Shown piece by piece: positions 1 to 64,000 of a stretch of 64,000 nucleotides of DNA; position 1 is the stretch's first letter, and each line of letters opens with the position of its first letter. The notes under the pieces are model-generated. The model was not told the DNA's origin, made no database searches, and saw nothing but the letters and a program-made list of their open reading frames with translations. A program made the translations under genes and the position numbers. Location: positions 238,115 to 302,114 of the forward strand of contig JAWAKW010000001.1 of assembly GCA_038887295.1 (NCBI GenBank). The letters are read 5' to 3'. Origin of the DNA: Candidatus Anstonellaceae archaeon. Its GTDB lineage: Archaea > Micrarchaeota > Micrarchaeia > Anstonellales > Anstonellaceae.

Positions 1-1
1 T

Positions 2-928
2 CTGCTGGATTGCGCACTTGAGATTGAAAAGACTGAGGTGGATGCGAAAATTGAAATCACCTCACCTGAGCAAATGCAGGCATTCCTGGCTCAAGAGGAA
101 AAGATGCTGCGCGATATGGTTGAAAAGATCGCAGCAACTGGAGCAAATGTAGTGTTCTGCCAGAAAGGCATTGATGATGTTGCTCAGCACTTCCTAACCA
201 AGAAAGGCATAATGGCAGTGCGCCGGGTGAAGAAATCCGATATGGAGAAGCTTGCCAGGGCAACTGGTGGCAAAATAGCAACCACATTGGATGACCTGTC
301 TTCCAAGGACCTTGGAATTGCAGGTGAAGTGAACGAAAGGACAATTGCAGGAGAAAAGATGGTGTTTGTTGAAAACTGCAAAGACCCCAAGTCAGTCACA
401 ATCTTCGTGCGCGCCTCAACTGATCACGTGGTTTCAGAAGGCGAGCGGGCAGTAGTGGATGCGATCGGTGCAGTCTCTTCTGCGATTGAGGATGGCAGAT
501 ATGTGACTGGAGGGGGCTCAACCGAGCTTGAGCTTTCTGTGCAGCTTGCCAAATACGCAACTGAGATCGGCGGAAGAGAGCAACTTGCAATACAGGCCTT
601 TGCAGAAGCGCTTGAAATAGTTCCTCGCACCCTTGCCGAAAACACTGGAATGGATGCAATTGACGCACTAGTAAACCTTCGCGCAAAGCACAAGAAGGAA
701 GGCGGGGAGCACTACGGAATCGACGTATACAACTCCACTATTGCGGACATGAAAGCATTGGGCGTGTTTGAGCCACTCAAAGTCAAAACTCAAGCAATTG
801 CTTCTGCATACGAAGCCGCAAAGATGCTGCTCAGAATCGATGACATGATAGCCTCAAAAGGCAAGTCAGACAGCAAACCCGGCGGCGACAAGAGCGGCCC
901 AGGCTCCTCTCCATCTGACGACTTCTAA
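2..928 (+). CDS. ths: Thermosome (group II chaperonin) subunit, C-terminal part; the gene starts upstream of the window
   Basis: Open frame runs from the window edge with no upstream stop. Equatorial/C-terminal chaperonin sequence ([10 protein letters not shown]..., [11 protein letters not shown], ...[12 protein letters not shown]) and a G/D/S-rich C-terminal tail. Confidence 0.85.
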
Positions 929-1012
929 CTAATTTTTTTCCTCTTTTTTTCTAATTTTTTTGCTTTTTTCTTCGACTTAGAGAACCTTTTTTAATATTCG
1001 CATGAAAACAAG

Positions 1013-3856
1013 ATGGGAGGTGTTTTTTTGAAGTATGTTACATTGGCATCTGCTCTAATAATGCTCTCTTTTTTAACATGTGCTTTTTCTTTAGAAGCGT
1101 GGGTTGCGGATGAAGACATTTTCTACTCTTATCAAGAAGGAAACAATATAATTAATATCTTGGCAAACGTTTCGGATAATTCATCTCCAGTCGATGTTCT
1201 CATCAATTTCACTAACATTAATGAAAGCGCTTGTAATGGTAATCCTGTTTTTTACATGCAATATAATCAATCTTCTGGTCTCTTCCATGCTGAATGCATT
1301 GTTTCTGATATCGCCAGCTCAAAGTTTTTTGAGCCTGCCACAATTTTCATCTTTGCAAATGATTCCTTTAATCAAATAAACACAACTGCTATTCTTGTGG
1401 TTCTCTATAATTTTACATCTCCTTCTTCAACTTCTGATTGCTTTATTTTTGATAATGGAACTACAGATTTTAGCAAAGAGCCAAATCTTGAAAAAGTGAA
1501 TCTCTCAGTTGTCATCTCATTAAACGGTTCAAAAGATTGCACAGGTGCAGATGACGATTTATGGGAAGGTTTTCGCAAAGTAGCAAATCTATCCTTTACC
1601 AATATCAATGCAACAAATGGAACTAAACTAGCACTTCTTAGCTCCGCGTTCAATATTTCAATCGCCCTCCCAAATACATATAACCAGTCAAGAATATTCG
1701 TAAATACTTCTGTTTTTGAAGAACTTGATACAAACGCAAACATTAATCTTTACAATCTCCCATTTGAAAGCCAACCAGAAATCATTGCAGACAATTCTTC
1801 AAAAAACATCAGCAATATAACGTGGATCTCTACTTTTGATTCAGATAAAAATGTCTCCTTTGGCAACCTAAGCTTTTCTGTAACAGGATTTTCAGGATAT
1901 AACATCTCAGATGTTTCTGCCCCGGAAATCTCAATTCATTCTCCAACTCAAAGCTCATCGGTAGATACTCAATTTGTCATCAACGTATCAATCAATGGAA
2001 CAGGCACAGCCATCAGCTCATTAAATATAAGCATCTTAAATTCTTCTAATGACACGGTCCAATACTACTATTACAATCCAACCAACAACACAGCAAACTG
2101 CACACAGATTAGTTACGAACTTCTGCATTGTGTTTTGGGTACATATATAACATTAGAAGGAAATTACTCTCTCTTTGTTGAAGCAAGAGATTATGGCTAT
2201 CCTTCAGGTAACGCCAACAATTCTTATGTGGAATTTTCTGTTGTAAATACGCCACCTCAAATTACGATCTTCCATCCATTACAAAATTCAACCATTACGT
2301 CAAACAGTACTGATCTGAACTTTTCCGTAATCGATTCTAATCTTTCCACATGTTGGTATGTGTTGAATGACAACATTTTCAATCTTTCTGGATGCCAAAA
2401 TACTTCACTTCTACTTAACTCGACTTTCAATATCCTAACAGTATTTGCAAATGATTCAGCTAATAAAACAGGGAATTCAACCATTTACTTTTTGTACGAC
2501 CCTTCAAACTCTTCCTTCTTCCTTAACCATTCAACGCTTGCTAATAACTCAAGCACCTCATTTTTCATCCACAACTCCAGCCCTCCTGCTCATATTCAGA
2601 TCCTTAATATTTCTCTCCAAAACATATCCTTAAACTTATCTACCGTATCTTCATTGAATGGTTCTACAAAAAGCGCTTTCATAAGCAATCCAATAAATAT
2701 CTCCTTAAATATCTCTAACAACACCTCAATCAAGATCTTTCTCCCACCGAACTTATCAATTAATGGAAGCAGTAGCTGGCCCGCAGTACTTTTCCTGCCT
2801 ACCATCAAACAAAACGCAGTTGCTTCGCCGCCCGACTCTGGAACAAACAATATCATTTACGTTGTAGAGGTCGGATTTGGAGAAGAAATGCTGTTTTTTG
2901 ACAAAGCAGTCAGAATTCTCATCCCCGCAGCAGCAGGCAGATTGGCAGGCTATGTGCACAACGGGACATTCTTCAAAATTACTTCAAACTGTTCACAAGA
3001 TAATCAGCAATGGGCAGATGCAAACCTCAATTCAACTCAAAAAGAATGCAAAATCGATGTCGGATCAGATTTGGTAATTTGGACAAAGCACTTTACTCAG
3101 TTTGTAGCTTACTCAAATACCCCTCCCTCATCTTCAGGTGGAGGATCTGGAAGCTCAGGTAGCAGCAGTTCAACCTCCAGTGGTGGTGGAGGTGGAGGTG
3201 AGGGCGGCGGAGTAGCAGGTCCTGCCTCTTCACGTCTTACTTCATCCCACTTTGTTGATATAGGTATAGCAAACTGCACTATTCAAATAAGTAGAGAGAT
3301 ATCTTCAAGCAACACTTCCTCAGTGGTCAGCACAGTGCTGAAAAATACAGGTGATGAAATCTGCGATTTGAAGGACTTTGTTTTTGCAGACACAATTCCA
3401 GACAACTTTGCTGCAATTAACGAGATTTCGTTTACCCCGCAATATTCTTCCAGAGAAGGATGGAAAGTCATTTTTACCTTCCCGTCATTCTCTCCTGGTG
3501 AGTCAAAAGCTATAGCTTACAAAGTGAATGGCTGGGTGCCGCCATCCAGACTGCAAAACTTCACAACAGTTGAAGTTTATGCAAAGAAAGTTGTAGCTTC
3601 ACCGCAGCCTCAAGAACAACCACAGCAGCCACAACCTCAACCACAGCCTCCTCAGCCGCAGCCAACACAACCACCAGCCCAAAAAGAAACAGGAGATGAA
3701 AAAGCTCAACAGCCCTCTGCACCACCAATTCCTCAGCCTCAATCACAGGAGCCTGATATAGTGCCGATTGCATTGGCAGCTTTCATAGTTTTTGCCGGAA
3801 TTGCTGTAGCAGTAGCAGTGATTTACTTTACTGTAAAAAGAAAAATGAGACCGTAA
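1013..3856 (+). CDS. Large secreted, heavily N-glycosylated cell-surface (S-layer-like) protein with a C-terminal TM anchor
   Basis: N-terminal signal peptide and very many N-x-S/T sequons. Gly/Ser-rich and PQ-repeat low-complexity linkers. C-terminal hydrophobic helix followed by a KRKMRP basic tail. Sits in an AT-rich block. Confidence 0.6.
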   Translation: MGGVFLKYVTLASALIMLSFLTCAFSLEAWVADEDIFYSYQEGNNIINILANVSDNSSPVDVLINFTNINESACNGNPVFYMQYNQSSGLFHAECIVSDIASSKFFEPATIFIFANDSFNQINTTAILVVLYNFTSPSSTSDCFIFDNGTTDFSKEPNLEKVNLSVVISLNGSKDCTGADDDLWEGFRKVANLSFTNINATNGTKLALLSSAFNISIALPNTYNQSRIFVNTSVFEELDTNANINLYNLPFESQPEIIADNSSKNISNITWISTFDSDKNVSFGNLSFSVTGFSGYNISDVSAPEISIHSPTQSSSVDTQFVINVSINGTGTAISSLNISILNSSNDTVQYYYYNPTNNTANCTQISYELLHCVLGTYITLEGNYSLFVEARDYGYPSGNANNSYVEFSVVNTPPQITIFHPLQNSTITSNSTDLNFSVIDSNLSTCWYVLNDNIFNLSGCQNTSLLLNSTFNILTVFANDSANKTGNSTIYFLYDPSNSSFFLNHSTLANNSSTSFFIHNSSPPAHIQILNISLQNISLNLSTVSSLNGSTKSAFISNPINISLNISNNTSIKIFLPPNLSINGSSSWPAVLFLPTIKQNAVASPPDSGTNNIIYVVEVGFGEEMLFFDKAVRILIPAAAGRLAGYVHNGTFFKITSNCSQDNQQWADANLNSTQKECKIDVGSDLVIWTKHFTQFVAYSNTPPSSSGGGSGSSGSSSSTSSGGGGGGEGGGVAGPASSRLTSSHFVDIGIANCTIQISREISSSNTSSVVSTVLKNTGDEICDLKDFVFADTIPDNFAAINEISFTPQYSSREGWKVIFTFPSFSPGESKAIAYKVNGWVPPSRLQNFTTVEVYAKKVVASPQPQEQPQQPQPQPQPPQPQPTQPPAQKETGDEKAQQPSAPPIPQPQSQEPDIVPIALAAFIVFAGIAVAVAVIYFTVKRKMRP

Positions 3857-3868
3857 AGTTGAGGCCTT

Positions 3869-4870
3869 ATGAAGCGGCTAGCCTTCTTCCTTTTAGCTTT
3901 ATTTTCATCATTTTTTGCATTTAGCTTGGAGGATTTTGTCCCAGAAAACATGAGTTATAAAGTTGAAAATTTCACCTACGATCGCGCCGTTGTTCAAGCG
4001 GTAGTGGTGGAAGGTCAGCTTTATGCATTTTTGGAGAATGGCAACCCTGTCCTTGACATTCAAAAAATCCAAGAAATGCTGCGTTCGTATTTCATCTGGC
4101 AGGGATATTCCCCAAATTCAATTCTTGAGTTTGAAAAAATACATTCAGACATAGTGAAGATAAAAGATGCAAGAAAGCCAGGTGAAAACCAATGCAGAGT
4201 ATTTGTTGGCACAGACAGAAACCCCTGCACTAACTTCGACGAATGCCAAAAAGCTTGCTATTCTGTCACTTCCATGTGCCAACCCATGGCTTTCGGAGGC
4301 GGAAAGCCATTTATTTATGCAATTTTGGACTTTGAAAATCAAACCAAGATGCTTGATGCTGCCTATGAAAAAGAGGAGCAGGCTTATCAACAGCTTTCCT
4401 CAAACCCAAGTCGCCAAACAGTTGAAGCATACCTTCTTTCCTTGCAGGAAATAAATAAGCAGGCAACAAAAGCATCTTCAAATCAGCTCTTTGATTATTA
4501 TTTCTTCTGCTTTACACCTGATTATGCTTTACCTAACATCACAACAGCTCAGCTTGCAGCACAAAAGGCCTATGCAAATCTCTCGCGCTTTTTTGAAATA
4601 GAAAACATTTCAGCGCAAATCCTAAACCTCACCAAATACGGCATGATGAAGGTTGAATATCTGCAAAGTCTGCGCCAGCCGCCACAAAACACATCTTTCG
4701 TCACTCAAAATTATACAACCAACATCACACAAAGCAAGCCAATGCAGCCAAAACTTGAAACTGAAGAAAAATACCTAAACCCAGCCATCTTGATTGTTGC
4801 CTCAATCTTTGCTTTTGCCGTGGTGATTTTAGTAGTTTTTGCGTTTTTCAGGCTTCGCAGAAGGCTGTGA
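3869..4870 (+). CDS. Secreted, membrane-anchored surface protein (signal peptide, C-terminal TM, RLRRRL tail)
   Basis: Same architecture as the upstream gene. N-x-S/T sequons. A Cys cluster (CTNFDECQKACYSVTSMC). Confidence 0.5.
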   Translation: MKRLAFFLLALFSSFFAFSLEDFVPENMSYKVENFTYDRAVVQAVVVEGQLYAFLENGNPVLDIQKIQEMLRSYFIWQGYSPNSILEFEKIHSDIVKIKDARKPGENQCRVFVGTDRNPCTNFDECQKACYSVTSMCQPMAFGGGKPFIYAILDFENQTKMLDAAYEKEEQAYQQLSSNPSRQTVEAYLLSLQEINKQATKASSNQLFDYYFFCFTPDYALPNITTAQLAAQKAYANLSRFFEIENISAQILNLTKYGMMKVEYLQSLRQPPQNTSFVTQNYTTNITQSKPMQPKLETEEKYLNPAILIVASIFAFAVVILVVFAFFRLRRRL

Positions 4871-4941
4871 ATTTTTGCTGAGAGGTCCTAATTAAAAATC
4901 TTGCTATTTTAATTTTTATATAATATTTTTTAGGTGTTATA

Positions 4942-6261
4942 ATGAAGCGAATCAAAATAACCCCAAGCAAAGGCAAGCTAGGTGTTCTTTTGCCGGGCCT
5001 TGGCGCAGTTTCGACCACTTTTATTGCAGGAGTAATGCTTTGCAGAAAAGGGCTTGCCAAGCCTATTGGCAGCGTTTCCCAAATGCAGGCAATTAGGTTG
5101 GGAAGAAGATATGAGAACAACTGCCCAAAAATAAAGGACATCCTGCCTTTGGCAGGTCTTTCTGACTTGGAGTTTGCTTCATGGGACATCTTTCCTGACA
5201 ATGCCTATCAGGCAGCCTGCAAAGCAGAAGTCCTATCAAGTCATCATCTTTCGCTTGTAAAGCAAGAGCTTGAGCAGGTTGTTCCAATGCCCGCAGTCTT
5301 CGACCCTTCTTATGTAAGTAACATAAGTGGATCTAATGTGAAACATGCAAAAAGCAAGCTTGAGCTTGCAGAGATGCTAAGGCAAGACATACGAGAATTC
5401 AAGCGCAAATCCAAAGTTTCAAGGATGGTAATGATTTGGTGCGCAAGCACAGAGCGCTTTCAAGAGATCCAACCAATCCACCAATCCCTTGAGGAATTTG
5501 AGAGGGGATTGGAAGAAAATCATCCATCCATTTCGCCTTCCATGATTTATGCTTATGCTGCGCTTTGCGAGGGCGTGCCATATGTGAATGGCGCTCCCCA
5601 CTTGACAGTTGATATACCTGCATTGGTTGAATTGGCAGAAAAGAAAAAAATTGCAATTGCAGGCAAGGACTTCAAAACAGGCCAAACTCTGCTTAAAACA
5701 GCAGTTGCCCCGATGTTCAAATACCGCATGCTTGGGCTTTCTGGGTGGTTTTCCACCAATATCTTAGGGAATCGCGACGGACTAGTGCTTTCTGACCAAG
5801 GCTCATTCAAAAGCAAGGAAGCCTCCAAAAAATCTGCGCTTGAATTTATTCTCCAGCCACACCTTTATCCCGAACTCTACAAAGACATGTACCATAAAGT
5901 TCGCATTGAGTATTATCCTCCAAAAAAAGACAATAAAGAAGCCTGGGATAGTATAGATCTATTCGGATGGCTTGGATATCCAATGGAACTCAAGCTCAAC
6001 TTTCTCTGTCGGGACAGCATACTTGCAGCACCAATTGTCCTTGATTTGGCATTGTTTATTGATCTTGCCCAGCGAGCGGGGATGAAAGGCATCCAAGAAT
6101 GGCTTTCATTTTATTTCAAAGCCCCAATGCACGCACCCTCGGTCTATCCTGAACATGACTTAGCAATACAGCATCTAAAGCTGAAAAATACTTTGCGCTA
6201 TTTGGCAGGTTATGAACCACTAACTCATCTTGGGCTGGAATATTACGATTACTGGGATTAG
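4942..6261 (+). CDS. myo-Inositol-1-phosphate synthase (MIPS family)
   Basis: Rossmann-like N-terminus (GLGAVSTTFIAGV). KTGQTLLKTAVAPMF block. LGNRDG, a variant of the MIPS SYNHLGNNDG motif. Confidence 0.7.
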   Translation: MKRIKITPSKGKLGVLLPGLGAVSTTFIAGVMLCRKGLAKPIGSVSQMQAIRLGRRYENNCPKIKDILPLAGLSDLEFASWDIFPDNAYQAACKAEVLSSHHLSLVKQELEQVVPMPAVFDPSYVSNISGSNVKHAKSKLELAEMLRQDIREFKRKSKVSRMVMIWCASTERFQEIQPIHQSLEEFERGLEENHPSISPSMIYAYAALCEGVPYVNGAPHLTVDIPALVELAEKKKIAIAGKDFKTGQTLLKTAVAPMFKYRMLGLSGWFSTNILGNRDGLVLSDQGSFKSKEASKKSALEFILQPHLYPELYKDMYHKVRIEYYPPKKDNKEAWDSIDLFGWLGYPMELKLNFLCRDSILAAPIVLDLALFIDLAQRAGMKGIQEWLSFYFKAPMHAPSVYPEHDLAIQHLKLKNTLRYLAGYEPLTHLGLEYYDYWD

Positions 6262-6262
6262 G

Positions 6263-6853
6263 ATGCTTAAAAGCAAGTTTGCAGCTCATTTCCAAAAAGT
6301 CGCAGATAGGCTAAGCTGGATTCCTTTTTCCCCAAACCAGTTAACCATGCTTTCTATAGGATTGGCTTTAATTGGGTTTGCCCTCGCTTTCTTTGGCATA
6401 TTTTTGGCTTCTCTTGCTTTTTTTGCAGCATCCGCTTTCATGGACGCTTTAGATGGCGCGCTTGCTCGAGCAAGAAAGCAGACAAGTGCAAAAGGGGCTT
6501 ATTTAGATGGGATCGCAGATCGAATAGTGGAATTTTTGCTTGTGGCCTCATTTTTCTTTTTTGACTTGTCCTCCTTCCTAATCCCCATGCCGCTTGTTTT
6601 GTTTTCGATTCTGTTTTTTGGCTCCACTATGACTGCCTTTACAACTGCATATGCACATCATAGAAAAGTTGCAGACGAGAAAAAAATTCAAAATCAGCCT
6701 CGCCTGCTTGAAAGAGCAGAGCGCGTTCTTCTTTTGCTTTTCGCCTTCGCGTTGGCTTTCGTTTTCCCACAGCTTTCTTCTTTCCTACTTTTACTCACCC
6801 TAACTTTTTCCTTTTTTACATTCCTTCTTCGTACTGTTTATTTTTATGCTTGA
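6263..6853 (+). CDS. CDP-alcohol phosphatidyltransferase, archaetidylinositol-phosphate synthase-like
   Basis: D-G-x2-A-R...G-x3-D-x3-D motif (DALDGALARARKQTSAKGAYLDGIADRI). Multi-TM, about 197 aa, immediately downstream of MIPS. The ATG at 6263 sits right after the MIPS stop; the listed ORF begins at an upstream TTG. Confidence 0.7.
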   Translation: MLKSKFAAHFQKVADRLSWIPFSPNQLTMLSIGLALIGFALAFFGIFLASLAFFAASAFMDALDGALARARKQTSAKGAYLDGIADRIVEFLLVASFFFFDLSSFLIPMPLVLFSILFFGSTMTAFTTAYAHHRKVADEKKIQNQPRLLERAERVLLLLFAFALAFVFPQLSSFLLLLTLTFSFFTFLLRTVYFYA

Positions 6854-7371
6854 CCTCCCGTTTCCTCTCCATCCTTGGTTTTCTGTTCTTCATTTTTTTT
6901 ATCTATATTTTTCTGGTCATTGTTTTTTTTGACTATCTCTTGTATTATGGGGAACAAGATAGTCAGATTCTCCATTTGTCGCCTCCTAATTTCTTCATCT
7001 CTTTTACTTTCAGTAATTTCTTCATAAAAGATTCTCACTAAAATTGGATGTTCCCTTGCTTTCTTTAGGAATTCTTCCAATATACCATCATTTTTAAGAT
7101 GATTCAGGAAGTCATTTCTTTCAGTTGGTTTGTTCAGGTTGAATTGTTTTCCATTATAAAAAATGGCACCGTTTTCATCGACCAATAATAGTTTATTCTC
7201 CACCCTTATTTCCTGTCTTTTCTGCTCTATAACCACTGATGGTGTTTGAGAAGGAGAATTAGTTTTCTGTTTCTGATCCTCCTCCTTTTTCGTAAGTTTT
7301 AGAAATCCATCTTCGGGCCCACGTTGAGAAATAAGGTGGTCATTTTTCTTGATTTCCTGTGCCAATGGCAT
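6844..7371 (-). CDS. Hypothetical K/E-rich protein in an AT-rich island
   Basis: Long ORF with strongly reduced GC. Charged and coiled-coil-like. Tightly coupled to the downstream gene (7371/7372). Confidence 0.4.
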   Translation of the reverse strand: MPLAQEIKKNDHLISQRGPEDGFLKLTKKEEDQKQKTNSPSQTPSVVIEQKRQEIRVENKLLLVDENGAIFYNGKQFNLNKPTERNDFLNHLKNDGILEEFLKKAREHPILVRIFYEEITESKRDEEIRRRQMENLTILFPIIQEIVKKNNDQKNIDKKNEEQKTKDGEETGGQA

Positions 7372-8214
7372 TTATTTTACCCCCAATGTATATTTAATCG
7401 AAATGTTTTGAGGAATATTTTCATCTCTAAGATATACAGAATTTTTATTATCTTTATCAACTTCAAACTTTGGGTCTTTTAGTTCCAGATGTGATCTATT
7501 ATCGCTCCAATGGAATGCTGTTACCACTCCGTCCTCATCACATCCTATTATAGCAGTGCGACTGGTTGCAAAAAGATAGCCATCCTCAGTTACCAAAATT
7601 TGGTCTTTTCCAAGAAGAATTCTGCTTTTGTCTGGTGTTTTATCATAACTAATCCCAATACTGACTTTATCAGACCCCTCCTTAGTTCTTACAAAAACTG
7701 CTAAAACAGCATGGTCAAATATTAAATATGCAGCTTCACCAATTTTTTTTGTTCTTGCATACAAAATCATTCGTATCTGGTCTTCCCTCAACTTTCTTAT
7801 TTCTTCTTTTTCTTCAGCAGTATAAATTTCTCCTCCCAATTTCAGTAAGTCAACTTTGTTATATCCATATCTGCCTCTCCAATAACGGTTGTGCAGAATC
7901 ACAATTCCATCTTTCAGTTCGATGTCAAAGTATGGATAACCTCTGATTTCGCATTTGTATTTTGGCTTATACGGCTTTTCGGTTGTTTGAGCGTGGGCTT
8001 TCGAGGGACCAACATGAGGATGATAGCTGTCAAAACTTGGAGAAAAGAATGTCAAGGCAACTATTGAGGCACCTACCAGCCCAAGCTTTACTTTGGTTTT
8101 TGCTCTCTCAAATGCTTCCTTGAATTTGCGCCTCGAGGCAGCTTCGCTTCTGGGCAGTGGCGATTTATGAACTCCCCTAATTTCATTCATCTGCATGAAA
8201 TCACCGATCGCCAT
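7372..8214 (-). CDS. Hypothetical membrane-anchored protein with an N-terminal TM and extracytoplasmic domain, in an AT-rich island
   Basis: Long ORF with a single N-proximal hydrophobic segment (LGLVGASIVALTFF). No recognisable motifs. Confidence 0.45.
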   Translation of the reverse strand: MAIGDFMQMNEIRGVHKSPLPRSEAASRRKFKEAFERAKTKVKLGLVGASIVALTFFSPSFDSYHPHVGPSKAHAQTTEKPYKPKYKCEIRGYPYFDIELKDGIVILHNRYWRGRYGYNKVDLLKLGGEIYTAEEKEEIRKLREDQIRMILYARTKKIGEAAYLIFDHAVLAVFVRTKEGSDKVSIGISYDKTPDKSRILLGKDQILVTEDGYLFATSRTAIIGCDEDGVVTAFHWSDNRSHLELKDPKFEVDKDNKNSVYLRDENIPQNISIKYTLGVK

Positions 8215-8255
8215 AATTTCTACAAACTACCAATATTTAATACTTCCGTTGAGGG

Positions 8256-8951
8256 TCATCCTGCTTTGCGAAGCAAAAGCTGCCGCCCTTTGCTTGTCAA
8301 GCGGTAAAAGACGAACTTTTTTCCAGGCCGTTCTATCCTTTCAACCATACCTTCCAGAACAAGCTCTTCAAGATGCTCAGTTATGGTGGATTTGCTTTTT
8401 CCCAGCCTGGCAGAAAGGTCGGTTGGGATTCTATCTGCTTCAAAAAGCTGTCGAAGTATTTCCGCCTTAGTCCCACTTTCAAAAGCCCGCTGAGGCTTCT
8501 GAAGAAGCGCAAACGCAATTGCAAAAATAAGAACCAACCCAGCAATGATTTGAAGCAAATTTTTGCTTTCCACCTCGGCAGGCTCCTCCTCTTTCTGCAC
8601 AAAAGCAGCCACTGCCTTTTGAGGCAAAATTGTACAGTTTTCATTAAGGCAGCCCCTCCACTCACCCTCAGGACTGCAGTAATACATCTTGAAACCTTCA
8701 GCTTCAGGAGTGCAGCCAGTTTCAAGCACCCCTTTGCTTTTGAGGAGCAAAATTTCCTTAATCAATGCAGCCTCGGATGCTTCCGGCCCAAAAATCCTCA
8801 CCACTGCAGGCTGTGATGAAACAACCACAGTATAGTTCCCAAAAGAGCCGCCATTTGTACTCTCCTGCCAAGCTATTGAGCCTTCTGGAAAATAAGCAAT
8901 GTAGGAAGCAGAGCACACAGAGGCAAACATCAAAAGCAATGCAGCTATCAT
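8256..8951 (-). CDS. Membrane-spanning one-component regulator: signal peptide/extracellular Cys-containing domain, one TM, then a C-terminal winged-HTH
   Basis: N-terminal hydrophobic leader, a TM (IIAGLVLIFAIAFALL), and a C-terminal wHTH of the ArsR/MarR type (LSARLGKSKSTITEHLEELVLEGMVERIE). Confidence 0.55.
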   Translation of the reverse strand: MIAALLLMFASVCSASYIAYFPEGSIAWQESTNGGSFGNYTVVVSSQPAVVRIFGPEASEAALIKEILLLKSKGVLETGCTPEAEGFKMYYCSPEGEWRGCLNENCTILPQKAVAAFVQKEEEPAEVESKNLLQIIAGLVLIFAIAFALLQKPQRAFESGTKAEILRQLFEADRIPTDLSARLGKSKSTITEHLEELVLEGMVERIERPGKKFVFYRLTSKGRQLLLRKAG

Positions 8952-8999
8952 AAGGTGCTGTCTCCTTTTCTTGTTTAAATTCGTTAGGTTTTTGTTCGG

Positions 9000-9197
9000 C
9001 TATGGCTTGGCAAGCCTTATGTCTGCCGCAGTCACAGTTTTCCTTCCTGCGTGCTTTGCAAATTTTATCGCCTTGGCAGAAATTTCCAAGCCTATTTTTT
9101 CCAGTATTTCTGCAAGCTCCACTGCCGCGCTGTTGCTTACCCTATCTGCCCCAGCTTCCCTTATTATCTTCTCCACAGGCGCCTTGGGGAGTATCAT
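9000..9197 (-). CDS. Archaeal histone (HMf family)
   Basis: Histone fold: ...[52 protein letters not shown]. Start placed at the internal Met (MILPKAP...). Confidence 0.8.
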
Positions 9198-9250
9198 GGT
9201 TGCATTTTGCCCAATAAACATAATTAAATACTACCTTTCATTTTCCTTGT

Positions 9251-10777
9251 GTGGCAGCATTCAACCTAAAGCAGGGCATCCTTCCGCGGGCATATCAGCT
9301 TGCAATAGCAAATTCTGCGCTTTCTGCAAACACCTTGGTAGTGCTTCCCACAGGCTTGGGCAAAACCCTGATTGCTTTCCTTGTGATGCAGCAGAAGCTC
9401 AAGCAAGGCAGGGTGTTTTTCCTTGCGCCCACCAAACCTTTAGTGTTTCAGCATATGCAAAGCTTCCTTCAGGCAACCGATTTCCCGCCAGAACAGGCGG
9501 CTGCAATCACAGGTGAAATCAGCCCAAAAAACCGCGTTGCTCTTTGGCAAAAGCAGGTGTGCTTTTCCACACCGCAGACCCTTCAAAATGACATTATCAC
9601 AGGAAGGTGTAGCCCTGACTGCTCCCTTTGCATAATTGACGAGGCGCACCGGGCAGTGGGCAAATACGCATACACTTTTGTTGCGCAGGAGTGCTTCAAA
9701 CGTGGCGCCTTGATTTTGGGGCTTACTGCCTCTCCAGGCGGCGACAAAAAAAGGATTCAGCAGATAGTGGATGCGTTGGGAATCAAAAACATAGAAATCC
9801 GTACTCACTCCGATCCAGACGTTGCCCCGTATGTCAAGCCGCTTGAGATATCATATATACGGGTGCCGCTTGGCAAGAGGTTTTCAGAGGTGCGGCGGCA
9901 GCTGGAGATGATTCTTGCAGAAAATGCAAAGCACCTTGCAAACATGGGCTTCCCACCCCCGCTTCGCTCCAAGAAGGGCTTAATCCAGCTGAGAGAGAAA
10001 ATACTTCAGTCTGGGGCAAAATTGCGCTATTCTGCGCTTTCGTATTACACAACCATTTTCAATTTGGTTCACATGCTGGAGCTTATTGAAACCCAGGGGC
10101 TTGCAACCTTTCTTTCCTATGTCCAAAAGCTTCAGCAAAGGCATGAAAGCAAGGCAAGGCGGCGGCTGTTTTCAGATGAGCGGTTCAAGATTGCTCTTGA
10201 GCTTTGCCGCTCTGCGCAGGAGCACCCAAAGCTGGACCGCCTGCTTGAGCTGGTCATAGAGCGGAAAGGGGAAAAGATACTGATTTTTGCGCAATACCGA
10301 AAACAGGTGGAAACTATAGTGGATGCATTGCGCTCCAAAGGCATCCCAGCCGAGAGATTCTTGGGCAAAAAGGAAGGTGTGACTGCAGAGGAGCAAAAAA
10401 AGACTCTGGAGCGGTTTCGGGCAGGAGAATTTGATGTGCTGGTTGCCACATCTATAGGTGAGGAAGGATTGGACATTCCCTCAGTGGATACTGTGGTTTT
10501 CTTTGAGCCAATACCCTCTGAAATCCGCTCTATCCAGAGGAGGGGAAGGGCAGGCAGGCTAAAAATGGGAAGGGTTTTTGTGTTGATAACTGAAGGCACA
10601 AAAGACGAGGCTTCCTTCCACTCCTCAAGGAAAAAAGAGGAAAACATGAAAAGGATTGTCCAGCGCCTTAAGGCAAGCGCACAAGAAAGCGAACCCAAGC
10701 AAGCTCAGCCTCCAGCCAAAAAGGAAGGGAAGCCAAAGCAAAAGCAGCTGCGCCAGCTGCGGCTGACGGACTTTTAA
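9251..10777 (+). CDS. Hef/FANCM-like SF2 (DEAH) helicase, with no nuclease domain
   Basis: Motif I VLPTGLGKT, motif II IIDEAHRAVG, helicase C-terminal motifs (VATSIGEEGLDIP, QRRGRAGR). K-rich C-terminal tail. GTG start. Confidence 0.75.
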   Translation: MAAFNLKQGILPRAYQLAIANSALSANTLVVLPTGLGKTLIAFLVMQQKLKQGRVFFLAPTKPLVFQHMQSFLQATDFPPEQAAAITGEISPKNRVALWQKQVCFSTPQTLQNDIITGRCSPDCSLCIIDEAHRAVGKYAYTFVAQECFKRGALILGLTASPGGDKKRIQQIVDALGIKNIEIRTHSDPDVAPYVKPLEISYIRVPLGKRFSEVRRQLEMILAENAKHLANMGFPPPLRSKKGLIQLREKILQSGAKLRYSALSYYTTIFNLVHMLELIETQGLATFLSYVQKLQQRHESKARRRLFSDERFKIALELCRSAQEHPKLDRLLELVIERKGEKILIFAQYRKQVETIVDALRSKGIPAERFLGKKEGVTAEEQKKTLERFRAGEFDVLVATSIGEEGLDIPSVDTVVFFEPIPSEIRSIQRRGRAGRLKMGRVFVLITEGTKDEASFHSSRKKEENMKRIVQRLKASAQESEPKQAQPPAKKEGKPKQKQLRQLRLTDF

Positions 10778-10802
10778 AAAGACTTTGCTGTGTTATTAGA
10801 CC

Positions 10803-13451
10803 ATGGGAGAGTGGCATTCCAAATCATTAGACAAAGTTATTTCTGAGCTTCAAACAAGTCTGCACGGCCTGTCCCAGGAAGAAGCACAAAGGAGGCTTTC
10901 CATATATGGCAAAAACGAAATAATTGAGGCAAAAAAAGACCCATGGTTTGTACTTTTTTTGAAGCAATTTTCTAGTCTGCCCATCCTGCTTTTGCTTGCG
11001 GCAGCTGCAATTTCACTTACTCTTGGGCTTACAATTGATGACAAGAAGCTTTTGGATGCAATTGCAATCTTTGTTGCAATACTTATAGCAGTCACCTTCA
11101 GCTTCATTCAGGAATACCGCGCAGAAAAGGCAATTGAAGCTTTAAAAAAACTTGTTGTAATGCGCGTTTTGGTCCTGCGAGACGGCAAAGAGGAAATAGT
11201 GGATTCTACCTACCTTGTCCCAGGTGACATCGTCGTGCTTGAGGAAGGAAGCAAGGTGCCTGCTGACATAAGGATAGTTGAGGCAACAGGCAACCTGGCA
11301 GCAGAGCAGTCAGCCCTGACAGGGGAATCCATCCCATCCAATAAAAAGCCAGGTGTGCTTGCAAAGAATCTGCCGATTTCTGAGCAGTACAATATGCTTT
11401 TTGCAGGCACCACCATTGTGCGCGGAAACTGCAAGGGGGTGGTGGTGGAAACAGGGATGAATTCTGAATTCGGCAAAATTGCAGGCTATGTAGGAAAAGA
11501 AAAAGAAAAGGAAGTCAAGCTCCAGCGCGACATAAACGAGCTTTCGCGAAAGCTTGGAATTGCAGGCATATTGCTTGCGCTTGCCTTTTTTGGCATTGGA
11601 CTTGCCAGAGGCGAAAGTATAGTGGACATGTTCGTGGTTGCAGTTACTTTGGCAGTTGCAGTCATCCCTGAAGGGCTGCCCACTGTGCTTGCAATCACTT
11701 TAGCAATCGGAGTGCAACGAATGGCAAAAGAGAATGCAATTGTGCGCAAGATGCCTGCAGTTGAAACCTTAGGCTCTGCTACTATCATCTGCACAGACAA
11801 GACAGGCACCCTCACGCAAAACAAAATATCTGTAGACAAAATAGTGCTTGCGCAAAGCCAATACAGCACAGACAAGCCCCTGCAGCGTACCAACCCTGCT
11901 CTTCAAAAAGCAATAGAAGTGATGGTGCTTTGCAACAGAGCAGTGCAGGCTCAATCAGAAGGAAAGGTAGTTTTCAGCGGAGACCCAACAGAAACTGCGC
12001 TTCTTTATGCAGCAGAAGCGCTGGGCAGCTCTGCAACGAAGCTGAGGGAAAAATACAAGCCAATAGAAGAAATCCCGTTTGACTCAAACAGGAAAATGAT
12101 GAGCACCATCCGCTCATATGGCAAGGAAAAGCTTGCATTTGTCAAGGGGGCACCCGAGCGCGTGCTTTCCTACTCCAGTTCTGTTTTGCTTGAATCCGGG
12201 AAGGTTTCAAAGCTTACTTCAGCGCAAAAGCGCAAGTTCCTCTCAATTGCACACCAGTTTGGGCAGGAAGGCAAGAGAGTGCTTGCGCTTGCCTACCGAC
12301 ATGTTGGCAAGCTGAAAGAATATTCCGCCCAATCTGTAGAAAAAGACCTGATTTTTGTTGGGCTTGTCAGCATGGAGGATCCGCCAAGGCCTGAGGCAGC
12401 AGAAGCAGTTTCGCTTTGCCAGATGGCAGGCATCCGCGTGGTGATGATAACTGGAGATTCACTTTCCACTGCAAAAGCAATTGCAGCAAAAGTCGGATTG
12501 CTTAAGGAAGGGATGGAAGCGGTGGATGGGAGCCAGCTTGAGGGAACCTCAGAAAGCGAATTCAGAAAGATTCTTTCCAAGGCAGCGGTCTTTGCACGAG
12601 TTACCCCAGAGCAAAAATACAGGATTGTTTCCACCTTCATGAAGATGAGACATATAGTGGCAGTTACCGGAGACGGGGTGAATGATGCGCCTGCAATAAA
12701 GAAAGCAGACATCGGAGTTGCAATGGGGGTTACAGGCACAGATGTGACAAAAGAAGTTGCAGACATTGTGCTAACGGATGACAACTTCTACTCAATCGTC
12801 AACGCAGTCCGCTATGGGAGGACCATCTTCAACAACATTAAATCCTTTGTGCGCTACCAGATTTCCACTAATGTTGCAGCGCTTTCTTTGATGTTTTCTG
12901 CCCCTGCACTCTCCTTTCCATTGCCTCTCTTTCCGCTTCAGCTTCTTTGGATAAATATTATGATTGACGGGCCACCAGCGCTTGCCTTGGGTGCAGAACC
13001 TCCTTCCCGCGATGAAATGAAGCGGCCGCCGCGCAGCCCATCTGCCCCATTCTTGAGCAAAAACCTCATCCTTTCCATAGGTGGCCTTGGGCTTATGATG
13101 GCAGCAGTCTCCCTTTTGGTCTTCAGCTATTACCTGGAGTTCTCGCCGCAAAAGGCGCACACAGCAGTTTTCACTTTGTTCGTGTTTTTGCAGCTTGCAA
13201 ATGCTCTCAACTGCCGCTCAGCGCACGAGTCAATTTTTGCCAGGCCATTTGCCAACCCTTATCTTTACCTTGCAATTGTTGCATCGCTTGCGCTTCAGCT
13301 GACAATAATTTACTACTCGCCGCTTTCGGAAATTTTCAAGACAGTGCCTCTTGAGCTGCAGGATTTTGCACTTTTGTTTGTCGCTGCATCCACGGTTGTA
13401 GTGTTTGAAGAAATCAAAAAGAAGTTCTTCAAACACCTAACCTCCTACTAG
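10803..13451 (+). CDS. P-type cation-transporting ATPase (P2-type, Ca2+-ATPase-like)
   Basis: Cation_ATPase_N-like N-terminus. DKTGTLT phosphorylation site, PEGLP, TGDGVNDAPA hinge. Ten predicted TM segments. Confidence 0.9.
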   Translation: MGEWHSKSLDKVISELQTSLHGLSQEEAQRRLSIYGKNEIIEAKKDPWFVLFLKQFSSLPILLLLAAAAISLTLGLTIDDKKLLDAIAIFVAILIAVTFSFIQEYRAEKAIEALKKLVVMRVLVLRDGKEEIVDSTYLVPGDIVVLEEGSKVPADIRIVEATGNLAAEQSALTGESIPSNKKPGVLAKNLPISEQYNMLFAGTTIVRGNCKGVVVETGMNSEFGKIAGYVGKEKEKEVKLQRDINELSRKLGIAGILLALAFFGIGLARGESIVDMFVVAVTLAVAVIPEGLPTVLAITLAIGVQRMAKENAIVRKMPAVETLGSATIICTDKTGTLTQNKISVDKIVLAQSQYSTDKPLQRTNPALQKAIEVMVLCNRAVQAQSEGKVVFSGDPTETALLYAAEALGSSATKLREKYKPIEEIPFDSNRKMMSTIRSYGKEKLAFVKGAPERVLSYSSSVLLESGKVSKLTSAQKRKFLSIAHQFGQEGKRVLALAYRHVGKLKEYSAQSVEKDLIFVGLVSMEDPPRPEAAEAVSLCQMAGIRVVMITGDSLSTAKAIAAKVGLLKEGMEAVDGSQLEGTSESEFRKILSKAAVFARVTPEQKYRIVSTFMKMRHIVAVTGDGVNDAPAIKKADIGVAMGVTGTDVTKEVADIVLTDDNFYSIVNAVRYGRTIFNNIKSFVRYQISTNVAALSLMFSAPALSFPLPLFPLQLLWINIMIDGPPALALGAEPPSRDEMKRPPRSPSAPFLSKNLILSIGGLGLMMAAVSLLVFSYYLEFSPQKAHTAVFTLFVFLQLANALNCRSAHESIFARPFANPYLYLAIVASLALQLTIIYYSPLSEIFKTVPLELQDFALLFVAASTVVVFEEIKKKFFKHLTSY

Positions 13452-13461
13452 GGGTGAGGCT

Positions 13462-14199
13462 TTGAATCCCAAAAAGCAGTCCATCAAAATCAGGCGTTTC
13501 ATTTCCTCCTATTTCAAGAAGGCGGGCAAAAAAGTTGCAGTGGTCGGACTTTCTAGCGGGCTTGATTCTGCAGTGACGCTTGCATTGTGCGTGCGTGCCC
13601 TTGGTGCGCAAAGGGTGCTTGCGGTTTTGCTCCCTTCTTCTTCTACCCCGGCTCAGGATTTGCAGGATGCTAAAATGCTTGTAGAAAAATTTTCAGTGCC
13701 ACATGTGTGTTTGAGCATAGAGCCATTTCTGAAAGCAGCAGAAGGCCTCAACTTAAGCAGGCTGCAAAAGGCAAACCTGTCTGCAAGGATAAGGATGGCG
13801 CTGCTTTACCTTTTTGCGCAAAAGCACAATGGATTGGTGGTGGGCACTTCTGACAAATCCGAGCTTATGCTGGGGTATTTTACAAAATACGGTGATGGCG
13901 CAGCGGATTTGCTCCCTATTGCAGGGCTTTACAAGTCTGATGTGAAAGAATTGGGAAGATATCTTGGGATTCCAGAAAATATACTTTCAAAGCCGCCTTC
14001 TCCCCAGCTTTGGAAGGGGCAAACTGCGCAACAAGAGCTTGGATTTTCATACGAGCAGGCGGATGCAGTGCTTAGGCAAATAGAGCGTAAGGCAAGCAAG
14101 CGTGCACTTTACAGGCAATTTGGAAAAAGGCTGGTGGATTTGATTTTGGCAAGAATGAAGCAGAACCGCCACAAGCTGCTGCAAGCCCCGCGCCCCTAA
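13462..14199 (+). CDS. nadE: NH3-dependent NAD+ synthetase
   Basis: PP-loop VVGLSSGLDSAV. About 245 aa, typical for archaeal NadE. TTG start. Confidence 0.8.
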   Translation: MNPKKQSIKIRRFISSYFKKAGKKVAVVGLSSGLDSAVTLALCVRALGAQRVLAVLLPSSSTPAQDLQDAKMLVEKFSVPHVCLSIEPFLKAAEGLNLSRLQKANLSARIRMALLYLFAQKHNGLVVGTSDKSELMLGYFTKYGDGAADLLPIAGLYKSDVKELGRYLGIPENILSKPPSPQLWKGQTAQQELGFSYEQADAVLRQIERKASKRALYRQFGKRLVDLILARMKQNRHKLLQAPRP

Positions 14200-14696
14200 A
14201 CCTTTTCCATGCGCGAAATCAGCCTTGCCGCATTTTCTGCAACTTCCGGCCCAAGCTCCACCACTACCATCCCTGCATTGGGCTGGCCGTAAACCAAGGT
14301 GCCTGTCTTTGCCTGTGCCATTACTACAAGTGCTGCAAGGTCCTCCTCGCCAATCACCAAAACAAACCCCTTCTTATTTGAAAGGACTGCCTTTACTGCC
14401 TCTATCAATTGCTCTGTTATGTGTCCAGGCGGGGAAAGCACCAGAAAGGGATCCTTCACAAACCCAGCAAGCTTTTCTTTTATTTCTTGACCAACTTCCA
14501 CCCGCTGTATTTTGAAATCAAAAATAGAAATGTCAGGTAGGATTTTTGCATCAATCAAATCAATAGTGCACCGGTCGCCTACTGAAATAAGAGGCCGCGA
14601 AGCGTTGGCAAGCAAGTTTTCCAAATCCAGATTTTGTATGATTCTGCCAAACGGCTTGCGAACCTCTTCCCGCATGCTTTCAGGCAGCCTCAGCAT
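14196..14696 (-). CDS. DUF359-family protein (archaeal GTP-dependent dephospho-CoA kinase family)
   Basis: About 165 aa. The ...LRLPESMREEVRKPFG...SVGDRCT... pattern is characteristic of DUF359 proteins. Confidence 0.55.
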   Translation of the reverse strand: MLRLPESMREEVRKPFGRIIQNLDLENLLANASRPLISVGDRCTIDLIDAKILPDISIFDFKIQRVEVGQEIKEKLAGFVKDPFLVLSPPGHITEQLIEAVKAVLSNKKGFVLVIGEEDLAALVVMAQAKTGTLVYGQPNAGMVVVELGPEVAENAARLISRMEKV

Positions 14697-15355
14697 TTGA
14701 TTACCTCCCACGCGCCGCTTTTGTGCCCCACCACCACAACAGGCTTCTTTTTGGCAAAAATCCCGCAGTCAACCACGCCTGCAATCAGCTTTATTTTGTC
14801 TTCCAGCTTTGCTGGATTGCAGATTTGACCGAACTTGGCATGCAAAATGAGATTGCCATTATCTGAGACAAATTTTTGTTCTCCATCTGCTCGCACCTGG
14901 ACCTCTTTTGCGCCCAAGCCAAGCAAATCCTTCTTTACTGCTTCTTGTGCAAATGGAACTACCTCCACAGGGACTATGCCGGAAAGGCGCTTTTGCAGTT
15001 TCTCAGACCCAACAATTACAACGAATTTCTTTGCACGGTAATCTACTGCCTTTTCACGCACCAGCGCACCTCCCATACCCTTTATCAAATTCCCTTTCGG
15101 GTCAACCTGGTCTGCACCGTCAACTGCAAGATCTATCCTGTCTGCTTGCTCAAACCCTATTACTCTCAGGCCAAGAGACCTTGCCTGCTTTTCAGATGCG
15201 CAGGAAGTCGGGATACATCTGACGTTCAGGTTTTGCTTTGCAAGAAGCTGTATGAATATGGAGGCAGTGCTGCCGGTGCCAAGCCCAACCACCATCCCGT
15301 CCTTGACCATTTTTACTGCAGCAGAGGCTGCGGCAAATTTGGAGTCCATAACCAA
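14690..15355 (-). CDS. rpiA: Ribose-5-phosphate isomerase A
   Basis: GLGTGSTA, DGADQVD and KGMGGALVREK motifs. Confidence 0.8.
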   Translation of the reverse strand: MVMDSKFAAASAAVKMVKDGMVVGLGTGSTASIFIQLLAKQNLNVRCIPTSCASEKQARSLGLRVIGFEQADRIDLAVDGADQVDPKGNLIKGMGGALVREKAVDYRAKKFVVIVGSEKLQKRLSGIVPVEVVPFAQEAVKKDLLGLGAKEVQVRADGEQKFVSDNGNLILHAKFGQICNPAKLEDKIKLIAGVVDCGIFAKKKPVVVVGHKSGAWEVIKC

Positions 15356-15385
15356 AAGTAGCCGTGCAATGTTAAATCCCTTTTG

Positions 15386-15934
15386 CTAAAGTGCTTTCAG
15401 GATGTCTGCTTTTGTTATTATCCCTATTACCTCACCTTTCTTTAGCACCAGCACAGCAGGGTAATGCTGAAGAAGGGGGGTAATAGAGGAAATTGGGGCA
15501 TCCGGGAGGACCGTTGGGAAAGCCTCATCCATCACGTCTGCAACCTTTGCCGAAGAGAGGTCTTGTCCTGATGAAAGCCTTTTGACTATCCCCTGCTCGC
15601 TTAGGCTTCCAATGATTTTTTTGCCATCGCTTACTGCAAGCTGCGAAATGTTCTTTTTCCTCATCTTTGAAATTGCCTGGTGAAGCGGCTGGCCAACATA
15701 CGCAATCTCCACCCCGCAGTGCATAATGTCCTTTGCTTTCTTTTCCTTTTGGCACTGCATCCCCTTTATCGCCTGGATTATCCTCAAGGCTTTAGAATAG
15801 GTTGGCTCTACCTTGCCTGCCTCTATTTTTGCAAGAAGGGACTGCGACACACCTGCCGCGCGGGCAAGCTGCTGCTGGGTAATCCCAAGCTTAAGCCTCA
15901 GCTCTTTTATCAGTCTCAAATCCTCCATCGGCAT
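15386..15934 (-). CDS. Transcriptional regulator with an XRE-type HTH plus tandem CBS domains
   Basis: N-terminal HTH (LGITQQQLARAAGVSQSLLAKIE) followed by a CBS pair. Confidence 0.7.
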   Translation of the reverse strand: MPMEDLRLIKELRLKLGITQQQLARAAGVSQSLLAKIEAGKVEPTYSKALRIIQAIKGMQCQKEKKAKDIMHCGVEIAYVGQPLHQAISKMRKKNISQLAVSDGKKIIGSLSEQGIVKRLSSGQDLSSAKVADVMDEAFPTVLPDAPISSITPLLQHYPAVLVLKKGEVIGIITKADILKAL

Positions 15935-15953
15935 GATCTCTCATATTTTGTTT

Positions 15954-16184
15954 TTATTTTATTGCATCCTCAGCCAGGGGCTTGTGGCTGCGAAGGTCTT
16001 TGTTCGCCTGCTCTATCCTGCTTACGTATTCTTCCGCCTTCTTTTTGTCATACAGCGTTGTACCTTGAATAAACGGGGCAGTCTTGCCTTCAATTACTGC
16101 CTTGCAGGCAAAATAGAGGTGCGTCTCTTGCGGCAGAGAAGTACCCCCGCATGGTTTGCTTTGCTGCGAAAGGACCCATCTCAT
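15954..16184 (-). CDS. Hypothetical small protein (76 aa)
   Basis: ORF only. Confidence 0.3.
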   Translation of the reverse strand: MRWVLSQQSKPCGGTSLPQETHLYFACKAVIEGKTAPFIQGTTLYDKKKAEEYVSRIEQANKDLRSHKPLAEDAIK

Positions 16185-16239
16185 CTTATCACCGCCGTTT
16201 GCTTTGTTTTGTGCTGGTATTTATATCTGATTGAGTCAA

Positions 16240-16257
16240 TTATTCATATATGAATAA
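16240..16257. promoter_or_regulatory. Perfect 18-bp palindrome TTATTCATATATGAATAA in a divergent promoter region
   Basis: Exact self-complementary 18-mer. The identical 18-mer recurs at 32481-32498. Confidence 0.5.
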
Positions 16258-16531
16258 AATAAAATGCAAAAATTCATTTCTGAATTTAAAGCAGAAGGTG
16301 CCAAGGGCGTGATTTATTCCCCTTGTTCAGGGTTTGAACACGCGACTTCCAGATTTCTCCGTCTGCCTGCAAACCAATTTTTGCAGGGAATGCCCATTTA
16401 TATCATCGCCTTTCGGCTCATCACTCATAAGTATCAGCTTATGAGTCTGGCACTCTAACCAGGCTGAGTTACCTTGGCACCACTATTTGTTGGAGGCAAA
16501 GGGATTAAAAGCAGTTCATCTTTTGTTTTAT

Positions 16532-16785
16532 GGAGCGGCGGGAGGACGGCTCACCGCGCGTTTGCGTGGAGGAAGTTCTGCCCACCGGAAAGAGTCCAAA
16601 TCGCTTAAGGCGATATCGGGAACAGAAACGCAAAACCGCCCCCTTCTATGAGAATGACGAAAGGAGAGAAGGAGTGTCGGGTTGAAACGGCCCGTGTTTG
16701 GCAATAAAATGCACGGTGCAAGGCCGTTTGGCCGCGCAAGTCAGATGCCGTCTAAAACAGAAGGCAGACTACCACCCGCCGCTCC
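16532..16785 (+). ncRNA. rnpB: Probable RNase P RNA
   Basis: 11-bp terminal helix: GGAGCGGCGGG at 16532-42 pairs with CCCGCCGCTCC at 16775-85. 5' GAGGAAGUUCUGCC resembles the P4 5' strand GAGGAAAGUCCGGGC. 3' ACAGAAGGCAGAC resembles ACAGAAnCCGGCUUA. GU(U)CUGCC/GGCAGAC forms a P4 helix with a bulged U. GC-rich and noncoding; the nadA ORF reads through it as an artefactual N-terminal extension. Confidence 0.5.
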
Positions 16786-16795
16786 GCGTGGAAAG

Positions 16796-17788
16796 ATGGA
16801 ATTCTCCTCTGAAGAAATAGAAAGCGAGGCAAAAAGACTTTATGGCAGCCTAGGCAAGCTTGGCTGGAGCTTGGACTCCTGCAGAGTCTGCGCCCCGCTC
16901 ACTCTGGAAATCAACAGGCTCAAAAAGGAAAAGAATGCAATAGTGCTGGCGCACTCCTACCAAACCCCAGACATAATCTACGGGGTGGCAGACTACACTG
17001 GTGATTCTTTTGGCCTTTCAATGCAGGCAAGCAAAATCCAAGCAGACATCATCGTGTTTGCAGGCGTGCGGTTCATGGCAGAAACCGCCAAGCTTCTCAA
17101 CCCCGAAAAGCGCGTGCTTTTGCCCTCTTTGGAGGCCGGCTGCTCCCTTGCAGATGGAATCAGCGCAAAGGATGTGCAGTTTTTGAAAGAGCAGCACCCA
17201 AACACGCCCGTAATTTGCTACATCAACACCTCTGCAGAAGTGAAGGCAGAATCTGATGTCTGCTGCACGAGTGCAAATGCAGAAAAAATCATCCTATCCT
17301 TTCCGCAAAAAAAGCTGATTTTTGTCCCTGACATGTACATGGCTCAAAACCTAGCAAGGCAGACCAAAAAAGAGCTAATAGGCTGGAGTGCAAAATGCGT
17401 TGTGCATCAGGATTTTGACCAAAGGAAAATCCAGGCAATCCGCCAAGCCTTCAGAGGCGTCAAAGTGCTTGCCCACTCAGAATGCTCCCCGCAGGTTGCG
17501 CTTGAAGCAGATTTGGTAGGCGGAACCTCTGATATGGAAAGGTTTGTGAAATCTTCCACTGCGCCCTCGTTCATGCTGATTACTGAATGCGGGCTTTCCG
17601 ATAGGCTTCGAGTGTTGTTTCCCCAAAAGCAGTTCATCGGCCTTTGCGCACTTTGTCCTTACATGAAGAAAAACTCCCTTTTTAACATCCTAGAAGCACT
17701 TTCAAAAGAGAAAAACGAAATAAAAATAGAAGAAAGCATAGCACAAAGGGCAAGGGGTGCGCTTGAAAAAATGTTGAGGCTTTCTTAG
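16796..17788 (+). CDS. nadA: Quinolinate synthase
   Basis: ILAHSYQ, DYTGDSFGLS, and Cys ligands for the 4Fe-4S cluster. The ATG at 16796 is the first start after the RNA; the true start may lie even further downstream. Confidence 0.85.
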   Translation: MEFSSEEIESEAKRLYGSLGKLGWSLDSCRVCAPLTLEINRLKKEKNAIVLAHSYQTPDIIYGVADYTGDSFGLSMQASKIQADIIVFAGVRFMAETAKLLNPEKRVLLPSLEAGCSLADGISAKDVQFLKEQHPNTPVICYINTSAEVKAESDVCCTSANAEKIILSFPQKKLIFVPDMYMAQNLARQTKKELIGWSAKCVVHQDFDQRKIQAIRQAFRGVKVLAHSECSPQVALEADLVGGTSDMERFVKSSTAPSFMLITECGLSDRLRVLFPQKQFIGLCALCPYMKKNSLFNILEALSKEKNEIKIEESIAQRARGALEKMLRLS

Positions 17789-17982
17789 TCTGCCCCTTTG
17801 TTGAGCTTGGAAAGCAGCAAAAACACCATTGCCGCTGCAATTAGGCCTGCCACATAAGGCACATACCATTCCTCAAAAAAAGTAACATTTTCAGTCCACT
17901 GCCACCATATTAGGTAACCTACGGCCAATGAAAGTGCGGCTTTGGCAAACCCTATTAAGGCTTTTGTCTTGTCAGAGCCCAT
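17785..17982 (-). CDS. Small two-TM membrane protein (65 aa)
   Basis: ORF with two hydrophobic helices. Confidence 0.3.
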   Translation of the reverse strand: MGSDKTKALIGFAKAALSLAVGYLIWWQWTENVTFFEEWYVPYVAGLIAAAMVFLLLSKLNKGAD

Positions 17983-18093
17983 ATATTAGGTTTATTTAAA
18001 AAGGATTATAAACGATTTCATCCGCCACACAAGGATTCGGTTTAAAACATTTTTCTTCTCTATCGTAAAGCTTCCATTTTTTTGGGAGGGTGA

Positions 18094-18324
<231 letters not shown>

Positions 18325-18326
18325 CG

Positions 18327-18412
18327 GGCTTGTGGCGCAATGGTAGCGCGCCTGCATGGCATGGCTTGCCCATAATGCAGGAGGCTGGGGGTTCGAATCC
18401 CCCCGAGTCCAT
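18327..18412 (+). tRNA. tRNA-Ala (anticodon GGC) with a 14-nt intron at the canonical 37/38 position
   Basis: Acceptor GGGCUUG/CGAGUCC with the G3:U70 Ala identity pair. D-arm GCGC-AATGGTA-GCGC. Anticodon stem CCUGC/GCAGG with loop AU-GGC-A, intron at 18363-18376, then U. T-arm GGGGG-UUCGAAU-CCCCC. Discriminator A. CCA not encoded. Confidence 0.75.
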
Positions 18413-18424
18413 CCCTAGGGGGCA

Positions 18425-18553
18425 CTAATCTAAACCTCAGGGCCCCCTGAGGGTTCACCCCCAAAGGGCAACCGCAATTTTTTTGGTATGGGGATCTAAT
18501 CTAATCCTTAGCGCCCCCTCACTGTTCAACCCGAATGGTAACCGCAATTTTTT
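18425..18553 (+). repeat. Two tandem, roughly 58-nt imperfect direct repeats, each ending AACCGCAATTTTTT(T)
   Basis: R1 at 18425-18483 and R2 at 18497-18553, about 75% identical. R1 contains the hairpin CCTCAGGG-CCCC-CTGAGG. Both end in oligo-T. Confidence 0.5.
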
Positions 18554-18739
18554 GGAAAGAGTTTGCCAAAAATAAGACAACCCACTATTCTGCAAACTTT
18601 TTTTCTTCAACCCCCAAACTCCCCAGCAGATCTAGTGTTTGCCTTAGGGGTTGAGGAAAGGGGACAATAGAAACGCTGGTGTTCCCTTTCCTTACAAAGG
18701 GTTTTAATTTTCATTGGGGTTTGAATATAAGTTGGGAGG

Positions 18740-20350
18740 ATGGCAGAGCAATTTACAGAAAAGGAAAAGGAGATTTTGCTTCAGTTTTGCACCAATGTGG
18801 ATAGCGACTGCTTTGCCCTGATTAATTTGCCTGAGGTGGTGAAAGGTGCGCTTTTTTCGCGCTATTCGCGCTCCTCGCTTTCCTTGCGTAGGCTGCTTTT
18901 GAATGAGTTCATAAACAATCCTGAATCTGGCTTTACTGATTTGGTGGCAAACAAGACAGTCACAGACCAAATAATTGCTACAAAAAAGGCAGAGGAGTTT
19001 TATGACAGGGTATTGATCGGATATGGCGATGATTCAGTTGCAGAACTTGGAGGAGCTCATTTGGCAGCTGAAAATATCTCTATCCTTTTGACCAAATACC
19101 TCCAAGACAGCAGAATTGGGATTTCTCCCCTTGAAAAATCCACCCGCTATGTGTTTTTTGACCAAAAGGAAAATGGGGGCTACAAATATCTAAAAGAAAA
19201 GAAAATTATGGCATCCGCGTTTGCAGGCGAATATCAGCGGGTTTGCGATTTGCTTTTTGAGACATATTCTTCGCTCATTCAACCTCTTTCAAAATTGGAG
19301 GAGGAGAAAAACCCACCACCTACAGATGTTTCAGAGAGAGCATACAAAGCCAGCATTCGGGCAAAGGTGTGCGATATTTTGCGGGGAATCCTTCCAGCCT
19401 CTACTCTTACCAATGCAGGCTTTTTCGGCAATGGGAGGGCATTTGAGTATATGCTTGCCAAGCTTTATGCTTCTCCTCTTTCTGAGGCGCGTGAGTTTGC
19501 CCAAAAAGCGCACGAGGAACTAAGCAAAGTAATTCCTTCATTTGTGAAGAGGGCAAATGACAAATATGGCAAAGAGCTTCAATCCTATCTGGCGCAGTGC
19601 CATCAGGCAATAAGCCAAATTGCCTCGAGCTTGCCGCAGCTTCAGCAGCAGGTGCGCGCCGAGCCGCAGGTTTTGCTGATAGATTATGATAAAGATGCCT
19701 ATGACAAGGTGATTGCGGCAATCCTATTTCCGCATTCGCGTGTTTGCATGAGCGAAATCCTTCAGCAGGTTGCTGCCTTAAGCAAGCAAGAAAAGCAGAA
19801 AATCCTTACAGCATATGTGGGCAACAGAAGCAACCGGAGGCAAAAGCCCGGCAGGGCTTTTGAAATACCTTACTATACTTTTTGCATAACTGGCAATTTT
19901 GGGATGTACCGCGACCTGCACCGCCACAGAATCCTCACCCAAGAGCGCCAGCTTCTTTCAACCAAGCATGGTTTTGACATGCCGCAAGAAATAGTCGAGG
20001 CTGGGTTTGAAGATAAGGTTCAGGCAGCAGTTGAAGCAGCAGATAGGCTTTACTCAGAAATGTCTTCCCAGATGCCTTATGAGGCGCAGTATGTGGTTCC
20101 GCTTGGCTGCAGGATGCGCTGGTACATGAGGATGAACCTCAGAGAAGCCTATCATTTATGCGAACTTCGTTCCATGCGCCAGGGGCACAAAGACTACAGA
20201 AAAGTGGCGCAAGAAATACATCGCTTGATTTCCAGTGTGCACCCCGAGCTTGCCGAAGGGATGAAGTTTGTGGACTATCAGGACTATGAGCTTGAAAGGC
20301 TGGAGGCAGAAAAAAAGCTAGACAAAAAGCTGCAGCAGCTGAAGAAATGA
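18740..20350 (+). CDS. thyX: FAD-dependent thymidylate synthase (ThyX)-like protein, unusually long (536 aa)
   Basis: ThyX motifs in the C-terminal half: RHRILTQERQ (RHRxxSxxQxSxR-like), then VVPLGCRMRWYMRMNLREAYHLCELRSMRQGHKDYRKVAQEI (ARxxLP...NLRxLxHFxxLR...AQxEI pattern). Also FSRYSRS near the N-terminus. Confidence 0.55.
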   Translation: MAEQFTEKEKEILLQFCTNVDSDCFALINLPEVVKGALFSRYSRSSLSLRRLLLNEFINNPESGFTDLVANKTVTDQIIATKKAEEFYDRVLIGYGDDSVAELGGAHLAAENISILLTKYLQDSRIGISPLEKSTRYVFFDQKENGGYKYLKEKKIMASAFAGEYQRVCDLLFETYSSLIQPLSKLEEEKNPPPTDVSERAYKASIRAKVCDILRGILPASTLTNAGFFGNGRAFEYMLAKLYASPLSEAREFAQKAHEELSKVIPSFVKRANDKYGKELQSYLAQCHQAISQIASSLPQLQQQVRAEPQVLLIDYDKDAYDKVIAAILFPHSRVCMSEILQQVAALSKQEKQKILTAYVGNRSNRRQKPGRAFEIPYYTFCITGNFGMYRDLHRHRILTQERQLLSTKHGFDMPQEIVEAGFEDKVQAAVEAADRLYSEMSSQMPYEAQYVVPLGCRMRWYMRMNLREAYHLCELRSMRQGHKDYRKVAQEIHRLISSVHPELAEGMKFVDYQDYELERLEAEKKLDKKLQQLKK

Positions 20351-21586
20351 TCACTTGAGCACTCCTAGCTTCTTTCCTACTTTTTCAAATGCAGCCAACG
20401 CATCATTCAGGTCTTCTTTGGTGTGCGCAGCACCCATCATAGTCCTTATCCTCGCCTTGTCGCGCGCAACCATCGGATAGACGATGGGTAGGGCAAATAC
20501 TCCTTCTGCAAAAAGCTCCCTGGAAAATTCTTGGGCAAGCTTGGATTCGCCCAGCATCACAGGAGTGATGGGTGTTTGGCTGTTTCCTATGTCAAACCCT
20601 GAGCTGACAAGCTGGCTTTTCCAGTAGCGGGTGTTTTTCCACAGTTTTCTGACAGGCCGGTCATCCTTTTCAAGAAGCTCAATTGCCGCCTTGCAGGCTG
20701 CAACGGTTGCAGGCGGAGCAGAGCCTGAAAGCAAAAAGGAGCGCGCCTTGTTTTGCAGGAAATCGTAAAGTGCCTGGCTTCCTGCCACATACCCGCCCAC
20801 TACCCCGAAAGCTTTGGAAAATGTTCCCATTTCCACCTCTATCTTGCCTTCAAGGTGGAAATGCGAAACAATCCCTCTTCCGTGGTCCCCAAGAACTCCG
20901 TCACCGTGTGCATCATCCACATAAACAAAAGCATCATACTGGTGCGCAAGCTTCTCTATCTGGTCCAGTGGGGCAATATCTCCATCCATGGAAAAGACGC
21001 CATCAGTAATCACCCATATTTTCTTGTATGTCCCTTTGGCTCGCGCCTCCTTGAGTATCCTTTCCAAATCCTGCATATCACAGTGCTTGTAGATGGCACG
21101 CTCTGCCTTGCTTAACCTGACGCCATCAATTATGCTTCCGTGGTTAAGCTCATCTGAAACAAGCAAATCTCCTTCCACCCCAAGCTGCGGGATTGAGCCT
21201 TGGTTTGCCGCAAACCCGGTCTGAAAGTAAAGTGCAGCTTCGGTATGCTTGAACTTCGCAATTGCCTTTTCAAGCTCCAAATGCAAATCCATGGTGCCGG
21301 CAATTGCCCGCACCGAGCCTGAGCCAGCCCCGTGGGTTTTGGTTGCTTCAATTGCGGCTTTTTTGAGCTTAGGATGGACAGAAAGCCCCAGATAATTGTT
21401 TGAGCAAAGCATTATCACATCTTTGCCGTCCACATTGCAGCGCGGGGTGCTTGGGCCAGAAAGCCTGCGAAGCTGCCAGTTCAGCCCGCTTTGCTTTAAT
21501 GCATCCACTTCCGCCTTAAGATAAGTGTCCAGCTGCATCTTCTCACCAATTTGTTTTTTCAGGCAAGCTTTTAATTTGAGCGGCAT
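20351..21586 (-). CDS. PLP-dependent acyl-CoA:amino-acid C-acyltransferase (2-amino-3-ketobutyrate CoA ligase / 8-amino-7-oxononanoate synthase family)
   Basis: Class-II aminotransferase fold. PLP-lysine motif MGTFSKAFGVVGGYVAG. HGSGS-type G-rich loop. Confidence 0.8.
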   Translation of the reverse strand: MPLKLKACLKKQIGEKMQLDTYLKAEVDALKQSGLNWQLRRLSGPSTPRCNVDGKDVIMLCSNNYLGLSVHPKLKKAAIEATKTHGAGSGSVRAIAGTMDLHLELEKAIAKFKHTEAALYFQTGFAANQGSIPQLGVEGDLLVSDELNHGSIIDGVRLSKAERAIYKHCDMQDLERILKEARAKGTYKKIWVITDGVFSMDGDIAPLDQIEKLAHQYDAFVYVDDAHGDGVLGDHGRGIVSHFHLEGKIEVEMGTFSKAFGVVGGYVAGSQALYDFLQNKARSFLLSGSAPPATVAACKAAIELLEKDDRPVRKLWKNTRYWKSQLVSSGFDIGNSQTPITPVMLGESKLAQEFSRELFAEGVFALPIVYPMVARDKARIRTMMGAAHTKEDLNDALAAFEKVGKKLGVLK

Positions 21587-21614
21587 TCAGGCTTGTTCAA
21601 GCTTTTAAATAAGG

Positions 21615-22409
21615 GTGGCAGAAAATCTTATGATGCACCACCTCTTGCGGTTTTATTTTGGAGAGGGCAAACCCAAAATGTTTTTCCGCAGTTTGGGCGA
21701 GGTAGGAGTACTGGAGCTTGAGCCAGGCAGGTTTTTGGATATGGATTTCAGCTCCCGCATCTGCTGCATAGGGTACAAAAGCCCAGAGGGTTTTTGCCCC
21801 TGCCCCAACAGCGCAGTGCATACGCGCCAGTGTCCCACCTGCTCTTTTAGAGATATTTCTCGCGTCTACACAGTGGGGGATTTTTCTGCGTACCCTCAGC
21901 TTTACGAGGAGGCAAAGCAGGAGGAATATTGCATTTACCTTGCCCAGTTTGGCACCCAAATTACAAAATGCGGAGTTACTCGCACGCAGCGGTTTGAAAG
22001 CAGGATGCTGGAGCAAGGGGCAGACTTTGGCTGCATAATTGCAAAGTTTGTTGGGCCAGACAAAGTATATCAGGCAGAAGCAGAATTGCAGTCGCGCTTT
22101 ATGTTTGCCAATTCGGTAAGAATCTCCCAAAAGCTGAGGCTTCTTTCATTTGACCGGCAAGAGGCAGTGGAGCGCTTGCGCCAAGCAGCAGAGCTTGTCC
22201 GTTCTTCCCAAATATTGCCAGACTTTGAGCCTCACATTCAGGATTTCACCTCATTTTATCCGCAGGTAAATCAAGTGAAGCTTGCAGATTCGGTTTTGGG
22301 CAAACTCCTTGGCGCAAAAGGTGAGCTTCTTTTTTTCAGATCTGAGCTGGGCAAGGAATTTGCGGTGAATATGCGCCAAAAGGTTGGCACATTTTTTGAA
22401 TATCAGTAA
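21615..22409 (+). CDS. Hypothetical protein with a Cys cluster (CPCPNSAVHTRQCPTC)
   Basis: More protein-like than the overlapping antisense ORF 21597-22130. No assignable family. Confidence 0.4.
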   Translation: MAENLMMHHLLRFYFGEGKPKMFFRSLGEVGVLELEPGRFLDMDFSSRICCIGYKSPEGFCPCPNSAVHTRQCPTCSFRDISRVYTVGDFSAYPQLYEEAKQEEYCIYLAQFGTQITKCGVTRTQRFESRMLEQGADFGCIIAKFVGPDKVYQAEAELQSRFMFANSVRISQKLRLLSFDRQEAVERLRQAAELVRSSQILPDFEPHIQDFTSFYPQVNQVKLADSVLGKLLGAKGELLFFRSELGKEFAVNMRQKVGTFFEYQ

Positions 22410-23107
22410 AAACCTTCCGGCCTCAAAAGAAAATCTATGCCCTCGTCATGCTGTGCAAGTTCAAGCAGGCTTTTGTCATTCATCTTGGAATAAACCCCAA
22501 ACGATAAGCAGAATTTAGCTGCGGTTTTTTTGCGTATTTCAAACCCTTCGCCATAATTTCGGTTCCTCACCAGTTTGCCTCCATGAAGCTCATAAAAGCA
22601 GGCCCCCTTCATCTGCGCAAACATGCTGTAGTCAGCCTCAAACTCATCCGAAACAAGATTTGCAAGCAAAAGCGGCTCCAAAGTCGGGTTGATTGTCACA
22701 TGGCCATAGCCTGGGGGGATCAGCACCTTTTCCCCCTTTTTGGCAGAAACCAAAATCGCATCCTGCACCCCCAATCCACTTACCTTCTGAAGAAGAAAAT
22801 GCGCCTTCCCTTCCAACACCTCGTACGCTTCTGCCCACGGTGTGCCAGATGGGGATTTGGGGTGCGTATGGCCAAAAGTCTTGTTGTACTCTCCGCCCAG
22901 GTCAAATGCAAGTATTTTTGTTATGTCATACCTTAGCCGCCCGAATTTTTTCACAGCACGGTACATGAAGTAAAGCGGCGTTTCTGGCTCTATATTAGCC
23001 TTCTGTGGATGCGCAAGAACAGGAAGCATTTGAGCAAAGGTTCGCACAGAAGGCGAAATTTTCCTTCCCTCAAATACCAATTCAGCCCCTTCAAACTCCA
23101 TCTTCAT
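22403..23107 (-). CDS. pgiA: Cupin-type glucose-6-phosphate isomerase (archaeal cPGI)
   Basis: Metal-binding cupin motif FGHTHPKSPSGTPWAEAYEVLEGKAHF...PPGYGHVTIN, as in Thermococcales-type PGI. Confidence 0.7.
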   Translation of the reverse strand: MKMEFEGAELVFEGRKISPSVRTFAQMLPVLAHPQKANIEPETPLYFMYRAVKKFGRLRYDITKILAFDLGGEYNKTFGHTHPKSPSGTPWAEAYEVLEGKAHFLLQKVSGLGVQDAILVSAKKGEKVLIPPGYGHVTINPTLEPLLLANLVSDEFEADYSMFAQMKGACFYELHGGKLVRNRNYGEGFEIRKKTAAKFCLSFGVYSKMNDKSLLELAQHDEGIDFLLRPEGFY

Positions 23108-23592
23108 TTCTTTCCCTTCCGCTTCTTTGGCAGCTTGCCTTCCCCTTTTTCTTTCAGGGCAAAAAGCTCATCTTTTATAGGGCAAATTGAAGTAAGGCCG
23201 CTTTGCCCCTTGTATTTTTCAAGCTTTTCTTTTTTCAGCTTTTCAACTATGATGTAAAGGAAGGTGGAAAATTCATGCAAATCAACGTCATATTCCCGCG
23301 CAACTTCCTCGCACCGCTGAAGCAGCTTCACTACATCAACCAATAGGCGCGGCGGTATTTTGCCATTCTTGCGCGCCCTTATCTTCTCCAAGAGCAAAAG
23401 CCGCGTCAGCTGAAGTTCTTTTATTATCCTGCGCACCTTTTGGCTTTTGTGTTCTGCCTTTATCTTAAAGTCAGAGGAAAGCTGAATAACAGTTTCCCAT
23501 GAAACTTCGCCAAGATTTTGGCTTATCTGCACAGGAAGCGAATACCTTGCCGCAAAGGGCTCATCTTGCTTTATCGGGCTCATCTTGTTCAT
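23104..23592 (-). CDS. Hypothetical protein with a K-rich C-terminus, translationally coupled to pgiA
   Basis: 162-aa ORF. Its stop overlaps the pgiA start (ATGA). Confidence 0.45.
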   Translation of the reverse strand: MNKMSPIKQDEPFAARYSLPVQISQNLGEVSWETVIQLSSDFKIKAEHKSQKVRRIIKELQLTRLLLLEKIRARKNGKIPPRLLVDVVKLLQRCEEVAREYDVDLHEFSTFLYIIVEKLKKEKLEKYKGQSGLTSICPIKDELFALKEKGEGKLPKKRKGKK

Positions 23593-23641
23593 TTCCTTCT
23601 CTCAGCTCCTCTTTAAAAGGTTACGCAAAAAACAACATCTG

Positions 23642-25156
23642 ATGCAAAAAGAGCTTGGAGTGGTAATTTCAACCGAAGACGGCCCAACTACTTTAGAGTT
23701 TGACTTCGTCATCTCAAACGCTTCTGCAAGGAAAGGCCAATTTGTCGCGGTGATGTCTGCACAAGGGCAGGTAATCGGCTCAATCACAGAGATAGCCAAA
23801 GCAAACCGGTATTTCGAAAGGGCAGAATCTGTCGCAGGCTATGAGAGAAACAGCCCAATTTCTGAGTCTTTTCCAGCTTCAGAATGGGAATACAGTGTTG
23901 CCAAGGTGGCAGTGCACGGCGTTTTTTCCGACAGCGGCATCCTTCGCTCCACCTTCCCCGTTAGCCCAGGAAGCAAGGTGTTTGAGGCAGAGGAAGAGAC
24001 ACTCAAAAAATTTCTGCAGCTTGACCCATCCGGGCTTTATATCGGGACGCTTCAGCACCACGGGCTGCAAATAAAGCTTTCAATGTCCAAGCTTTTCCAG
24101 AAGCACCTTGCAATCCTTGCAATGTCGGGTAGCGGAAAATCCTACCTTACTTCTGTTCTTATTGAGGAGCTTCTGGACCGCCCTGCGCAGCTTGGCAGGC
24201 TTGCAGTGGTGGTGATAGATAACCACGGCGAATACGTCGGCTTCAAAAATACCTCGTACTCGCGCCAGACCCAGATAGTCAACGGCAAGCAGTTCAAAAT
24301 CGCCTACCGGCGGATTTCGCCGCAGATGATTCATGAGTGGATACCGGAAATGTCAGTGACGCAATACCGCGAGCTTGTGCCGATAATGGCTGCGCTTAAA
24401 AGGGAAATGAAGCAGACTGGCAAGGCATTGAAACTTAAAGATCTAATAGAAGCTGTGGAATCCAATCTGAATGACAAGAAAAAGGAAAACATCAAGCGCC
24501 CACTTGTAAGCTGGCTTGCCGAGCTGGACTCTCTGAAGATAATTTCAGACTTGGACAACCCACCACTTGAAAAAGCCGTCGAGCCAGGCAAGCTTTTTGT
24601 GCTTGATTTGTCTGACCTTGAAAACCAGCGCAAAAAGCAAATAATCGTCTCTTACCTTTGCAGAAGGCTGTTTAGGCTGCGCAAAAAGGAAAAGATTGCC
24701 CCATTTTTGCTGGTGGTGGAAGAGGCACACAACTTTGCCCCAGAAAAAGCAGAAAAGCACCATGCGCTTGCAAAAGGGCCAATAATCACAATTGCTCGGG
24801 AAGGAAGGAAATTTGGTGCCTGCCTCTGCCTAATTTCGCAGCGGCCAGTGCACCTTGCCACAAGCGCACTTTCGCAATGCAACACCAACATAATCTTGCG
24901 TATGACCAATCCGTTTGACATAGACCATGTGGGCCAATCTTGCGAAGGCATAGACCGCGGTATGCTGGATTCAATAACTACTCTCCGCGTCGGAGAGGCA
25001 TTGCTTGTAGGGGAGGCAACTGGCTCGCCAATCTTTGTCAAAATCAGGAAAAGGAAAAGCGAGTTTTCCTCAAAAGGCAAGGACCTTGAGCTTCTTTCAA
25101 AAAGCTTTGAGCAGGCGTGGATGCAAAAGAAGCAGGATGTGGAGGCGTTTTTGTGA
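23642..25156 (+). CDS. HerA-like (DUF87, FtsK/HerA superfamily) ATPase
   Basis: N-terminal HAS-barrel-like region. Walker A LAMSGSGKSY. Walker B/DEAH-like FLLVVEEAHNFAP. ISQRPVHL...NTNIILRMTNPFD sensor block. Start placed at the internal Met (MQKELGVVIST). Confidence 0.75.
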   Translation: MQKELGVVISTEDGPTTLEFDFVISNASARKGQFVAVMSAQGQVIGSITEIAKANRYFERAESVAGYERNSPISESFPASEWEYSVAKVAVHGVFSDSGILRSTFPVSPGSKVFEAEEETLKKFLQLDPSGLYIGTLQHHGLQIKLSMSKLFQKHLAILAMSGSGKSYLTSVLIEELLDRPAQLGRLAVVVIDNHGEYVGFKNTSYSRQTQIVNGKQFKIAYRRISPQMIHEWIPEMSVTQYRELVPIMAALKREMKQTGKALKLKDLIEAVESNLNDKKKENIKRPLVSWLAELDSLKIISDLDNPPLEKAVEPGKLFVLDLSDLENQRKKQIIVSYLCRRLFRLRKKEKIAPFLLVVEEAHNFAPEKAEKHHALAKGPIITIAREGRKFGACLCLISQRPVHLATSALSQCNTNIILRMTNPFDIDHVGQSCEGIDRGMLDSITTLRVGEALLVGEATGSPIFVKIRKRKSEFSSKGKDLELLSKSFEQAWMQKKQDVEAFL

Positions 25157-25161
25157 ACAAT

Positions 25162-26079
25162 ATGCGAGTACAAAGCATTCCGGATTCCTATTGGCTGCAT
25201 TACATCATCAAACTTTTCAAAAAGGAGAAGAAAGCCATTCCTTTCATAGAGCACAACAACGAACCTTTTTCAAATGAAGGGTCGCGGCGGAAAAGATACA
25301 AAGAGCTTACTCAGCGCATTGCAGATGCTGGATTCGGGAAAAATGCATCTTGGCTTTCTTTGACTGTTTCGCAAAAAATTAGCCAGATGAAATCGCTCAA
25401 AGACGAGTATGGGAAAAGTGCCTACGAATATGTTTTTGATGCCGCCAAGATTTTTGGGGTTAAGCCTTCTGCATTGCTTTCAATTATAATGTGCGAAAAC
25501 AGCAATCTGGATGTGCGGTTTGAAAATAAGAAGAGCAAAAACGACTCTGACAAAGGGCTGATGCAAATTTCCGACGAAACACGTCTCTCGCTCAATCAGC
25601 CTGCAGTTGCGCAAAGGCTTGCTTCCTTCCTTGGGCAAAAAAAGCTGGAAGAGCTTGGAAGGCTTTTCGGGCTAGAATACAGCGGAGGCACCCTTGAAAG
25701 ATTTGCATCCAGGATAATAGAAAAAATAACCGGCTACAATTCTTTCTCAGGCAAGCTTTCTTTAGAGGAAGCATTCAAGCTGAAGCACAACATCTTCGCC
25801 GGCGCAATCTACTTTTTCATCAACCTCAAGGATTTCGAACACAATTATGTCCTTGCTGCATTTTCTTACAATGCAGGAAGAAGAAGGCTTAACAATTTCC
25901 TTGATGCAGAGCGCACCAGAAACCCTGAAAGGCAAAAAGAAGCAGAGCAAAACGGGATAAACTATGCTTCACAGTTTTGGGGCTATTTCTGCGTTTTTGA
26001 GTCTTATTTTGCAGGAAAAGGGGGCAAGAAACTTGCTTTACATTCGCAGTCATCTTTTGAGTCAATAAATAAGTTTTAA
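25162..26079 (+). CDS. Soluble lytic transglycosylase (SLT, family 1) domain protein with no signal peptide
   Basis: SLT catalytic motifs ...CENS..., DKGLMQISDETR and AAFSYNAGRRR. The start at 25162 is 6 nt after the HerA-like stop. Confidence 0.6.
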   Translation: MRVQSIPDSYWLHYIIKLFKKEKKAIPFIEHNNEPFSNEGSRRKRYKELTQRIADAGFGKNASWLSLTVSQKISQMKSLKDEYGKSAYEYVFDAAKIFGVKPSALLSIIMCENSNLDVRFENKKSKNDSDKGLMQISDETRLSLNQPAVAQRLASFLGQKKLEELGRLFGLEYSGGTLERFASRIIEKITGYNSFSGKLSLEEAFKLKHNIFAGAIYFFINLKDFEHNYVLAAFSYNAGRRRLNNFLDAERTRNPERQKEAEQNGINYASQFWGYFCVFESYFAGKGGKKLALHSQSSFESINKF

Positions 26080-26105
26080 AGCTGAAGCGCAGAAAGGCAA
26101 AGCGT

Positions 26106-27017
26106 ATGCGCAAGGCAAACCAGGTGAGAAAAGACCATCTGGGAAGGCTGGTGGTGCTCACTCAAACGCGAAGCAGCAGGCCACACGATTTCCATCCGCA
26201 AAAGCCTCAAAAGCTTCAGGATCCGGCAAATTGCTTTTTTTGTCCAGGCAATGAGCATCTTACTCCCCCCGAGCTTTTCAGGGTGGAGCGTGAAGGGAAG
26301 TGGGAAGTGAGGGTTTTCCCAAACAAGTTTCCAGCATTTGAGCAGGCAAGCGCTTCTGCTTATGGGCGGCATGAAGTGATTGTGGAAACGCCCAACCATT
26401 ATGCAACCCTCTCTGAGCTTTCTTCGCAGAACCTTTATGATTACCTTTGGGCGCTTTCTGTGCGCCTGGCGGATGCCAAAAAAGACAGCAGATTGAAATA
26501 CACCGCGATTTTCAAAAACGAAGGCAAAGAAGCAGGCTGCTCTTTGGAGCACACTCACAGCCAGCTTGTCAGCATGGGCTTTGTCCCACCTTTCATAAAA
26601 AAGATGGCAAAGAAAGGCAAGGCGTTTGAAAAGCTTGCTTCAAACCGCAAGCTTTGCTGGGCAGAAAACCAGCATTTTGTTGCAGTCTGCCCCAAGGCGC
26701 CGCGCTTCCACCTGGAAACCCTCATCCTCCCGCGTATGCGGGCATCCTCGCTTGACTGCCTCAAGCAGGAGCAGCTTGAAAGTCTTGCGGAACTGCTCAA
26801 GCTGGTGCTGGAGGCAATTGACAAGGCAGCAAGCTTCCCGCCTTACAATATAATTTTCCACAATGCACCCCACAACGTCTCAGACTTTCCTTTCCATCTG
26901 CAAATCACCCCCAGGATTTCAACTTGGGCTGGCTTTGAGCTTGGGACAGAGATAGTGATGCTTTCAGAATTCCCTGAGGATTCTGCAAAGAAGCTAAGGG
27001 AGATTTGTAAGCAATAA
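26106..27017 (+). CDS. Galactose-1-phosphate uridylyltransferase-like HIT-family nucleotidyltransferase
   Basis: CFFCPGNE zinc/active-site motif. HIT-like LEHTHSQLV. Duplicated half-domain architecture. Confidence 0.65.
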   Translation: MRKANQVRKDHLGRLVVLTQTRSSRPHDFHPQKPQKLQDPANCFFCPGNEHLTPPELFRVEREGKWEVRVFPNKFPAFEQASASAYGRHEVIVETPNHYATLSELSSQNLYDYLWALSVRLADAKKDSRLKYTAIFKNEGKEAGCSLEHTHSQLVSMGFVPPFIKKMAKKGKAFEKLASNRKLCWAENQHFVAVCPKAPRFHLETLILPRMRASSLDCLKQEQLESLAELLKLVLEAIDKAASFPPYNIIFHNAPHNVSDFPFHLQITPRISTWAGFELGTEIVMLSEFPEDSAKKLREICKQ

Positions 27018-27301
27018 TGTACATTTTTGTTCATTGTTACACTTCTTTTTATACTCTTCTTATCAGAAGTCTGCCAGTCTTCTGTGGTGAGGGAGAACAT
27101 GTCGCATCAGAATCGTGCGCTTAGCATGAATAACACCCAAAAAAGCAATGCGTTTGCCCAGCTGTTTTACAAGGATGCAATAGTGAAATTCATAGAAAAA
27201 ATCGCACCTAAAGTTTCGCGCCTGCGTCACACGCTTTTGAGGGTGGAAAAAATCCAAACATTCAGGCTTGGGGGCAAAAAGGTAATTAAAATCGTCTTCT
27301 C

Positions 27302-27961
27302 ATGAGGGTGGAAAAAATGAAGCGCTTCCTCGTGCTTTCAGAAGGCTTTGAGCATTTAAGCTACCCTCTTGGGAAAGAAAAGCTTCCTGCTGAATTTGAG
27401 CACAACAAAGAAAGGTTCTTTCTTTTGAAGGCAGCAAGCGAGCTTGAGGCGCAGGCAATTGTTGCAGCAGCAGAGGAGTTGCAGCAGCACACGGCATTAC
27501 CTGTAGGCTATCTTTTTTCTGAAGGGGCATTTTACCTGGTTTGCAGGCGCAAAGGGAAAAAGCCAAAGGCAGAAGAAATGGCTCCGGTGCAGAGGTTTTC
27601 TTTTGCTTTGGCTGCCATCCGCCGGCTTGCAGCAATACACTCGCAAGGGCTTTGCTGTGGTGGGCTTCCGGCAGATGCGGTTGAATTTTCAGGCAACCAG
27701 GTTTTCTTAAGCGACCCAACACGGCTTTGCGCAGAGGCAGGGGCGCACGAGATGTTTTTTGAGGCGGCTGCAACTTTGGCCTTGCTGAAAAGTAAGGAAT
27801 TTGCTTTGCAGTCTCAGCTTGGGCAGCTTGCTTGGGAATACATTTCCTTTTCGCCAATCTGCCGCCATGCAGTCTGCTTTTATGTTAAAGACAAGGGCAT
27901 GCCATTTTCCCCAAAAGAGGCTTTGGTTCAGGCGGCAGCGAAGTATTCCTCATTTTTTTAG
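27302..27961 (+). CDS. Hypothetical protein (219 aa)
   Basis: ORF with an SD-like GAGGGTGG upstream. A 92-aa ORF (27027-27305) lies upstream, coupled by an ATGA overlap. Confidence 0.4.
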   Translation: MRVEKMKRFLVLSEGFEHLSYPLGKEKLPAEFEHNKERFFLLKAASELEAQAIVAAAEELQQHTALPVGYLFSEGAFYLVCRRKGKKPKAEEMAPVQRFSFALAAIRRLAAIHSQGLCCGGLPADAVEFSGNQVFLSDPTRLCAEAGAHEMFFEAAATLALLKSKEFALQSQLGQLAWEYISFSPICRHAVCFYVKDKGMPFSPKEALVQAAAKYSSFF

Positions 27962-30255
27962 GCAATCTGGACTATTTGAGTGGGCTGGCCCGTTCCTTTA
28001 TCTCTTTCCAGTTGCCAAACTGTACCATAGGTTGCCTGCCCAAGCGAAGAATCATGGGTTATGACGAAAGTTTGCGCCACAATTTGCGGAATCTTGGTCT
28101 GGATCGCCTCTGAAAGAAGCGAAACCGCATCGCTGTCAAGGTTATGTGTGGGCTCATCCAGCACCAGCCATCCCAAGTCAGGAGTAAGCACTGCTGCGAA
28201 TGCCACTCGCAGCGCAAGGCACAAACAAGCCCGCTCCCCTCCAGATGCAATTGTTTCAACTTCTCTCCAACCATCCTTGAACATCAACAAGCGGTAATCC
28301 TTTTCATCCGCCTCCAGCTTGATTTGCTCGTAGTCTGAATAGGGATAGAGCGAAGGCCAAATTTCTGCAAGCGCCAAATTTATTTCGTCAACGAGGCTGT
28401 TTCTCAATTCCACCTGCGCTGCAGCAAGGCAGTTTTTGTATATTCGTAGGTTTTCTGCTGCATGGATATACTTTTGTGCCTTCTCCTTCCTTTGCCTTAT
28501 TTGGGAAACTTCGCCTTCAAGCGCAGCAACTAGCTTTTCCAGCATGGCAAGCTGCTCCTGCTTGCCATTCAGTTTCTGCCTTGCATCCGCCCACTCCAAT
28601 CCTGCTTGGCTGAGCCTTTTTTGGGCATCTGCATATGCTTCCTCACTGAACCTGATTTCCCTAAGCTCTGCCTTTAGCTTCTCCAGCTTTCCTTTTGCTT
28701 TGCGCGCCTCCTCAAACTTTTCTGCAAGAAGCCGCATCTGCTGGCTTTCCCTTTCAATTTCGGATTTTCTCTGCTGGCATGCAAGAAGCTCTTGCTGAGC
28801 AGCCTCAAGATTTTTTTGGCATTCTGCCTTTTGCTCCTTCATCTGCGCAATCTCGGCCGCAAGGTTTACCGCAGGCTGCTGTTTTGAAAGCGCCTCAATT
28901 TCCGCAAAAACCAAGCGGGCCTCAGATACAGCCGATTCCAGCCCTCCAAGTTCTGCTCTTTTTGCCTCTATAGCTTTGCGAAGCTGCAAGGTTGCACCTG
29001 CCTGGATTTCCTTTTCTTTTCTTTTTTGCTCAAAAAGTGCCTTGGCGTTCTCCTTGCCAAGGTGTGTCCCGCAAATCGGGCATTGTGCATCAGCAGCCGA
29101 AAGCGCACAAAGCACTGCCTCAAGCTCCTTTTCTTTGGCCTCTGATTGAGCAAGCTCTGTCTCCAGCTTTTGCAGCTGCTCTTTTGCAGCTTCAATTTCC
29201 CCTTCCATTTGCTGCAACTTTTTCCCTTTGGTTATGCCGAATGCCTTTTGCTGCAATCTTTCCACCTCTGCCTTTATTGCAGCAGCAGCTCGAAGCTGGC
29301 TCTCAAGCACCGCAATCCTGGAAGAAATTTCCGAAAAAGAGCGCTGGCAGCTTTCAAGCTCGCCTTTTTTTTGCTTAAGCTCCCTTTCTGCCTCTGCTAT
29401 CTTTTTGGCAAGCAACTCTTCAGATTCTTTGCTTGGGACCTTCTGCCCTTCCAGCTCCTTTTCCAGCCTTTCGGAAATTGCCTGAATTTTTTCTGCCTCA
29501 GCAAAAAGCGCCGCCCACTTTTTCCTTGCCTGCTCCAAAATGCCAAATTCCTTTTCTGCCTCCTGCTTTTTTGCAGCAGCCTTCTGCAGCTCCAAGCCTA
29601 ACATTTCAATTTCTTGCGCGCATTCTGCCAGTGCTTGCTTTTGCTGCTGAAGCTGCTTGCTGACTTCCTCCAACCTGGCATCATCTTGCGGCAAGGAAAG
29701 GGCCTTCGCCTGCTGCTCCAGCTTAAAGCAAACATTTTGCGCATTTTGCATTGCAGCATCAAACTGCCCTAGGCCCAAAAGCCAATCTATCTCTTCTTTC
29801 CTTTCTTTGGGGTTCAGCGAAAGCAGGAAATCCATCCGGTTTTGCTCGGAATAGATTGCACGGGTGAAAAGCTCGTAATCCACCCCCAAAACATCTTCAA
29901 TATATGCGGTAACCTGCTTTGCCCCCTTTTGCATCAGCTTCCCTTCGCAGCGCACCTCTGCCTCGGAAATGCCTTTTCCGACCCTGCGCAATACAGAATA
30001 TTTTTTCCCGCCCTTTTCAAATTCCAGCTGGATTGTTGCAAACAAAGCCCCACTTCCAAACCTCACCAAGTCCTCAGTGCTCGTATCTCGCCTCGAAAGT
30101 CGAGGAAAAGTCCCATAAAGGGCAAAGCAGATGGCATCCAGCACTGAGGATTTTCCAGACCCCATCCTACCAATCAGGATATTGGTGCCCTTTTTGAAAT
30201 TCATCTGAGTGCGCATGTGGGATTTGAAGTTTTCAAGCACCAGTTTGGTTATCAT
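27958..30255 (-). CDS. rad50: Rad50-like SMC-family ATPase with a zinc hook
   Basis: Walker A GRMGSGKSS. Long coiled coils. CPICGTH zinc hook. Signature/Walker B region LVLDEPTHNLD. D-loop and H-loop at the C-terminus. Confidence 0.8.
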   Translation of the reverse strand: MITKLVLENFKSHMRTQMNFKKGTNILIGRMGSGKSSVLDAICFALYGTFPRLSRRDTSTEDLVRFGSGALFATIQLEFEKGGKKYSVLRRVGKGISEAEVRCEGKLMQKGAKQVTAYIEDVLGVDYELFTRAIYSEQNRMDFLLSLNPKERKEEIDWLLGLGQFDAAMQNAQNVCFKLEQQAKALSLPQDDARLEEVSKQLQQQKQALAECAQEIEMLGLELQKAAAKKQEAEKEFGILEQARKKWAALFAEAEKIQAISERLEKELEGQKVPSKESEELLAKKIAEAERELKQKKGELESCQRSFSEISSRIAVLESQLRAAAAIKAEVERLQQKAFGITKGKKLQQMEGEIEAAKEQLQKLETELAQSEAKEKELEAVLCALSAADAQCPICGTHLGKENAKALFEQKRKEKEIQAGATLQLRKAIEAKRAELGGLESAVSEARLVFAEIEALSKQQPAVNLAAEIAQMKEQKAECQKNLEAAQQELLACQQRKSEIERESQQMRLLAEKFEEARKAKGKLEKLKAELREIRFSEEAYADAQKRLSQAGLEWADARQKLNGKQEQLAMLEKLVAALEGEVSQIRQRKEKAQKYIHAAENLRIYKNCLAAAQVELRNSLVDEINLALAEIWPSLYPYSDYEQIKLEADEKDYRLLMFKDGWREVETIASGGERACLCLALRVAFAAVLTPDLGWLVLDEPTHNLDSDAVSLLSEAIQTKIPQIVAQTFVITHDSSLGQATYGTVWQLERDKGTGQPTQIVQIA

Positions 30256-30270
30256 CTGAAAACCTTCCTT

Positions 30271-30525
30271 TCAAAATATCGTTTCAACAGAATCGGTTCT
30301 TGCCTTGTAAACCTCTATCACTTTCCTATAGCGCAGAAAAAACCTATCAGCAGCCGCCTCATCTTCGTCTTGCACCATTATGACAGATTTGGTCTTCCAC
30401 GGGCAAGATGAGAGTCTGCTTTTTTTCAAATCGTAATAAAAGCGCCTTTTGATGCGGTTGTACTCATTTATACCGGTTTTGAGGTCATAAAAATAAAGTA
30501 TCATGTAGCTATAGGCACAAAACAT
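30271..30525 (-). CDS. Hypothetical basic 84-aa protein upstream of rad50 (weak Cas2/VapD-like pattern)
   Basis: ...YFYDL...RIKRRF...KTKSVIMVQ...DSVETIF loosely resembles Cas2 (..YDV..RR.RV...VQNSVFEC...DSVRIY). No CRISPR array is nearby. Confidence 0.3.
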   Translation of the reverse strand: MFCAYSYMILYFYDLKTGINEYNRIKRRFYYDLKKSRLSSCPWKTKSVIMVQDEDEAAADRFFLRYRKVIEVYKARTDSVETIF

Positions 30526-30541
30526 CCTAAAATCCTTGCCC

Positions 30542-30793
30542 TCACAGCCGGTCTACCGAGGTTATTTCCACGCTTGAGACATTCGGCAGGCTGGCAGCTT
30601 TCTGCTCAAGCAAATCTGTCCCACCGGATTTATCCTCAACTATAAAAACCGCTTTGAGTGCGACTATCCCAAAAGCAAGAGGCTCTTCTTCCAGTTTGTA
30701 AGGCTTCAAGTTTTTCGAAATCTCTTCTTTGAGAGCCTGAAAGCCCTCCATCTCCTGAGGGACAATCCGAAGCGTTACTGCAACCTGACCCAT
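30542..30793 (-). CDS. Elongation factor 1-beta (aEF-1beta)
   Basis: MGQVAVTLRIVPQE...EEEPLAFGIVALKAVFIVEDKSGGTD...VSSVEITSVDRL matches the archaeal EF-1beta guanine-nucleotide-exchange domain. Confidence 0.8.
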   Translation of the reverse strand: MGQVAVTLRIVPQEMEGFQALKEEISKNLKPYKLEEEPLAFGIVALKAVFIVEDKSGGTDLLEQKAASLPNVSSVEITSVDRL

Positions 30794-30802
30794 AGCATCA
30801 CT

Positions 30803-30955
30803 TCAAGGCCCATTCCTGCCGCATGAAGGGCAGACATATGGAAGACTTATCTCCCTGCAGTGTGGGCACCTTATAATCGGTTTGCCACATTCTGCACAGG
30901 GGAACTTTGCATAGTTTTTGGTTCTCTTTCCGCACGTTATGCAGCTTTCCAGCAT
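30803..30955 (-). CDS. Zinc-ribbon protein (50 aa, four CxxC pairs), not in the supplied ORF track
   Basis: Manual translation of the minus strand gives MLESCITCGKRTKNYAKFPCAECGKPIIRCPHCREISLPYVCPSCGRNGP. Its stop lies 10 nt upstream of the EF-1beta start. Confidence 0.55.
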   Translation of the reverse strand: MLESCITCGKRTKNYAKFPCAECGKPIIRCPHCREISLPYVCPSCGRNGP

Positions 30956-31000
30956 CCAAACTCACCTGCAGGCAGATTAGAAGCCAATAAAGTTTTAAGC

Positions 31001-31300
31001 TTACTTCTTTGGGAAATATTCGACCAGACCTTCTGCCAAGTCAGATACTGCCAAAAGCGCAGCGATAAACATTACAAACGGCTGAACTCCTTTGAGGCTA
31101 ATAAAGAAGATATTCACATTCAAATAAAGAGCCAGCACCAGCCCAACCAGTATGTACGAACCTATTACAAGGTGGACAGTGCCTACAAAGCGAGAGGCAG
31201 CCTCATGGCCTTTCATAAAACCACCAAACTGCTGTCTGCTTTTTAGGTTTATATTCCTGCCTCTTTCTTGAGCTTTTGCGCCTTGTCCGTTCTTTCCCAA
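31001..31300 (-). CDS. Small two-TM membrane protein (hypothetical)
   Basis: ORF with two hydrophobic helices. Overlaps the end of metK by about 50 nt, so the true start may be an internal Met. Confidence 0.3.
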
Positions 31301-32445
31301 GTGAATTCTTCCTCTTCCCTTCCAAAATGCCCATAAGCCGCAGTCTTTTTGTAAATCGGCCGCCTCAGCTTCAAGTCAGCTATTATATGGCCCACTTTGA
31401 GCCTGAAGTTTTCCTTGATGAGCTGAACAATTTTGTCATTTGGTATTTTGCCAGTCCCGAATGTTTCTACAAAAATTGATATTGGGTCGGGCACGCCAAT
31501 TACGTATGCAAGCTGGACTTCGCAGCGTTTTGCAATTCCTGCTGCAACCAGGTTTTTTGCAATGTACCTTGCCATATAGCATGCTGAGCGGTCTACCTTG
31601 GTTGGGTCCTTGCCGGAAAAGCAGCCGCCGCCATGGGAAGCCATGCCGCCGTACGTGTCCACAATTATCTTCCTTCCAGTAAGGCCAGTATCTGCCGCAG
31701 GTCCACCAAGCACAAACCTACCTGTGCCGTTCACAATTATTTTAGTGTCCTGCCGGAAGTATTCCCCTAGCACTGGTTCTACCACATGCTTTTGCAAATC
31801 CCTCTTTATCATCTGGCTGTCCACTGTTTTTCCCTGGTATGTTTCGTCGTGCTGCGCAGCAATGACTACCGTAGTTGCTCTGACAGGACGGTTGTCCTGG
31901 TCGTATTCCACGGTTACTTGGGTTTTTCCATCCGGCCTCAAATACGGCACAATTCCTTCCTTTCTTACTTTGGCAAGCTGAAATGAAAGCTGGTTTGCAA
32001 GGGTGATGGGAAGCGGCATAAGCTGTGGCGTTTCATCCACCGCATAGCCAAACATTATGCCCTGGTCGCCTGCCCCAAGCTGCTCCAAATTCTCCTCCTT
32101 TACTCCCCGAGCTATGTCTGGCGACTGGGTATGTATTGAAGACAGCACCCCTACACTTTTGCTGTCAAAATGGTACTCTGGTTTTGTGTAGCCTATCTGC
32201 TCCAGCACATTCCTTACTGTCCCGTCAATGTCGCAGTAGCCTTCAGTAGTTATCTCACCTGCAACCACCACAAGGCCTGTAGTTGCAAGTGCTTCCACTG
32301 CCACATGCGAACGAGGATCCTGCGCAATCAGGTCATCCAAGATAGCATCTGCTATCTGGTCGCAAACCTTGTCTGGATGGCCTTCAGTGACTGATTCAGA
32401 TGTGAATAAATAGTTTTTTTTGTCCATGAGCTCACCTGCTGTCAA
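31249..32445 (-). CDS. metK: S-adenosylmethionine synthetase, archaeal type
   Basis: Archaeal MAT family: [17 protein letters not shown]..., about 400 aa. Confidence 0.9.
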
Positions 32446-32480
32446 TTTTTCTTTCTATATTATATTCTCTTTTGCGCCAT

Positions 32481-32498
32481 TTATTCATATATGAATAA
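32481..32498. promoter_or_regulatory. Second copy of the 18-bp palindrome TTATTCATATATGAATAA, between metK and the PHP-like gene
   Basis: Identical 18-mer to 16240-16257. Lies 36 bp upstream of the metK start and 56 bp upstream of the start of 32554. Confidence 0.5.
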
Positions 32499-32553
32499 AA
32501 ATTAAGCCTCCAGCCAAGGCATAGTTTTTTAAAGTGGTTATAACTGAAATATA

Positions 32554-34221
32554 ATGGTTTTTATGGTGTATGTGCTGACCCCTTCAAAGAGAAATATCTC
32601 CGCAGCGCACAGCAGACTGGCGGAGGCCCTTGCCTCAAATGGTTTTTTTGCCTCAAAAGGCGTGCTTGCTGACAGGTATTATAAAAAAGACGATCCTTCT
32701 TCACAGACTTTCTTTGTCTATGGGCGATCATTTGAGCCTGATGGAAGCATAAACTCAAAATCTGCATTCAACATCTGCGTGCTTGACACAGGCAGAAGGC
32801 TGAGGGTTTGGTTTTCAAGCACAGAATTCTCACCTCAGGCAACTCAATTCGGATACCACCAATACATTCATTTTTTCTCCTTTTCAGCAGGCAACCTCTC
32901 CAAGTTCATTGCGCAAGTTGTAGATGAAGCAATAAAGGCTTCATGGTGCAAGCCAGAATCTTCCTACAGGATTTTCATCCATAACCATCTTGCAGAGCTT
33001 GGAGGGGTGAACCTGAACAACGCACTTCAAATGTATGATGACGGCCGCTCTTCTTCCGCAGCGCTGCTTTACAATTTGGTGCTTTCGCATGCTGATTTTG
33101 TGGCAATTACACATCACAATCACTTCCTGCTTGCGCCATGGAAGCGCTTTGAAGCGCAAGCAGCAAAATACGGGGTAAGCCTGATTGCAGGCTTTGAAGC
33201 AACCTTGCCTATTTTCCAATTTGAGCCATGGCTTGCAGGCACCCCTGAAGGCAAGGTGCACAATCCAAACGGTCCGCATATCGTGCTTCTTTTTGATAGC
33301 CCTGCTCTTGCTTCTGAATTTTGGGGCAGATACTTTTCTGGCAGGCCACAATACAAATATGCCCCAACTGCATCAGCAGGGGTTGAGCTTTTTGCAATCT
33401 ACGACGAAATAGACAAAAAATACAGTGGCAGAATTGCAAAGCTTATTGCCCACCCTGTTTGTGATGTTTCCTTACCTGATGTAGGGCTAGTAAATCGCGT
33501 AGCAAAAGGAGAAATTTCAGTCTCAGAAATGCTTCAGCTTATCAATCGCTCATCAGGAATTGCAGTATTCAACCTTTCTTTGAACGATAAACCCATCGAT
33601 TTCGGCCTGTATGCTGATCAAGTAAAGGAATGCTCGTATTTTTCAAAGGAAGAAAAGCAGCGCAGACTAAAAAATATCGCTGAAGCAGAAGAATACTTCA
33701 ACAGCATTGTCAAAGCAGCAGGGCTTGAAGGCCTCACACCAAACAATGTCAACTTTGCCTTATCTTTGCAGTTCAGCAAGACACTAATTCCCTTTGTTGA
33801 TACTGATGCACACAATTTTGACTGGGGGTATACTAATCTTGGCCCTTTCCATTGGATGATTCGCTCTATGGGACTTTTTGCAGCAGGCCACAATACGCTT
33901 TCATTTGATACTTTGCCTTCCGCCAAGCCCTCCCCGACAGAAGTAGTCCATTTCATCGAAAAGAAAGGTAAAGTGGAAGGATGCCGCTGGGCTTTCACTT
34001 TATTTTCCGAGATAAAAGATGGTCGCCTTCAAATAACTCTAAAAAGAAGGGAGTCTGCCTGGTCTCAAAAAATATTCAATCTGCTTGAAAAGGCATACTA
34101 TTATGTAAAGCAAGTGACCACACTGGGTTCTGATACTGCTCAGGCCATGGCAGATCAGGGCTCACTTCACGAGCCTTTAGTAATGCTACGCGGCTCAATA
34201 CCTGGCACCATACCAAAATAG
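32554..34221 (+). CDS. Large hypothetical protein with a PHP-like metal-dependent phosphoesterase signature in its N-terminal half
   Basis: FIHNHL...YDDG (motif I-like), VAITHHNH (motif II-like), GFEATLP (motif III-like), PHIVLLFD. The C-terminal roughly 250 aa could not be assigned. Confidence 0.4.
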   Translation: MVFMVYVLTPSKRNISAAHSRLAEALASNGFFASKGVLADRYYKKDDPSSQTFFVYGRSFEPDGSINSKSAFNICVLDTGRRLRVWFSSTEFSPQATQFGYHQYIHFFSFSAGNLSKFIAQVVDEAIKASWCKPESSYRIFIHNHLAELGGVNLNNALQMYDDGRSSSAALLYNLVLSHADFVAITHHNHFLLAPWKRFEAQAAKYGVSLIAGFEATLPIFQFEPWLAGTPEGKVHNPNGPHIVLLFDSPALASEFWGRYFSGRPQYKYAPTASAGVELFAIYDEIDKKYSGRIAKLIAHPVCDVSLPDVGLVNRVAKGEISVSEMLQLINRSSGIAVFNLSLNDKPIDFGLYADQVKECSYFSKEEKQRRLKNIAEAEEYFNSIVKAAGLEGLTPNNVNFALSLQFSKTLIPFVDTDAHNFDWGYTNLGPFHWMIRSMGLFAAGHNTLSFDTLPSAKPSPTEVVHFIEKKGKVEGCRWAFTLFSEIKDGRLQITLKRRESAWSQKIFNLLEKAYYYVKQVTTLGSDTAQAMADQGSLHEPLVMLRGSIPGTIPK

Positions 34222-34515
34222 CTAGCATATTACAATCGTCTCTACTCCTGGCTGCATTCTTCTTATAAAACAGTCTATCTTAGTTGCAATTCTGAGAGCT
34301 TCGACATCAGGATAGTCTTTCCTGAGCTCTTCCTTCAACTTATACGCCAAAGCAATTTTTTCATCTATTTTTCCATCCGGAAGACTTTGAAGAATTTTTA
34401 ATGCAGATTCTGCTATCTTCTTTTTGTAAGGCCGATACTTCTGCTTTGATGCACATTCAATCAGCCTTTCAGCAGCTTTGATCCCCATTAAATCCCCCCA
34501 CTTTTTTCCCACCAA
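34222..34515 (-). CDS. Hypothetical protein (97 aa)
   Basis: ORF in an AT-rich block. Confidence 0.3.
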   Translation of the reverse strand: MVGKKWGDLMGIKAAERLIECASKQKYRPYKKKIAESALKILQSLPDGKIDEKIALAYKLKEELRKDYPDVEALRIATKIDCFIRRMQPGVETIVIC

Positions 34516-34608
34516 ATATTTTATAAGCCTATCGCTCCTGCTGCATTTTCTTCTTTTATCAAGCCAAACTGCATAATTTTTAATTTTTGACCAGATAACT
34601 TGAAGTTT

Positions 34609-35402
34609 ATGTTTCGAAGTTTGTTTTCAATCATTTCACTTCTTTTTTGCTCTTCCTTTTTGGCTGCTATAGCCCGCAGCCCGCACCACCTTCATCAACT
34701 GAGAAGCCGTCACCTCAATTGACGCCTTCTCTTCGTGCTGAGATCTGCAATAAAATTTCTGACGCAGACACAAAAAATTTTTGCTTAGGAATGCTTACAA
34801 AAAATTTAGAATACTGCGACAAAATTACGACCAATGAAAACAAAAGACAAATGTGTTATTCTAATATTGCAATCGACATGCAGAATCCTTCCGTTTGCTA
34901 TAAAATAAATGAGCCGGGAGCATTTCAAAATTGTTTCGCTCTTGCATCTAGGAATGTCTCACAATGTCTCTTAGACCCTCCTTACGGATTCAATCCGATA
35001 AAAAACACCTGCATTTCAAATTTTGCAGCACTTGTAAATGACGATAGCATCTGTGTTTACTCTCAATACAAAGAAGTCTGCTTCCTCAGAGTTGCAATAT
35101 CAAATAACAATGCTGCATTATGTGAGTCTGCCGGCCCAGGGCGTGATTCTTGTTATTTTGAGATCGCATCTTCGACTTCGGATGCCTCCCTTTGCAAAAA
35201 TTTATCCCAAGATGTTTTCCAACAGGCATGTACTGCAATAATTTTTCAGAAGCTTTCCGATTGCCCTGCCGATTTGAAGCACATTTGCTTGATGAAAATT
35301 ATCCTAAAAACAGGAGATTATTCGCAGTGTGAAAGCATTCAGGATATAACTCGGGATGAGTGCTTGGTAGCCGTGGCATTAGCCGGAATCTTGAAAATAT
35401 AG
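34609..35402 (+). CDS. Cys-rich secreted/lipoprotein-like protein; signal peptide and mature domain are in different frames (frameshift in a T-run, or pseudogene)
   Basis: The ATG at 34609 encodes a signal-like MFRSLFSIISLLFCSSFLAA in frame +1, which then stops. The Cys-rich body (34647-35402, frame 0) starts only at a TTG just inside a T6 run (34643-34648) and begins ...LFLFGCYSPQPAPP. Confidence 0.4.
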
Positions 35403-35417
35403 TTGATGAGTGATTAG

Positions 35418-35735
35418 ATGGATTCAGAGACATTTATCGTTTCTATTAGGAAAAATTTAGCATACCTTGACACTCCTATATGGATTTCAGCTAAAGATGG
35501 AATAACAACTGCAGAATGGAATAATTACCGTCTTTTAGGTTCTTTCTTTATGTTTCTGTGCGGTGCAGTGGGTTATTCAGTGCTCGGATTAATACTGATT
35601 ATATCTCTCTCATCTTTGACATATCTCCTTACAACTCGGTGGCTTTTTGAGTTATTGCCTGCTCCTTGGTCTGAGTTAGATCTGCTTTTGCTGTTGACAC
35701 CTATTCTTTCAGTTTTTCCATTCACCAAAACATGA
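35418..35735 (+). CDS. Hypothetical multi-TM membrane protein (105 aa)
   Basis: ORF with hydrophobic helices; AT-rich. Confidence 0.35.
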   Translation: MDSETFIVSIRKNLAYLDTPIWISAKDGITTAEWNNYRLLGSFFMFLCGAVGYSVLGLILIISLSSLTYLLTTRWLFELLPAPWSELDLLLLLTPILSVFPFTKT

Positions 35736-35753
35736 CCAACAATTTTTTCTCAG

Positions 35754-36059
35754 TTGAAATCAAATCCACGCAAAATAATTAGCACCCAAGGGGCAATTAC
35801 CTATAATGAGCAAGGGAAAGAATATGTTCTGCACAAAGCAAAAACAAGAGTAACCTACCAAGCTTCTAATCTATTTGGAATCTTACCTTTCAAAGTCGTT
35901 ACATTCTATTTTGAATCCGACGGAATAAAACTTCCTTTCTACAAAGTTTTGTTGTCTTTAAGTTTTGTGAAAAATGAAAATTATAAAGATGAGAGGTGCG
36001 ACAACTTTGTTAATCAGATAGAACGCACTTTTGGGTTGACTGGCAGAAACACATCTTAA
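35754..36059 (+). CDS. Hypothetical protein (101 aa)
   Basis: ORF only; AT-rich. Confidence 0.3.
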   Translation: MKSNPRKIISTQGAITYNEQGKEYVLHKAKTRVTYQASNLFGILPFKVVTFYFESDGIKLPFYKVLLSLSFVKNENYKDERCDNFVNQIERTFGLTGRNTS

Positions 36060-36111
36060 ACCACAAACATTCTAAGGTCACATGTCCTTTCTCAACACAA
36101 CCTGCCAATTC

Positions 36112-36501
36112 CTAGATACGTTTCGAAGAAAGCAACTTTGCACCGCATTTTTGAAGTTCAGCCCTTATCTTCTCAACGGAATTTGATGAAGGGTTGCATT
36201 CCACAACCCACAAGGCGCGCTCCCCCCGCAATGAGGAGTGCGAATAAGTGGACACCAAATCTACCTTAAGCTTTGCAAGCGCAGAAGCTGCGGCTGCCAA
36301 TGCACCTGGCTTGTCAGGAAGTGCAATAGTCAGCCTCAAAAGCCTCTTCTCCTTTGCAGGCTCTATTATTATCCTCCTTTTGCCTTCCTCGAAGCTTACA
36401 ATTACTCTGTCATCTGCCATTATCCCTGCAGCTTCGCGCAGATGCTGTGGTATGAGCACCCTCCCTTTTGAATCTAATTTTGCAGTTTCCAACAATGCCA
36501 A
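36112..36501 (-). CDS. AbrB/SpoVT-type DNA-binding domain plus ACT domain protein
   Basis: N-terminal swapped-hairpin motif (DSKGRVLIPQHLRE). C-terminal ACT-like betaalphabetabetaalphabeta region (LTIALPDKPGALAAAASALA...). Confidence 0.6.
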   Translation of the reverse strand: MALLETAKLDSKGRVLIPQHLREAAGIMADDRVIVSFEEGKRRIIIEPAKEKRLLRLTIALPDKPGALAAAASALAKLKVDLVSTYSHSSLRGERALWVVECNPSSNSVEKIRAELQKCGAKLLSSKRI

Positions 36502-36592
36502 GCTCCCACCTGCAGAAATTCAGCATTTGGCAATATTAAGTGTTTGCCTTGCACCCTCAAGATTTTTGAATGCTTCCAACTATTAGCTTTTT

Positions 36593-36666
36593 GCCCTCGT
36601 GGTATAACTTGGATAGCATGCGAGCTTGCGGAGCTTGAGATCCGCGTTCAAATCGCGGCGAGGGCG
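36593..36666 (+). tRNA. Putative tRNA-Arg (anticodon GCG) with a non-canonical D-arm
   Basis: Acceptor GCCCUCG/CGAGGGC. Anticodon stem CGAGC/GCUUG with loop UU-GCG-GA. T-arm CCGCG-UUCAAAU-CGCGG. Discriminator G; 74 nt. The D-stem pairs poorly (GUAU...), so it may be a slightly aberrant or pseudo tRNA. Confidence 0.45.
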
Positions 36667-36757
36667 CCTTAATTTTAAAGGTGATGGCAATGAGGAAAGG
36701 GAAAAGGTCTGCCGTCAGGCGGCAATCCAGAAAGAGAGCAAAATCCAACTGAGTTTT

Positions 36758-37582
36758 ATGGATGTAACTGAGCGCGATTTTCAGGAATGCAAGGCAGTGC
36801 TGCAAAAAGGCTCAAAGACTTTCTTTTTCTCATCAAAAATCCTGCCAAAGGAAAAGAAGAAAGCCTTTTGGGCGGTTTATGCTTTCTGCCGCAAGACCGA
36901 CGATATAGTTGATGAGGGAGATGAAGACGCAGATAGCAAGGCAAAAAGGCTTTATTTGTGGAAAAGGCAGCTTTTGAGGGCTCTTTCAGGGAAAGGGAGC
37001 AGCGAGCCAGTGATTAGAGCATTTGCGAAAGTCGCTTTGCAGTACAAAATACCCAAAGCCTATCCTCTCATCCTCATGAAGGGCGTCAGCACGGATTTGC
37101 GCAAGCAGGAATTTCGCACCTTCCGCCAACTGCGGGCATATTGCTATTCAGTTGCCTCGGTGGTTGGGCTGATGCTTCTTCATGTCATGGGCGTAACTTC
37201 TGCGGCTGCTAAAAGAAAGGCAATTGCATTGGGGATTGCAATGCAGCTTACCAACATCCTGCGCGATGTGGCAGAGGACCGTGCTGTAGGGAGAATCTAC
37301 CTTCCCACCAAAGATTTGAAGCGCTTTCGACTTTCCCGCTCTGATATAAGGCCAAATTTGCCAAAAAGCAAAAAAGAGGCATTCCGCAAGCTGATCGAAT
37401 TTGAGTGCAAGCGGGCGCAGCGCTACTATGACCAGGCAGCTTCAGGCATTTTGCTTTTGCCAAAAGGCTTGCAGGTTGCAATAGCTACCGCCTCCAGCCT
37501 TTACTCCAGCATACTGCAAAAGCTGAAAAGGGCAAATTATGACGTCTGGGCTTCTGCCAAACTTTCAAACAGATTTACTTAA
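36758..37582 (+). CDS. crtB: Phytoene synthase (squalene/phytoene synthase family)
   Basis: DxxxD-containing FCRKTDDIVDE. Second Asp-rich region (...NILRDVAEDRAVGRIYLP). Start placed at the Met after the tRNA (MDVTERDF...). Confidence 0.75.
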   Translation: MDVTERDFQECKAVLQKGSKTFFFSSKILPKEKKKAFWAVYAFCRKTDDIVDEGDEDADSKAKRLYLWKRQLLRALSGKGSSEPVIRAFAKVALQYKIPKAYPLILMKGVSTDLRKQEFRTFRQLRAYCYSVASVVGLMLLHVMGVTSAAAKRKAIALGIAMQLTNILRDVAEDRAVGRIYLPTKDLKRFRLSRSDIRPNLPKSKKEAFRKLIEFECKRAQRYYDQAASGILLLPKGLQVAIATASSLYSSILQKLKRANYDVWASAKLSNRFT

Positions 37583-37843
37583 TTCCCATGATGCAATTGT
37601 TGCAATCATCAGCGCAAGCCCAAACGCAAGGTTTTCAGCCGGAATGAACGGAAGCAAAATGCCAAGTATTTGGGCAGGGTCAAACACCCAAAGCCCAACC
37701 CAAGTCATCAGGTTGTCAAAAATAAGCTGGAAAAAAAGGCAAATTGCTCCCGCTGCCGCAAGCTTTTTTTCATCCAGCCTTGCTTTTAGCGCAAGATAGG
37801 CAGATGCAATCAAGCCCAGTAAGGAAAGCAGAGTGTATTCCAT
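37565..37843 (-). CDS. Lycopene cyclase domain protein (heterodimeric CrtYc/Yd-type subunit)
   Basis: 92-aa, 3-TM protein with the conserved PxE(E/N) motif (IPAENLAF). Confidence 0.6.
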   Translation of the reverse strand: MEYTLLSLLGLIASAYLALKARLDEKKLAAAGAICLFFQLIFDNLMTWVGLWVFDPAQILGILLPFIPAENLAFGLALMIATIASWELSKSV

Positions 37844-37844
37844 A

Positions 37845-38141
37845 TCAACACTTCTTTTTTACAACCTCCCACACCACAACGTAAAACAAAGGTATAACCA
37901 CGAAAAACAAGACTTCCTCTATCGGCTGGTTTGCCACCACAATCCCAAGCATATACTCCAACCCAAACTTCCAATGCCCTCTTTCAACTGCAAAAATGTC
38001 CCAAGCAAGGAAAACCAGTGCAACCGGGGCAACAGCTAATGCAAACCTTCTGAAGTCAATTTTAACTTTCGCAAGCCAAGCTATCAGAAGCGAGGAGAAA
38101 AAAACAAAAGCCAAATACAAAGTATAGTAATACCACGTCAT
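37845..38141 (-). CDS. Lycopene cyclase domain protein (second heterodimeric subunit)
   Basis: 98-aa, 3-TM protein with a PIEEVLFF motif. Adjacent to and same strand as the other subunit. Confidence 0.6.
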   Translation of the reverse strand: MTWYYYTLYLAFVFFSSLLIAWLAKVKIDFRRFALAVAPVALVFLAWDIFAVERGHWKFGLEYMLGIVVANQPIEEVLFFVVIPLFYVVVWEVVKKKC

Positions 38142-39616
38142 AGTCCAAAATCCCTTCTGAATCTTTTTTCAATCAGCTCTGCCGAAAGCAAAACTATCGG
38201 GATCCCGCTTCCGGGGTGGGTGCTTGCGCCAACAAAATAAAGCCTTTTTATTTTCCTGTCCTTGTTTGGGGGTCTGAATCCTGCAGACTGCATTAGTACA
38301 GGTGAAAGCCCGAAAGTAGCGCCCTCCTCCAAATTGAATGCTTCCTTCCAGTCAAGCGGGGTGAATATTTTTTCCATCACAATCTTCTTCCTCAGGCCTT
38401 CCAAGCCAGACCTTTCTAGCTTTTCCAAAATCCTCTCTTTTAGCTTTGGAGCCTCAGACTCCCAGTCAATATTTGATGAGAGGTTGGGCACAGGAACCAA
38501 AATGTAAATTATGCTTTTGCCTGCAGGAGCAAGGGTTGAATCATGCACGCAAGGGTTGGCAACGTAAATTCCCGGGTTTTTCGGCATGATTTTCCTGTCA
38601 AAAATATCCTCAAAAGTCTCAAGATAATTTTCTGGGAGGAAGAAAGAGTGATGCGGAAGATCTATCTTTCCTTCAATCCCAAGATATATCATGAATGCAG
38701 AGCAGGAAGCCTTCAAAGACTTCACTTTCCAATCTGGCATGTGTGGCCTTTCCTTTTCATCTATCAATTTCAAATATGTGTAAGGCAAGTCAGCATTCGA
38801 AATTATCGCGTCAGCCTCAATTTCCCTTCCATCATACAGCAGCAGCCCGCAGGCAGCCCCTCCCTTGACTAATATTTTTTCCACTGGGCACGAAGTATGT
38901 ATCTCTACCCCAAGCTCGCCACACAGCCTCTCCAGCGCCTCAGCAACCGAATAAAGGCCACCCTTGGAGTACCATACTCCTTCTGTGAACTCAACATAAG
39001 GGATAAGCCCGTAGACTGCAGGAAGTTTAGTAGGTGCTGCGCCGATATAGACAGACTGAAGAGAAAAAGCAATCCTTATTTTCGGGCTGGAAAAGTATTC
39101 TCCTGTCTTTGCATAAAGGTTTTTGAGCGCCCCGGAAGACAAAAGCGCCAAAATCCCCTGGACGCTGAGCATGTCCAGCGGAGAATCAAAGTTTTTTTCT
39201 ATGAATTCCTTCAGCGCAACCTCGTAGTATTTTTTGTAATCTACAAGATAGTGCGAATACCTTTCGGCATCTTTTTTTGAATGCTTCTCAATTTCTGCAA
39301 TCATCTTCTTTACGTCAGTATCCGGGCAAAATTCACTTCCGTCCTCATACCTTATCCGGTAGGTTGGGTGAAGCTGCTGTATGCAAAGATAGTCTTGTAT
39401 TTTTTTGCCCAAGTCCTCAAAAAGCCTCTCAAGAACCCATGGCATCAAAAGAAGGGTCGGCCCTGCATCCACTCTGAATCCGTCCTTTTGGAAATTTGAA
39501 AGACGCCCCCCCACCTTCCCGTTTTTTTCGTATATTTCTACCTGGCAGCCAAGTCTTGCAAGCCTGCATGCGGCAGCCATCCCGCCTACTCCTGCACCAA
39601 TAATTGCGACCTTCAT
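38138..39616 (-). CDS. crtI: Phytoene desaturase
   Basis: FAD dinucleotide-binding motif (KVAIIGAGVGGMAAACRLARLG). CrtI-like C-terminal motif (YFVGASTHPGSGIP). Confidence 0.8.
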   Translation of the reverse strand: MKVAIIGAGVGGMAAACRLARLGCQVEIYEKNGKVGGRLSNFQKDGFRVDAGPTLLLMPWVLERLFEDLGKKIQDYLCIQQLHPTYRIRYEDGSEFCPDTDVKKMIAEIEKHSKKDAERYSHYLVDYKKYYEVALKEFIEKNFDSPLDMLSVQGILALLSSGALKNLYAKTGEYFSSPKIRIAFSLQSVYIGAAPTKLPAVYGLIPYVEFTEGVWYSKGGLYSVAEALERLCGELGVEIHTSCPVEKILVKGGAACGLLLYDGREIEADAIISNADLPYTYLKLIDEKERPHMPDWKVKSLKASCSAFMIYLGIEGKIDLPHHSFFLPENYLETFEDIFDRKIMPKNPGIYVANPCVHDSTLAPAGKSIIYILVPVPNLSSNIDWESEAPKLKERILEKLERSGLEGLRKKIVMEKIFTPLDWKEAFNLEEGATFGLSPVLMQSAGFRPPNKDRKIKRLYFVGASTHPGSGIPIVLLSAELIEKRFRRDFGL

Positions 39617-39684
39617 ACTTATCCTACGTCAATTGTGGAAAATAACCTTTATTAATTAGATTACAGACGATTATAGGGCTTGAA

Positions 39685-41445
39685 GTGAATTCTATGGAGC
39701 AGATAAACAAGGTGAATTGCAAAATCGGCGGGCCTGCTGGCTCAGGAGTTGCAACCATGGGGGCTCTTTTTGCAAAATGCCTCCAGCGCTGCGGGCTTTA
39801 TGTGGTTGGCACCAATGATTACCCTTCGCTTATCAAAGGAGGACACAATACCTACAAAATCCGGGCAGCACCTCATCCAATCAGCGCAATAGTGGGCAGG
39901 TATGATTTGCTTGTGGCACTTGACAAGCTGACAGTTCAGCTTCATGCCAGCGAGCTTTCTCCTGGTGGCGCAATAATTTACGATTCAAACAAAGTGAAGG
40001 ATGCGCAGCAGATTGCAGGCAGAACAGATATCCATCTGATTGGAATGCCACTCACCCAAATGGCTGCATCTGCAGGCGGGGAGATCATGTTCAACAGCGT
40101 TGCGCTTGGTGCTGCAATGGGTCTGATGCAGATGGATTTTGAAATCATAAGGACTATGATGCAAAAGATTTGGGCAAGGAAAGGGCAAAAAGTGGTGGAG
40201 GCAAACATTGCAGCTGCGCTTGCAGGCCACCAAGCTTCAAAATCCGCACTTCCTCATCCTTTCAAGGTACGGATAGAGTTCATCAAAAGGGAAAAGACCG
40301 TTTTTATGAATGGAAACGAGGCATCGGTTGCAGGGGCAATCAAAGCAGGGTGCAAGTTTGTGGCAGAATACCCGATGTCTCCTTCTTCCTCAATTTTGCA
40401 CCTGATGGCAGGGCACGAATGGGATTATGGCATCATTGTGAAGCAGACAGAGGACGAGATTGCGGCTGCAAATATGATTTGCGGAGCTGCGTTTGCAGGA
40501 GTGCGTGCGATGACTGCAACCTCAGGCGGAGGATTCTCCTTGATGGTGGAAGCTTTGGGGCTGATGGGGATAAGCGAAACCCCATGCGTGATTTTTGAGT
40601 CTCAGCGCTGCGGCCCATCCACAGGCCTGCCCACTTATACTGAGCAGGCAGACTTGCAATTCGTCCTTCATGCCTCGCAAGGCGAATTCCCAAGGGTGGT
40701 AATTGCGCCCGGCGACCCGCTTGAATGCTACATTGAGGCAATCAATGCATTCAATATTGCAGAGTTGGTGCAAACTCCAGTAATTGTCCTTTTGGATAAA
40801 TTCCTCTCCGAAACTTCAATCACCATGGAGGACATAAGAAAAATAGAAGTGAAAATTGATAGGGGCAAGCTTATGACAGACCAGCAGATGCAAAATGCAA
40901 CTTCCTTCAAGCGCTACCAAATCACGCAAGATGGAATCTCGCCCCGATGCCTGCCGGGTCAGCCCAACGGCCTTCACGTGTGCTCCTCTTACGAGCATGA
41001 TGAGACTGGCTACACCTCTGAAGCTCCAGATGTACGGGTGGCAATGATAAACAAAAGGGCAAGAAAACTTTCTGCAATACCTGAAAGCATAATCGCACCC
41101 ACATTTTACGGAGCCTCCAGGGAAGAGGCAGAGGTGGTTGCAGTCTGCTGGGGCTCCACCAAAATGCCCATGCTTGAAGCTCTCAACCTGCTTGCTTCTG
41201 AGGGCAGAAAAGTGAGGGCAATGCACATACGGTATGTCTCTCCCTTCCCGTCAAAAGCGGTTTTAGAGGAGCTTAAAGCGGCAAAAAACGTTATCATTTT
41301 TGAGGGCAATTCCGAGGCGCAAATGCGCGCCTTGATATTTGAAAAGACTGGATTTTACATTCAGAAGACATATCTTCGCTACGACGGCAGGCCGTTTAAG
41401 CCTGAGGAAATTGCAGATGCTATAAAGAGGGAGTTTTATGGTTAG
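39685..41445 (+). CDS. 2-Oxoacid:ferredoxin oxidoreductase alpha subunit (gamma domain fused to alpha)
   Basis: N-terminal gamma-like domain (KIGGPAGSGVATMG). Alpha domain (NGNEASVAGAIKAGCKFVAEYPMSPSS). Confidence 0.85.
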   Translation: MNSMEQINKVNCKIGGPAGSGVATMGALFAKCLQRCGLYVVGTNDYPSLIKGGHNTYKIRAAPHPISAIVGRYDLLVALDKLTVQLHASELSPGGAIIYDSNKVKDAQQIAGRTDIHLIGMPLTQMAASAGGEIMFNSVALGAAMGLMQMDFEIIRTMMQKIWARKGQKVVEANIAAALAGHQASKSALPHPFKVRIEFIKREKTVFMNGNEASVAGAIKAGCKFVAEYPMSPSSSILHLMAGHEWDYGIIVKQTEDEIAAANMICGAAFAGVRAMTATSGGGFSLMVEALGLMGISETPCVIFESQRCGPSTGLPTYTEQADLQFVLHASQGEFPRVVIAPGDPLECYIEAINAFNIAELVQTPVIVLLDKFLSETSITMEDIRKIEVKIDRGKLMTDQQMQNATSFKRYQITQDGISPRCLPGQPNGLHVCSSYEHDETGYTSEAPDVRVAMINKRARKLSAIPESIIAPTFYGASREEAEVVAVCWGSTKMPMLEALNLLASEGRKVRAMHIRYVSPFPSKAVLEELKAAKNVIIFEGNSEAQMRALIFEKTGFYIQKTYLRYDGRPFKPEEIADAIKREFYG

Positions 41446-42292
41446 TGTATCTGACTTCAATTCGCCCCACAATATAACTTGGTGCCCAGGCTGCGGGGAT
41501 TTTGGCATATTGGTTGCACTAAAGGGTGCACTTGCCAAGCTGGACATCCCACCTCATCAGGCGGTAGTGGTTTCAGGCATAGGATGTGGAGGCAAAATCC
41601 CGCACTTTATCCGCACATATGGCTTTGAAGGAATTCACGGCAGGGCACTTCCTGCAGCAACTGGCATCCACCTTTCAAATGACCAGCTTACTGTGGTTGC
41701 AATAGGGGGCGATGGGGACGGATGCGGAATTGGGATGGGGCACTTTATACATACCATGAGAAGGAACCTCGATATAACCTACATAATTCAAGACAACGAA
41801 ATCTACGGTCTTACCGTTGGGCAAGCTTCACCTACCACAAAAAAGGGGGTAATCACAAAGAGCACTCCTCACGGCACCCCAGAAGACCCTGTCAATCCGC
41901 CACTGATGGCGCTTGCGGCAGGGGCAACTTTTGTTGCGCGTGGCTTTTCCGGCAACATACCTCATCTTACCGAACTTATTGCAAAGGGGATTGCCCACCG
42001 CGGGGTAGCATTCATTGACGTCTTTCAGCCCTGCGTTGCTTGGCGCAAAGACTTGCCTTACGAGCTTTACCAAAAGAAAATATACAAACTGGAAGATGAA
42101 GGGCACGACCCTTCAGATTGGCATGCTGCAGTGGCTCGCGCCTGCGAAACCGAGCGCTGGCCAATCGGCGTATTTTATCAAGTGCAAAGGCCAATATACA
42201 CTGACCAAATACCATTCATAAAGGAAAAGCCGCTGGTTTCGCACGACATTTCCAATGTCGACATTTCAAAGTATGTAGAGGAATTCATGTGA
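41438..42292 (+). CDS. 2-Oxoacid:ferredoxin oxidoreductase beta subunit (TPP-binding)
   Basis: WCPGCGDFGIL, TPP-binding GDG...IGMGHF, and Cys ligands. Overlaps the alpha-subunit stop. Confidence 0.85.
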   Translation: MVSVSDFNSPHNITWCPGCGDFGILVALKGALAKLDIPPHQAVVVSGIGCGGKIPHFIRTYGFEGIHGRALPAATGIHLSNDQLTVVAIGGDGDGCGIGMGHFIHTMRRNLDITYIIQDNEIYGLTVGQASPTTKKGVITKSTPHGTPEDPVNPPLMALAAGATFVARGFSGNIPHLTELIAKGIAHRGVAFIDVFQPCVAWRKDLPYELYQKKIYKLEDEGHDPSDWHAAVARACETERWPIGVFYQVQRPIYTDQIPFIKEKPLVSHDISNVDISKYVEEFM

Positions 42293-43424
42293 GCTTTTCC
42301 ATCGCAGCCTTTACCCTCTCCTTTGCTATTTGCAGTGCGGCTTTCCGCACATCAAAGCTGTCCTTTTGAAGCACCAGGCGAGTATTTGTGACTATCTTTT
42401 CTCTTACGGTTGCAAACATTTCCTGTTCGCTTCCACCAATGTACTCAACATAAGAGGAAATTACTCCACCTGCGTTTGCGACAAAATCAGGGATAACCAA
42501 AACCCCTCTTTTTGCCAGCTGAAGTTCTATTTCGTGTGTCATTGGGATGTTTGCAGCCTCCACAATTACCCGCGCTTTGACTTTCTGAACATTGCTTTCA
42601 TTTATCACATTTGGCCTTGCGCCTGGGATAAGTACATCACATTTGAGCTCAAAAAGCTGTGCTGCTGCAAGGACAGTTGCGCCCGGGTAGTGCACCACGC
42701 TTCCTTTTTCTTTCTTGGTTTCCATTAGCTTCTCATAATCCAGCCCGCTTTCAAGGTAAGCGGTCCCCTTCGAGTCAGAGACTGCAATTATTTTTGCTCC
42801 CTTTTGGCTGAGGAATTTTGCAGTAAAGGTCCCGACGTTGCCAAAGCCTTCTATTGCCACCTTTGCGCCATCAAGCGGGATTTTTGCGTGCTCAAGCGCC
42901 ACCTCGGTTGCAAGCGCCACTCCAAATCCAGTAGAGCCAAGCTCATGCGGAAGCCCGCCCATGTTTTTTGGCTTGCCGGTGGCTGCCTTTGGCGTGCCGA
43001 TGGTTTTTGCAATTATCTCCATTTCATGCTCGCCAATGTTCATATCCGGCCCAGCAATGTAATATGAAGGGACCAGTGGCGCTATTTTTGAGGCAAAGGC
43101 TGCAACAAGCTTGTCCTTGTTTGGCGCATTGCCCACTGCCTTTATCCCTGCCTTTGCCCCGCCAAAAGGTATCCCTGCAAGTGCGTTCTTCCAAGTCATT
43201 GCTCTTGCAAGCCCAAACACCTCTTCAACTGTAATATCTGGCACCATCCGTATTCCACCTTTTCCTGGGCCAAGAGCAGTATTGTCTACCACCACTATGC
43301 CTTGCATTTTGGTGGCAGGGTCGTAGACCTGAAGTATCCTTTCAGGGCCAAATTCATCTTCAAATGGCATACTCTCACTCTCCACTAAGCCAGCAGCATC
43401 CTTTTTCTTCAAGCGCCTTTGCAC
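42285..43424 (-). CDS. Glu/Leu/Phe/Val dehydrogenase family (short, LeuDH/ValDH-like)
   Basis: GGIRMVPD...PFGGAKAGI catalytic region. NAD Rossmann GFGNVG. The start may be the internal Met (MPFEDEF). Confidence 0.75.
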   Translation of the reverse strand: MQRRLKKKDAAGLVESESMPFEDEFGPERILQVYDPATKMQGIVVVDNTALGPGKGGIRMVPDITVEEVFGLARAMTWKNALAGIPFGGAKAGIKAVGNAPNKDKLVAAFASKIAPLVPSYYIAGPDMNIGEHEMEIIAKTIGTPKAATGKPKNMGGLPHELGSTGFGVALATEVALEHAKIPLDGAKVAIEGFGNVGTFTAKFLSQKGAKIIAVSDSKGTAYLESGLDYEKLMETKKEKGSVVHYPGATVLAAAQLFELKCDVLIPGARPNVINESNVQKVKARVIVEAANIPMTHEIELQLAKRGVLVIPDFVANAGGVISSYVEYIGGSEQEMFATVREKIVTNTRLVLQKDSFDVRKAALQIAKERVKAAMEKLT

Positions 43425-44428
43425 CTTTTAGTGGTCGGGTCGCAGAATTGGTTGGGCGGGCAGTCTTCATGCCTTGTGCAAATTATTTTCACGCAGCGGT
43501 AAGCATTCACAGAGTATGGATCGGTTTCGCATCTTTCGTCATAGGCGCAGTGGGCCGAAGAAGTGCAATAGCCTACCTTAAGCACGCACTTGTGCTCCTT
43601 GGGATCGCACTTTTGGTAGAATGTGCATTCTGAATCAGATGAGCAATAGCCTGGCCTGGAGATGCAGCGTCTGCTTCCTATGTCGCAAATCTGCCATACT
43701 TCGCATTCAGCATTAGAGCCGCAAAGCCCGCGCTTGGCTTCGCACCTGTGCGTCTTTTGGTTGCAAAGCTGCCAGGAAGTGCACTGCTCGTCATTTTCGC
43801 AGAATCCTGTTGCAGCAACGCACCTTCTTATCGCAGGGTCGCAGCTTTGCCATTCAGCACAATCCAAATCATTGTTGCAGAAGCCTTCCCTAAGCACGCA
43901 TTTGTTTGTGGTGGTGTTGCAAAACTGCCATTCCTTGCAGTCTAAGTTGGTGGAGCACCTTCCAGGAAGCGGCACGCATTTGCCGGTTTGCAAGTTGCAA
44001 GTCTGGTAGGATTCGCAGTCATAATGATCTCTGCAAAGGCCGGGCTTGGGTACGCAGACGTGCTTTATCGGGCTGCAAATCTCGGTTGCATGGTTGCAGT
44101 ACTCGTCGCGGTCGCAAAAGCCTGCCTTGGGCCTGCAGGTGTTGTTCCCGCTTACGTCACACACCTGCCAAGCTTCGCAGTCCATGTCTGACCTGCATTT
44201 GCCTTTTATGTACGCGCACTTGTGAGTTGTAAGGTCGCAAGTTTTCAGGGTGTCGTTGCAATCAGCATCTGTGTTGCAATATCCTGATCGAAGCACGCAT
44301 GCCTTTTTTGTAGTGTCGCAATACTGCCATGCTTTGCAGTTCTTGTCGCTGGTGCAGCCTCCGCCGGCGCACCCATGAAGGATGAGAAGAGCAGCCAAAG
44401 CCAATAAAGCAAAAAGCTTGCCTTTCAA
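43409..44428 (-). CDS. Secreted Cys-rich protein made of about 9 tandem ~35-aa CxDC...WQxC...KC modules
   Basis: Signal peptide (MKGKLFALLALAALLILHGCAGG). Periodic Cys spacing. The DNA periodicity creates many spurious antisense ORFs. Confidence 0.5.
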   Translation of the reverse strand: MKGKLFALLALAALLILHGCAGGGCTSDKNCKAWQYCDTTKKACVLRSGYCNTDADCNDTLKTCDLTTHKCAYIKGKCRSDMDCEAWQVCDVSGNNTCRPKAGFCDRDEYCNHATEICSPIKHVCVPKPGLCRDHYDCESYQTCNLQTGKCVPLPGRCSTNLDCKEWQFCNTTTNKCVLREGFCNNDLDCAEWQSCDPAIRRCVAATGFCENDEQCTSWQLCNQKTHRCEAKRGLCGSNAECEVWQICDIGSRRCISRPGYCSSDSECTFYQKCDPKEHKCVLKVGYCTSSAHCAYDERCETDPYSVNAYRCVKIICTRHEDCPPNQFCDPTTKRCKGA

Positions 44429-44526
44429 CCAATCACCGTAAGCTTTTCAGCTGATAAATTATTAAAAATCATTAAGTGCGACACCCAACGAATAGATTTT
44501 TAATCTTTCAAAGCGCAACTTCAAGC

Positions 44527-45333
44527 ATGAATTCCAAAGCACTTTTGCTTTTCGTAATCCTCGTTTCACCTGTTTTTTCAGTAAGAGTGCTTTATCCAGT
44601 AGTTGCAGAAGTCAGCCAGCAAAGCAGGATTGAGATTGGCACAGTTGGGCCTGGGCAGACTTTTGCAGTTGCAGTAGACCCAAAAGTTTACACTGGGGGC
44701 AAGTACGGGCTGGGCGGGTCTTATGACTTGCTTGTGGCAACCAAGCTCCCAGAAGGCTGGAGCACAGCCCCGTCCAAGCTTTATTCAAATCCGCTTCAAG
44801 CAGAAGTAACAGTTTCAAAAGATGCGCAAGATGGCGAGTATGAAGTTGAGTTTACTTTGTGGGATGAGGCTGGAAGCGAAGGCTTGGGCGAGAACGTAAC
44901 GTTTGTGGCAAAAGTGCTTGTAAGCCATGATATAGTGGATATGAAAATAGAGCCCTCCTTTCTTTCTGTTGGGGCAGGGCAGCCTGCGCGCTATACCATC
45001 AAAGTGCTCAACAAAGGGATTGCAAATGACATTTTCACTATAAGCTCCTCTGGGGTAAGCAACTGGGCTTTCCAGCGAAGCATCTATATCCCTGCAGGCA
45101 CCAGCCGTACTATCTCCTACGAAGTGGTAGGAAACGAGGAATCAGACTACAGCGTACGCATCAGTGCGCGTTCAGCCTCAAGCGACAAAATCTCATCCTC
45201 TTCTGTAGTGAAGCTTGAGGTTTATACGAATTTGTTTTCAGACTGGAAAGCAATCAACAGGGGAGTCCTTCTTTTTCCTCTGACTCAGGCTTCTGCATAT
45301 TTTGTTGCCGGGCTCCTTTCGCTTCTGTTCTGA
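44527..45333 (+). CDS. Secreted protein with a C-terminal hydrophobic anchor (hypothetical, beta-rich)
   Basis: Signal peptide begins at the internal ATG (MNSKALLLFVILVSPVFS). C-terminal YFVAGLLSLLF. Divergent from the Cys-rich gene. Confidence 0.5.
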   Translation: MNSKALLLFVILVSPVFSVRVLYPVVAEVSQQSRIEIGTVGPGQTFAVAVDPKVYTGGKYGLGGSYDLLVATKLPEGWSTAPSKLYSNPLQAEVTVSKDAQDGEYEVEFTLWDEAGSEGLGENVTFVAKVLVSHDIVDMKIEPSFLSVGAGQPARYTIKVLNKGIANDIFTISSSGVSNWAFQRSIYIPAGTSRTISYEVVGNEESDYSVRISARSASSDKISSSSVVKLEVYTNLFSDWKAINRGVLLFPLTQASAYFVAGLLSLLF

Positions 45334-45342
45334 GGTGCTTTT

Positions 45343-46989
45343 GTGGCTTACGCATCCAAGGCATATGATGCTGCCAGGCTGCAGAAAATGCTTGGCAGGA
45401 TTCCTGCCTACAAGCCAACTTCAGGTTCATTCAAGCAAGAGGCACAAAGGGAAGAGGCAGCAAATGAGGCAGCAAACCTGATTTTGAAAAAGAAAATGGG
45501 AATAGAGGACGCAAAGCACCTCGTTTCAGAAAAATACCACATCCCGTTTTTGAAAAATTCAGAGATTCTGAAATTTGTACCTCAATCTCACAGAAAATTG
45601 CGTGAGAAGCTGCTCAAATCCCCAACCAGGACGCTTTCCGGAGTTTCCCCAATTGCAATCATGCCCCCTCCTGCGCCCTGCGGGGGAAGCTGCATTTACT
45701 GCCCAAAAGGTGAGGGCGCCCCGCAGTCTTACACCGGCTTTGAGCCAACCACCATGAGGGCAATCCAAAACGGCTACTCTGCAAGCAGGCAAATAAATGC
45801 AAGGATTGCGCAGTACCTTTCACAGGGCCACAAAGTGGACAAATGCCATCTCATTATCATGGGCGGGACTTTCCTTTACGGGTTTGATGCAGCAGCCAGG
45901 CATTCCTTCATGAAAGAGGCATTTGAAACCCTAAACAAAAAGAAGGCATCCAGCCTAAAGGAGGCAATTGACCAAAACGAGTTTGCCCCGCACAAGGCAG
46001 TAGGAGTCACCTTTGAGACCCGCCCGGATTTTGGGCTTCAGCCCCATGCAGACGAGATGCTTTTGATGGGCGGAACTCAAGTTGAGCTTGGTGTGCAGGC
46101 GCTTTCCAATAGAGTATACAAAATTGTAAAAAGAGGCCACAGCATTGCAGATGTAATTGCCTCCACCCAGGCACTCAAGGACAGCGGGTTTAAGGTGTGT
46201 TACCATATGATGCCAGGACTCTTTTCCACCCCTTCCCAGGATCTCTCATACTTCCGAAAGCTCTTTTCCAGCCAGGATTTCCAACCTGATATGCTCAAAA
46301 TCTATCCTGCACTTGTTCTGCGCGGCACCGGACTTTACCAGCTTTGGAAGCAGGGCAAATTTTCCCCCTATGACACTTGGAAAGCAGCCGAAGTGATTGC
46401 GCAGGCAACAGCATTCATCCCTCCCTATGTACGCGTGATGAGGATACAGCGAGATATCCCCTCGCCTTTGGTCGAAGCAGGAGTAAAAAATTCCAACCTT
46501 GCCCAAATTGTGGAAGAGAAATTAAGGCAGATGGGGCGGAAATGCCGCTGTATCCGCTGCAGGGAAGCAGGGGCTGCTCAGCGCAAAAGCCAAACCTTGC
46601 GCCCTCTCAAATTGGAGCTTCAAAGAATGGATTACAAAGCATCTGGCGGAAAAGAGATCTTCCTTTCATTCGAGGATAGCAGCCAAGATGTGCTTGCTGG
46701 CTTTCTTCGGCTTCGGCTGCCTGGCAAGCCGCATCGGCCTGAGCTTGAGGACGCATGCGTGATACGCGAGCTTCATGTTTATGGCCAGGAAGTGGCCATT
46801 GGGGTGCGTGAGCAAGGCAAGCTTCAGCACAAGGGGATCGGCAGCCGCCTCCTTTCAGCTGCCGAGGAGATCGCAAAGGAGGAGTTTGGGACATCCAGGC
46901 TTTGCGTGATTTCAGGGCCTGGCGCCCGAGGCTATTACCGCAAAAAAGGGTACTTTTTGGCCGGGCCTTATATGGCAAAGAACCTGTGA
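45343..46989 (+). CDS. elp3: Elp3-family radical-SAM/GNAT tRNA-modifying acetyltransferase
   Basis: Radical-SAM CxxxCxxC (CGGSCIYCPKG). C-terminal GNAT (QHKGIGSRLL). Confidence 0.85.
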   Translation: MAYASKAYDAARLQKMLGRIPAYKPTSGSFKQEAQREEAANEAANLILKKKMGIEDAKHLVSEKYHIPFLKNSEILKFVPQSHRKLREKLLKSPTRTLSGVSPIAIMPPPAPCGGSCIYCPKGEGAPQSYTGFEPTTMRAIQNGYSASRQINARIAQYLSQGHKVDKCHLIIMGGTFLYGFDAAARHSFMKEAFETLNKKKASSLKEAIDQNEFAPHKAVGVTFETRPDFGLQPHADEMLLMGGTQVELGVQALSNRVYKIVKRGHSIADVIASTQALKDSGFKVCYHMMPGLFSTPSQDLSYFRKLFSSQDFQPDMLKIYPALVLRGTGLYQLWKQGKFSPYDTWKAAEVIAQATAFIPPYVRVMRIQRDIPSPLVEAGVKNSNLAQIVEEKLRQMGRKCRCIRCREAGAAQRKSQTLRPLKLELQRMDYKASGGKEIFLSFEDSSQDVLAGFLRLRLPGKPHRPELEDACVIRELHVYGQEVAIGVREQGKLQHKGIGSRLLSAAEEIAKEEFGTSRLCVISGPGARGYYRKKGYFLAGPYMAKNL

Positions 46990-48302
46990 GTGCTTCAGCG
47001 TTGTTTTTAAATTTCAATGCAGCCACTCTTGCAGGTGTTTTCTTGTCCAAAATTGTTCGTGTGCATGCAAGGGAAGTTTTGGATTCTCGCGGCAACCCCA
47101 CCATTCAAGTGGAGGTTTTTTCGCAAAAAGGCGTTGGGACGGCAATTGCGCCTGCAGGGGCATCCACCGGCGCCCACGAGGCAGTTGAGCTTCGTGATGG
47201 TGGAAGCAGGCTTGGAGGCAAAGGGGTGCAAAAAGCAATTGCTGCAGTGAATGGTGAGATTTCATCAGCTCTCAAAGGAGTAGAGGTCTCAAATCAAAAA
47301 AGGATTGACAGCATCCTTTGCAAATTGGATGGCACCTCAAACAAATGCCGCCTCGGCGCAAATTCCACAACCGCAGTCTCAATTGCAGCTGCGAAATGTG
47401 CAGCATCAGAAAAAAAAGTCGGGCTTTATCGCATTCTTGGCAAATCATTCCTTCTGCCATGTCCTTTCCTTAACGTGATAAATGGCGGCAAACACTCTGG
47501 AAGCGGGCTTTCAATTCAGGAATTCATGCTGGTTCCTTTGGGGTTCAGAAAATTTTCAGAGGCTTTGTTTGCAGCAGCAGAAGTATATCATGCTTTGGGC
47601 AAACTGATTTCCAAAAAATACGGGAGAATTTTCCTTGGAGTAGGAGATGAAGGAGGCTTTGCTCCACCATGCAAAAGCGCGCACGAAGCCCTCAAGCTTC
47701 TTGAGGATGCGGTTTTGGAGTGCGGCTTTGGGGGCAAAATAAAATTTGCAATTGATGCAGCCGCCTCCTCATTTTTCCAGCCTGCCTCAAAATCCTATCT
47801 TCTGGACGGCAAGCTACTTTCCCCGCCTCAATTGCTGGATTTTTATGCACAGCTTGCATCCTCATTTCCGATAGTTTCAATTGAAGACCCATTTGAAGAA
47901 GAAGCATTTGCAGACTTTGCGCTCCTTCGCAAACGTTTGGCAGGCAAAGTCCAAATTGTCGGGGACGACCTTTTTGTCACCAACATCTCAAGAATAAGGC
48001 ATGGGATAAAGCAGGCTTCTGCTTCAGCTTTGCTTTTGAAGGTCAACCAAATCGGCACTTTAAGCGAGGCTCTGCACGCAGCCTCAGTTTGCAAAAGGCA
48101 CAAAATGGCAGTAATGGTCTCACACCGCTCTGGAGACAGTGAGGATGCTGCAATTGCAGACCTTGCGGTGGGGATTGGCTGCGGGCAAATCAAATCCGGC
48201 GCGCCAGCCCGCTCGGAAAGGACTGCCAAATACAACCGCCTTATACAAATAGAAGAGGAGCTTGAAGGAAAGTTTGCACAAGACCGCACGCTCAAATTCT
48301 AA
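46986..48302 (+). CDS. eno: Enolase
   Basis: AREVLDSRGNPTIQVEV and catalytic ...SHRSGDSED... Probable GTG start overlapping the elp3 stop; the listed ORF's upstream extension overlaps elp3. Confidence 0.85.
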   Translation: MSASALFLNFNAATLAGVFLSKIVRVHAREVLDSRGNPTIQVEVFSQKGVGTAIAPAGASTGAHEAVELRDGGSRLGGKGVQKAIAAVNGEISSALKGVEVSNQKRIDSILCKLDGTSNKCRLGANSTTAVSIAAAKCAASEKKVGLYRILGKSFLLPCPFLNVINGGKHSGSGLSIQEFMLVPLGFRKFSEALFAAAEVYHALGKLISKKYGRIFLGVGDEGGFAPPCKSAHEALKLLEDAVLECGFGGKIKFAIDAAASSFFQPASKSYLLDGKLLSPPQLLDFYAQLASSFPIVSIEDPFEEEAFADFALLRKRLAGKVQIVGDDLFVTNISRIRHGIKQASASALLLKVNQIGTLSEALHAASVCKRHKMAVMVSHRSGDSEDAAIADLAVGIGCGQIKSGAPARSERTAKYNRLIQIEEELEGKFAQDRTLKF

Positions 48303-48616
48303 TCCAGCCCATACTTTTTCTTTATCCCAACTTCAGGATGATTGGCAACTTCGTTCAGCTGAGCCACCAAATAAGAGGCAAGCTTTTTTGCAACCTCTGC
48401 TTCCTCCTTGCCCATAATGGCATAATTGCTTTGTATGTTGCTTCTCCACTCCCACTGTGCGGCTATCTTGCTTTTGTTCCCGTCCCTTTCAATTTCATGC
48501 AGCCCAATAAGGACAAGCAAGTATGGTCGCCCCTCATTTTCCTCCAAAAGCTTTGCACCAGTTTCATCTGCAATTTTACGAAGCTTCTGCTCAGCTTCCT
48601 TTAATTTAGCTTCCAT
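48299..48616 (-). CDS. Hypothetical protein (105 aa)
   Basis: ORF overlapping the enolase stop. Confidence 0.35.
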   Translation of the reverse strand: MEAKLKEAEQKLRKIADETGAKLLEENEGRPYLLVLIGLHEIERDGNKSKIAAQWEWRSNIQSNYAIMGKEEAEVAKKLASYLVAQLNEVANHPEVGIKKKYGLD

Positions 48617-48660
48617 GAATAAATCCTTCTAGCCATATTTTTAAGCATATTTGGCAAGGG

Positions 48661-49188
48661 GTGGTGAAATTGGATTTTTTTGAGGCGGTCCAAAGGAGGG
48701 TTTCTGTAAGAGAATTCCTTCCAAAAGAAATCGGAGAGGAAAATCTCCACAAGATTCTGTCTGCAGTCATGCTTGCGCCTTCTGCAGGCAATCTGCAAGC
48801 TTTCAGAGTGGTGCTGGTAAAGGATGCAAAGCTAAAGGAAAAAATTGCAGCTGCGTCATTTGAGCAGGACTTCATTTCGCAAGCCCCTCTGGTGCTTGTT
48901 TTCTTGGCTGACCGCAAGCGCTCACAAGCAAAATACGGCACTCGCGGCGCAAGCCTTTATTGCATCCAAGACGCAACAATTGCAGCAGCCTACTGCCAGC
49001 TTGCAGCAACAGCACTCGGATTGGGAAGCGTATGGGTAGGGGCATTTGAAGAGGAAACAATCGCCTTGCTGGTGCGGGCAAAGCCCCATGAGATTCCCGT
49101 GGCAGTGCTTCCGATTGGCTACCCAGCCTGCCAGCAAGAGCGGCCTCCTAGGCCAAATTTGGCTCAAAAAATAGCTTATGTGCCCTAG
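48661..49188 (+). CDS. Nitroreductase-family protein
   Basis: RRSVREFLP N-terminal motif. About 175 aa. FMN-binding pattern. Confidence 0.7.
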   Translation: MVKLDFFEAVQRRVSVREFLPKEIGEENLHKILSAVMLAPSAGNLQAFRVVLVKDAKLKEKIAAASFEQDFISQAPLVLVFLADRKRSQAKYGTRGASLYCIQDATIAAAYCQLAATALGLGSVWVGAFEEETIALLVRAKPHEIPVAVLPIGYPACQQERPPRPNLAQKIAYVP

Positions 49189-49199
49189 CGGCTTCACGC

Positions 49200-49700
49200 T
49201 GTTACCATCTGATTTTTTGCCATGTTTCTTCCACCTGTTCCTTCTTTGTTTTTAGCATCATTCACGATACGGCTCTCATATAAGACAGAAATAAGCGCCT
49301 TGTCGCTTGGATTTTCTACAGCATCTATGAGTTTGTCAATATCCTCTTTTGTAAGGCCAACGGTAGAATCTCTTGAGCGTTACTCTGTAGACTCCCCTGG
49401 TGACTGGTCTAAGCTTATCGTTTCGCTCTGTCTTGGCTAATATTGTCTTAATGTCTGCTTTGGAAGCCTTCTCTTTGAAAGGCTTTTCAAGCATTCTGGC
49501 AAGAGGCCATATCCTTGAGCCTAGATCAGTATCCTATCCGCAGTCAGCCCGTAGCAGAGCAATTGTCAAAAAGCAAGCTCAGAGTTCTTTATTTTCTGTA
49601 TCCGCCACTGCAGTCTATCCTTATTTCCGTAGATGTCTTGTTTCTCCATGAGTAACACCCTTTCATCCACCCCTTTATTAGGAAGTGTCCTTGGCGCTAC
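49200..49700 (-). pseudogene. Decayed tyrosine-recombinase (integrase) gene fragment with multiple frameshifts
   Basis: Minus-strand translation gives MEKQDIYGNKDRLQWRIQKIKNSELAF*, then in another frame ...MLEKPFKEKASKADIKTILAKTERNDKLRPVTRGVYRVTLKRFYRW..., then LTKEDIDKLIDAVENPSDKALISVLYESRI.... This is the integrase pattern Lt.eei.kLl.a...rd.ali.llyetGlR, truncated soon after. No ORF of 60 aa or more in the listed track covers this. Confidence 0.45.
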
Positions 49701-49715
49701 CATTTCTGTCCGACA

Positions 49716-49788
49716 CGCCCCGGGCAGGACTTGAACCTGCGACCTGTGGATTAACAGTCCACCGCTCTACCAACTGAGCTACCGAGGC
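49716..49788 (-). tRNA. tRNA-Asn (anticodon GUU)
   Basis: Minus strand GCCUCGG-UA-GCUC-AGUUGGUA-GAGC-G-GUGGA-CUGUUAA-UCCAC-AGGUC-GCAGG-UUCAAGU-CCUGC-CCGGGGC-G. 73 nt. Confidence 0.8.
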
Positions 49789-49790
49789 AA

Positions 49791-49883
49791 TGCCACAGGC
49801 CGGATTTGAACCAGCAACACATCGGTTTCAGAACTCATTTTGAGTCTTCAGCCGATTGCTCTCCCAGGTTGAGCTACTGTGGC
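49791..49883 (-). tRNA. tRNA-Phe (anticodon GAA) with a 19-nt intron at 37/38
   Basis: Acceptor GCCACAG/CUGUGGC with discriminator A. D-arm GCUC-AACCUGGGA-GAGC. Anticodon stem AUCGG/CCGAU with loop CU-GAA-G, the intron, then A. T-arm GCUGG-UUCAAAU-CCGGC. Lies 2 nt from tRNA-Asn. Confidence 0.75.
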
Positions 49884-49965
49884 ACCGTTGCTTGTTTGTG
49901 CAGTTGTGATTATAAAAGATTAGCTTTTTCAAAGCGATTATATTGCTTGTGCAAGGAAGATTTGC

Positions 49966-50391
49966 ATGGCCTGGAAGATCGATGAAGTGGACAGGAAAAT
50001 CTTGCAGCTTTTGCAAAACGATGCACGCATGACAAACGAAAAGATTGGCAAAAAGGTGGGGCTTTCAGAGCCTGCAGTCAGGCGAAGGATAAAGAATCTG
50101 GTTCAGCAAGAGATAATAAAGCGATTTACAGTTGACATAGCAGAAAGCTGGAGCATCAGTGCATTGGTGCTGGTCTCAACTTCTCCAGACGCCAACCAAG
50201 AAAAGCTGATGAAATTGATTTGCATGCAGGAATGGGTCAAGTCCGCATGGGAAATCTCAGGAGAGATGGACATTGCAGTGATAGTGTGCGCTCCAGATGT
50301 CGATTCGCTCAACCGCTGCATAGATGAAATAAGGAAAATAAGCGGGATAGTGAAGACTCAAACCCACATAATAATGAAAAAGAGAAAATAG
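49966..50391 (+). CDS. Lrp/AsnC-family transcriptional regulator
   Basis: N-terminal HTH (DRKILQLLQNDARMTNEKIGKKVGLSEPAVRRRIKNL) plus a RAM domain. Confidence 0.8.
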   Translation: MAWKIDEVDRKILQLLQNDARMTNEKIGKKVGLSEPAVRRRIKNLVQQEIIKRFTVDIAESWSISALVLVSTSPDANQEKLMKLICMQEWVKSAWEISGEMDIAVIVCAPDVDSLNRCIDEIRKISGIVKTQTHIIMKKRK

Positions 50392-51528
50392 CTAGCTTTT
50401 CATCAACTCCGAAAATATTTTTACAAGCTGCAAATAGCTTTCTTTTGTTATCCACTCATCCGCAGAATGCTCATTTGCGCCAAGCGGCCCCACGCCTATC
50501 ACCGGAACCTCAAGCAAGGCAAGTGCATTCTCATCGGCAACCGAGGCTCCATATGTGTAGACGGGTGGGCCGGCATGCTTTCTTACCGCAACTTCCACCA
50601 ACTTTACAGCGCTGCCTTTGCGCCGAGTAATGTAAGGGGAAAGATAAGGGGTTTTGCGGGGTTTGAGGCGAACTTCAATCCTCTTTCCGTCTATCTCTTT
50701 GAATTTTCCTTTTGCATAAAGCGAGTTGATATAAGCCTGAGTTTGCTTAAGTGCACTTTCAGGCGTTTGCGGGGGGACAAGGTGGCGGTCCAGCTCAAGG
50801 ATTGCCTGCTGAGGCACTGAAAGCGAAGTGCTTTCTGCGCTTATTTTCCTGACAAATTGAGTGGGTGGAGGAAGAAGCGGATGCGAGCCAAGATGTCTAT
50901 TCATCTTTTTGAGGTGCAAAATCAACCTAGCCGCTTCCTCTATTGCATTTGTCCCGCGTGCTGCCTGCGCCCCGTGGGCAGATGCACCGGGGACAGTTAT
51001 CTCAAGCACGCACCTTCCGCGCCTCCCCAAAGTTATCTGCCTTGGCCCAAGGCACCTTCCCACCGAGGATGCAATCTCACCTGTGATTACTGCCTCTGCA
51101 TCAGATGCAAAGCCGCTTTTCAGCAAAGCAAAAGCACCTTCAGATATATTTTCCTCGTCAGCACAAAACGCAACCTTTACTTTCCTTTCAGATGCTTGCC
51201 TGCAGGCACAAAGGACTGCAGCAACCCCTGCTTTCATGTCAAATACTCCAAGGCCATAAAGTCTGCCGTCTTCCTCGGTTAAGCAGAAGGGGTCGTGCGT
51301 CCACATCCCATAAGGAGGGACAGTGTCCATATGCCCGTAAAAAAGCAGCGGCTTACCTTTTTTGCCCCTCTGCCCCACCACATTGAACCTCCCATCATCC
51401 AGCCAGATTCTTTTTGTGGAAAAGCCTGCTTGCCGGAGCTGCTCTTCAAGAAACTTGGCCAGCCGGTTTTCATTCCCAGTTATTGAATTGATGGAAACAA
51501 TCTTTTCCAGAAGGGAAACCTCATCCAT
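50392..51528 (-). CDS. M20-family metallopeptidase/deacylase (ArgE/DapE-like)
   Basis: GHMDTVP metal-binding motif, and D/E/H ligands. Confidence 0.75.
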   Translation of the reverse strand: MDEVSLLEKIVSINSITGNENRLAKFLEEQLRQAGFSTKRIWLDDGRFNVVGQRGKKGKPLLFYGHMDTVPPYGMWTHDPFCLTEEDGRLYGLGVFDMKAGVAAVLCACRQASERKVKVAFCADEENISEGAFALLKSGFASDAEAVITGEIASSVGRCLGPRQITLGRRGRCVLEITVPGASAHGAQAARGTNAIEEAARLILHLKKMNRHLGSHPLLPPPTQFVRKISAESTSLSVPQQAILELDRHLVPPQTPESALKQTQAYINSLYAKGKFKEIDGKRIEVRLKPRKTPYLSPYITRRKGSAVKLVEVAVRKHAGPPVYTYGASVADENALALLEVPVIGVGPLGANEHSADEWITKESYLQLVKIFSELMKS

Positions 51529-51536
51529 CCAACCGC

Positions 51537-52496
51537 CTATTTTGCATAAAAGACTTGGAGAGATTCATATTCATAGTTTTGCTGGTAGTTGAAATTGCGG
51601 TCGCTTACTAGCACGCAATGGAACGGCAGCCTGCCTGCATACTCCATTCCGGCTTCGCGAGAGGATTTCAGCACAGGAAGCCACGGCGCACGGTCTTCTG
51701 CATAAATTAGTGCCTCAGGATAGATGCTTCGGATGAGGTTTATGGCTGCAATCTGCAAGGCAGTAATCAGTCCCTTGCCTCTTTCTGCCTTAAAGGTGGC
51801 AAAATCCGAAAGCTCAAAAAGCCTCACCAAACGCCCATCTATCTCAAAACTGCACCCTTCTGCAATAAGCACCGACACAATTTTTCCTTCTACATTCCTT
51901 GCAAGCACTACCCTATTGCCATTGCTCAGCATATAGTTTATTGTATCCTCGTTTATTTCAAAAGTGTATTTGGCATACGCCTCGGAATACAAATTCAGCA
52001 AGGTGCGAATATCTTCCTTGCCTTGCGCAGAAAAGCAGATGCGGTATCCGCAGCTTTCCACCCTTTCAAATGCCTTCTGCTGCGGAATAGGGCTGACTGA
52101 GGAAAGCACATAGCGTATGTTTTCTATCTCGTTTTTGGTGGTTTCAGCATCAGGCATCCTTTCTGGCTTGTTTGCCCCAAAATACACTAAGTCAAACCCT
52201 TTAATTGCCCTGTCTGCAGGCATTTTGGCTTCCACTTCAAATTTTGCAACCTTACTTATCCCGTCAATCAGGCCTTTGCGTACAAATGCCCTCACAGTGG
52301 TTCTGGTCGCAGAGGGATTTTTGCTTTCAAAATCAGCCACTTTCAAAAAAAGTTCTTCCAAATCCACTTTCTTGCAGATGAGCTTTCCGTATATCCCCTT
52401 TATCCTGCGATTGTGCTCATCATAGTGAAGGCCGACAGAGCCTATGCTGCCAACATTTGCCTTCTTTGCGTATGCAACTGCCTGTTCAAGTGCCAT
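51537..52496 (-). CDS. Hypothetical protein with a possible C-terminal GNAT-like acetyltransferase domain
   Basis: The C-terminal half has a weak GNAT pattern (...RGKGLITALQIAAINL...). The N-terminal half is unassigned. Confidence 0.35.
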   Translation of the reverse strand: MALEQAVAYAKKANVGSIGSVGLHYDEHNRRIKGIYGKLICKKVDLEELFLKVADFESKNPSATRTTVRAFVRKGLIDGISKVAKFEVEAKMPADRAIKGFDLVYFGANKPERMPDAETTKNEIENIRYVLSSVSPIPQQKAFERVESCGYRICFSAQGKEDIRTLLNLYSEAYAKYTFEINEDTINYMLSNGNRVVLARNVEGKIVSVLIAEGCSFEIDGRLVRLFELSDFATFKAERGKGLITALQIAAINLIRSIYPEALIYAEDRAPWLPVLKSSREAGMEYAGRLPFHCVLVSDRNFNYQQNYEYESLQVFYAK

Positions 52497-52600
52497 TTTT
52501 ATCGCAAGTTAAATTGTCAGAAGTTTTTATAAATGTTGACTTTTTTCGTTTAAATATTTTGAAAAATTGGAATACTTTCAAAAAAATTTAACGAAATTCG
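52497..52600. promoter_or_regulatory. AT-rich region with nested palindromes and TTCGTT/AACGAA half-sites upstream of 51537-52496
   Basis: TTCGTTTAAAT...TTGAAAAATTGGAATACTTTCAAAAA...TTAACGAAATTCGTTAA (17-nt palindrome). Confidence 0.35.
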
Positions 52601-53074
52601 TTAAATTTCCGCCTTCAGCCTCATGTGTTCTTTCATCATGCACCTATCCATTACAAAAAAGATGCCTGCCTGCTTTGCTATTGTTTGGGCTTGCGGGCTT
52701 ATCACCTCCTCTTGAAGCCAAACAGCCTTTGCCCCTACCCTTATTGCCTCATGCACCAGCGGCGGCACCGCCTCTGGCTTCCTGAAAACATCCACCACAT
52801 CTATTTGGTGAGGGACTGCGGCAAGCTCAGGATAGCTTTTTTTACCCATCCATTCCTGCAAGTTAGGGTTGATAGGCACCACTTCATAGCCTTGGCTTGC
52901 AAGGTAGCTTGCAACATGAAAACTAGGGCGGTCCTGCTTGTCAGAAATCCCAACAATTGCAACCCTTTTCATCCCTAATATCTTTTTGATAATCTCCTTT
53001 TCGCCAGGAAGATATTCTCTGGTTGGAAGGCAGATATTGGAAGGTTTCTCCTCTTTATTCACCTGCACCACCAC
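52601..53074 (-). CDS. CoA-binding domain protein
   Basis: RVAIVGISDKQDRPSFHVASYLASQGYEVVPINP is typical of CoA_binding_2/YccU-like proteins. Confidence 0.65.
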   Translation of the reverse strand: MVVQVNKEEKPSNICLPTREYLPGEKEIIKKILGMKRVAIVGISDKQDRPSFHVASYLASQGYEVVPINPNLQEWMGKKSYPELAAVPHQIDVVDVFRKPEAVPPLVHEAIRVGAKAVWLQEEVISPQAQTIAKQAGIFFVMDRCMMKEHMRLKAEI

Positions 53075-54155
53075 CCATTGCTTTTTTTATTGCCTCAATT
53101 GGCGCATTGGTCCTCACCGCAGTTGGGCAAAAGTGCGTCCTTGAGGCAGCAAACCCTTCTGCACGCAGTGCAGAAACCATTTTGTTTACTGAGATGATTC
53201 CCTGCTTTGTTTTGGAGGCAATCTCATGCAAGTCGTAATAGCCATATCTTCCAATTTCGCATTCCTGCCAAAGCAGCAAAAGCAGTCTGGAAATTTCATC
53301 TTTTTCTTCAAAGTTTTTGCTTTGATTTAGCTGTGTCATTTTTTCCAAGATGCTCTTTTCCCAAAGCTGGCCCATCCACAGTGGGCCTGCCCACGAAAGC
53401 TTGAAGTTGCACGCAGGGCAGGCAAGCGAGGACGGCATCCTTTCTGAAAATCTTGCCAGGCAGTTTGTGCAGTAAAGCCCAAATCCTGTGCTTTTGACAG
53501 ATTCCACTGCCCCGCGCGCCCCTTTGCGTACCTTGAAAATCACTTTTATGTAATGGCGGTGCGAAAGCGTAAAGATGGGTATTACCCCCAGGTTGAATTG
53601 CGCCGCACAGATGGCAGTTTTTCCAATCAGTATCCTTACGGCATTCTCGTGGCACATTTCGTTGTTTGCAGGCACCGCACCATAGTTTTTTATGCAAGCA
53701 GAATGATGCGCCCCGCAAAGAACTGCAGTATCTGTGGCAGTTATTGACAAGAACCCCTCCTTTTTCTTGGCAAGGCACCTGCATGCGTCAAACAGAAACA
53801 AAGCAGGGGAGCCAAAGGGGTCCAGCTCCACGAAGTCAAATTCCCCTTCTTGTAAAAACAGGGAGGCGTCCTGTTTTTTTATGCTGCATTTGACTTTGTT
53901 TGCTGAAGCATTTTTCCTTGCGCACTCCACTGCTGCTTTGCTTCGGTCACACAGCACCAAGGTTCCAACATTATCATTCTCCTTTTTGTAGCGCAGCCCC
54001 CTCACCCCACTTGCACACATTACATCTGCAACTGAAATTTCCTTTTCCAGTGCGCCAACAGCCAGGCTGCACAAAGTTCTGCATAGCCTCATCTGCGGAT
54101 TGTAGAAAACACCTTTTGGAATGGAAAGTCGAACTGCACCTTCCGTTATCCTCAT
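53055..54155 (-). CDS. trm1: tRNA (guanine26-N2)-dimethyltransferase
   Basis: Trm1 family: SAM-binding DVMCASGVRGLRY, C-terminal Cys cluster, about 366 aa. Confidence 0.8.
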   Translation of the reverse strand: MRITEGAVRLSIPKGVFYNPQMRLCRTLCSLAVGALEKEISVADVMCASGVRGLRYKKENDNVGTLVLCDRSKAAVECARKNASANKVKCSIKKQDASLFLQEGEFDFVELDPFGSPALFLFDACRCLAKKKEGFLSITATDTAVLCGAHHSACIKNYGAVPANNEMCHENAVRILIGKTAICAAQFNLGVIPIFTLSHRHYIKVIFKVRKGARGAVESVKSTGFGLYCTNCLARFSERMPSSLACPACNFKLSWAGPLWMGQLWEKSILEKMTQLNQSKNFEEKDEISRLLLLLWQECEIGRYGYYDLHEIASKTKQGIISVNKMVSALRAEGFAASRTHFCPTAVRTNAPIEAIKKAMGGGAGE

Positions 54156-54206
54156 GCTTCACTTCACTTCAGCAAGTGATAAAAAGCATTATTGGAAAAG
54201 AGGGTT

Positions 54207-55448
54207 ATGCAAGTTGAAATAAGGCGCTCTATAATTTCAGGTAGGCGCCCAGCCCCTCCTTCTGTTGCAGTTGCGCACCGTGCAATAATTGCTGCCTCAT
54301 TTGCAGACGGCCAAAGTGTGGTTTCGCCTGTCCTCCTCTCTGATTCCCTTAATGCCACCATTTCAATTTGCAACCAGCTTGGGGCAGACATAATAGTCAA
54401 AGAAGGAGTAGCAGACATAATTGGAGGGGGTGAGATTTTCCCAAAAGAAAATATAGACTGCCAGGAAAGCAACACTGCACTCAAGCTCTTTTTCGGGATA
54501 TTTTCACACCTTCCGGTTGAGGTGCGCTTTGTTGGGAAAGGGAGTCTTCTTGAGGCGAACCTTCGCCCATTCACATATTTTATAGACTATTATTCAGGTT
54601 ACACTTTCAACCCGTCCGCATCTCTCCCGCTTCAGCTTCGCGGGCCAATCCAAAGTGAGGAGATGAAATACCCTGCCTTGCTTGGCACCCAATTTCTTTC
54701 TGGCCTCATTTTGGGAGCTCCTTTCAATACCCAAACAACAGGCATTGCAATTGATGGAGATTTCAAAGACCCGCATTGCTTGCATGAAACCATAAGAATC
54801 ATGAAGCAAGCAGGAGTTGATTTTGTTGCAGACTACGATGATTTGATTATCGTGCAAGGCGAGCAGGGGTACCTTCCCCTTGGCGATTTTGAGGTTCCAA
54901 AAAACAGGAAAGCAGCATCATATTTGCTTTTGGCAGGTGCGCTTGCAGGGAAATGCACAGTGGAAGGGGTTTCAAACTATCCTCGCCTTGACGCTGTCTT
55001 TTCGCACTTTGGCGCATTAGTAAATTCGCAAGAAAATTCAATTTCAGCAAGCACCTCTTTCCTGAAGGCTTCGGACTTTGACTTAAGTACTGCAGGGGAG
55101 CTTGCCTGCCATGCGTTGGTGCTTGCTTGTCTTGCTGAAGGCCAAAGCAAGCTGATCGGCTTTCCGAAACTTCCTTGGCACCTCAAAGAGAGGCTTAAGA
55201 AGCTGAAGTTTGAGCTTTCAAAAATGGGGGCTTCAATAATTGAAATCCCTGAAGGCTTTTTGGTGGAAGGAAGAAGGCTTCATGGGGCAGAGATCGCTTG
55301 CAGCAAAGACCCGCACATTGCAATGTCCTGTGCTGCGGCCGCCCTCTGCGCCCAAGGACCCACCACTATCACTGATGCAGAATGTGCAGAAAAAATCTTC
55401 CCAGGATTTTTCCGCGAGCTTGCGCTGCTTGGCGCAATAATCCGCTAA
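54207..55448 (+). CDS. aroA: 3-Phosphoshikimate 1-carboxyvinyltransferase (EPSP synthase)
   Basis: EPT-family fold: N-terminal [31 protein letters not shown]-terminal ...[10 protein letters not shown]. Start placed at the internal Met. Confidence 0.7.
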
Positions 55449-55603
55449 ATTTCGCCTACTCTCCTTTTGAGTTTGCGTTTTAGGCGCTTGCGCCTTTTTT
55501 TGAGCCATTTCCAGCGCATCCTTCCCTTCTTTTTCCACTTCCTTGGTCTTGCTCCCAAAAAGTCACCCTAAACTTGCTTTTTACCTAAGATAGAATTATA
55601 AAT

Positions 55604-55822
55604 TCAGCCTTTTTTCCACGGCTTCCTGTAAGCATCCAAAAGCCCGTGCGCATAGTTGATGCAGCCAAATGCAGTAAGGAAGTCCTTTTTTTCAAGGAAA
55701 TATTTTGCATCCTGGCAGTATTTTTCTGCAAGCTCTATGACGTCTTTGTTGTGCCGCGTCCGCTTTACCTGCTTGAGGTTTTCGTAAAATTGTGCAATGT
55801 CAGATTCAATCCTTTCCATCAA
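55604..55822 (-). CDS. Small archaeal conserved protein (DUF357-like)
   Basis: 72 aa with ...AFGCINYAHGLLDAYRK.... Overlaps the bud32 stop by 4 nt. Confidence 0.45.
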   Translation of the reverse strand: MMERIESDIAQFYENLKQVKRTRHNKDVIELAEKYCQDAKYFLEKKDFLTAFGCINYAHGLLDAYRKPWKKG

Positions 55823-56394
55823 ATCCTCTCCATATAGCGCGCCCTGCTTTCTATTTTCCGCGCAGCCTCTGCAACAGCCTGACTGCCGCCTGCCTTCACA
55901 TACTCTTTGACAAACTTCTCCCCACGCTTGCCAAGCGCATGCTTCATAGTTACCAAATCAACTGCTTTGTCTTCTTTGTCCTGGCTTATGAATGACAGCC
56001 CAAAATCAATGACTGCCATCCCAGCAGAAGTAATCATCAAGTTTGCGGGTGTATAGTCGCCATGAATTATGTCATATTCATGAAGCCTCGCAAGAATCCT
56101 TGCAGCCTCTCTGATATGCCGCAGCCTCACCTTACCTTTTTGCAGCATGAAATGAAGCATCTTCCCGTCAATGAATTTCATCAGAATTGAAAACCTGTCA
56201 ACATAGTACACAACCGGGCAAAGCACTCCTGCCTGCTTTGCGCGGGCAAGCACCCGTGCCTCTCTTTTCGTCCTGCTTTCTCGGATTGCCAAGTCAAGCT
56301 GGGCATTCCGATAGGGCTTGGGGATCCTTATCTTTTTGACTGCTTTGCACCCAAGAAAAGTAGCCTTCCTTATTATTGCTTCCGCCCCTTTCAT
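55819..56394 (-). CDS. bud32: KEOPS complex Bud32/PRPK atypical protein kinase
   Basis: Catalytic loop IIHGDYTPANLM, DFGLS, and an N-lobe lysine region. Start set at the internal ATG (MKGAEAIIRK); the listed 326-aa ORF's N-terminal extension overlaps the M50 protease gene. Confidence 0.75.
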   Translation of the reverse strand: MKGAEAIIRKATFLGCKAVKKIRIPKPYRNAQLDLAIRESRTKREARVLARAKQAGVLCPVVYYVDRFSILMKFIDGKMLHFMLQKGKVRLRHIREAARILARLHEYDIIHGDYTPANLMITSAGMAVIDFGLSFISQDKEDKAVDLVTMKHALGKRGEKFVKEYVKAGGSQAVAEAARKIESRARYMERI

Positions 56395-56399
56395 GCAAA

Positions 56400-57026
56400 T
56401 CAGCGCAGCAAAGACGGCAAAAAGGTAAGCCCGCCAAAGCTTATCAGGATTGATGCAATCCAAATTTTTGCATCCCAGCTGTATACTTTGCTTCCATCCA
56501 GCGGGTAAATTGGAAGAAGATTGAAAAGCGCAAGCGAGAAGTTTATTCTGAACCCAAGCATGCTGACCACATGGATTACTTGGTTGGAGGAAAATATTGC
56601 TGCAAGCGCAAGAAAGATTATGCCCACTATCCAATTTGTGACAGGACCGGCAAGTGAAATTATCCCATTTTCGCGTGGAGTTATCCTTCGCATTGAATAA
56701 ATGTACACTGCACCAGGAGCTATGAAAAAGATGGGAAACCAGCCAAAAATCTGCGGCACAATCACCAAGCCAAGAGCAAGCAAAAGCCCCTGTGGCCACG
56801 CTTTGAATGCAGCTCGAGCCCCATACTTTATTGCAAAATACTTGTGAGCAAGCTCATGGAGCACAAAGCCGCTTCCAAGCGTGACAATTGCAGCTGCCAT
56901 GGAAAATATGAATATCGAAGGATGGATAGAAAGGCCAGAGTCATAAAAGGTAAACACTAGCGCAATTGTAAGGATGGAAACTATCATCTCAAGGGCTTCC
57001 TGCTTTCCGATGTAAAAGTCGTTCAT
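56400..57026 (-). CDS. M50-family (site-2-protease-like) membrane zinc metalloprotease
   Basis: HExxH (VLHELAHKY) within a TM, LDGS motif, multi-TM. Confidence 0.7.
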   Translation of the reverse strand: MNDFYIGKQEALEMIVSILTIALVFTFYDSGLSIHPSIFIFSMAAAIVTLGSGFVLHELAHKYFAIKYGARAAFKAWPQGLLLALGLVIVPQIFGWFPIFFIAPGAVYIYSMRRITPRENGIISLAGPVTNWIVGIIFLALAAIFSSNQVIHVVSMLGFRINFSLALFNLLPIYPLDGSKVYSWDAKIWIASILISFGGLTFLPSLLR

Positions 57027-57030
57027 CTAC

Positions 57031-59196
<2,166 letters not shown>

Positions 59197-59239
59197 TTAA
59201 AAGTAGCTCAAACTTTTATAAAAGAGGGGGGCTGAAAAT

Positions 59240-60469
59240 TTAAAATTCCTCCAGCCTTGTTTGAGTTTCTGCCTTTTGCGGAAATATTATTATCTGCCCA
59301 TACTGGCCATCGAAGCCTGCGATTTTCTTCACTCTCCCTTCTTGCACCCTTTGTATGCCTTCCGCCAGCCTTTTTCCAGCATGCCGCTCCAACGTCTTAT
59401 GAGGCGCATGAAGGACAGCAAGCTCGTTTCCAAATGCTTTTATCAGGCGGAAATATTCTGCTTCTACGCTTTTCGAGGACAAATTCTTCCCCATCGCCTG
59501 TGCGAGTATCTCTTTGAGCGGAACCAGATTCTCAAAAGGCACAGCATTTTTTGGCACAAAGCCTTCAGGCCGGTCTGCAAGCTCCTCCACTCTATTCAAT
59601 ACACCAATAGTCAAGGGCTTGCGGCAAACTGGGCATATTCCGCCATGCTTTTTGGTTTCTTGTGGCGCAAAGCTTATCTGGCAGCTTCGGTGTCCATCAA
59701 AGTGGTATTTCCCTTCCTCAGGGTAAAATTCATAAGTGCAAGCAAGCTTTCTTTTTTCCTTAAAGCAGATTGCCTCATAAAGCTCATCGTAAGTAAGCCG
59801 ATCCAAGTCAAACACATTGGCTTCCCTCCCAATCTTATCTGGCGAGTGCGAGTCCGAGTTTGAAAGAAGCTGCACCCTGTCAAGCTGCGAAAGCCTCCAA
59901 TTCATTGCAGGGTCAGAAGAAAGCCCGGTTTCAATTGCATATATTTTATTTTCATATTCGGCAAAGCACTCTTTTAGCGAGTCAAAGCCGCTTTTTGACC
60001 CAAAGACCGAAAACCACGGAGTCCATGCGTGCGCAGGGATAATAAGGTTTTTTTGTGAAATCTCAAACACAATTTCACAAAGTTCAACAGCGCTGAGTAA
60101 GAGAGTAGGTCTTCCGTCTGCAGGGAGGTTCCCATACTTTGCTAGCGCTTCGTTTATTTGGCGAGCAACTTCAATTGAAGGGCACAGGAGCACAAGATGC
60201 ACTTTGCGCATTTTGGCTTGTTGTTCATACACACATGAGACTTCTGCGGAAAGGCAAAACTTCGTATCTTTGTACTGCAAAAACCCGCAATCCAGGCAAA
60301 TTGCCTTGCTTTCAATCTCATCCAGCCATTTTGGATGGGTAAAATCCCCACTTCCAAGCAAATCAATTCCTTTTATTTTTGCCCAATCAGCAAGGTTTTC
60401 AAGCCCCATCCCTTCAGATGTTGCCCTAGAGTACTTCGAATGAAGGTGCAAATCTGCAACTACTTTCAT
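59240..60469 (-). CDS. PHP-domain metal-dependent phosphoesterase family protein
   Basis: MKVVADLHLHSKYS (PHP motif I) just after a strong GGTGGGAGG RBS. GIDLLGSGDFTHP. C-terminal CPVCRKP zinc-ribbon-like element. The ORF upstream of the internal ATG is Cys/Arg-rich junk. Confidence 0.6.
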   Translation of the reverse strand: MKVVADLHLHSKYSRATSEGMGLENLADWAKIKGIDLLGSGDFTHPKWLDEIESKAICLDCGFLQYKDTKFCLSAEVSCVYEQQAKMRKVHLVLLCPSIEVARQINEALAKYGNLPADGRPTLLLSAVELCEIVFEISQKNLIIPAHAWTPWFSVFGSKSGFDSLKECFAEYENKIYAIETGLSSDPAMNWRLSQLDRVQLLSNSDSHSPDKIGREANVFDLDRLTYDELYEAICFKEKRKLACTYEFYPEEGKYHFDGHRSCQISFAPQETKKHGGICPVCRKPLTIGVLNRVEELADRPEGFVPKNAVPFENLVPLKEILAQAMGKNLSSKSVEAEYFRLIKAFGNELAVLHAPHKTLERHAGKRLAEGIQRVQEGRVKKIAGFDGQYGQIIIFPQKAETQTRLEEF

Positions 60470-60551
60470 TTGCCTCCCACCATCTTGCGATGCTGAACTT
60501 TTTATGCCTGCCTGCATTACGGATTTTAAAGTCCTCTTTCCACCTTTTAGC

Positions 60552-61619
60552 ATGGCAAATATTTTCTCCTCAATTGCAGGCAAAGGAAGGATATTTAGAA
60601 ACGAATCAGCATTGTTGTCGGATTTCCTGCCGCAACAGCTTCCAGGGAGAGAAAAGGAGCTTCGGCAGCTTGCATATTGCCTTCTTCCAGTCTCGCAAAA
60701 CCGCCAGCCACAGCATGCGCTTCTTATAGGTCCGCCAGGCACAGGCAAGACCTCAGCTGCCAAGTTGGTGCTTCAGCAGCTTGAGCAATACACCAACCAC
60801 GCTTGCACCCTTTATCTGAACTGCTGGGAATATTCCTCGCGCTTTGCTGTTCTTTCTGCTCTTGCAGACGCTCTCAAGGAGCCCATGCCAAGAAGAGGGA
60901 TTGCCGCAGACGAAGTCTTCAGCAGAATTGTCGAAATTGCAAAAAAGGAAGAGAAAATCCCTGTGGTGGTGCTGGATGAAGTAGATCGGCTTCACGCCTC
61001 TTATGAAGGGGTGCAGGTGATTTATGATTTGTGCCGCGCAGGGGAGGCCTACCATCTAAAGACAGCAGTGATTGCAATCACCAACGACGAGGAATTCCAT
61101 GCCAAGCTGGACCCAAGGATTCGCTCTTCCTTTGTGCAAAATACTATATTTTTCCCTCCTTACACCGTCGCGCAGCTTAAGGAGATCCTTTCAAGCCGTG
61201 CGCAGCTTGCATTTGACCCGCTTGCAGTGGAGCAGGATGTGATTGCACTTTGCGCAGCAGTGGCATTCAAAAAAGGGGGAGACGCAAGGGTTGCGCTTTC
61301 CCTTTTGCATCGCGCAGGGCAGCAGGCTGAGCGCGAAGGTGCAGATAAAGTTTCCATTGACCACGTGAGAAAGGCGCAAGATGCGCTTCAGCTTTCAAAG
61401 GCAGAAAGAAAGTTTGAGGATTTGGATGAGCTTGAAAAGAAAATAGTGGAAGCAGCAAGAGGCGGAATCCTTTCCGGGCAGCTTTATGCCAAGCTTTCAG
61501 GGATGGCACAAGAGAGGGCAATAAGAAACAGGATTGAAAAGCTCGTCAAAAGCGGAATTTTGCGCACAGAAGAAGTCCGAATTGGCAAGGGAAAGACAAG
61601 GAAAATAAAGACAGCCTAA
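60552..61619 (+). CDS. orc1: Orc1/Cdc6 replication initiator
   Basis: AAA+ Walker [10 protein letters not shown], Walker B VVLDEVD, sensor regions, C-terminal winged helix. Start at the internal Met (MANIFSSI...). Confidence 0.85.
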   Translation: MANIFSSIAGKGRIFRNESALLSDFLPQQLPGREKELRQLAYCLLPVSQNRQPQHALLIGPPGTGKTSAAKLVLQQLEQYTNHACTLYLNCWEYSSRFAVLSALADALKEPMPRRGIAADEVFSRIVEIAKKEEKIPVVVLDEVDRLHASYEGVQVIYDLCRAGEAYHLKTAVIAITNDEEFHAKLDPRIRSSFVQNTIFFPPYTVAQLKEILSSRAQLAFDPLAVEQDVIALCAAVAFKKGGDARVALSLLHRAGQQAEREGADKVSIDHVRKAQDALQLSKAERKFEDLDELEKKIVEAARGGILSGQLYAKLSGMAQERAIRNRIEKLVKSGILRTEEVRIGKGKTRKIKTA

Positions 61620-62851
61620 TTCCCCTTTATTTTCCTGACTGCAAGCTCCAAGCTTAGAGTTTCTTCCTTGCCGCTTTCAAGCTCTCTCAGCGTTACAGCG
61701 CTAGCATGCATTTCCTTTTGACCCAAGATTGCAGCCCATCTGCAGCAGCTTGCAGCGTATTCAAGCTGCTTTGCAAGGCTTCTTTCGTTCAAGTCAGTGT
61801 GCGTTGGGATGCCTACAGCCCTCATAGCTGAGGCAACTTTTATCGCATAAGGGTAAATGTCAGGCTGAGCAGTTGCAACGAATACTGCATTGCTTGAAGT
61901 CTTCTTATCCTTCATCAGCCAAAGCAGCCGCTCCAACCCCAAGGAAATGCCCACTGCAAAATCACCTTGCCCATAAAAGGAAAGTAGGCTGTCATACCTT
62001 CCCCCGCCTGCAACCGAGCCTATCTGGTCAGAAAGCTTTATTTCAAATATCGGACCGGTGTAATAATCTAGCCCCCTTGCAAGAGCTAGATCAATTTCAA
62101 TTTTTATATCCTTGGAATAGTGCCCCACAAGCTCTACTATCCTCTCCAAGTCCTCTGCTGCTTTCTTATGGTATTTTTGTGCAATCTCAAGCTTTTCCTG
62201 CATGCTTGTGCCAGCTGAAAGCACCTCAAGCAGGTTTTGCGCAGATTCTTCTGTCGCCCCAAGCTCCACCAGCAGCCTCAAAGTCTCCTGCTTTCCTATT
62301 TTGTCCTTCTTGTCCAGCACTCGGAGGACTTGCGTTTCCTTTTGAGGCAAGATGCTTTTTGCAATTTCAGAAATTACTCTTCTGTCATTCAAAAGCACAC
62401 GAGGGCCCTGGAAGCCTAGCGCCTCAATTGCACTGCAGGCTGCAGCAATCAGCTCAGCTTCTGCCCTCATACTTCCGCAGCCAATTATATCTGCATCTGC
62501 CTGGTAAAATTCCCTGAATCTGCCCTTTTGCGGCTCCTCTTTCCTCCAAACGGGTCCGATACAGTAACGCTTGAGCGGCTTTTTGAAGGTGTTTGTGGAG
62601 GCAATCCTTGCAAGAGGTACAGTAAGGTCAAAGCGCAAGGCAAGTCTTCTATCATCTATTCTGAAAAGCTGGCCCTTTATTTCCTCCCCGCACTTTTTTT
62701 CAAGGGTTTCCACATTCTCAAGTGCAGGGCTGTCCATGGGGACAAAGCCAAAAGAGCGATAAACAGCTTTTATGGTTTCTATAGCCCACTCCCGCTGGGC
62801 CATCTGGTCTGGAAGAAAATCCCTCATCCCTTTCGGAGCGCAATACTGCAT
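61616..62851 (-). CDS. hisS: Histidyl-tRNA synthetase
   Basis: Class II aaRS motifs, HisRS pattern (GMRDFLP..., ...RGLDYYTG...), C-terminal anticodon-binding domain. Confidence 0.85.
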   Translation of the reverse strand: MQYCAPKGMRDFLPDQMAQREWAIETIKAVYRSFGFVPMDSPALENVETLEKKCGEEIKGQLFRIDDRRLALRFDLTVPLARIASTNTFKKPLKRYCIGPVWRKEEPQKGRFREFYQADADIIGCGSMRAEAELIAAACSAIEALGFQGPRVLLNDRRVISEIAKSILPQKETQVLRVLDKKDKIGKQETLRLLVELGATEESAQNLLEVLSAGTSMQEKLEIAQKYHKKAAEDLERIVELVGHYSKDIKIEIDLALARGLDYYTGPIFEIKLSDQIGSVAGGGRYDSLLSFYGQGDFAVGISLGLERLLWLMKDKKTSSNAVFVATAQPDIYPYAIKVASAMRAVGIPTHTDLNERSLAKQLEYAASCCRWAAILGQKEMHASAVTLRELESGKEETLSLELAVRKIKGN

Positions 62852-62855
62852 CCTC

Positions 62856-63164
62856 TCACTTCAAATTGGACAAAATCCAGCCTTTCAGGTTTTCCTTGGT
62901 TGCCGCGCCGACCCTGCTTGCAACAATTTTGCCATCTTTGAAAAGCACGAGTGTAGGTATGGAGGAAATCCCAAAGCTTTCAGCAAGCTCTGGCTGCTCA
63001 TCCACATTCACCTTGCCAAATTTCACTTCTTTCATCTCAGCAGCAAGTGCCTCAAGGACAGGTGCAACCATCCTGCATGGGCCGCACCAAGGTGCCCAAA
63101 AGTCAACAAGCACTACTCCGCTTTTGGTTTCTTTCCCAAAATTTTGCGCATTTAGCTCAAGCAT
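62856..63164 (-). CDS. trx: Thioredoxin
   Basis: WAPWCGPCR active site. Start at the internal Met to avoid overlapping scpB. Confidence 0.8.
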   Translation of the reverse strand: MLELNAQNFGKETKSGVVLVDFWAPWCGPCRMVAPVLEALAAEMKEVKFGKVNVDEQPELAESFGISSIPTLVLFKDGKIVASRVGAATKENLKGWILSNLK

Positions 63165-63198
63165 CCAAAAACACCCCAAACCTTTTGAAAGGTATATT

Positions 63199-63702
63199 TT
63201 ATTTTGCTTTGGTTGCATCTTCTGAGTCGCCCTGGGTTATCCCAAAATATGCTTTGAATTTTTCAGTGGTGAAAAGCGCCTTGCTTCTGCCTTCCTTTTT
63301 TTGAAGCAAAAAGCCTTTGGAAGAAAGCTCTTCCACATCCTTGTAGATTCCTGAGCCAAGCCGGGCTGCAAGTACGGATTTTTTTATTCCCTCGTTTTTT
63401 GCAATGTATGCAAGTGTGCGCAGCGCATGCCTGCTGATTTCTCCCTCCTTTGCAACCTCTTTGACAAACCCGACATAGGCAGGTCTCAGCCTCATTATGT
63501 ATTTGCCCTCCTCCAGCGCAATTTCAATTGCGCTTCCAGTTTCACTGTATCTTTTTGCAAGGGAGTCCAGCCGTTCTGCCACATAACCTGGCGCAGCTAC
63601 CCCCACCAATTTTGAAAGCTCTGCAACCGAAAGCGGACGGCTGCTCATGAAAAGCGCAGCCTCAATTATCCTTTCAGCCTCCTTTTCGTCCATTTCAACC
63701 AC
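63199..63702 (-). CDS. scpB: Segregation and condensation protein B
   Basis: Tandem winged-helix ScpB pattern (IIEAALFMSSRPLSVAELSKLV...). Confidence 0.7.
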   Translation of the reverse strand: MVEMDEKEAERIIEAALFMSSRPLSVAELSKLVGVAAPGYVAERLDSLAKRYSETGSAIEIALEEGKYIMRLRPAYVGFVKEVAKEGEISRHALRTLAYIAKNEGIKKSVLAARLGSGIYKDVEELSSKGFLLQKKEGRSKALFTTEKFKAYFGITQGDSEDATKAK

Positions 63703-64000
63703 CGCCGCCTTTCTCCACCACTTTTATGAAAATCTCACCAAAAAACTTCTCCTGAAAAAGCAGCACTCTGCCTGCCTGTGCCAAATGGAGCAGTGGAAGT
63801 AGCACCGAAACTATCTCCACCGGAGTCTTTTCAGAAAGCAAAGAAGAAAAAGTTGCACGGCCTTCTTGGTCCTTTTCCTTCAAAATCCTCTGGTATATCT
63901 CCTCCATCTTTTCTTCTATATTGAATTCTGGGAGGTGAAGGTTTATCACAGGCGCAATTTCCATCCTTTTTGCTTTTTCTTCCCTTCTTTTCTGCTCTTC
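63695..64000 (-). CDS. scpA: Segregation and condensation protein A (C-terminal part; the gene continues past the window end)
   Basis: ScpA C-terminal pattern (...LLHLAQAGRVLLFQEKFFGEIFI...). The frame stays open to the window edge. Overlaps the scpB start by 8 nt. Confidence 0.5.
   Translation of the reverse strand, partial: EEQKRREEKAKRMEIAPVINLHLPEFNIEEKMEEIYQRILKEKDQEGRATFSSLLSEKTPVEIVSVLLPLLHLAQAGRVLLFQEKFFGEIFIKVVEKGGGG

What the first reader, a model, noticed from the sequence alone, without database searches (positions are those of the whole stretch)
16240..16257. Perfect 18-bp palindrome TTATTCATATATGAATAA recurring at two unrelated divergent promoters
The exact self-complementary 18-mer occurs at 16240-16257, between the divergent ORF 15954-16184 and the RNase P RNA/nadA region. 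It occurs again, identically, at 32481-32498, between divergent metK and the PHP-like gene 32554-34221. Chance recurrence of an 18-mer within 64 kb is negligible. A perfect palindrome centred on ATATAT in divergent promoter regions suggests a dimeric transcription-factor operator overlapping bidirectional TATA elements, so the genes may be co-regulated.
Basis: seen in the sequence. Interest (0 to 1): 0.55.

Follow-up and report, generated by a model that had tools for sequence, protein, structure and literature searches.

The report
Operator of an archaeal methionine/SAM regulator
The repeated 18-bp palindrome is very probably the DNA docking site of a still uncharacterised archaeal transcription factor (a helix-turn-helix domain fused to a CBS sensor pair, encoded next to one copy) that controls its own operon and the S-adenosylmethionine synthetase gene. 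[quoted passage not shown]

Summary
TTATTCATATATGAATAA occurs exactly at 16240-16257 and 32481-32498, where chance predicts about 0.04 matches even with three mismatches allowed.

It is neither a dispersed repeat nor a TATA box. It is the perfect-consensus form of a family-wide operator, wTATTC-N6-GAATAw.

- Copy 1 lies upstream of a two-gene operon, orf76 plus an XRE-type HTH/2xCBS protein. Copy 2 lies upstream of metK, the SAM synthetase gene.
- Both copies end 13-14 nt upstream of a TATA box and 53-55 nt upstream of the ATG.
- Orthologous promoters keep the arms and the spacing while the central 6 bp drift.
- In a scan of species-representative genomes, 16 of 20 archaeal exact matches sit upstream of HTH-CBS, SAM synthetase (either enzyme type), a Cys/Met PLP enzyme or asd-hcyBio. 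None of the 92 bacterial matches does.
- Of 76 metagenomic loci chosen only for encoding an HTH-CBS homologue, 89% carry the motif just upstream, against 1.2% of control windows. 49 of the full set of 80 loci have HcyBio, SAM synthetase or a Cys/Met PLP (O-acetylhomoserine sulfhydrylase-like) gene within the locus.
- Variant arms (TATGC/GCATA) occur only with a K-to-R change in the recognition helix.

SAM as the effector and the sign of control are inferred, not shown. No publication describing this regulator was found.

The parts
16240..16257 (.). Operator copy 1 (TTATTCATATATGAATAA), upstream of the orf76/HTH-CBS operon. It ends 13 nt from the TATA box and 55 nt from the ATG at 16184.
   Evidence: Exact match. 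The position and arms are conserved in orthologous loci: L114 exact, L115 CGATTCAAATATGAATAA, L116 TAATTCTTATCAGAATAA.
32481..32498 (.). Operator copy 2, upstream of metK. It ends 14 nt from the TATA box and 53 nt from the ATG at 32427.
   Evidence: Exact match. The arms are kept with constant 52-56 nt spacing to the metK ATG in L056, L198, L199 and L200.
15386..15934 (-). Candidate regulator: a 182-aa protein with an XRE-type HTH (PF01381) and two CBS domains (PF00571). The recognition helix is G-V-S-Q-S-L-L-A-K-I-E.
   Evidence: Pfam. AlphaFold model with pLDDT 91. 68 of 76 homologue loci carry the motif just upstream. Helix/operator covariation.
15954..16184 (-). orf76, a small lineage-specific ORF. 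It is the first gene of the operon and lies 19 nt upstream of the HTH-CBS gene.
   Evidence: Called as a gene in relatives; 59% identity in L114, weakly conserved in L115 and L116; no family match.
31249..32427 (-). metK, a bacterial-type S-adenosylmethionine synthetase and the regulated target.
   Evidence: Pfam S-AdoMet_synt N, M and C domains. Operator footprint in five relatives.
16218..16226 (-). TATA box of the orf76/HTH-CBS promoter (ATATAAATA on the minus strand).
   Evidence: Conserved as ATATAAATA, CTATAAATA or CTATATAAA at the same distance from the operator in L114-L116. It lies in the -40..-21 zone where TATA-like hexamers peak in this window.
32455..32466 (-). TATA box of the metK promoter (AATATAATATAG on the minus strand).
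   Evidence: A TATA-like element sits at the same distance from the operator in L056, L198, L199 and L200.
16270..16287 (.). Possible auxiliary site 1b (AAATTCATTTCTGAATTT), 30 bp centre-to-centre from copy 1.
   Evidence: Core ATTCA-N4-TGAAT. Only half of it is kept in L114 and it is absent from L115 and L116. Status unresolved.
32392..32409 (.). Possible auxiliary site 2b (TGATTCAGATGTGAATAA), inside metK codons 7-12 (LFTSES) and 89 bp from copy 2.
   Evidence: Kept in L198 and L200 but not in L056, L199 or L201. Confounded by coding constraint; unresolved.

Best explanation
The 18-mer is the high-affinity operator of the XRE-HTH/CBS-pair transcription factor encoded at 15386-15934.

Binding (inferred from the motif and the protein model): a dimer places its two recognition helices on the 5-bp arms TATTC and GAATA. 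The arm centres are 11 bp apart, about one helical turn, so both arms lie on one face of the DNA. The central 6 bp are not read base-specifically.

Targets in this genome: one operator controls the regulator's own orf76/HTH-CBS operon and the other controls metK.

Family regulon: across archaea the same protein-operator pair is wired to homocysteine, methionine and SAM biosynthesis. The linked genes are asd, HcyBio/DUF39-CBS, a Cys/Met PLP enzyme, and archaeal-type MAT or bacterial-type MetK.

Effector and sign (inferred, not shown): the CBS pair senses an adenosyl metabolite of the pathway, most likely SAM. Ligand binding changes DNA affinity or oligomerisation and so closes a feedback loop on SAM synthesis. 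My preferred version is SAM-dependent repression, the same logic as MetJ. In that version the strong operator nucleates binding, and weaker neighbouring sites or oligomerisation interfere with TBP/TFB. The sign of control at these two promoters remains open.
For: Shown:
1. Two exact copies, far above chance.
2. Phylogenetic footprints at both promoters. The arms, the distance to the TATA box and the distance to the ATG are conserved while flanks and centre diverge.
3. An exact-match scan of 185,579 species-representative genomes found 112 loci, 20 of them archaeal. 16 of those 20 have the palindrome no more than about 120 nt upstream of a relevant gene. These are HTH-CBS (9 loci), archaeal MAT (10), bacterial-type MetK (1), a Cys/Met PLP enzyme (2) and asd-hcyBio (2), counting both genes where they are divergent. 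They include genomes of 57-60% G+C. None of the 92 bacterial loci shows this.
4. Unbiased converse test on 80 metagenomic loci selected only for an HTH-CBS homologue. 68 of the 76 loci with enough upstream DNA carry TTATTC-N6-GAATAA (up to 2 arm mismatches) within 140 nt upstream, against 1.2% of 2227 control windows. The positions TATTC and GAATA are 85-100% conserved.
5. Neighbours of those 80 loci: HcyBio+CBS divergent and adjacent in 25, SAM synthetase in 18, a Cys/Met PLP (O-acetylhomoserine sulfhydrylase-like) gene in 6.
6. Recognition-helix residues S30, Q31 and S32 are invariant. The only loci with arms TATGC/GCATA (L159, L184, L197) are the only three with K36R in that helix.
7. A confident model shows an HTH, a long linker helix and a CBS pair. 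The CBS pair superposes on the MJ0100 CBS pair solved with SAM and MTA (3kpb) and on the CcpN CBS domains (3fv6).

Inferred: SAM as effector, from the regulon content and from established knowledge that CBS pairs bind adenosyl ligands, including SAM in MJ0100 and in cystathionine beta-synthase.
Against: - No binding, ligand or expression data exist; everything is comparative.
- Operator position is ambiguous about the sign of control. At both window promoters, and at most biosynthetic targets, it lies 13-16 nt upstream of the TATA box. That is the position typical of archaeal activators. At most HTH-CBS genes, and at MAT in L010, L095 and L097, it overlaps the core promoter, which is the repressor position.
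- A prospective test of the K36R covariation gave no clean confirmation. Of three further R-type homologues, L202 has only a hybrid TATTC-N6-GCATA site 230 nt upstream, plus GATGT-N6-ACATC at the canonical position. L205 has ATCTT-N6-AAGAT at the canonical position. L204 has neither TATGC/GCATA nor TATTC/GAATA arms within 400 nt upstream.
- The auxiliary sites 1b and 2b are poorly conserved.
- Foldseek matches CBS pairs with many different ligands (AMP, ADP, Ap4A, c-di-AMP, SAM), so the fold does not identify the effector.
- Many of the archaeal loci come from a few clades, so the number of independent lineages is about eight rather than twenty.
Confidence: 0.78

Rival explanations
1. Same protein and operator but positive control. 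The DNA-bound (ligand-free) regulator acts from an upstream activating position to recruit TBP/TFB to metK and to the Met genes, while repressing its own gene where the operator overlaps the core promoter. SAM binding releases it.
For: At both window promoters and at most targets the operator ends 13-16 nt upstream of the TATA box, too far to occlude TBP/TFB. A divergent regulator-target pair sharing one operator (autorepression plus target activation) is common in the metagenomic loci. From general knowledge, archaeal regulators bound upstream of BRE/TATA (Ptr2, LysM, TrmBL1 at some promoters) activate.
Against: In L010, L095 and L097 the same palindrome ends 25 nt from the MAT start codon, so a bound protein should repress MAT there. 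In this window it would also imply positive autoregulation, opposite to most of the family. XRE-type HTH proteins are mostly repressors (general knowledge).
Confidence: 0.35
2. The palindrome is bound by a different transcription factor, and the HTH-CBS gene is merely one of that factor's targets.
For: The identical 18-mer is used in high-G+C proteobacteria directly upstream of MarR-family genes, so the sequence is not unique to one protein family. Co-localisation does not demonstrate binding.
Against: 89% of independently sampled HTH-CBS genes carry the motif at a fixed distance (operator end about 22-24 nt from the ATG). Arm variants co-vary with the recognition helix. None of the archaeal loci was seen to carry another conserved regulator gene next to the site.
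Confidence: 0.07
3. The effector is not SAM but another metabolite, such as methionine, SAH, MTA, homocysteine or an adenine nucleotide reporting energy state (as for CcpN).
For: The CBS fold matches structures with AMP, ADP, Ap4A and c-di-AMP as well as SAM/MTA. The regulon contains early pathway genes (asd, hcyBio), for which methionine or homocysteine would also be logical signals.
Against: SAM synthetase is the most frequent and most widely distributed target, and it remains linked to the operator whichever of the two enzyme types is present. This argues for a signal at or after SAM. The neighbouring HcyBio enzymes carry their own CBS pairs, and the homologous pair in MJ0100 was solved with SAM and MTA (3kpb).
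Confidence: 0.35
4. The palindrome is a core promoter element: a symmetric TATA box that drives bidirectional transcription.
For: The centre is ATATAT, and genes diverge from copy 2. In Methanomassiliicoccaceae the palindrome sits where the TATA box of the HTH-CBS gene should be.
Against: In orthologues the central 6 bp are variable and often not TATA-like (CAAAAA, TCCTAA, CAAACG), while the flanking arms are invariant. Separate conserved TATA boxes lie 13-16 nt downstream. In this window TATA-like hexamers peak at -40..-21 from the ATG, whereas the palindrome centre is at -62/-64.
Confidence: 0.03
5. It is a dispersed repeat or a mobile-element terminus.
For: An identical 18-mer occurs twice in 64 kb.
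Against: There are only two copies, sharing 20 bp with unrelated flanks. No transposase lies nearby. The position is conserved upstream of orthologous housekeeping genes across phyla.
Confidence: 0.01

Closest known systems
CcpN (Bacillus subtilis repressor of gapB/pckA): N-terminal HTH plus two CBS domains
   Same: The only characterised regulator type I know with a DNA-binding HTH fused to a CBS sensor pair. The CBS pair of the model superposes on the CcpN CBS structure 3fv6 (E 6.9e-9, 25% identity). It works as a one-component, ligand-modulated DNA binder.
   Different: CcpN is bacterial. Its regulon is gluconeogenesis and its effectors are ATP/ADP (from memory, not tested here). No NCBIfam or Pfam family joins the two proteins. 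Its operator sequence is unrelated.
MetJ (Escherichia coli) and SahR/SamR (Proteobacteria): SAM- or SAH-responsive regulators of met genes and metK
   Same: The same regulatory logic is proposed: a pathway end-product (SAM or SAH) sensed by a DNA-binding protein that controls methionine biosynthesis and SAM synthetase through palindromic sites, often with autoregulation (PMC4239095).
   Different: The folds are unrelated: MetJ is ribbon-helix-helix, and SahR/SamR are ArsR-type, described in PMC4239095 only for Proteobacteria. The operators differ: the metbox AGACGTCT for MetJ (recalled from memory) and 20-24 bp ATC-N10-GAT palindromes for SahR/SamR. The sensor here is a CBS pair.
MJ0100 / MA1821-type homocysteine biosynthesis enzyme (HcyBio, PF01837, with a C-terminal CBS pair)
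   Same: It belongs to the same pathway and carries the same kind of sensor module. Its CBS pair was solved with SAM and MTA (3kpb; Foldseek E 5.7e-9 to the model). It is the divergent neighbour of the regulator in 25 of 80 loci.
   Different: It is an enzyme regulated allosterically, not a DNA-binding protein.
HhpR (Pyrococcus yayanosii), a four-CBS-domain transcriptional activator
   Same: An archaeal precedent for a CBS protein acting in transcription (PMC11705074). That paper notes HTH+CBS fusions in Thermococcaceae without assigning a function.
   Different: HhpR has no HTH domain, responds to hydrostatic pressure and has an unrelated regulon. The NCBIfam HhpR match is weak (21 bits against a cut-off of 520).
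SAM riboswitches (S-box and related) upstream of bacterial metK and met genes
   Same: They perform the same physiological job: SAM feedback on metK and methionine genes.
   Different: They are RNA-based. No Rfam family other than tRNA reached its gathering score in the window, and the relaxed scan of 16100-17000 returned only RNase P RNA. Here the conserved element is a DNA palindrome upstream of the TATA box, outside the transcript.

Membership tests
Transcription-factor operator (dimeric HTH type) | Inverted repeat with half-sites about one helical turn apart | tested here: met
   5-bp arms TATTC/GAATA separated by 6 bp, so the arm centres are 11 bp apart. The repeat is perfect in both window copies.
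Transcription-factor operator (dimeric HTH type) | Conserved in sequence and position upstream of orthologous genes while the flanks diverge | tested here: met
   orf76 promoter in L114, L115 and L116; metK promoter in L056, L198, L199 and L200, with spacing of 52-57 nt to the ATG.
Transcription-factor operator (dimeric HTH type) | Association with the regulator gene (autoregulation) in an unbiased sample | tested here: met
   68 of 76 HTH-CBS loci carry the motif within 140 nt upstream, against 1.2% of control windows.
Transcription-factor operator (dimeric HTH type) | Direct, sequence-specific binding by the protein | not testable with these tools
   Needs EMSA, footprinting or DAP-seq. The only indirect support is the helix K36R / arm TATGC covariation, which did not generalise to three further R-type homologues.
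XRE-family HTH + CBS-pair one-component regulators | N-terminal HTH_3 (PF01381) domain | tested here: met
   E 3.8e-13, residues 9-55. The model shows helices at 8-16, 20-27, 31-38 and 46-63.
XRE-family HTH + CBS-pair one-component regulators | Two CBS domains forming a Bateman module | tested here: met
   PF00571 matched twice, E 1.8e-18. Foldseek matches to CBS pairs have target-normalised TM-scores of 0.72-0.81.
SAM-sensing proteins | Binds S-adenosylmethionine | not testable with these tools
   Only inferred, from the regulon content and from similarity to the MJ0100 CBS pair solved with SAM/MTA (3kpb). CBS pairs with other ligands match equally well.
MetJ family | Ribbon-helix-helix fold and tandem metbox operators | tested here: not met
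   The Pfam and NCBIfam hits are HTH_3 and CBS only. The operator is a single 5-N6-5 palindrome.
CcpN family | Sequence membership, and a gapB/pckA regulon | tested here: inconclusive
   The only link is a structural match of the CBS pair to 3fv6 (25% identity). The CcpN HTH was not compared. The regulon here is Met/SAM, not gluconeogenesis.
Archaeal TATA box / BRE core promoter element | AT-rich octamer conserved about 26 nt upstream of the TSS | tested here: not met
   The central 6 bp vary freely among orthologues. A separate TATA box lies 13-16 nt downstream. The palindrome centre is at -62/-64 from the ATG, whereas TATA-like hexamers in this window peak at -40..-21.
Dispersed repeat / mobile-element end | Many copies with extended flanking homology, at non-promoter sites | tested here: not met
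   Two copies share 20 bp only. The one extra arm-match at 22476 lies inside an ORF and is compatible with chance.

The most novel reading that the evidence does not exclude
The palindrome identifies the operator and regulon of a previously uncharacterised, pan-archaeal master regulator of sulfur amino-acid and SAM homeostasis. The regulator is an XRE-HTH protein that senses SAM through a CBS pair. It would be the archaeal functional counterpart of MetJ, SahR and the SAM riboswitches. It has kept the same operator through a swap between the two types of SAM synthetase, and across Micrarchaeota (DPANN), Methanomassiliicoccales and other, unclassified archaeal metagenomic lineages.
Probability: 0.5. 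Interest if true: 0.78.

Novelty: new variant of a known kind. Interest (0 to 1): 0.64.

Why it matters
To my knowledge, no mechanism has been described by which archaea regulate methionine and SAM synthesis. No archaeal SAM riboswitch or homologue of MetJ or SahR is known to me (general knowledge). A 2025 paper still states that the functions of archaeal CBS proteins are unknown (PMC11705074).

This finding supplies three things needed for a direct test:
- a concrete protein family;
- a precise DNA motif (wTATTC-N6-GAATAw);
- a predicted regulon (asd, hcyBio, a Cys/Met PLP enzyme, MAT/metK and the regulator itself).

With these, one EMSA/ITC experiment and one deletion strain would answer the question.

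It would also give a sequence rule for annotating Met/SAM regulons in uncultured archaea. It is a clear case of regulatory wiring that survived replacement of the target enzyme by the other SAM synthetase type. It may also offer a small ligand-responsive DNA-binding module for archaeal synthetic biology.

Tried and rejected
- **Literature.** Ten full-text searches found no description of this regulator. They covered HTH+CBS with archaea and SAM synthetase, COG2524, 'HTH-CBS', the motif string itself, homocysteine biosynthesis with COG1900, SAM-responsive/SamR, and others. Four papers were read. Subscription-only literature is not covered.
- **PDB and NCBIfam.** There is no full-length solved homologue and no specific named family.
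- **Prospective covariation test.** K36R did not predict TATGC arms in three further homologues. Two of them carry other 5-N6-5 palindromes at the canonical position, so K36R is not sufficient.
- **Auxiliary sites 1b (16270-16287) and 2b (32392-32409).** I considered them as cooperative operators. Conservation is patchy, and 2b is confounded by the LFTSES codons. Half-site density near the operators is not clearly above background.
- **Third arm-match at 22476.** It lies inside a cupin-like ORF and was rejected as chance.
- **Bacterial exact matches.** None is next to Met/SAM or HTH-CBS genes. The two high-G+C loci whose ORFs were inspected (L099, L049) have the palindrome directly upstream of a MarR-family gene, and other high-G+C loci share their flanks.
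- **The 555-aa ORF and orf76.** Neither has a Pfam or NCBIfam match. The 'PHP-like' label could not be verified.
- **Not used.** I did not run the third protein-database search, the representative-library search or a second structure prediction. They would not have changed the verdict.

Full report
**Observation.** TTATTCATATATGAATAA is present exactly at 16240-16257 and 32481-32498. Dinucleotide shuffles give 0.04 matches even with three mismatches allowed. The two copies share only 20 bp, and their flanks are unrelated. The core ATTCA-N4-TGAAT occurs four times in the window, always at these two loci. The arms-only pattern TTATTC-N6-GAATAA with up to 1 mismatch gives four sites against 0.145 expected. 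One of these, at 22476, lies inside an ORF and is probably chance.

**Local anatomy, site 1.** The window is archaeal. It contains an archaeal RNase P RNA at 16534-16783 (83.2 bits, just under the gathering score of 84), and genes for an LSm protein, aEF-1beta and Rad50. An identical copy of the regulator protein sits on a 441,876-bp contig named Candidatus Anstonellaceae, in the class Micrarchaeia.

Copy 1 is not in a divergent promoter with RNase P. An unannotated tRNA-Met(CAT) gene with two introns occupies 16478..16299 on the minus strand. ARAGORN calls its spliced form tRNA-Met. Reading the minus strand, the order is:
- tRNA-Met;
- the palindrome;
- 13 nt;
- the TATA box ATATAAATA (16226..16218);
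- the ATG of a 76-aa ORF (16184);
- 19 nt after that ORF, a 182-aa protein with an XRE-type HTH (PF01381) and two CBS domains;
- then rpiA and a DUF359 gene.

**Local anatomy, site 2.** Copy 2 lies between metK and a 555-aa ORF. metK is of the bacterial type and its ATG is at 32427. The 555-aa ORF has no family match. On the metK side the palindrome is followed by 14 nt, a TATA box (AATATAATATAG) and the ATG, which lies 53 nt after the palindrome. In this window TATA-like hexamers peak at -40..-21 from start codons. The palindrome centre, at -62/-64, is therefore upstream of both core promoters.

**Footprints in relatives.** Three genomes share the gene order nadA / tRNA-Met / small ORF / HTH-CBS / rpiA, with 89%, 71% and 64% regulator identity. 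Their sites read TTATTCATATATGAATAA, CGATTCAAATATGAATAA and TAATTCTTATCAGAATAA. Each lies 13-14 nt from a TATA box and 54-57 nt from the ATG.

Upstream of metK the sites are:
- ATATTCATATATGAATAA (93% MetK identity);
- the exact 18-mer (82%);
- TTATTCTTATTGGAATAA (Anstonella stagnisolia, 74%);
- ATATTCTTAAAGGAATAA (74%).

All are 52-56 nt from the ATG. The arms and the spacing are conserved while the central six bases and the flanks are not. The 555-aa ORF is absent in two of these genomes. Where it is present, its conserved TATA element lies 27-57 nt from the palindrome. The operator therefore belongs to metK.

**Exact-match scan of species-representative genomes.** The scan found 112 loci, 20 of them archaeal: 8 Micrarchaeota, 9 Methanomassiliicoccales, and one each from Woesearchaeota, Promethearchaeota and Thermoproteota.

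- In six Methanomassiliicoccales genomes (five Methanomassiliicoccaceae plus L103; 57-60% G+C) the palindrome lies between a divergent HTH-CBS gene and an archaeal-type methionine adenosyltransferase.
- In four Micrarchaeota it precedes archaeal MAT.
- In two Micrarchaeota it lies between HTH-CBS and a Cys/Met PLP enzyme.
- In two Methanomethylophilaceae it precedes an asd-hcyBio operon.
- In two close relatives of the window organism it reproduces the window sites.

None of the 92 bacterial loci has any of these genes nearby. The two high-G+C proteobacterial loci whose ORFs I inspected (L099, L049) have the palindrome directly upstream of a MarR-family gene, and other high-G+C loci share their flanks. 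This is an unrelated use of the same sequence.

**Unbiased converse test.** I fetched 80 metagenomic loci selected only because they encode a homologue of the HTH-CBS protein (41-55% identity).

- Of the 76 loci with at least 130 bp upstream, 68 (89%) carry TTATTC-N6-GAATAA with at most two arm mismatches within 140 nt upstream. Only 1.2% of 2227 control windows do.
- Across 55 distinct sites the positions T-A-T-T-C and G-A-A-T-A are 85-100% conserved, and the centre is free.
- The site usually ends about 22-24 nt from the regulator's ATG.
- Of the 80 loci, 25 have a divergent, adjacent HcyBio (PF01837) plus CBS gene. This is the MJ0100/MA1821 type of homocysteine biosynthesis enzyme.
- 18 have a SAM synthetase, nine of each type.
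- 6 have a Cys/Met PLP (O-acetylhomoserine sulfhydrylase-like) gene.

**The protein.** S30, Q31 and S32 in the third helix are invariant across the family. AlphaFold gives a confident model (pLDDT 91) with an HTH, a long linker helix and a CBS pair. Foldseek finds only CBS pairs, including MJ0100 with SAM/MTA (3kpb) and the CcpN CBS domains (3fv6). No full-length homologue has been solved.

The only three loci whose operators have arms TATGC/GCATA (four perfect sites) are the only three of 76 with Lys36 replaced by Arg in the recognition helix. A prospective test on three more R-type homologues did not reproduce TATGC arms. Two of them carry other 5-N6-5 palindromes at the canonical position. 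The operator therefore co-evolves with the protein, but K36R alone does not set specificity.

**Mechanism.**

Shown:
- a conserved 5-N6-5 palindrome;
- its tight association with the HTH-CBS gene;
- its association with homocysteine, methionine and SAM genes.

Inferred:
- A dimer reads the two arms on one face of the helix.
- The CBS pair senses an adenosyl metabolite, most likely SAM.
- Ligand binding modulates DNA binding, giving feedback on SAM synthesis.

The sign of control is unresolved.
- At most regulator genes, and at MAT in one Micrarchaeota clade, the operator overlaps the core promoter. This is repression geometry.
- At the two window promoters and at most biosynthetic targets, it sits 13-16 nt upstream of the TATA box. 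This is activator-like geometry.

I prefer SAM-dependent repression, because it gives one consistent sign across all promoters and matches the logic of MetJ. I put it at only about 55% against 35% for ligand-released activation.

**Comparison and novelty.** Functionally the closest systems are MetJ, SahR/SamR and the SAM riboswitches. Architecturally the closest is CcpN. It is a member of none of these families. Ten full-text searches and four papers gave no description of this regulator. A 2025 paper states that the functions of archaeal CBS proteins are unknown and merely lists HTH+CBS fusions.

Caveats:
- Subscription-only literature was not searched.
- The evidence is entirely comparative.
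- Many loci come from a few clades.
- The regulon in the source genome outside this window is unknown.

Noticed in passing
window 16299-16478 (minus strand): Unannotated tRNA-Met(CAT) with two introns. One is 85 nt, at the canonical 37/38 position (16438-16354), and contains GTGATGA and GATGATA C-box-like motifs, so it may be a C/D-box sRNA. The other is 20 nt, in the T-loop (16332-16313). ARAGORN and Rfam both missed the gene, but ARAGORN calls the spliced 75-mer tRNA-Met. It is conserved in L114 and L115, and at least its 3' part in L116.
   Followed up: partly
window 16534-16783 (+): Archaeal RNase P RNA scoring 83.2 bits, just below Rfam's gathering score of 84, so it is invisible at the default threshold. 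It ends 15 nt before the likely nadA start at 16799.
   Followed up: partly
window 18326-18411 (+) and 49790-49884 (-): ARAGORN reports an 86-nt tRNA of undetermined identity with a four-base anticodon call (ggca), which scores 59 bits in Rfam. It also reports a 95-nt tRNA-Phe. Both are longer than normal, so they probably also carry introns.
   Followed up: no
L049, L100, L042, L096, L090, L035; L099, L058, L044, L067 (high-G+C proteobacterial loci): The identical 18-mer occurs in 56-67% G+C bacteria next to TTGACA-like boxes. In the two loci whose ORFs were inspected (L099, L049) it lies directly upstream of a MarR-family gene. This looks like an unrelated autoregulatory operator that happens to have the same sequence.
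   Followed up: partly
window 32554-34221 (+); L056, L198, L200: A 550-555-aa ORF with no Pfam or NCBIfam match even at E<=10. It is conserved (71% identity in L056) and always divergent from metK in the Anstonellaceae group. It has its own conserved promoter block, TTTTTAAAGTGG..CTGAAA(A)TA.
   Followed up: partly
window 16227-16239; L009, L020, L027, L052, L111, L103: The spacer between the operator and the TATA box, TTGA(C/G)TCAATCA, is almost identical in the window's site 1 and in Methanomassiliicoccales MAT promoters, although the phyla are distant. It is absent at site 2. It could be an extended operator, a BRE variant or a second protein's site.
   Followed up: no
window 31249-32427, compared with L010, L085, L095, L097: Some Micrarchaeota use a bacterial-type MetK and others the archaeal-type MAT, and both are preceded by the same operator. 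The target enzyme was replaced while the regulatory site was retained.
   Followed up: partly
L020 4675-5239: The HTH-CBS gene of this Methanomassiliicoccaceae MAG is split into two overlapping ORFs. This is either a frameshift (pseudogene) or an assembly error.
   Followed up: no
L202 2456-2473; L205 345-362: Divergent R-type HTH-CBS homologues (L202 from Woesearchaeota, L205 an unclassified read-archive contig) carry different perfect palindromes, AGATGT-N6-ACATCT and GATCTT-N6-AAGATC. These have the same 5-N6-5 geometry and lie 21-28 nt from the ATG. The L202 regulator gene has no Met/SAM gene within the fetched locus and a DNA methyltransferase gene downstream. These may be subfamilies with changed specificity.
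   Followed up: partly

Follow-up and report, generated by a model that had tools for sequence, protein, structure and literature searches.

A decayed tyrosine integrase gene beside tRNA-Asn in a Candidatus Anstonellaceae archaeon

What fills the spacer between a nitroreductase gene and a pair of tRNA genes in the genome of a Candidatus Anstonellaceae archaeon (Micrarchaeota, DPANN)? We analysed a 64,000-nt stretch of this genome, referred to here as the window (GCA_038887295.1, contig JAWAKW010000001.1, positions 238,115-302,114), and all coordinates below are window positions unless a relative is named. On one side of the spacer lies the nitroreductase gene (48661..49188, plus strand; PF00881, E 3e-27 in Pfam), which ends in a stop codon at 49186-49188. 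On the other side lies an intact tRNA-Asn(GTT) on the minus strand (49716..49788; ARAGORN; Rfam 75.9 bits), with its 3' end at 49716, preceded by tRNA-Phe(GAA), the first of the tRNA pair, which contains an intron of ~20 nt (49791..49883, minus strand; ARAGORN; RF00005, 52.5 bits). An AsnC/Lrp-type regulator is found beyond the tRNA pair, transcribed divergently, and the enolase gene is located 0.9 kb from the integrase remnant described below. An earlier note on this DNA, made from the letters, had stated that no intact ORF is present between the nitroreductase and tRNA-Asn. Indeed, the nitroreductase stop and tRNA-Asn are 526-527 bp apart and no ORF between them exceeds 83 aa. Searches against Rfam returned no family at this position besides the tRNAs.

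The same note had proposed that the spacer holds a frameshifted tyrosine integrase. We retrieved the corresponding protein family using a bait sequence that was composed after the motifs had been recognised as those of a widespread archaeal integrase family, and the bait itself is not evidence. The profile HMM was built from real database proteins only, namely the best 120 of the 5268 retrieved at E<=1e-5, and is 395 positions in length. Among the matches listed, most are proteins of 390-430 aa containing PF00589, often together with a zinc ribbon; in their sources, several bear the name integrase or tyrosine recombinase. The profile was searched against all 2261 stop-free pieces from the six-frame translation of the whole 64-kb window, amounting to 128 kb translated. 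Two minus-strand pieces gave significant matches, 49533..49339 (E 8.6e-9, profile positions 58-105) and 49379..49197 (E 7.2e-8, positions 135-162), and a third gave a weak match, 49766..49569 (E 2.2, positions 2-24). The three pieces are collinear, and all remaining pieces of the window had E values of 1.4 or higher. A repaired conceptual protein scored 66.5 bits (E 2.7e-19) against the profile, compared to a best score of 6.3 bits among 500 shuffles. In tblastn comparisons, identities to single proteins were 43-64% in the conserved blocks FYKW and LTxEExxKLIxAAxxPRDKALxxxLYES. Translation of the minus strand gave all three peptides cited in the note, their matches are far beyond chance, and the identification of a frameshifted tyrosine-integrase remnant beside the tRNA-Asn/tRNA-Phe pair holds.

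The family was also re-found by phmmer without the bait. The 65-aa core-binding piece alone, searched against 1.84 billion representative proteins, gave 8 matches at E<=1e-3, the best at 1.2e-6. These include P0123, P0125 and P0126 (389-403 aa, 45-48% identity), which combine PF00589, SAM_4 and zinc-ribbon domains, and the SAM_4 domain of P0125 covers the residues homologous to the core-binding piece of the remnant. Since this bait-independent search agrees with the family profile, we regard the homology as established.

Several general searches gave less. The best Pfam matches, to the SAM-like core-binding families Phage_int_SAM_1 and SAM_4, were sub-threshold (E 0.08-0.16). A word-index protein search with the raw concatenated pseudo-protein, the first database search made, returned 43 candidates, none with E<=0.01. 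With the remnant as query, PHROGs gave nothing meaningful and the PDB sequence search gave only chance matches (E>0.5). The tblastn search of a plasmid collection found nothing significant, its one match at E=4 being to a bacterial tyrosine recombinase. The sub-threshold Pfam scores and the empty first search might be taken as signs of chance similarity in non-coding DNA. However, the two significant matches are independent of each other, are collinear with the weak third and are the only ones in the translated window, the shuffle control separates cleanly from the repaired protein, and the whole-library phmmer search reached E 1e-6. We therefore regard chance similarity as excluded.

Two further observations concern the N-terminal part. 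Among the best matches to the core-binding piece are four short library proteins, P0121, P0122, P0127 and P0128 (175, 126, 179 and 65 aa, respectively), which hold the integrase N-terminal region alone and are either contig-end fragments or similar truncated remnants elsewhere. In addition, an 8821-bp Logan contig from SRR27730019 (L001) is 100% identical to window positions 47463-56283, and on this contig a 45-aa ORF (49566-49703), corresponding to the N-terminal remnant of the integrase, has been called as a gene.

The remnant can be read along the minus strand from 49649 to 49272, which corresponds to roughly the first 165 positions of an archaeal tyrosine integrase of ~395. Although it stays collinear with the family, the gene is interrupted within ~380 bp by two stops in frame, a pair of frameshifts and a pair of internal deletions. 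A leader of 66 bp (49650..49715, minus strand) connects the 3' end of tRNA-Asn to the integrase ATG at 49649. This leader is unlike the 43-bp spacer found at the same place in a relative (L002, below) and is presumably element-derived DNA. Segment 1a, MEKQDIYGNKDRLQWRIQKIKNSELAF (49569..49649, minus strand), covers profile positions 2-24 (hmmsearch; tblastn with P0061, P0011 and P0053) and ends at an in-frame stop at 49566-49568, and ~10 family residues after profile position 24 are absent from the remnant. Segment 1b, QLLCYGLTADRILI (49524..49565, minus strand), continues in the frame of segment 1a and matches the family motif CFAEGLSxxRxxxY (tblastn to P0061; profile alignment of the repaired protein). 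In tblastn, the frame of these two segments reads NSELAF, stop, QLLCYGLTADRILI, stop before the first frameshift, with the second stop at 49521-49523 and the frameshift near 49518-49530.

Segment 2, SRIWPLARMLEKPFKEKASKADIKTILAKTERNDKLRPVTRGVYRVTLKRFYRW (49357..49518, minus strand), is shifted by one base and covers profile positions ~55-105, giving the stronger of the two significant matches in the six-frame search. In the frame map it runs as SRIWPLARMLEKPF...LKRFYRW (49518-49357). This is the core-binding (SAM-like) domain, with 43-53% identity to P0021, P0061, P0079 and P0053 by tblastn. Before segment 3 the remnant has lost profile positions 106-134 (~29 aa), a deletion that breaks the frame. 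Segment 3, LTKEDIDKLIDAVENPSDKALISVLYES (49272..49355, minus strand), returns to the first frame and accounts for the second significant match, at positions 135-162. It comprises the first 28 residues of the catalytic domain, with 57-64% identity to six family members by tblastn, and also matches positions 91-124 of the NCBIfam XerA_Arch model (E 0.0016). The description in the note needs correction in that the first segment runs on past a stop without changing frame.

The remnant ends at the LYES(G.R) motif, the site of the first catalytic arginine, and consequently the catalytic residues and the zinc ribbon are gone. Only profile positions 135-162 of the catalytic domain are left and the active-site set R..K..H-x-x-R..H/W..Y is absent. 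No match to profile positions 163-395, the catalytic half, was found in any frame of the 64-kb window, and no Cys-rich match to the C-terminal zinc ribbon (PF13240 / PF12773) was found near the locus. Because the catalytic domain is missing past position 162, the locus is a pseudogene derived from a member of the tyrosine recombinase superfamily (PF00589 / DNA_BRE_C) rather than a functional member. The 83 bp that remain before the nitroreductase gene (49189..49271) show no similarity to the integrase, to tRNA-Asn or to the L002 spacer, by profile search or by local alignments, which were no better than shuffles. This tail contains the junction of the deletion that removed profile positions 163-395 and the remaining element.

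The earlier note had suggested looking for a matching int(C) half and for direct repeats of the tRNA 3' end as att sites, and neither is present in the 64-kb window. As for attR or attL repeats, no tRNA-region 12-mer or longer word has a second copy in the window, and copies of the 3'-terminal 18-30 nt of tRNA-Asn, allowing up to ~17% mismatches, are likewise absent from it. Local alignments of the spacer gave no remains of attR or of the ancestral spacer that were significant relative to shuffles. Neither an int(C) nor another integrase was found among the ORFs of the low-GC stretch by tRNA-Arg. No other genes of the element survive in the window.

These data bear on the idea, favoured in the note, that the fragment is the int(N) of an SSV-type suicidal (type I) integrase, in which attP would lie inside int and integration would have split the gene. 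Suicidal integrases are frequent among archaea, and those of SSV, pTN3 and pT26-2 have a PF16795 (Phage_integr_3) domain and disrupt their own gene at the att site; type II (pNOB8-like) integrases, like XerA, contain PF00589 with SAM-like domains and remain intact (PMC8371274). An N-terminal integrase fragment adjoining a tRNA in an archaeon is what SSV1, pTN3 and pT26-2 integrases would leave. However, the orientation of our remnant is the opposite of that expected. The note had the fragment pointing into the tRNA cluster, but with its start codon 66 bp beyond the 3' end of tRNA-Asn the gene runs away from the tRNA pair. The intact start and its leader face tRNA-Asn, while the truncated end faces the nitroreductase, ~440 bp from the tRNA, such that the break is not at the att/tRNA junction. 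An att split also leaves the internal frameshifts and deletions unexplained. The homologues listed carry PF00589, with or without SAM-like domains, and none carries PF16795; Pfam gave no PF16795 match at the remnant itself, where most of the catalytic domain is missing. In addition, intact homologues are unsplit beside tRNAs, and the window holds no int(C) partner. We therefore judge an SSV-type origin to be highly unlikely. An N-terminal integrase fragment beside an archaeal tRNA is, alone, no proof of an SSV-type split.

We compared the locus with related genomes, as the note had advised. The closest relative found is another Ca. Anstonellaceae MAG (L002, enolase 83% identity), followed here by a Micrarchaeota MAG (L003, 73%). 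Gene order in L002 is the same as in the window: ELP3-like, enolase, a 105-aa ORF, nitroreductase, tRNA-Asn, tRNA-Phe, AsnC regulator, M20 peptidase and onward. The flanking genes, called housekeeping in the note, are accordingly chromosomal. The nitroreductase, which has the same C-terminal end in both genomes, is thus a chromosomal flank outside the element. In L002 the spacer between nitroreductase and tRNA-Asn measures 43 bp instead of 526 bp, and the L002 site is thus empty. In L003 the nitroreductase is missing, and tRNA-Asn again has no integrase next to it. The tRNA-Asn genes of the window and L002 are identical over all 73 nt, and it is precisely at their 3' end that the similarity breaks off. 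Intergenic regions nearby share 83-91% identity in the two genomes, whereas the remnant spacer cannot be aligned. It follows from this comparison that ~480 bp were inserted, in a lineage-specific manner, at the 3' end of tRNA-Asn. Neither relative carries this insertion, and the proposal that the locus is the scar of an integrated element, the remainder of which was lost, is the best reading of the data.

Other attempts to find the element gave little. No relative with an intact element at tRNA-Asn was found, and a metagenome scan with the exact tRNA-Asn sequence had 0 matches. A scan of viral sequences with the tRNA-Asn 3' end as candidate attP returned one unrelated high-GC phage with its own tRNA-Asn. 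Searches with the pseudo-protein returned nothing, both in the viral-contig scan and by tblastn against 81 loci retrieved by enolase.

Some features of the flanks are shared among these genomes. The 105-aa ORF between enolase and nitroreductase (48299-48616, minus strand) has no significant Pfam match (ParE_toxin, E 0.064); it is kept in L002 and L003, and adjoins tRNA-Asn directly in L003. The tRNA-Asn and tRNA-Phe genes are separated by a gap of 2 nt (window 49716-49883, minus strand; L002 12183-12352; L003 ~11987-12180), with ~17 additional bases between them in L003, and because the gap is only 2 nt they are probably made as one transcript. The exons of tRNA-Phe do not vary in L002 and L003, but L003 has a different, longer intron, and its tRNA-Phe was missed by ARAGORN.

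Might the remnant still do something? It could encode a functional short product, such as a domesticated N-terminal DNA-binding peptide or one made by programmed frameshifting, or act in cis as a spacer for expression of the tRNA pair. The calling of the 45-aa ORF as a gene on the identical Logan contig and the existence of N-terminal-only relatives in the representative library (P0121, P0122, P0127) would fit such a product, although these short library proteins may be mere contig-end fragments. The density of stops, frameshifts and deletions in 380 bp, with a longest open piece of 65 aa, argues against it, as does the lack of any Rfam match except the tRNAs. Moreover, the region is dispensable, since it is absent from L002 and L003. 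A functional product or spacer is accordingly extremely unlikely, and the remnant is presumably without function today.

Archaeal integrases prefer the 3' ends of tRNA genes and regenerate the tRNA (PMC8371274; Badel, Da Cunha & Oberto 2021). We examined eight intact family members on their contigs. Three of the eight (P0079, P0061 and P0093, located in L083, L085 and L088) follow a same-strand tRNA at a distance of 22-49 bp. All three are uninterrupted genes of 401-434 aa and rank in the top 14 of the 120 family proteins by similarity to the remnant. The remnant has the arrangement of this tRNA-adjacent group, with tRNA-Phe, tRNA-Asn, the leader and the int start following each other on the minus strand. 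At L083, no att repeats involving the tRNA were found within 13 kb. The other five members are without an adjacent tRNA and reside in islands with restriction-modification, toxin-antitoxin or Cdc6/ORC-like genes, and tRNA targeting is therefore not universal in the family. The family is represented on viral contigs of IMG/VR as well, often at their ends. At L087, L105, L106, L107 and L108, intact members often stand beside genes for a Cdc6/ORC-like AAA ATPase and for defence (type I restriction-modification, GmrSD, AbiEii, MazE/PIN). Such neighbours suggest integrative plasmid-like or defence-island elements.

A further alternative, that the remnant is a decayed chromosomal XerA paralogue or other host recombinase and involves no mobile element, has two points in its favour. 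The sole NCBIfam match is to recomb_XerA_Arch (NF040815; E 3.6e-4), a member of the same superfamily that is weakly similar over the core-binding domain and the beginning of the catalytic one, in a match that extends across the frameshift joining segments 2 and 3; other element genes are also absent. However, this match scores 20.2 bits against a cut-off of 220, while the ~395-aa zinc-ribbon family gives 66.5 bits. The family match begins at residue 2 and thereby covers an N-terminal extension that is typical of the mobile-element family and that XerA lacks. The remnant is no conserved housekeeping locus but part of a lineage-specific insertion beside a tRNA, missing from two relatives, with the tRNA-adjacent geometry of intact family members. 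The family itself is found on viral contigs, and also in islands that carry genes for defence and replication. A host paralogue is thus very unlikely.

The closest known system is the widespread type II family of ~390-400-aa archaeal site-specific integrases with an N-terminal SAM-like domain, PF00589 and a zinc ribbon (P0079, P0125, P0126). Type II integrases (pNOB8-type, lambda-like, non-suicidal) belong to the XerA/XerC/pNOB8 supergroup (She et al. 2002; Badel, Da Cunha & Oberto 2021, PMC8371274). The remnant resembles this family in being collinear with it over positions 2-162 and in lying just downstream of an intact tRNA on the same strand, as in L083, L085 and L088. It differs in keeping only the first ~40% of the gene, in its stops, frameshifts and deletions, in the loss of the catalytic residues, zinc ribbon, remaining element and attR, and in its Micrarchaeota (DPANN) host.

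We consider it very probable that an element once integrated at tRNA-Asn, and that the remnant is what deletion and erosion have spared of its classical type II integrase gene. A mobile element, either a provirus or an integrative plasmid, carrying a non-suicidal tyrosine integrase would have entered an ancestor of this Ca. Anstonellaceae lineage. Its integrase would have been of the ~395-aa type, in which a SAM-like core-binding domain and a PF00589 catalytic domain are followed by a zinc ribbon at the C-terminus, and would have directed site-specific recombination into the 3' end of tRNA-Asn(GTT), the presumed integration target (attB/attL side). Since no att repeat survives in the window, we infer integration at tRNA-Asn from position alone. 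Integration would have regenerated an intact tRNA and placed int just downstream on the same strand. The element would then have been inactivated, and one or more deletions would have extended from integrase position ~163, where the first catalytic Arg motif lies, up to and including the distal attachment site, taking with them the catalytic two thirds of int, the cargo of the element and attR. We favour loss by one large deletion. The ~380 bp of int that were left would subsequently have collected the stops, frameshifts and internal deletions, two of each.

The locus is an ordinary scar of a mobile element, of a kind already known. Its importance goes little beyond annotation, in that the spacer is better called an integrase pseudogene than small ORFs. 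It also marks tRNA-Asn as a former integration site in this Micrarchaeota lineage, and adds one more data point for DPANN genomes acquiring, and then eroding, classical tRNA-targeting mobile elements. We hold at low confidence the view that a virus or plasmid integrated into the tRNA-Asn of a Ca. Anstonellaceae genome by means of an integrase lineage otherwise sampled here mostly from non-DPANN archaea. If intact copies of the element still circulate in this population, the fragment could provide a handle with which to find the mobile element of an episymbiotic DPANN archaeon and to link it to its host. Retention of the N-terminal DNA-binding piece for some function is an even more speculative reading.

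Elsewhere in the window, three low-GC stretches (1001-3000, 7001-8000 and 34001-36000) have a GC content of 0.35-0.39, compared to 0.46 overall, and contain ORFs without a Pfam match (1013-3856, 947 aa; 6844-8214; 34647-36059). They are possibly other horizontally acquired DNA, and none of the three contains an integrase of the ~395-aa family. For an 86-nt tRNA on the plus strand (18326-18411; Rfam 59.4 bits), ARAGORN reported an anticodon of four bases (ggca) without naming an amino acid; this is probably an archaeal tRNA with an intron. The stretch 34001-36000 is just upstream of a MazE/ACT-domain gene and tRNA-Arg (36593-36666). An ORF on the plus strand (36626-37582) has a TTG start inside this tRNA-Arg and a squalene/phytoene synthase Pfam match from residue 59. 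Because the match starts only there, the true start probably lies downstream of tRNA-Arg, with no real overlap between the two genes.
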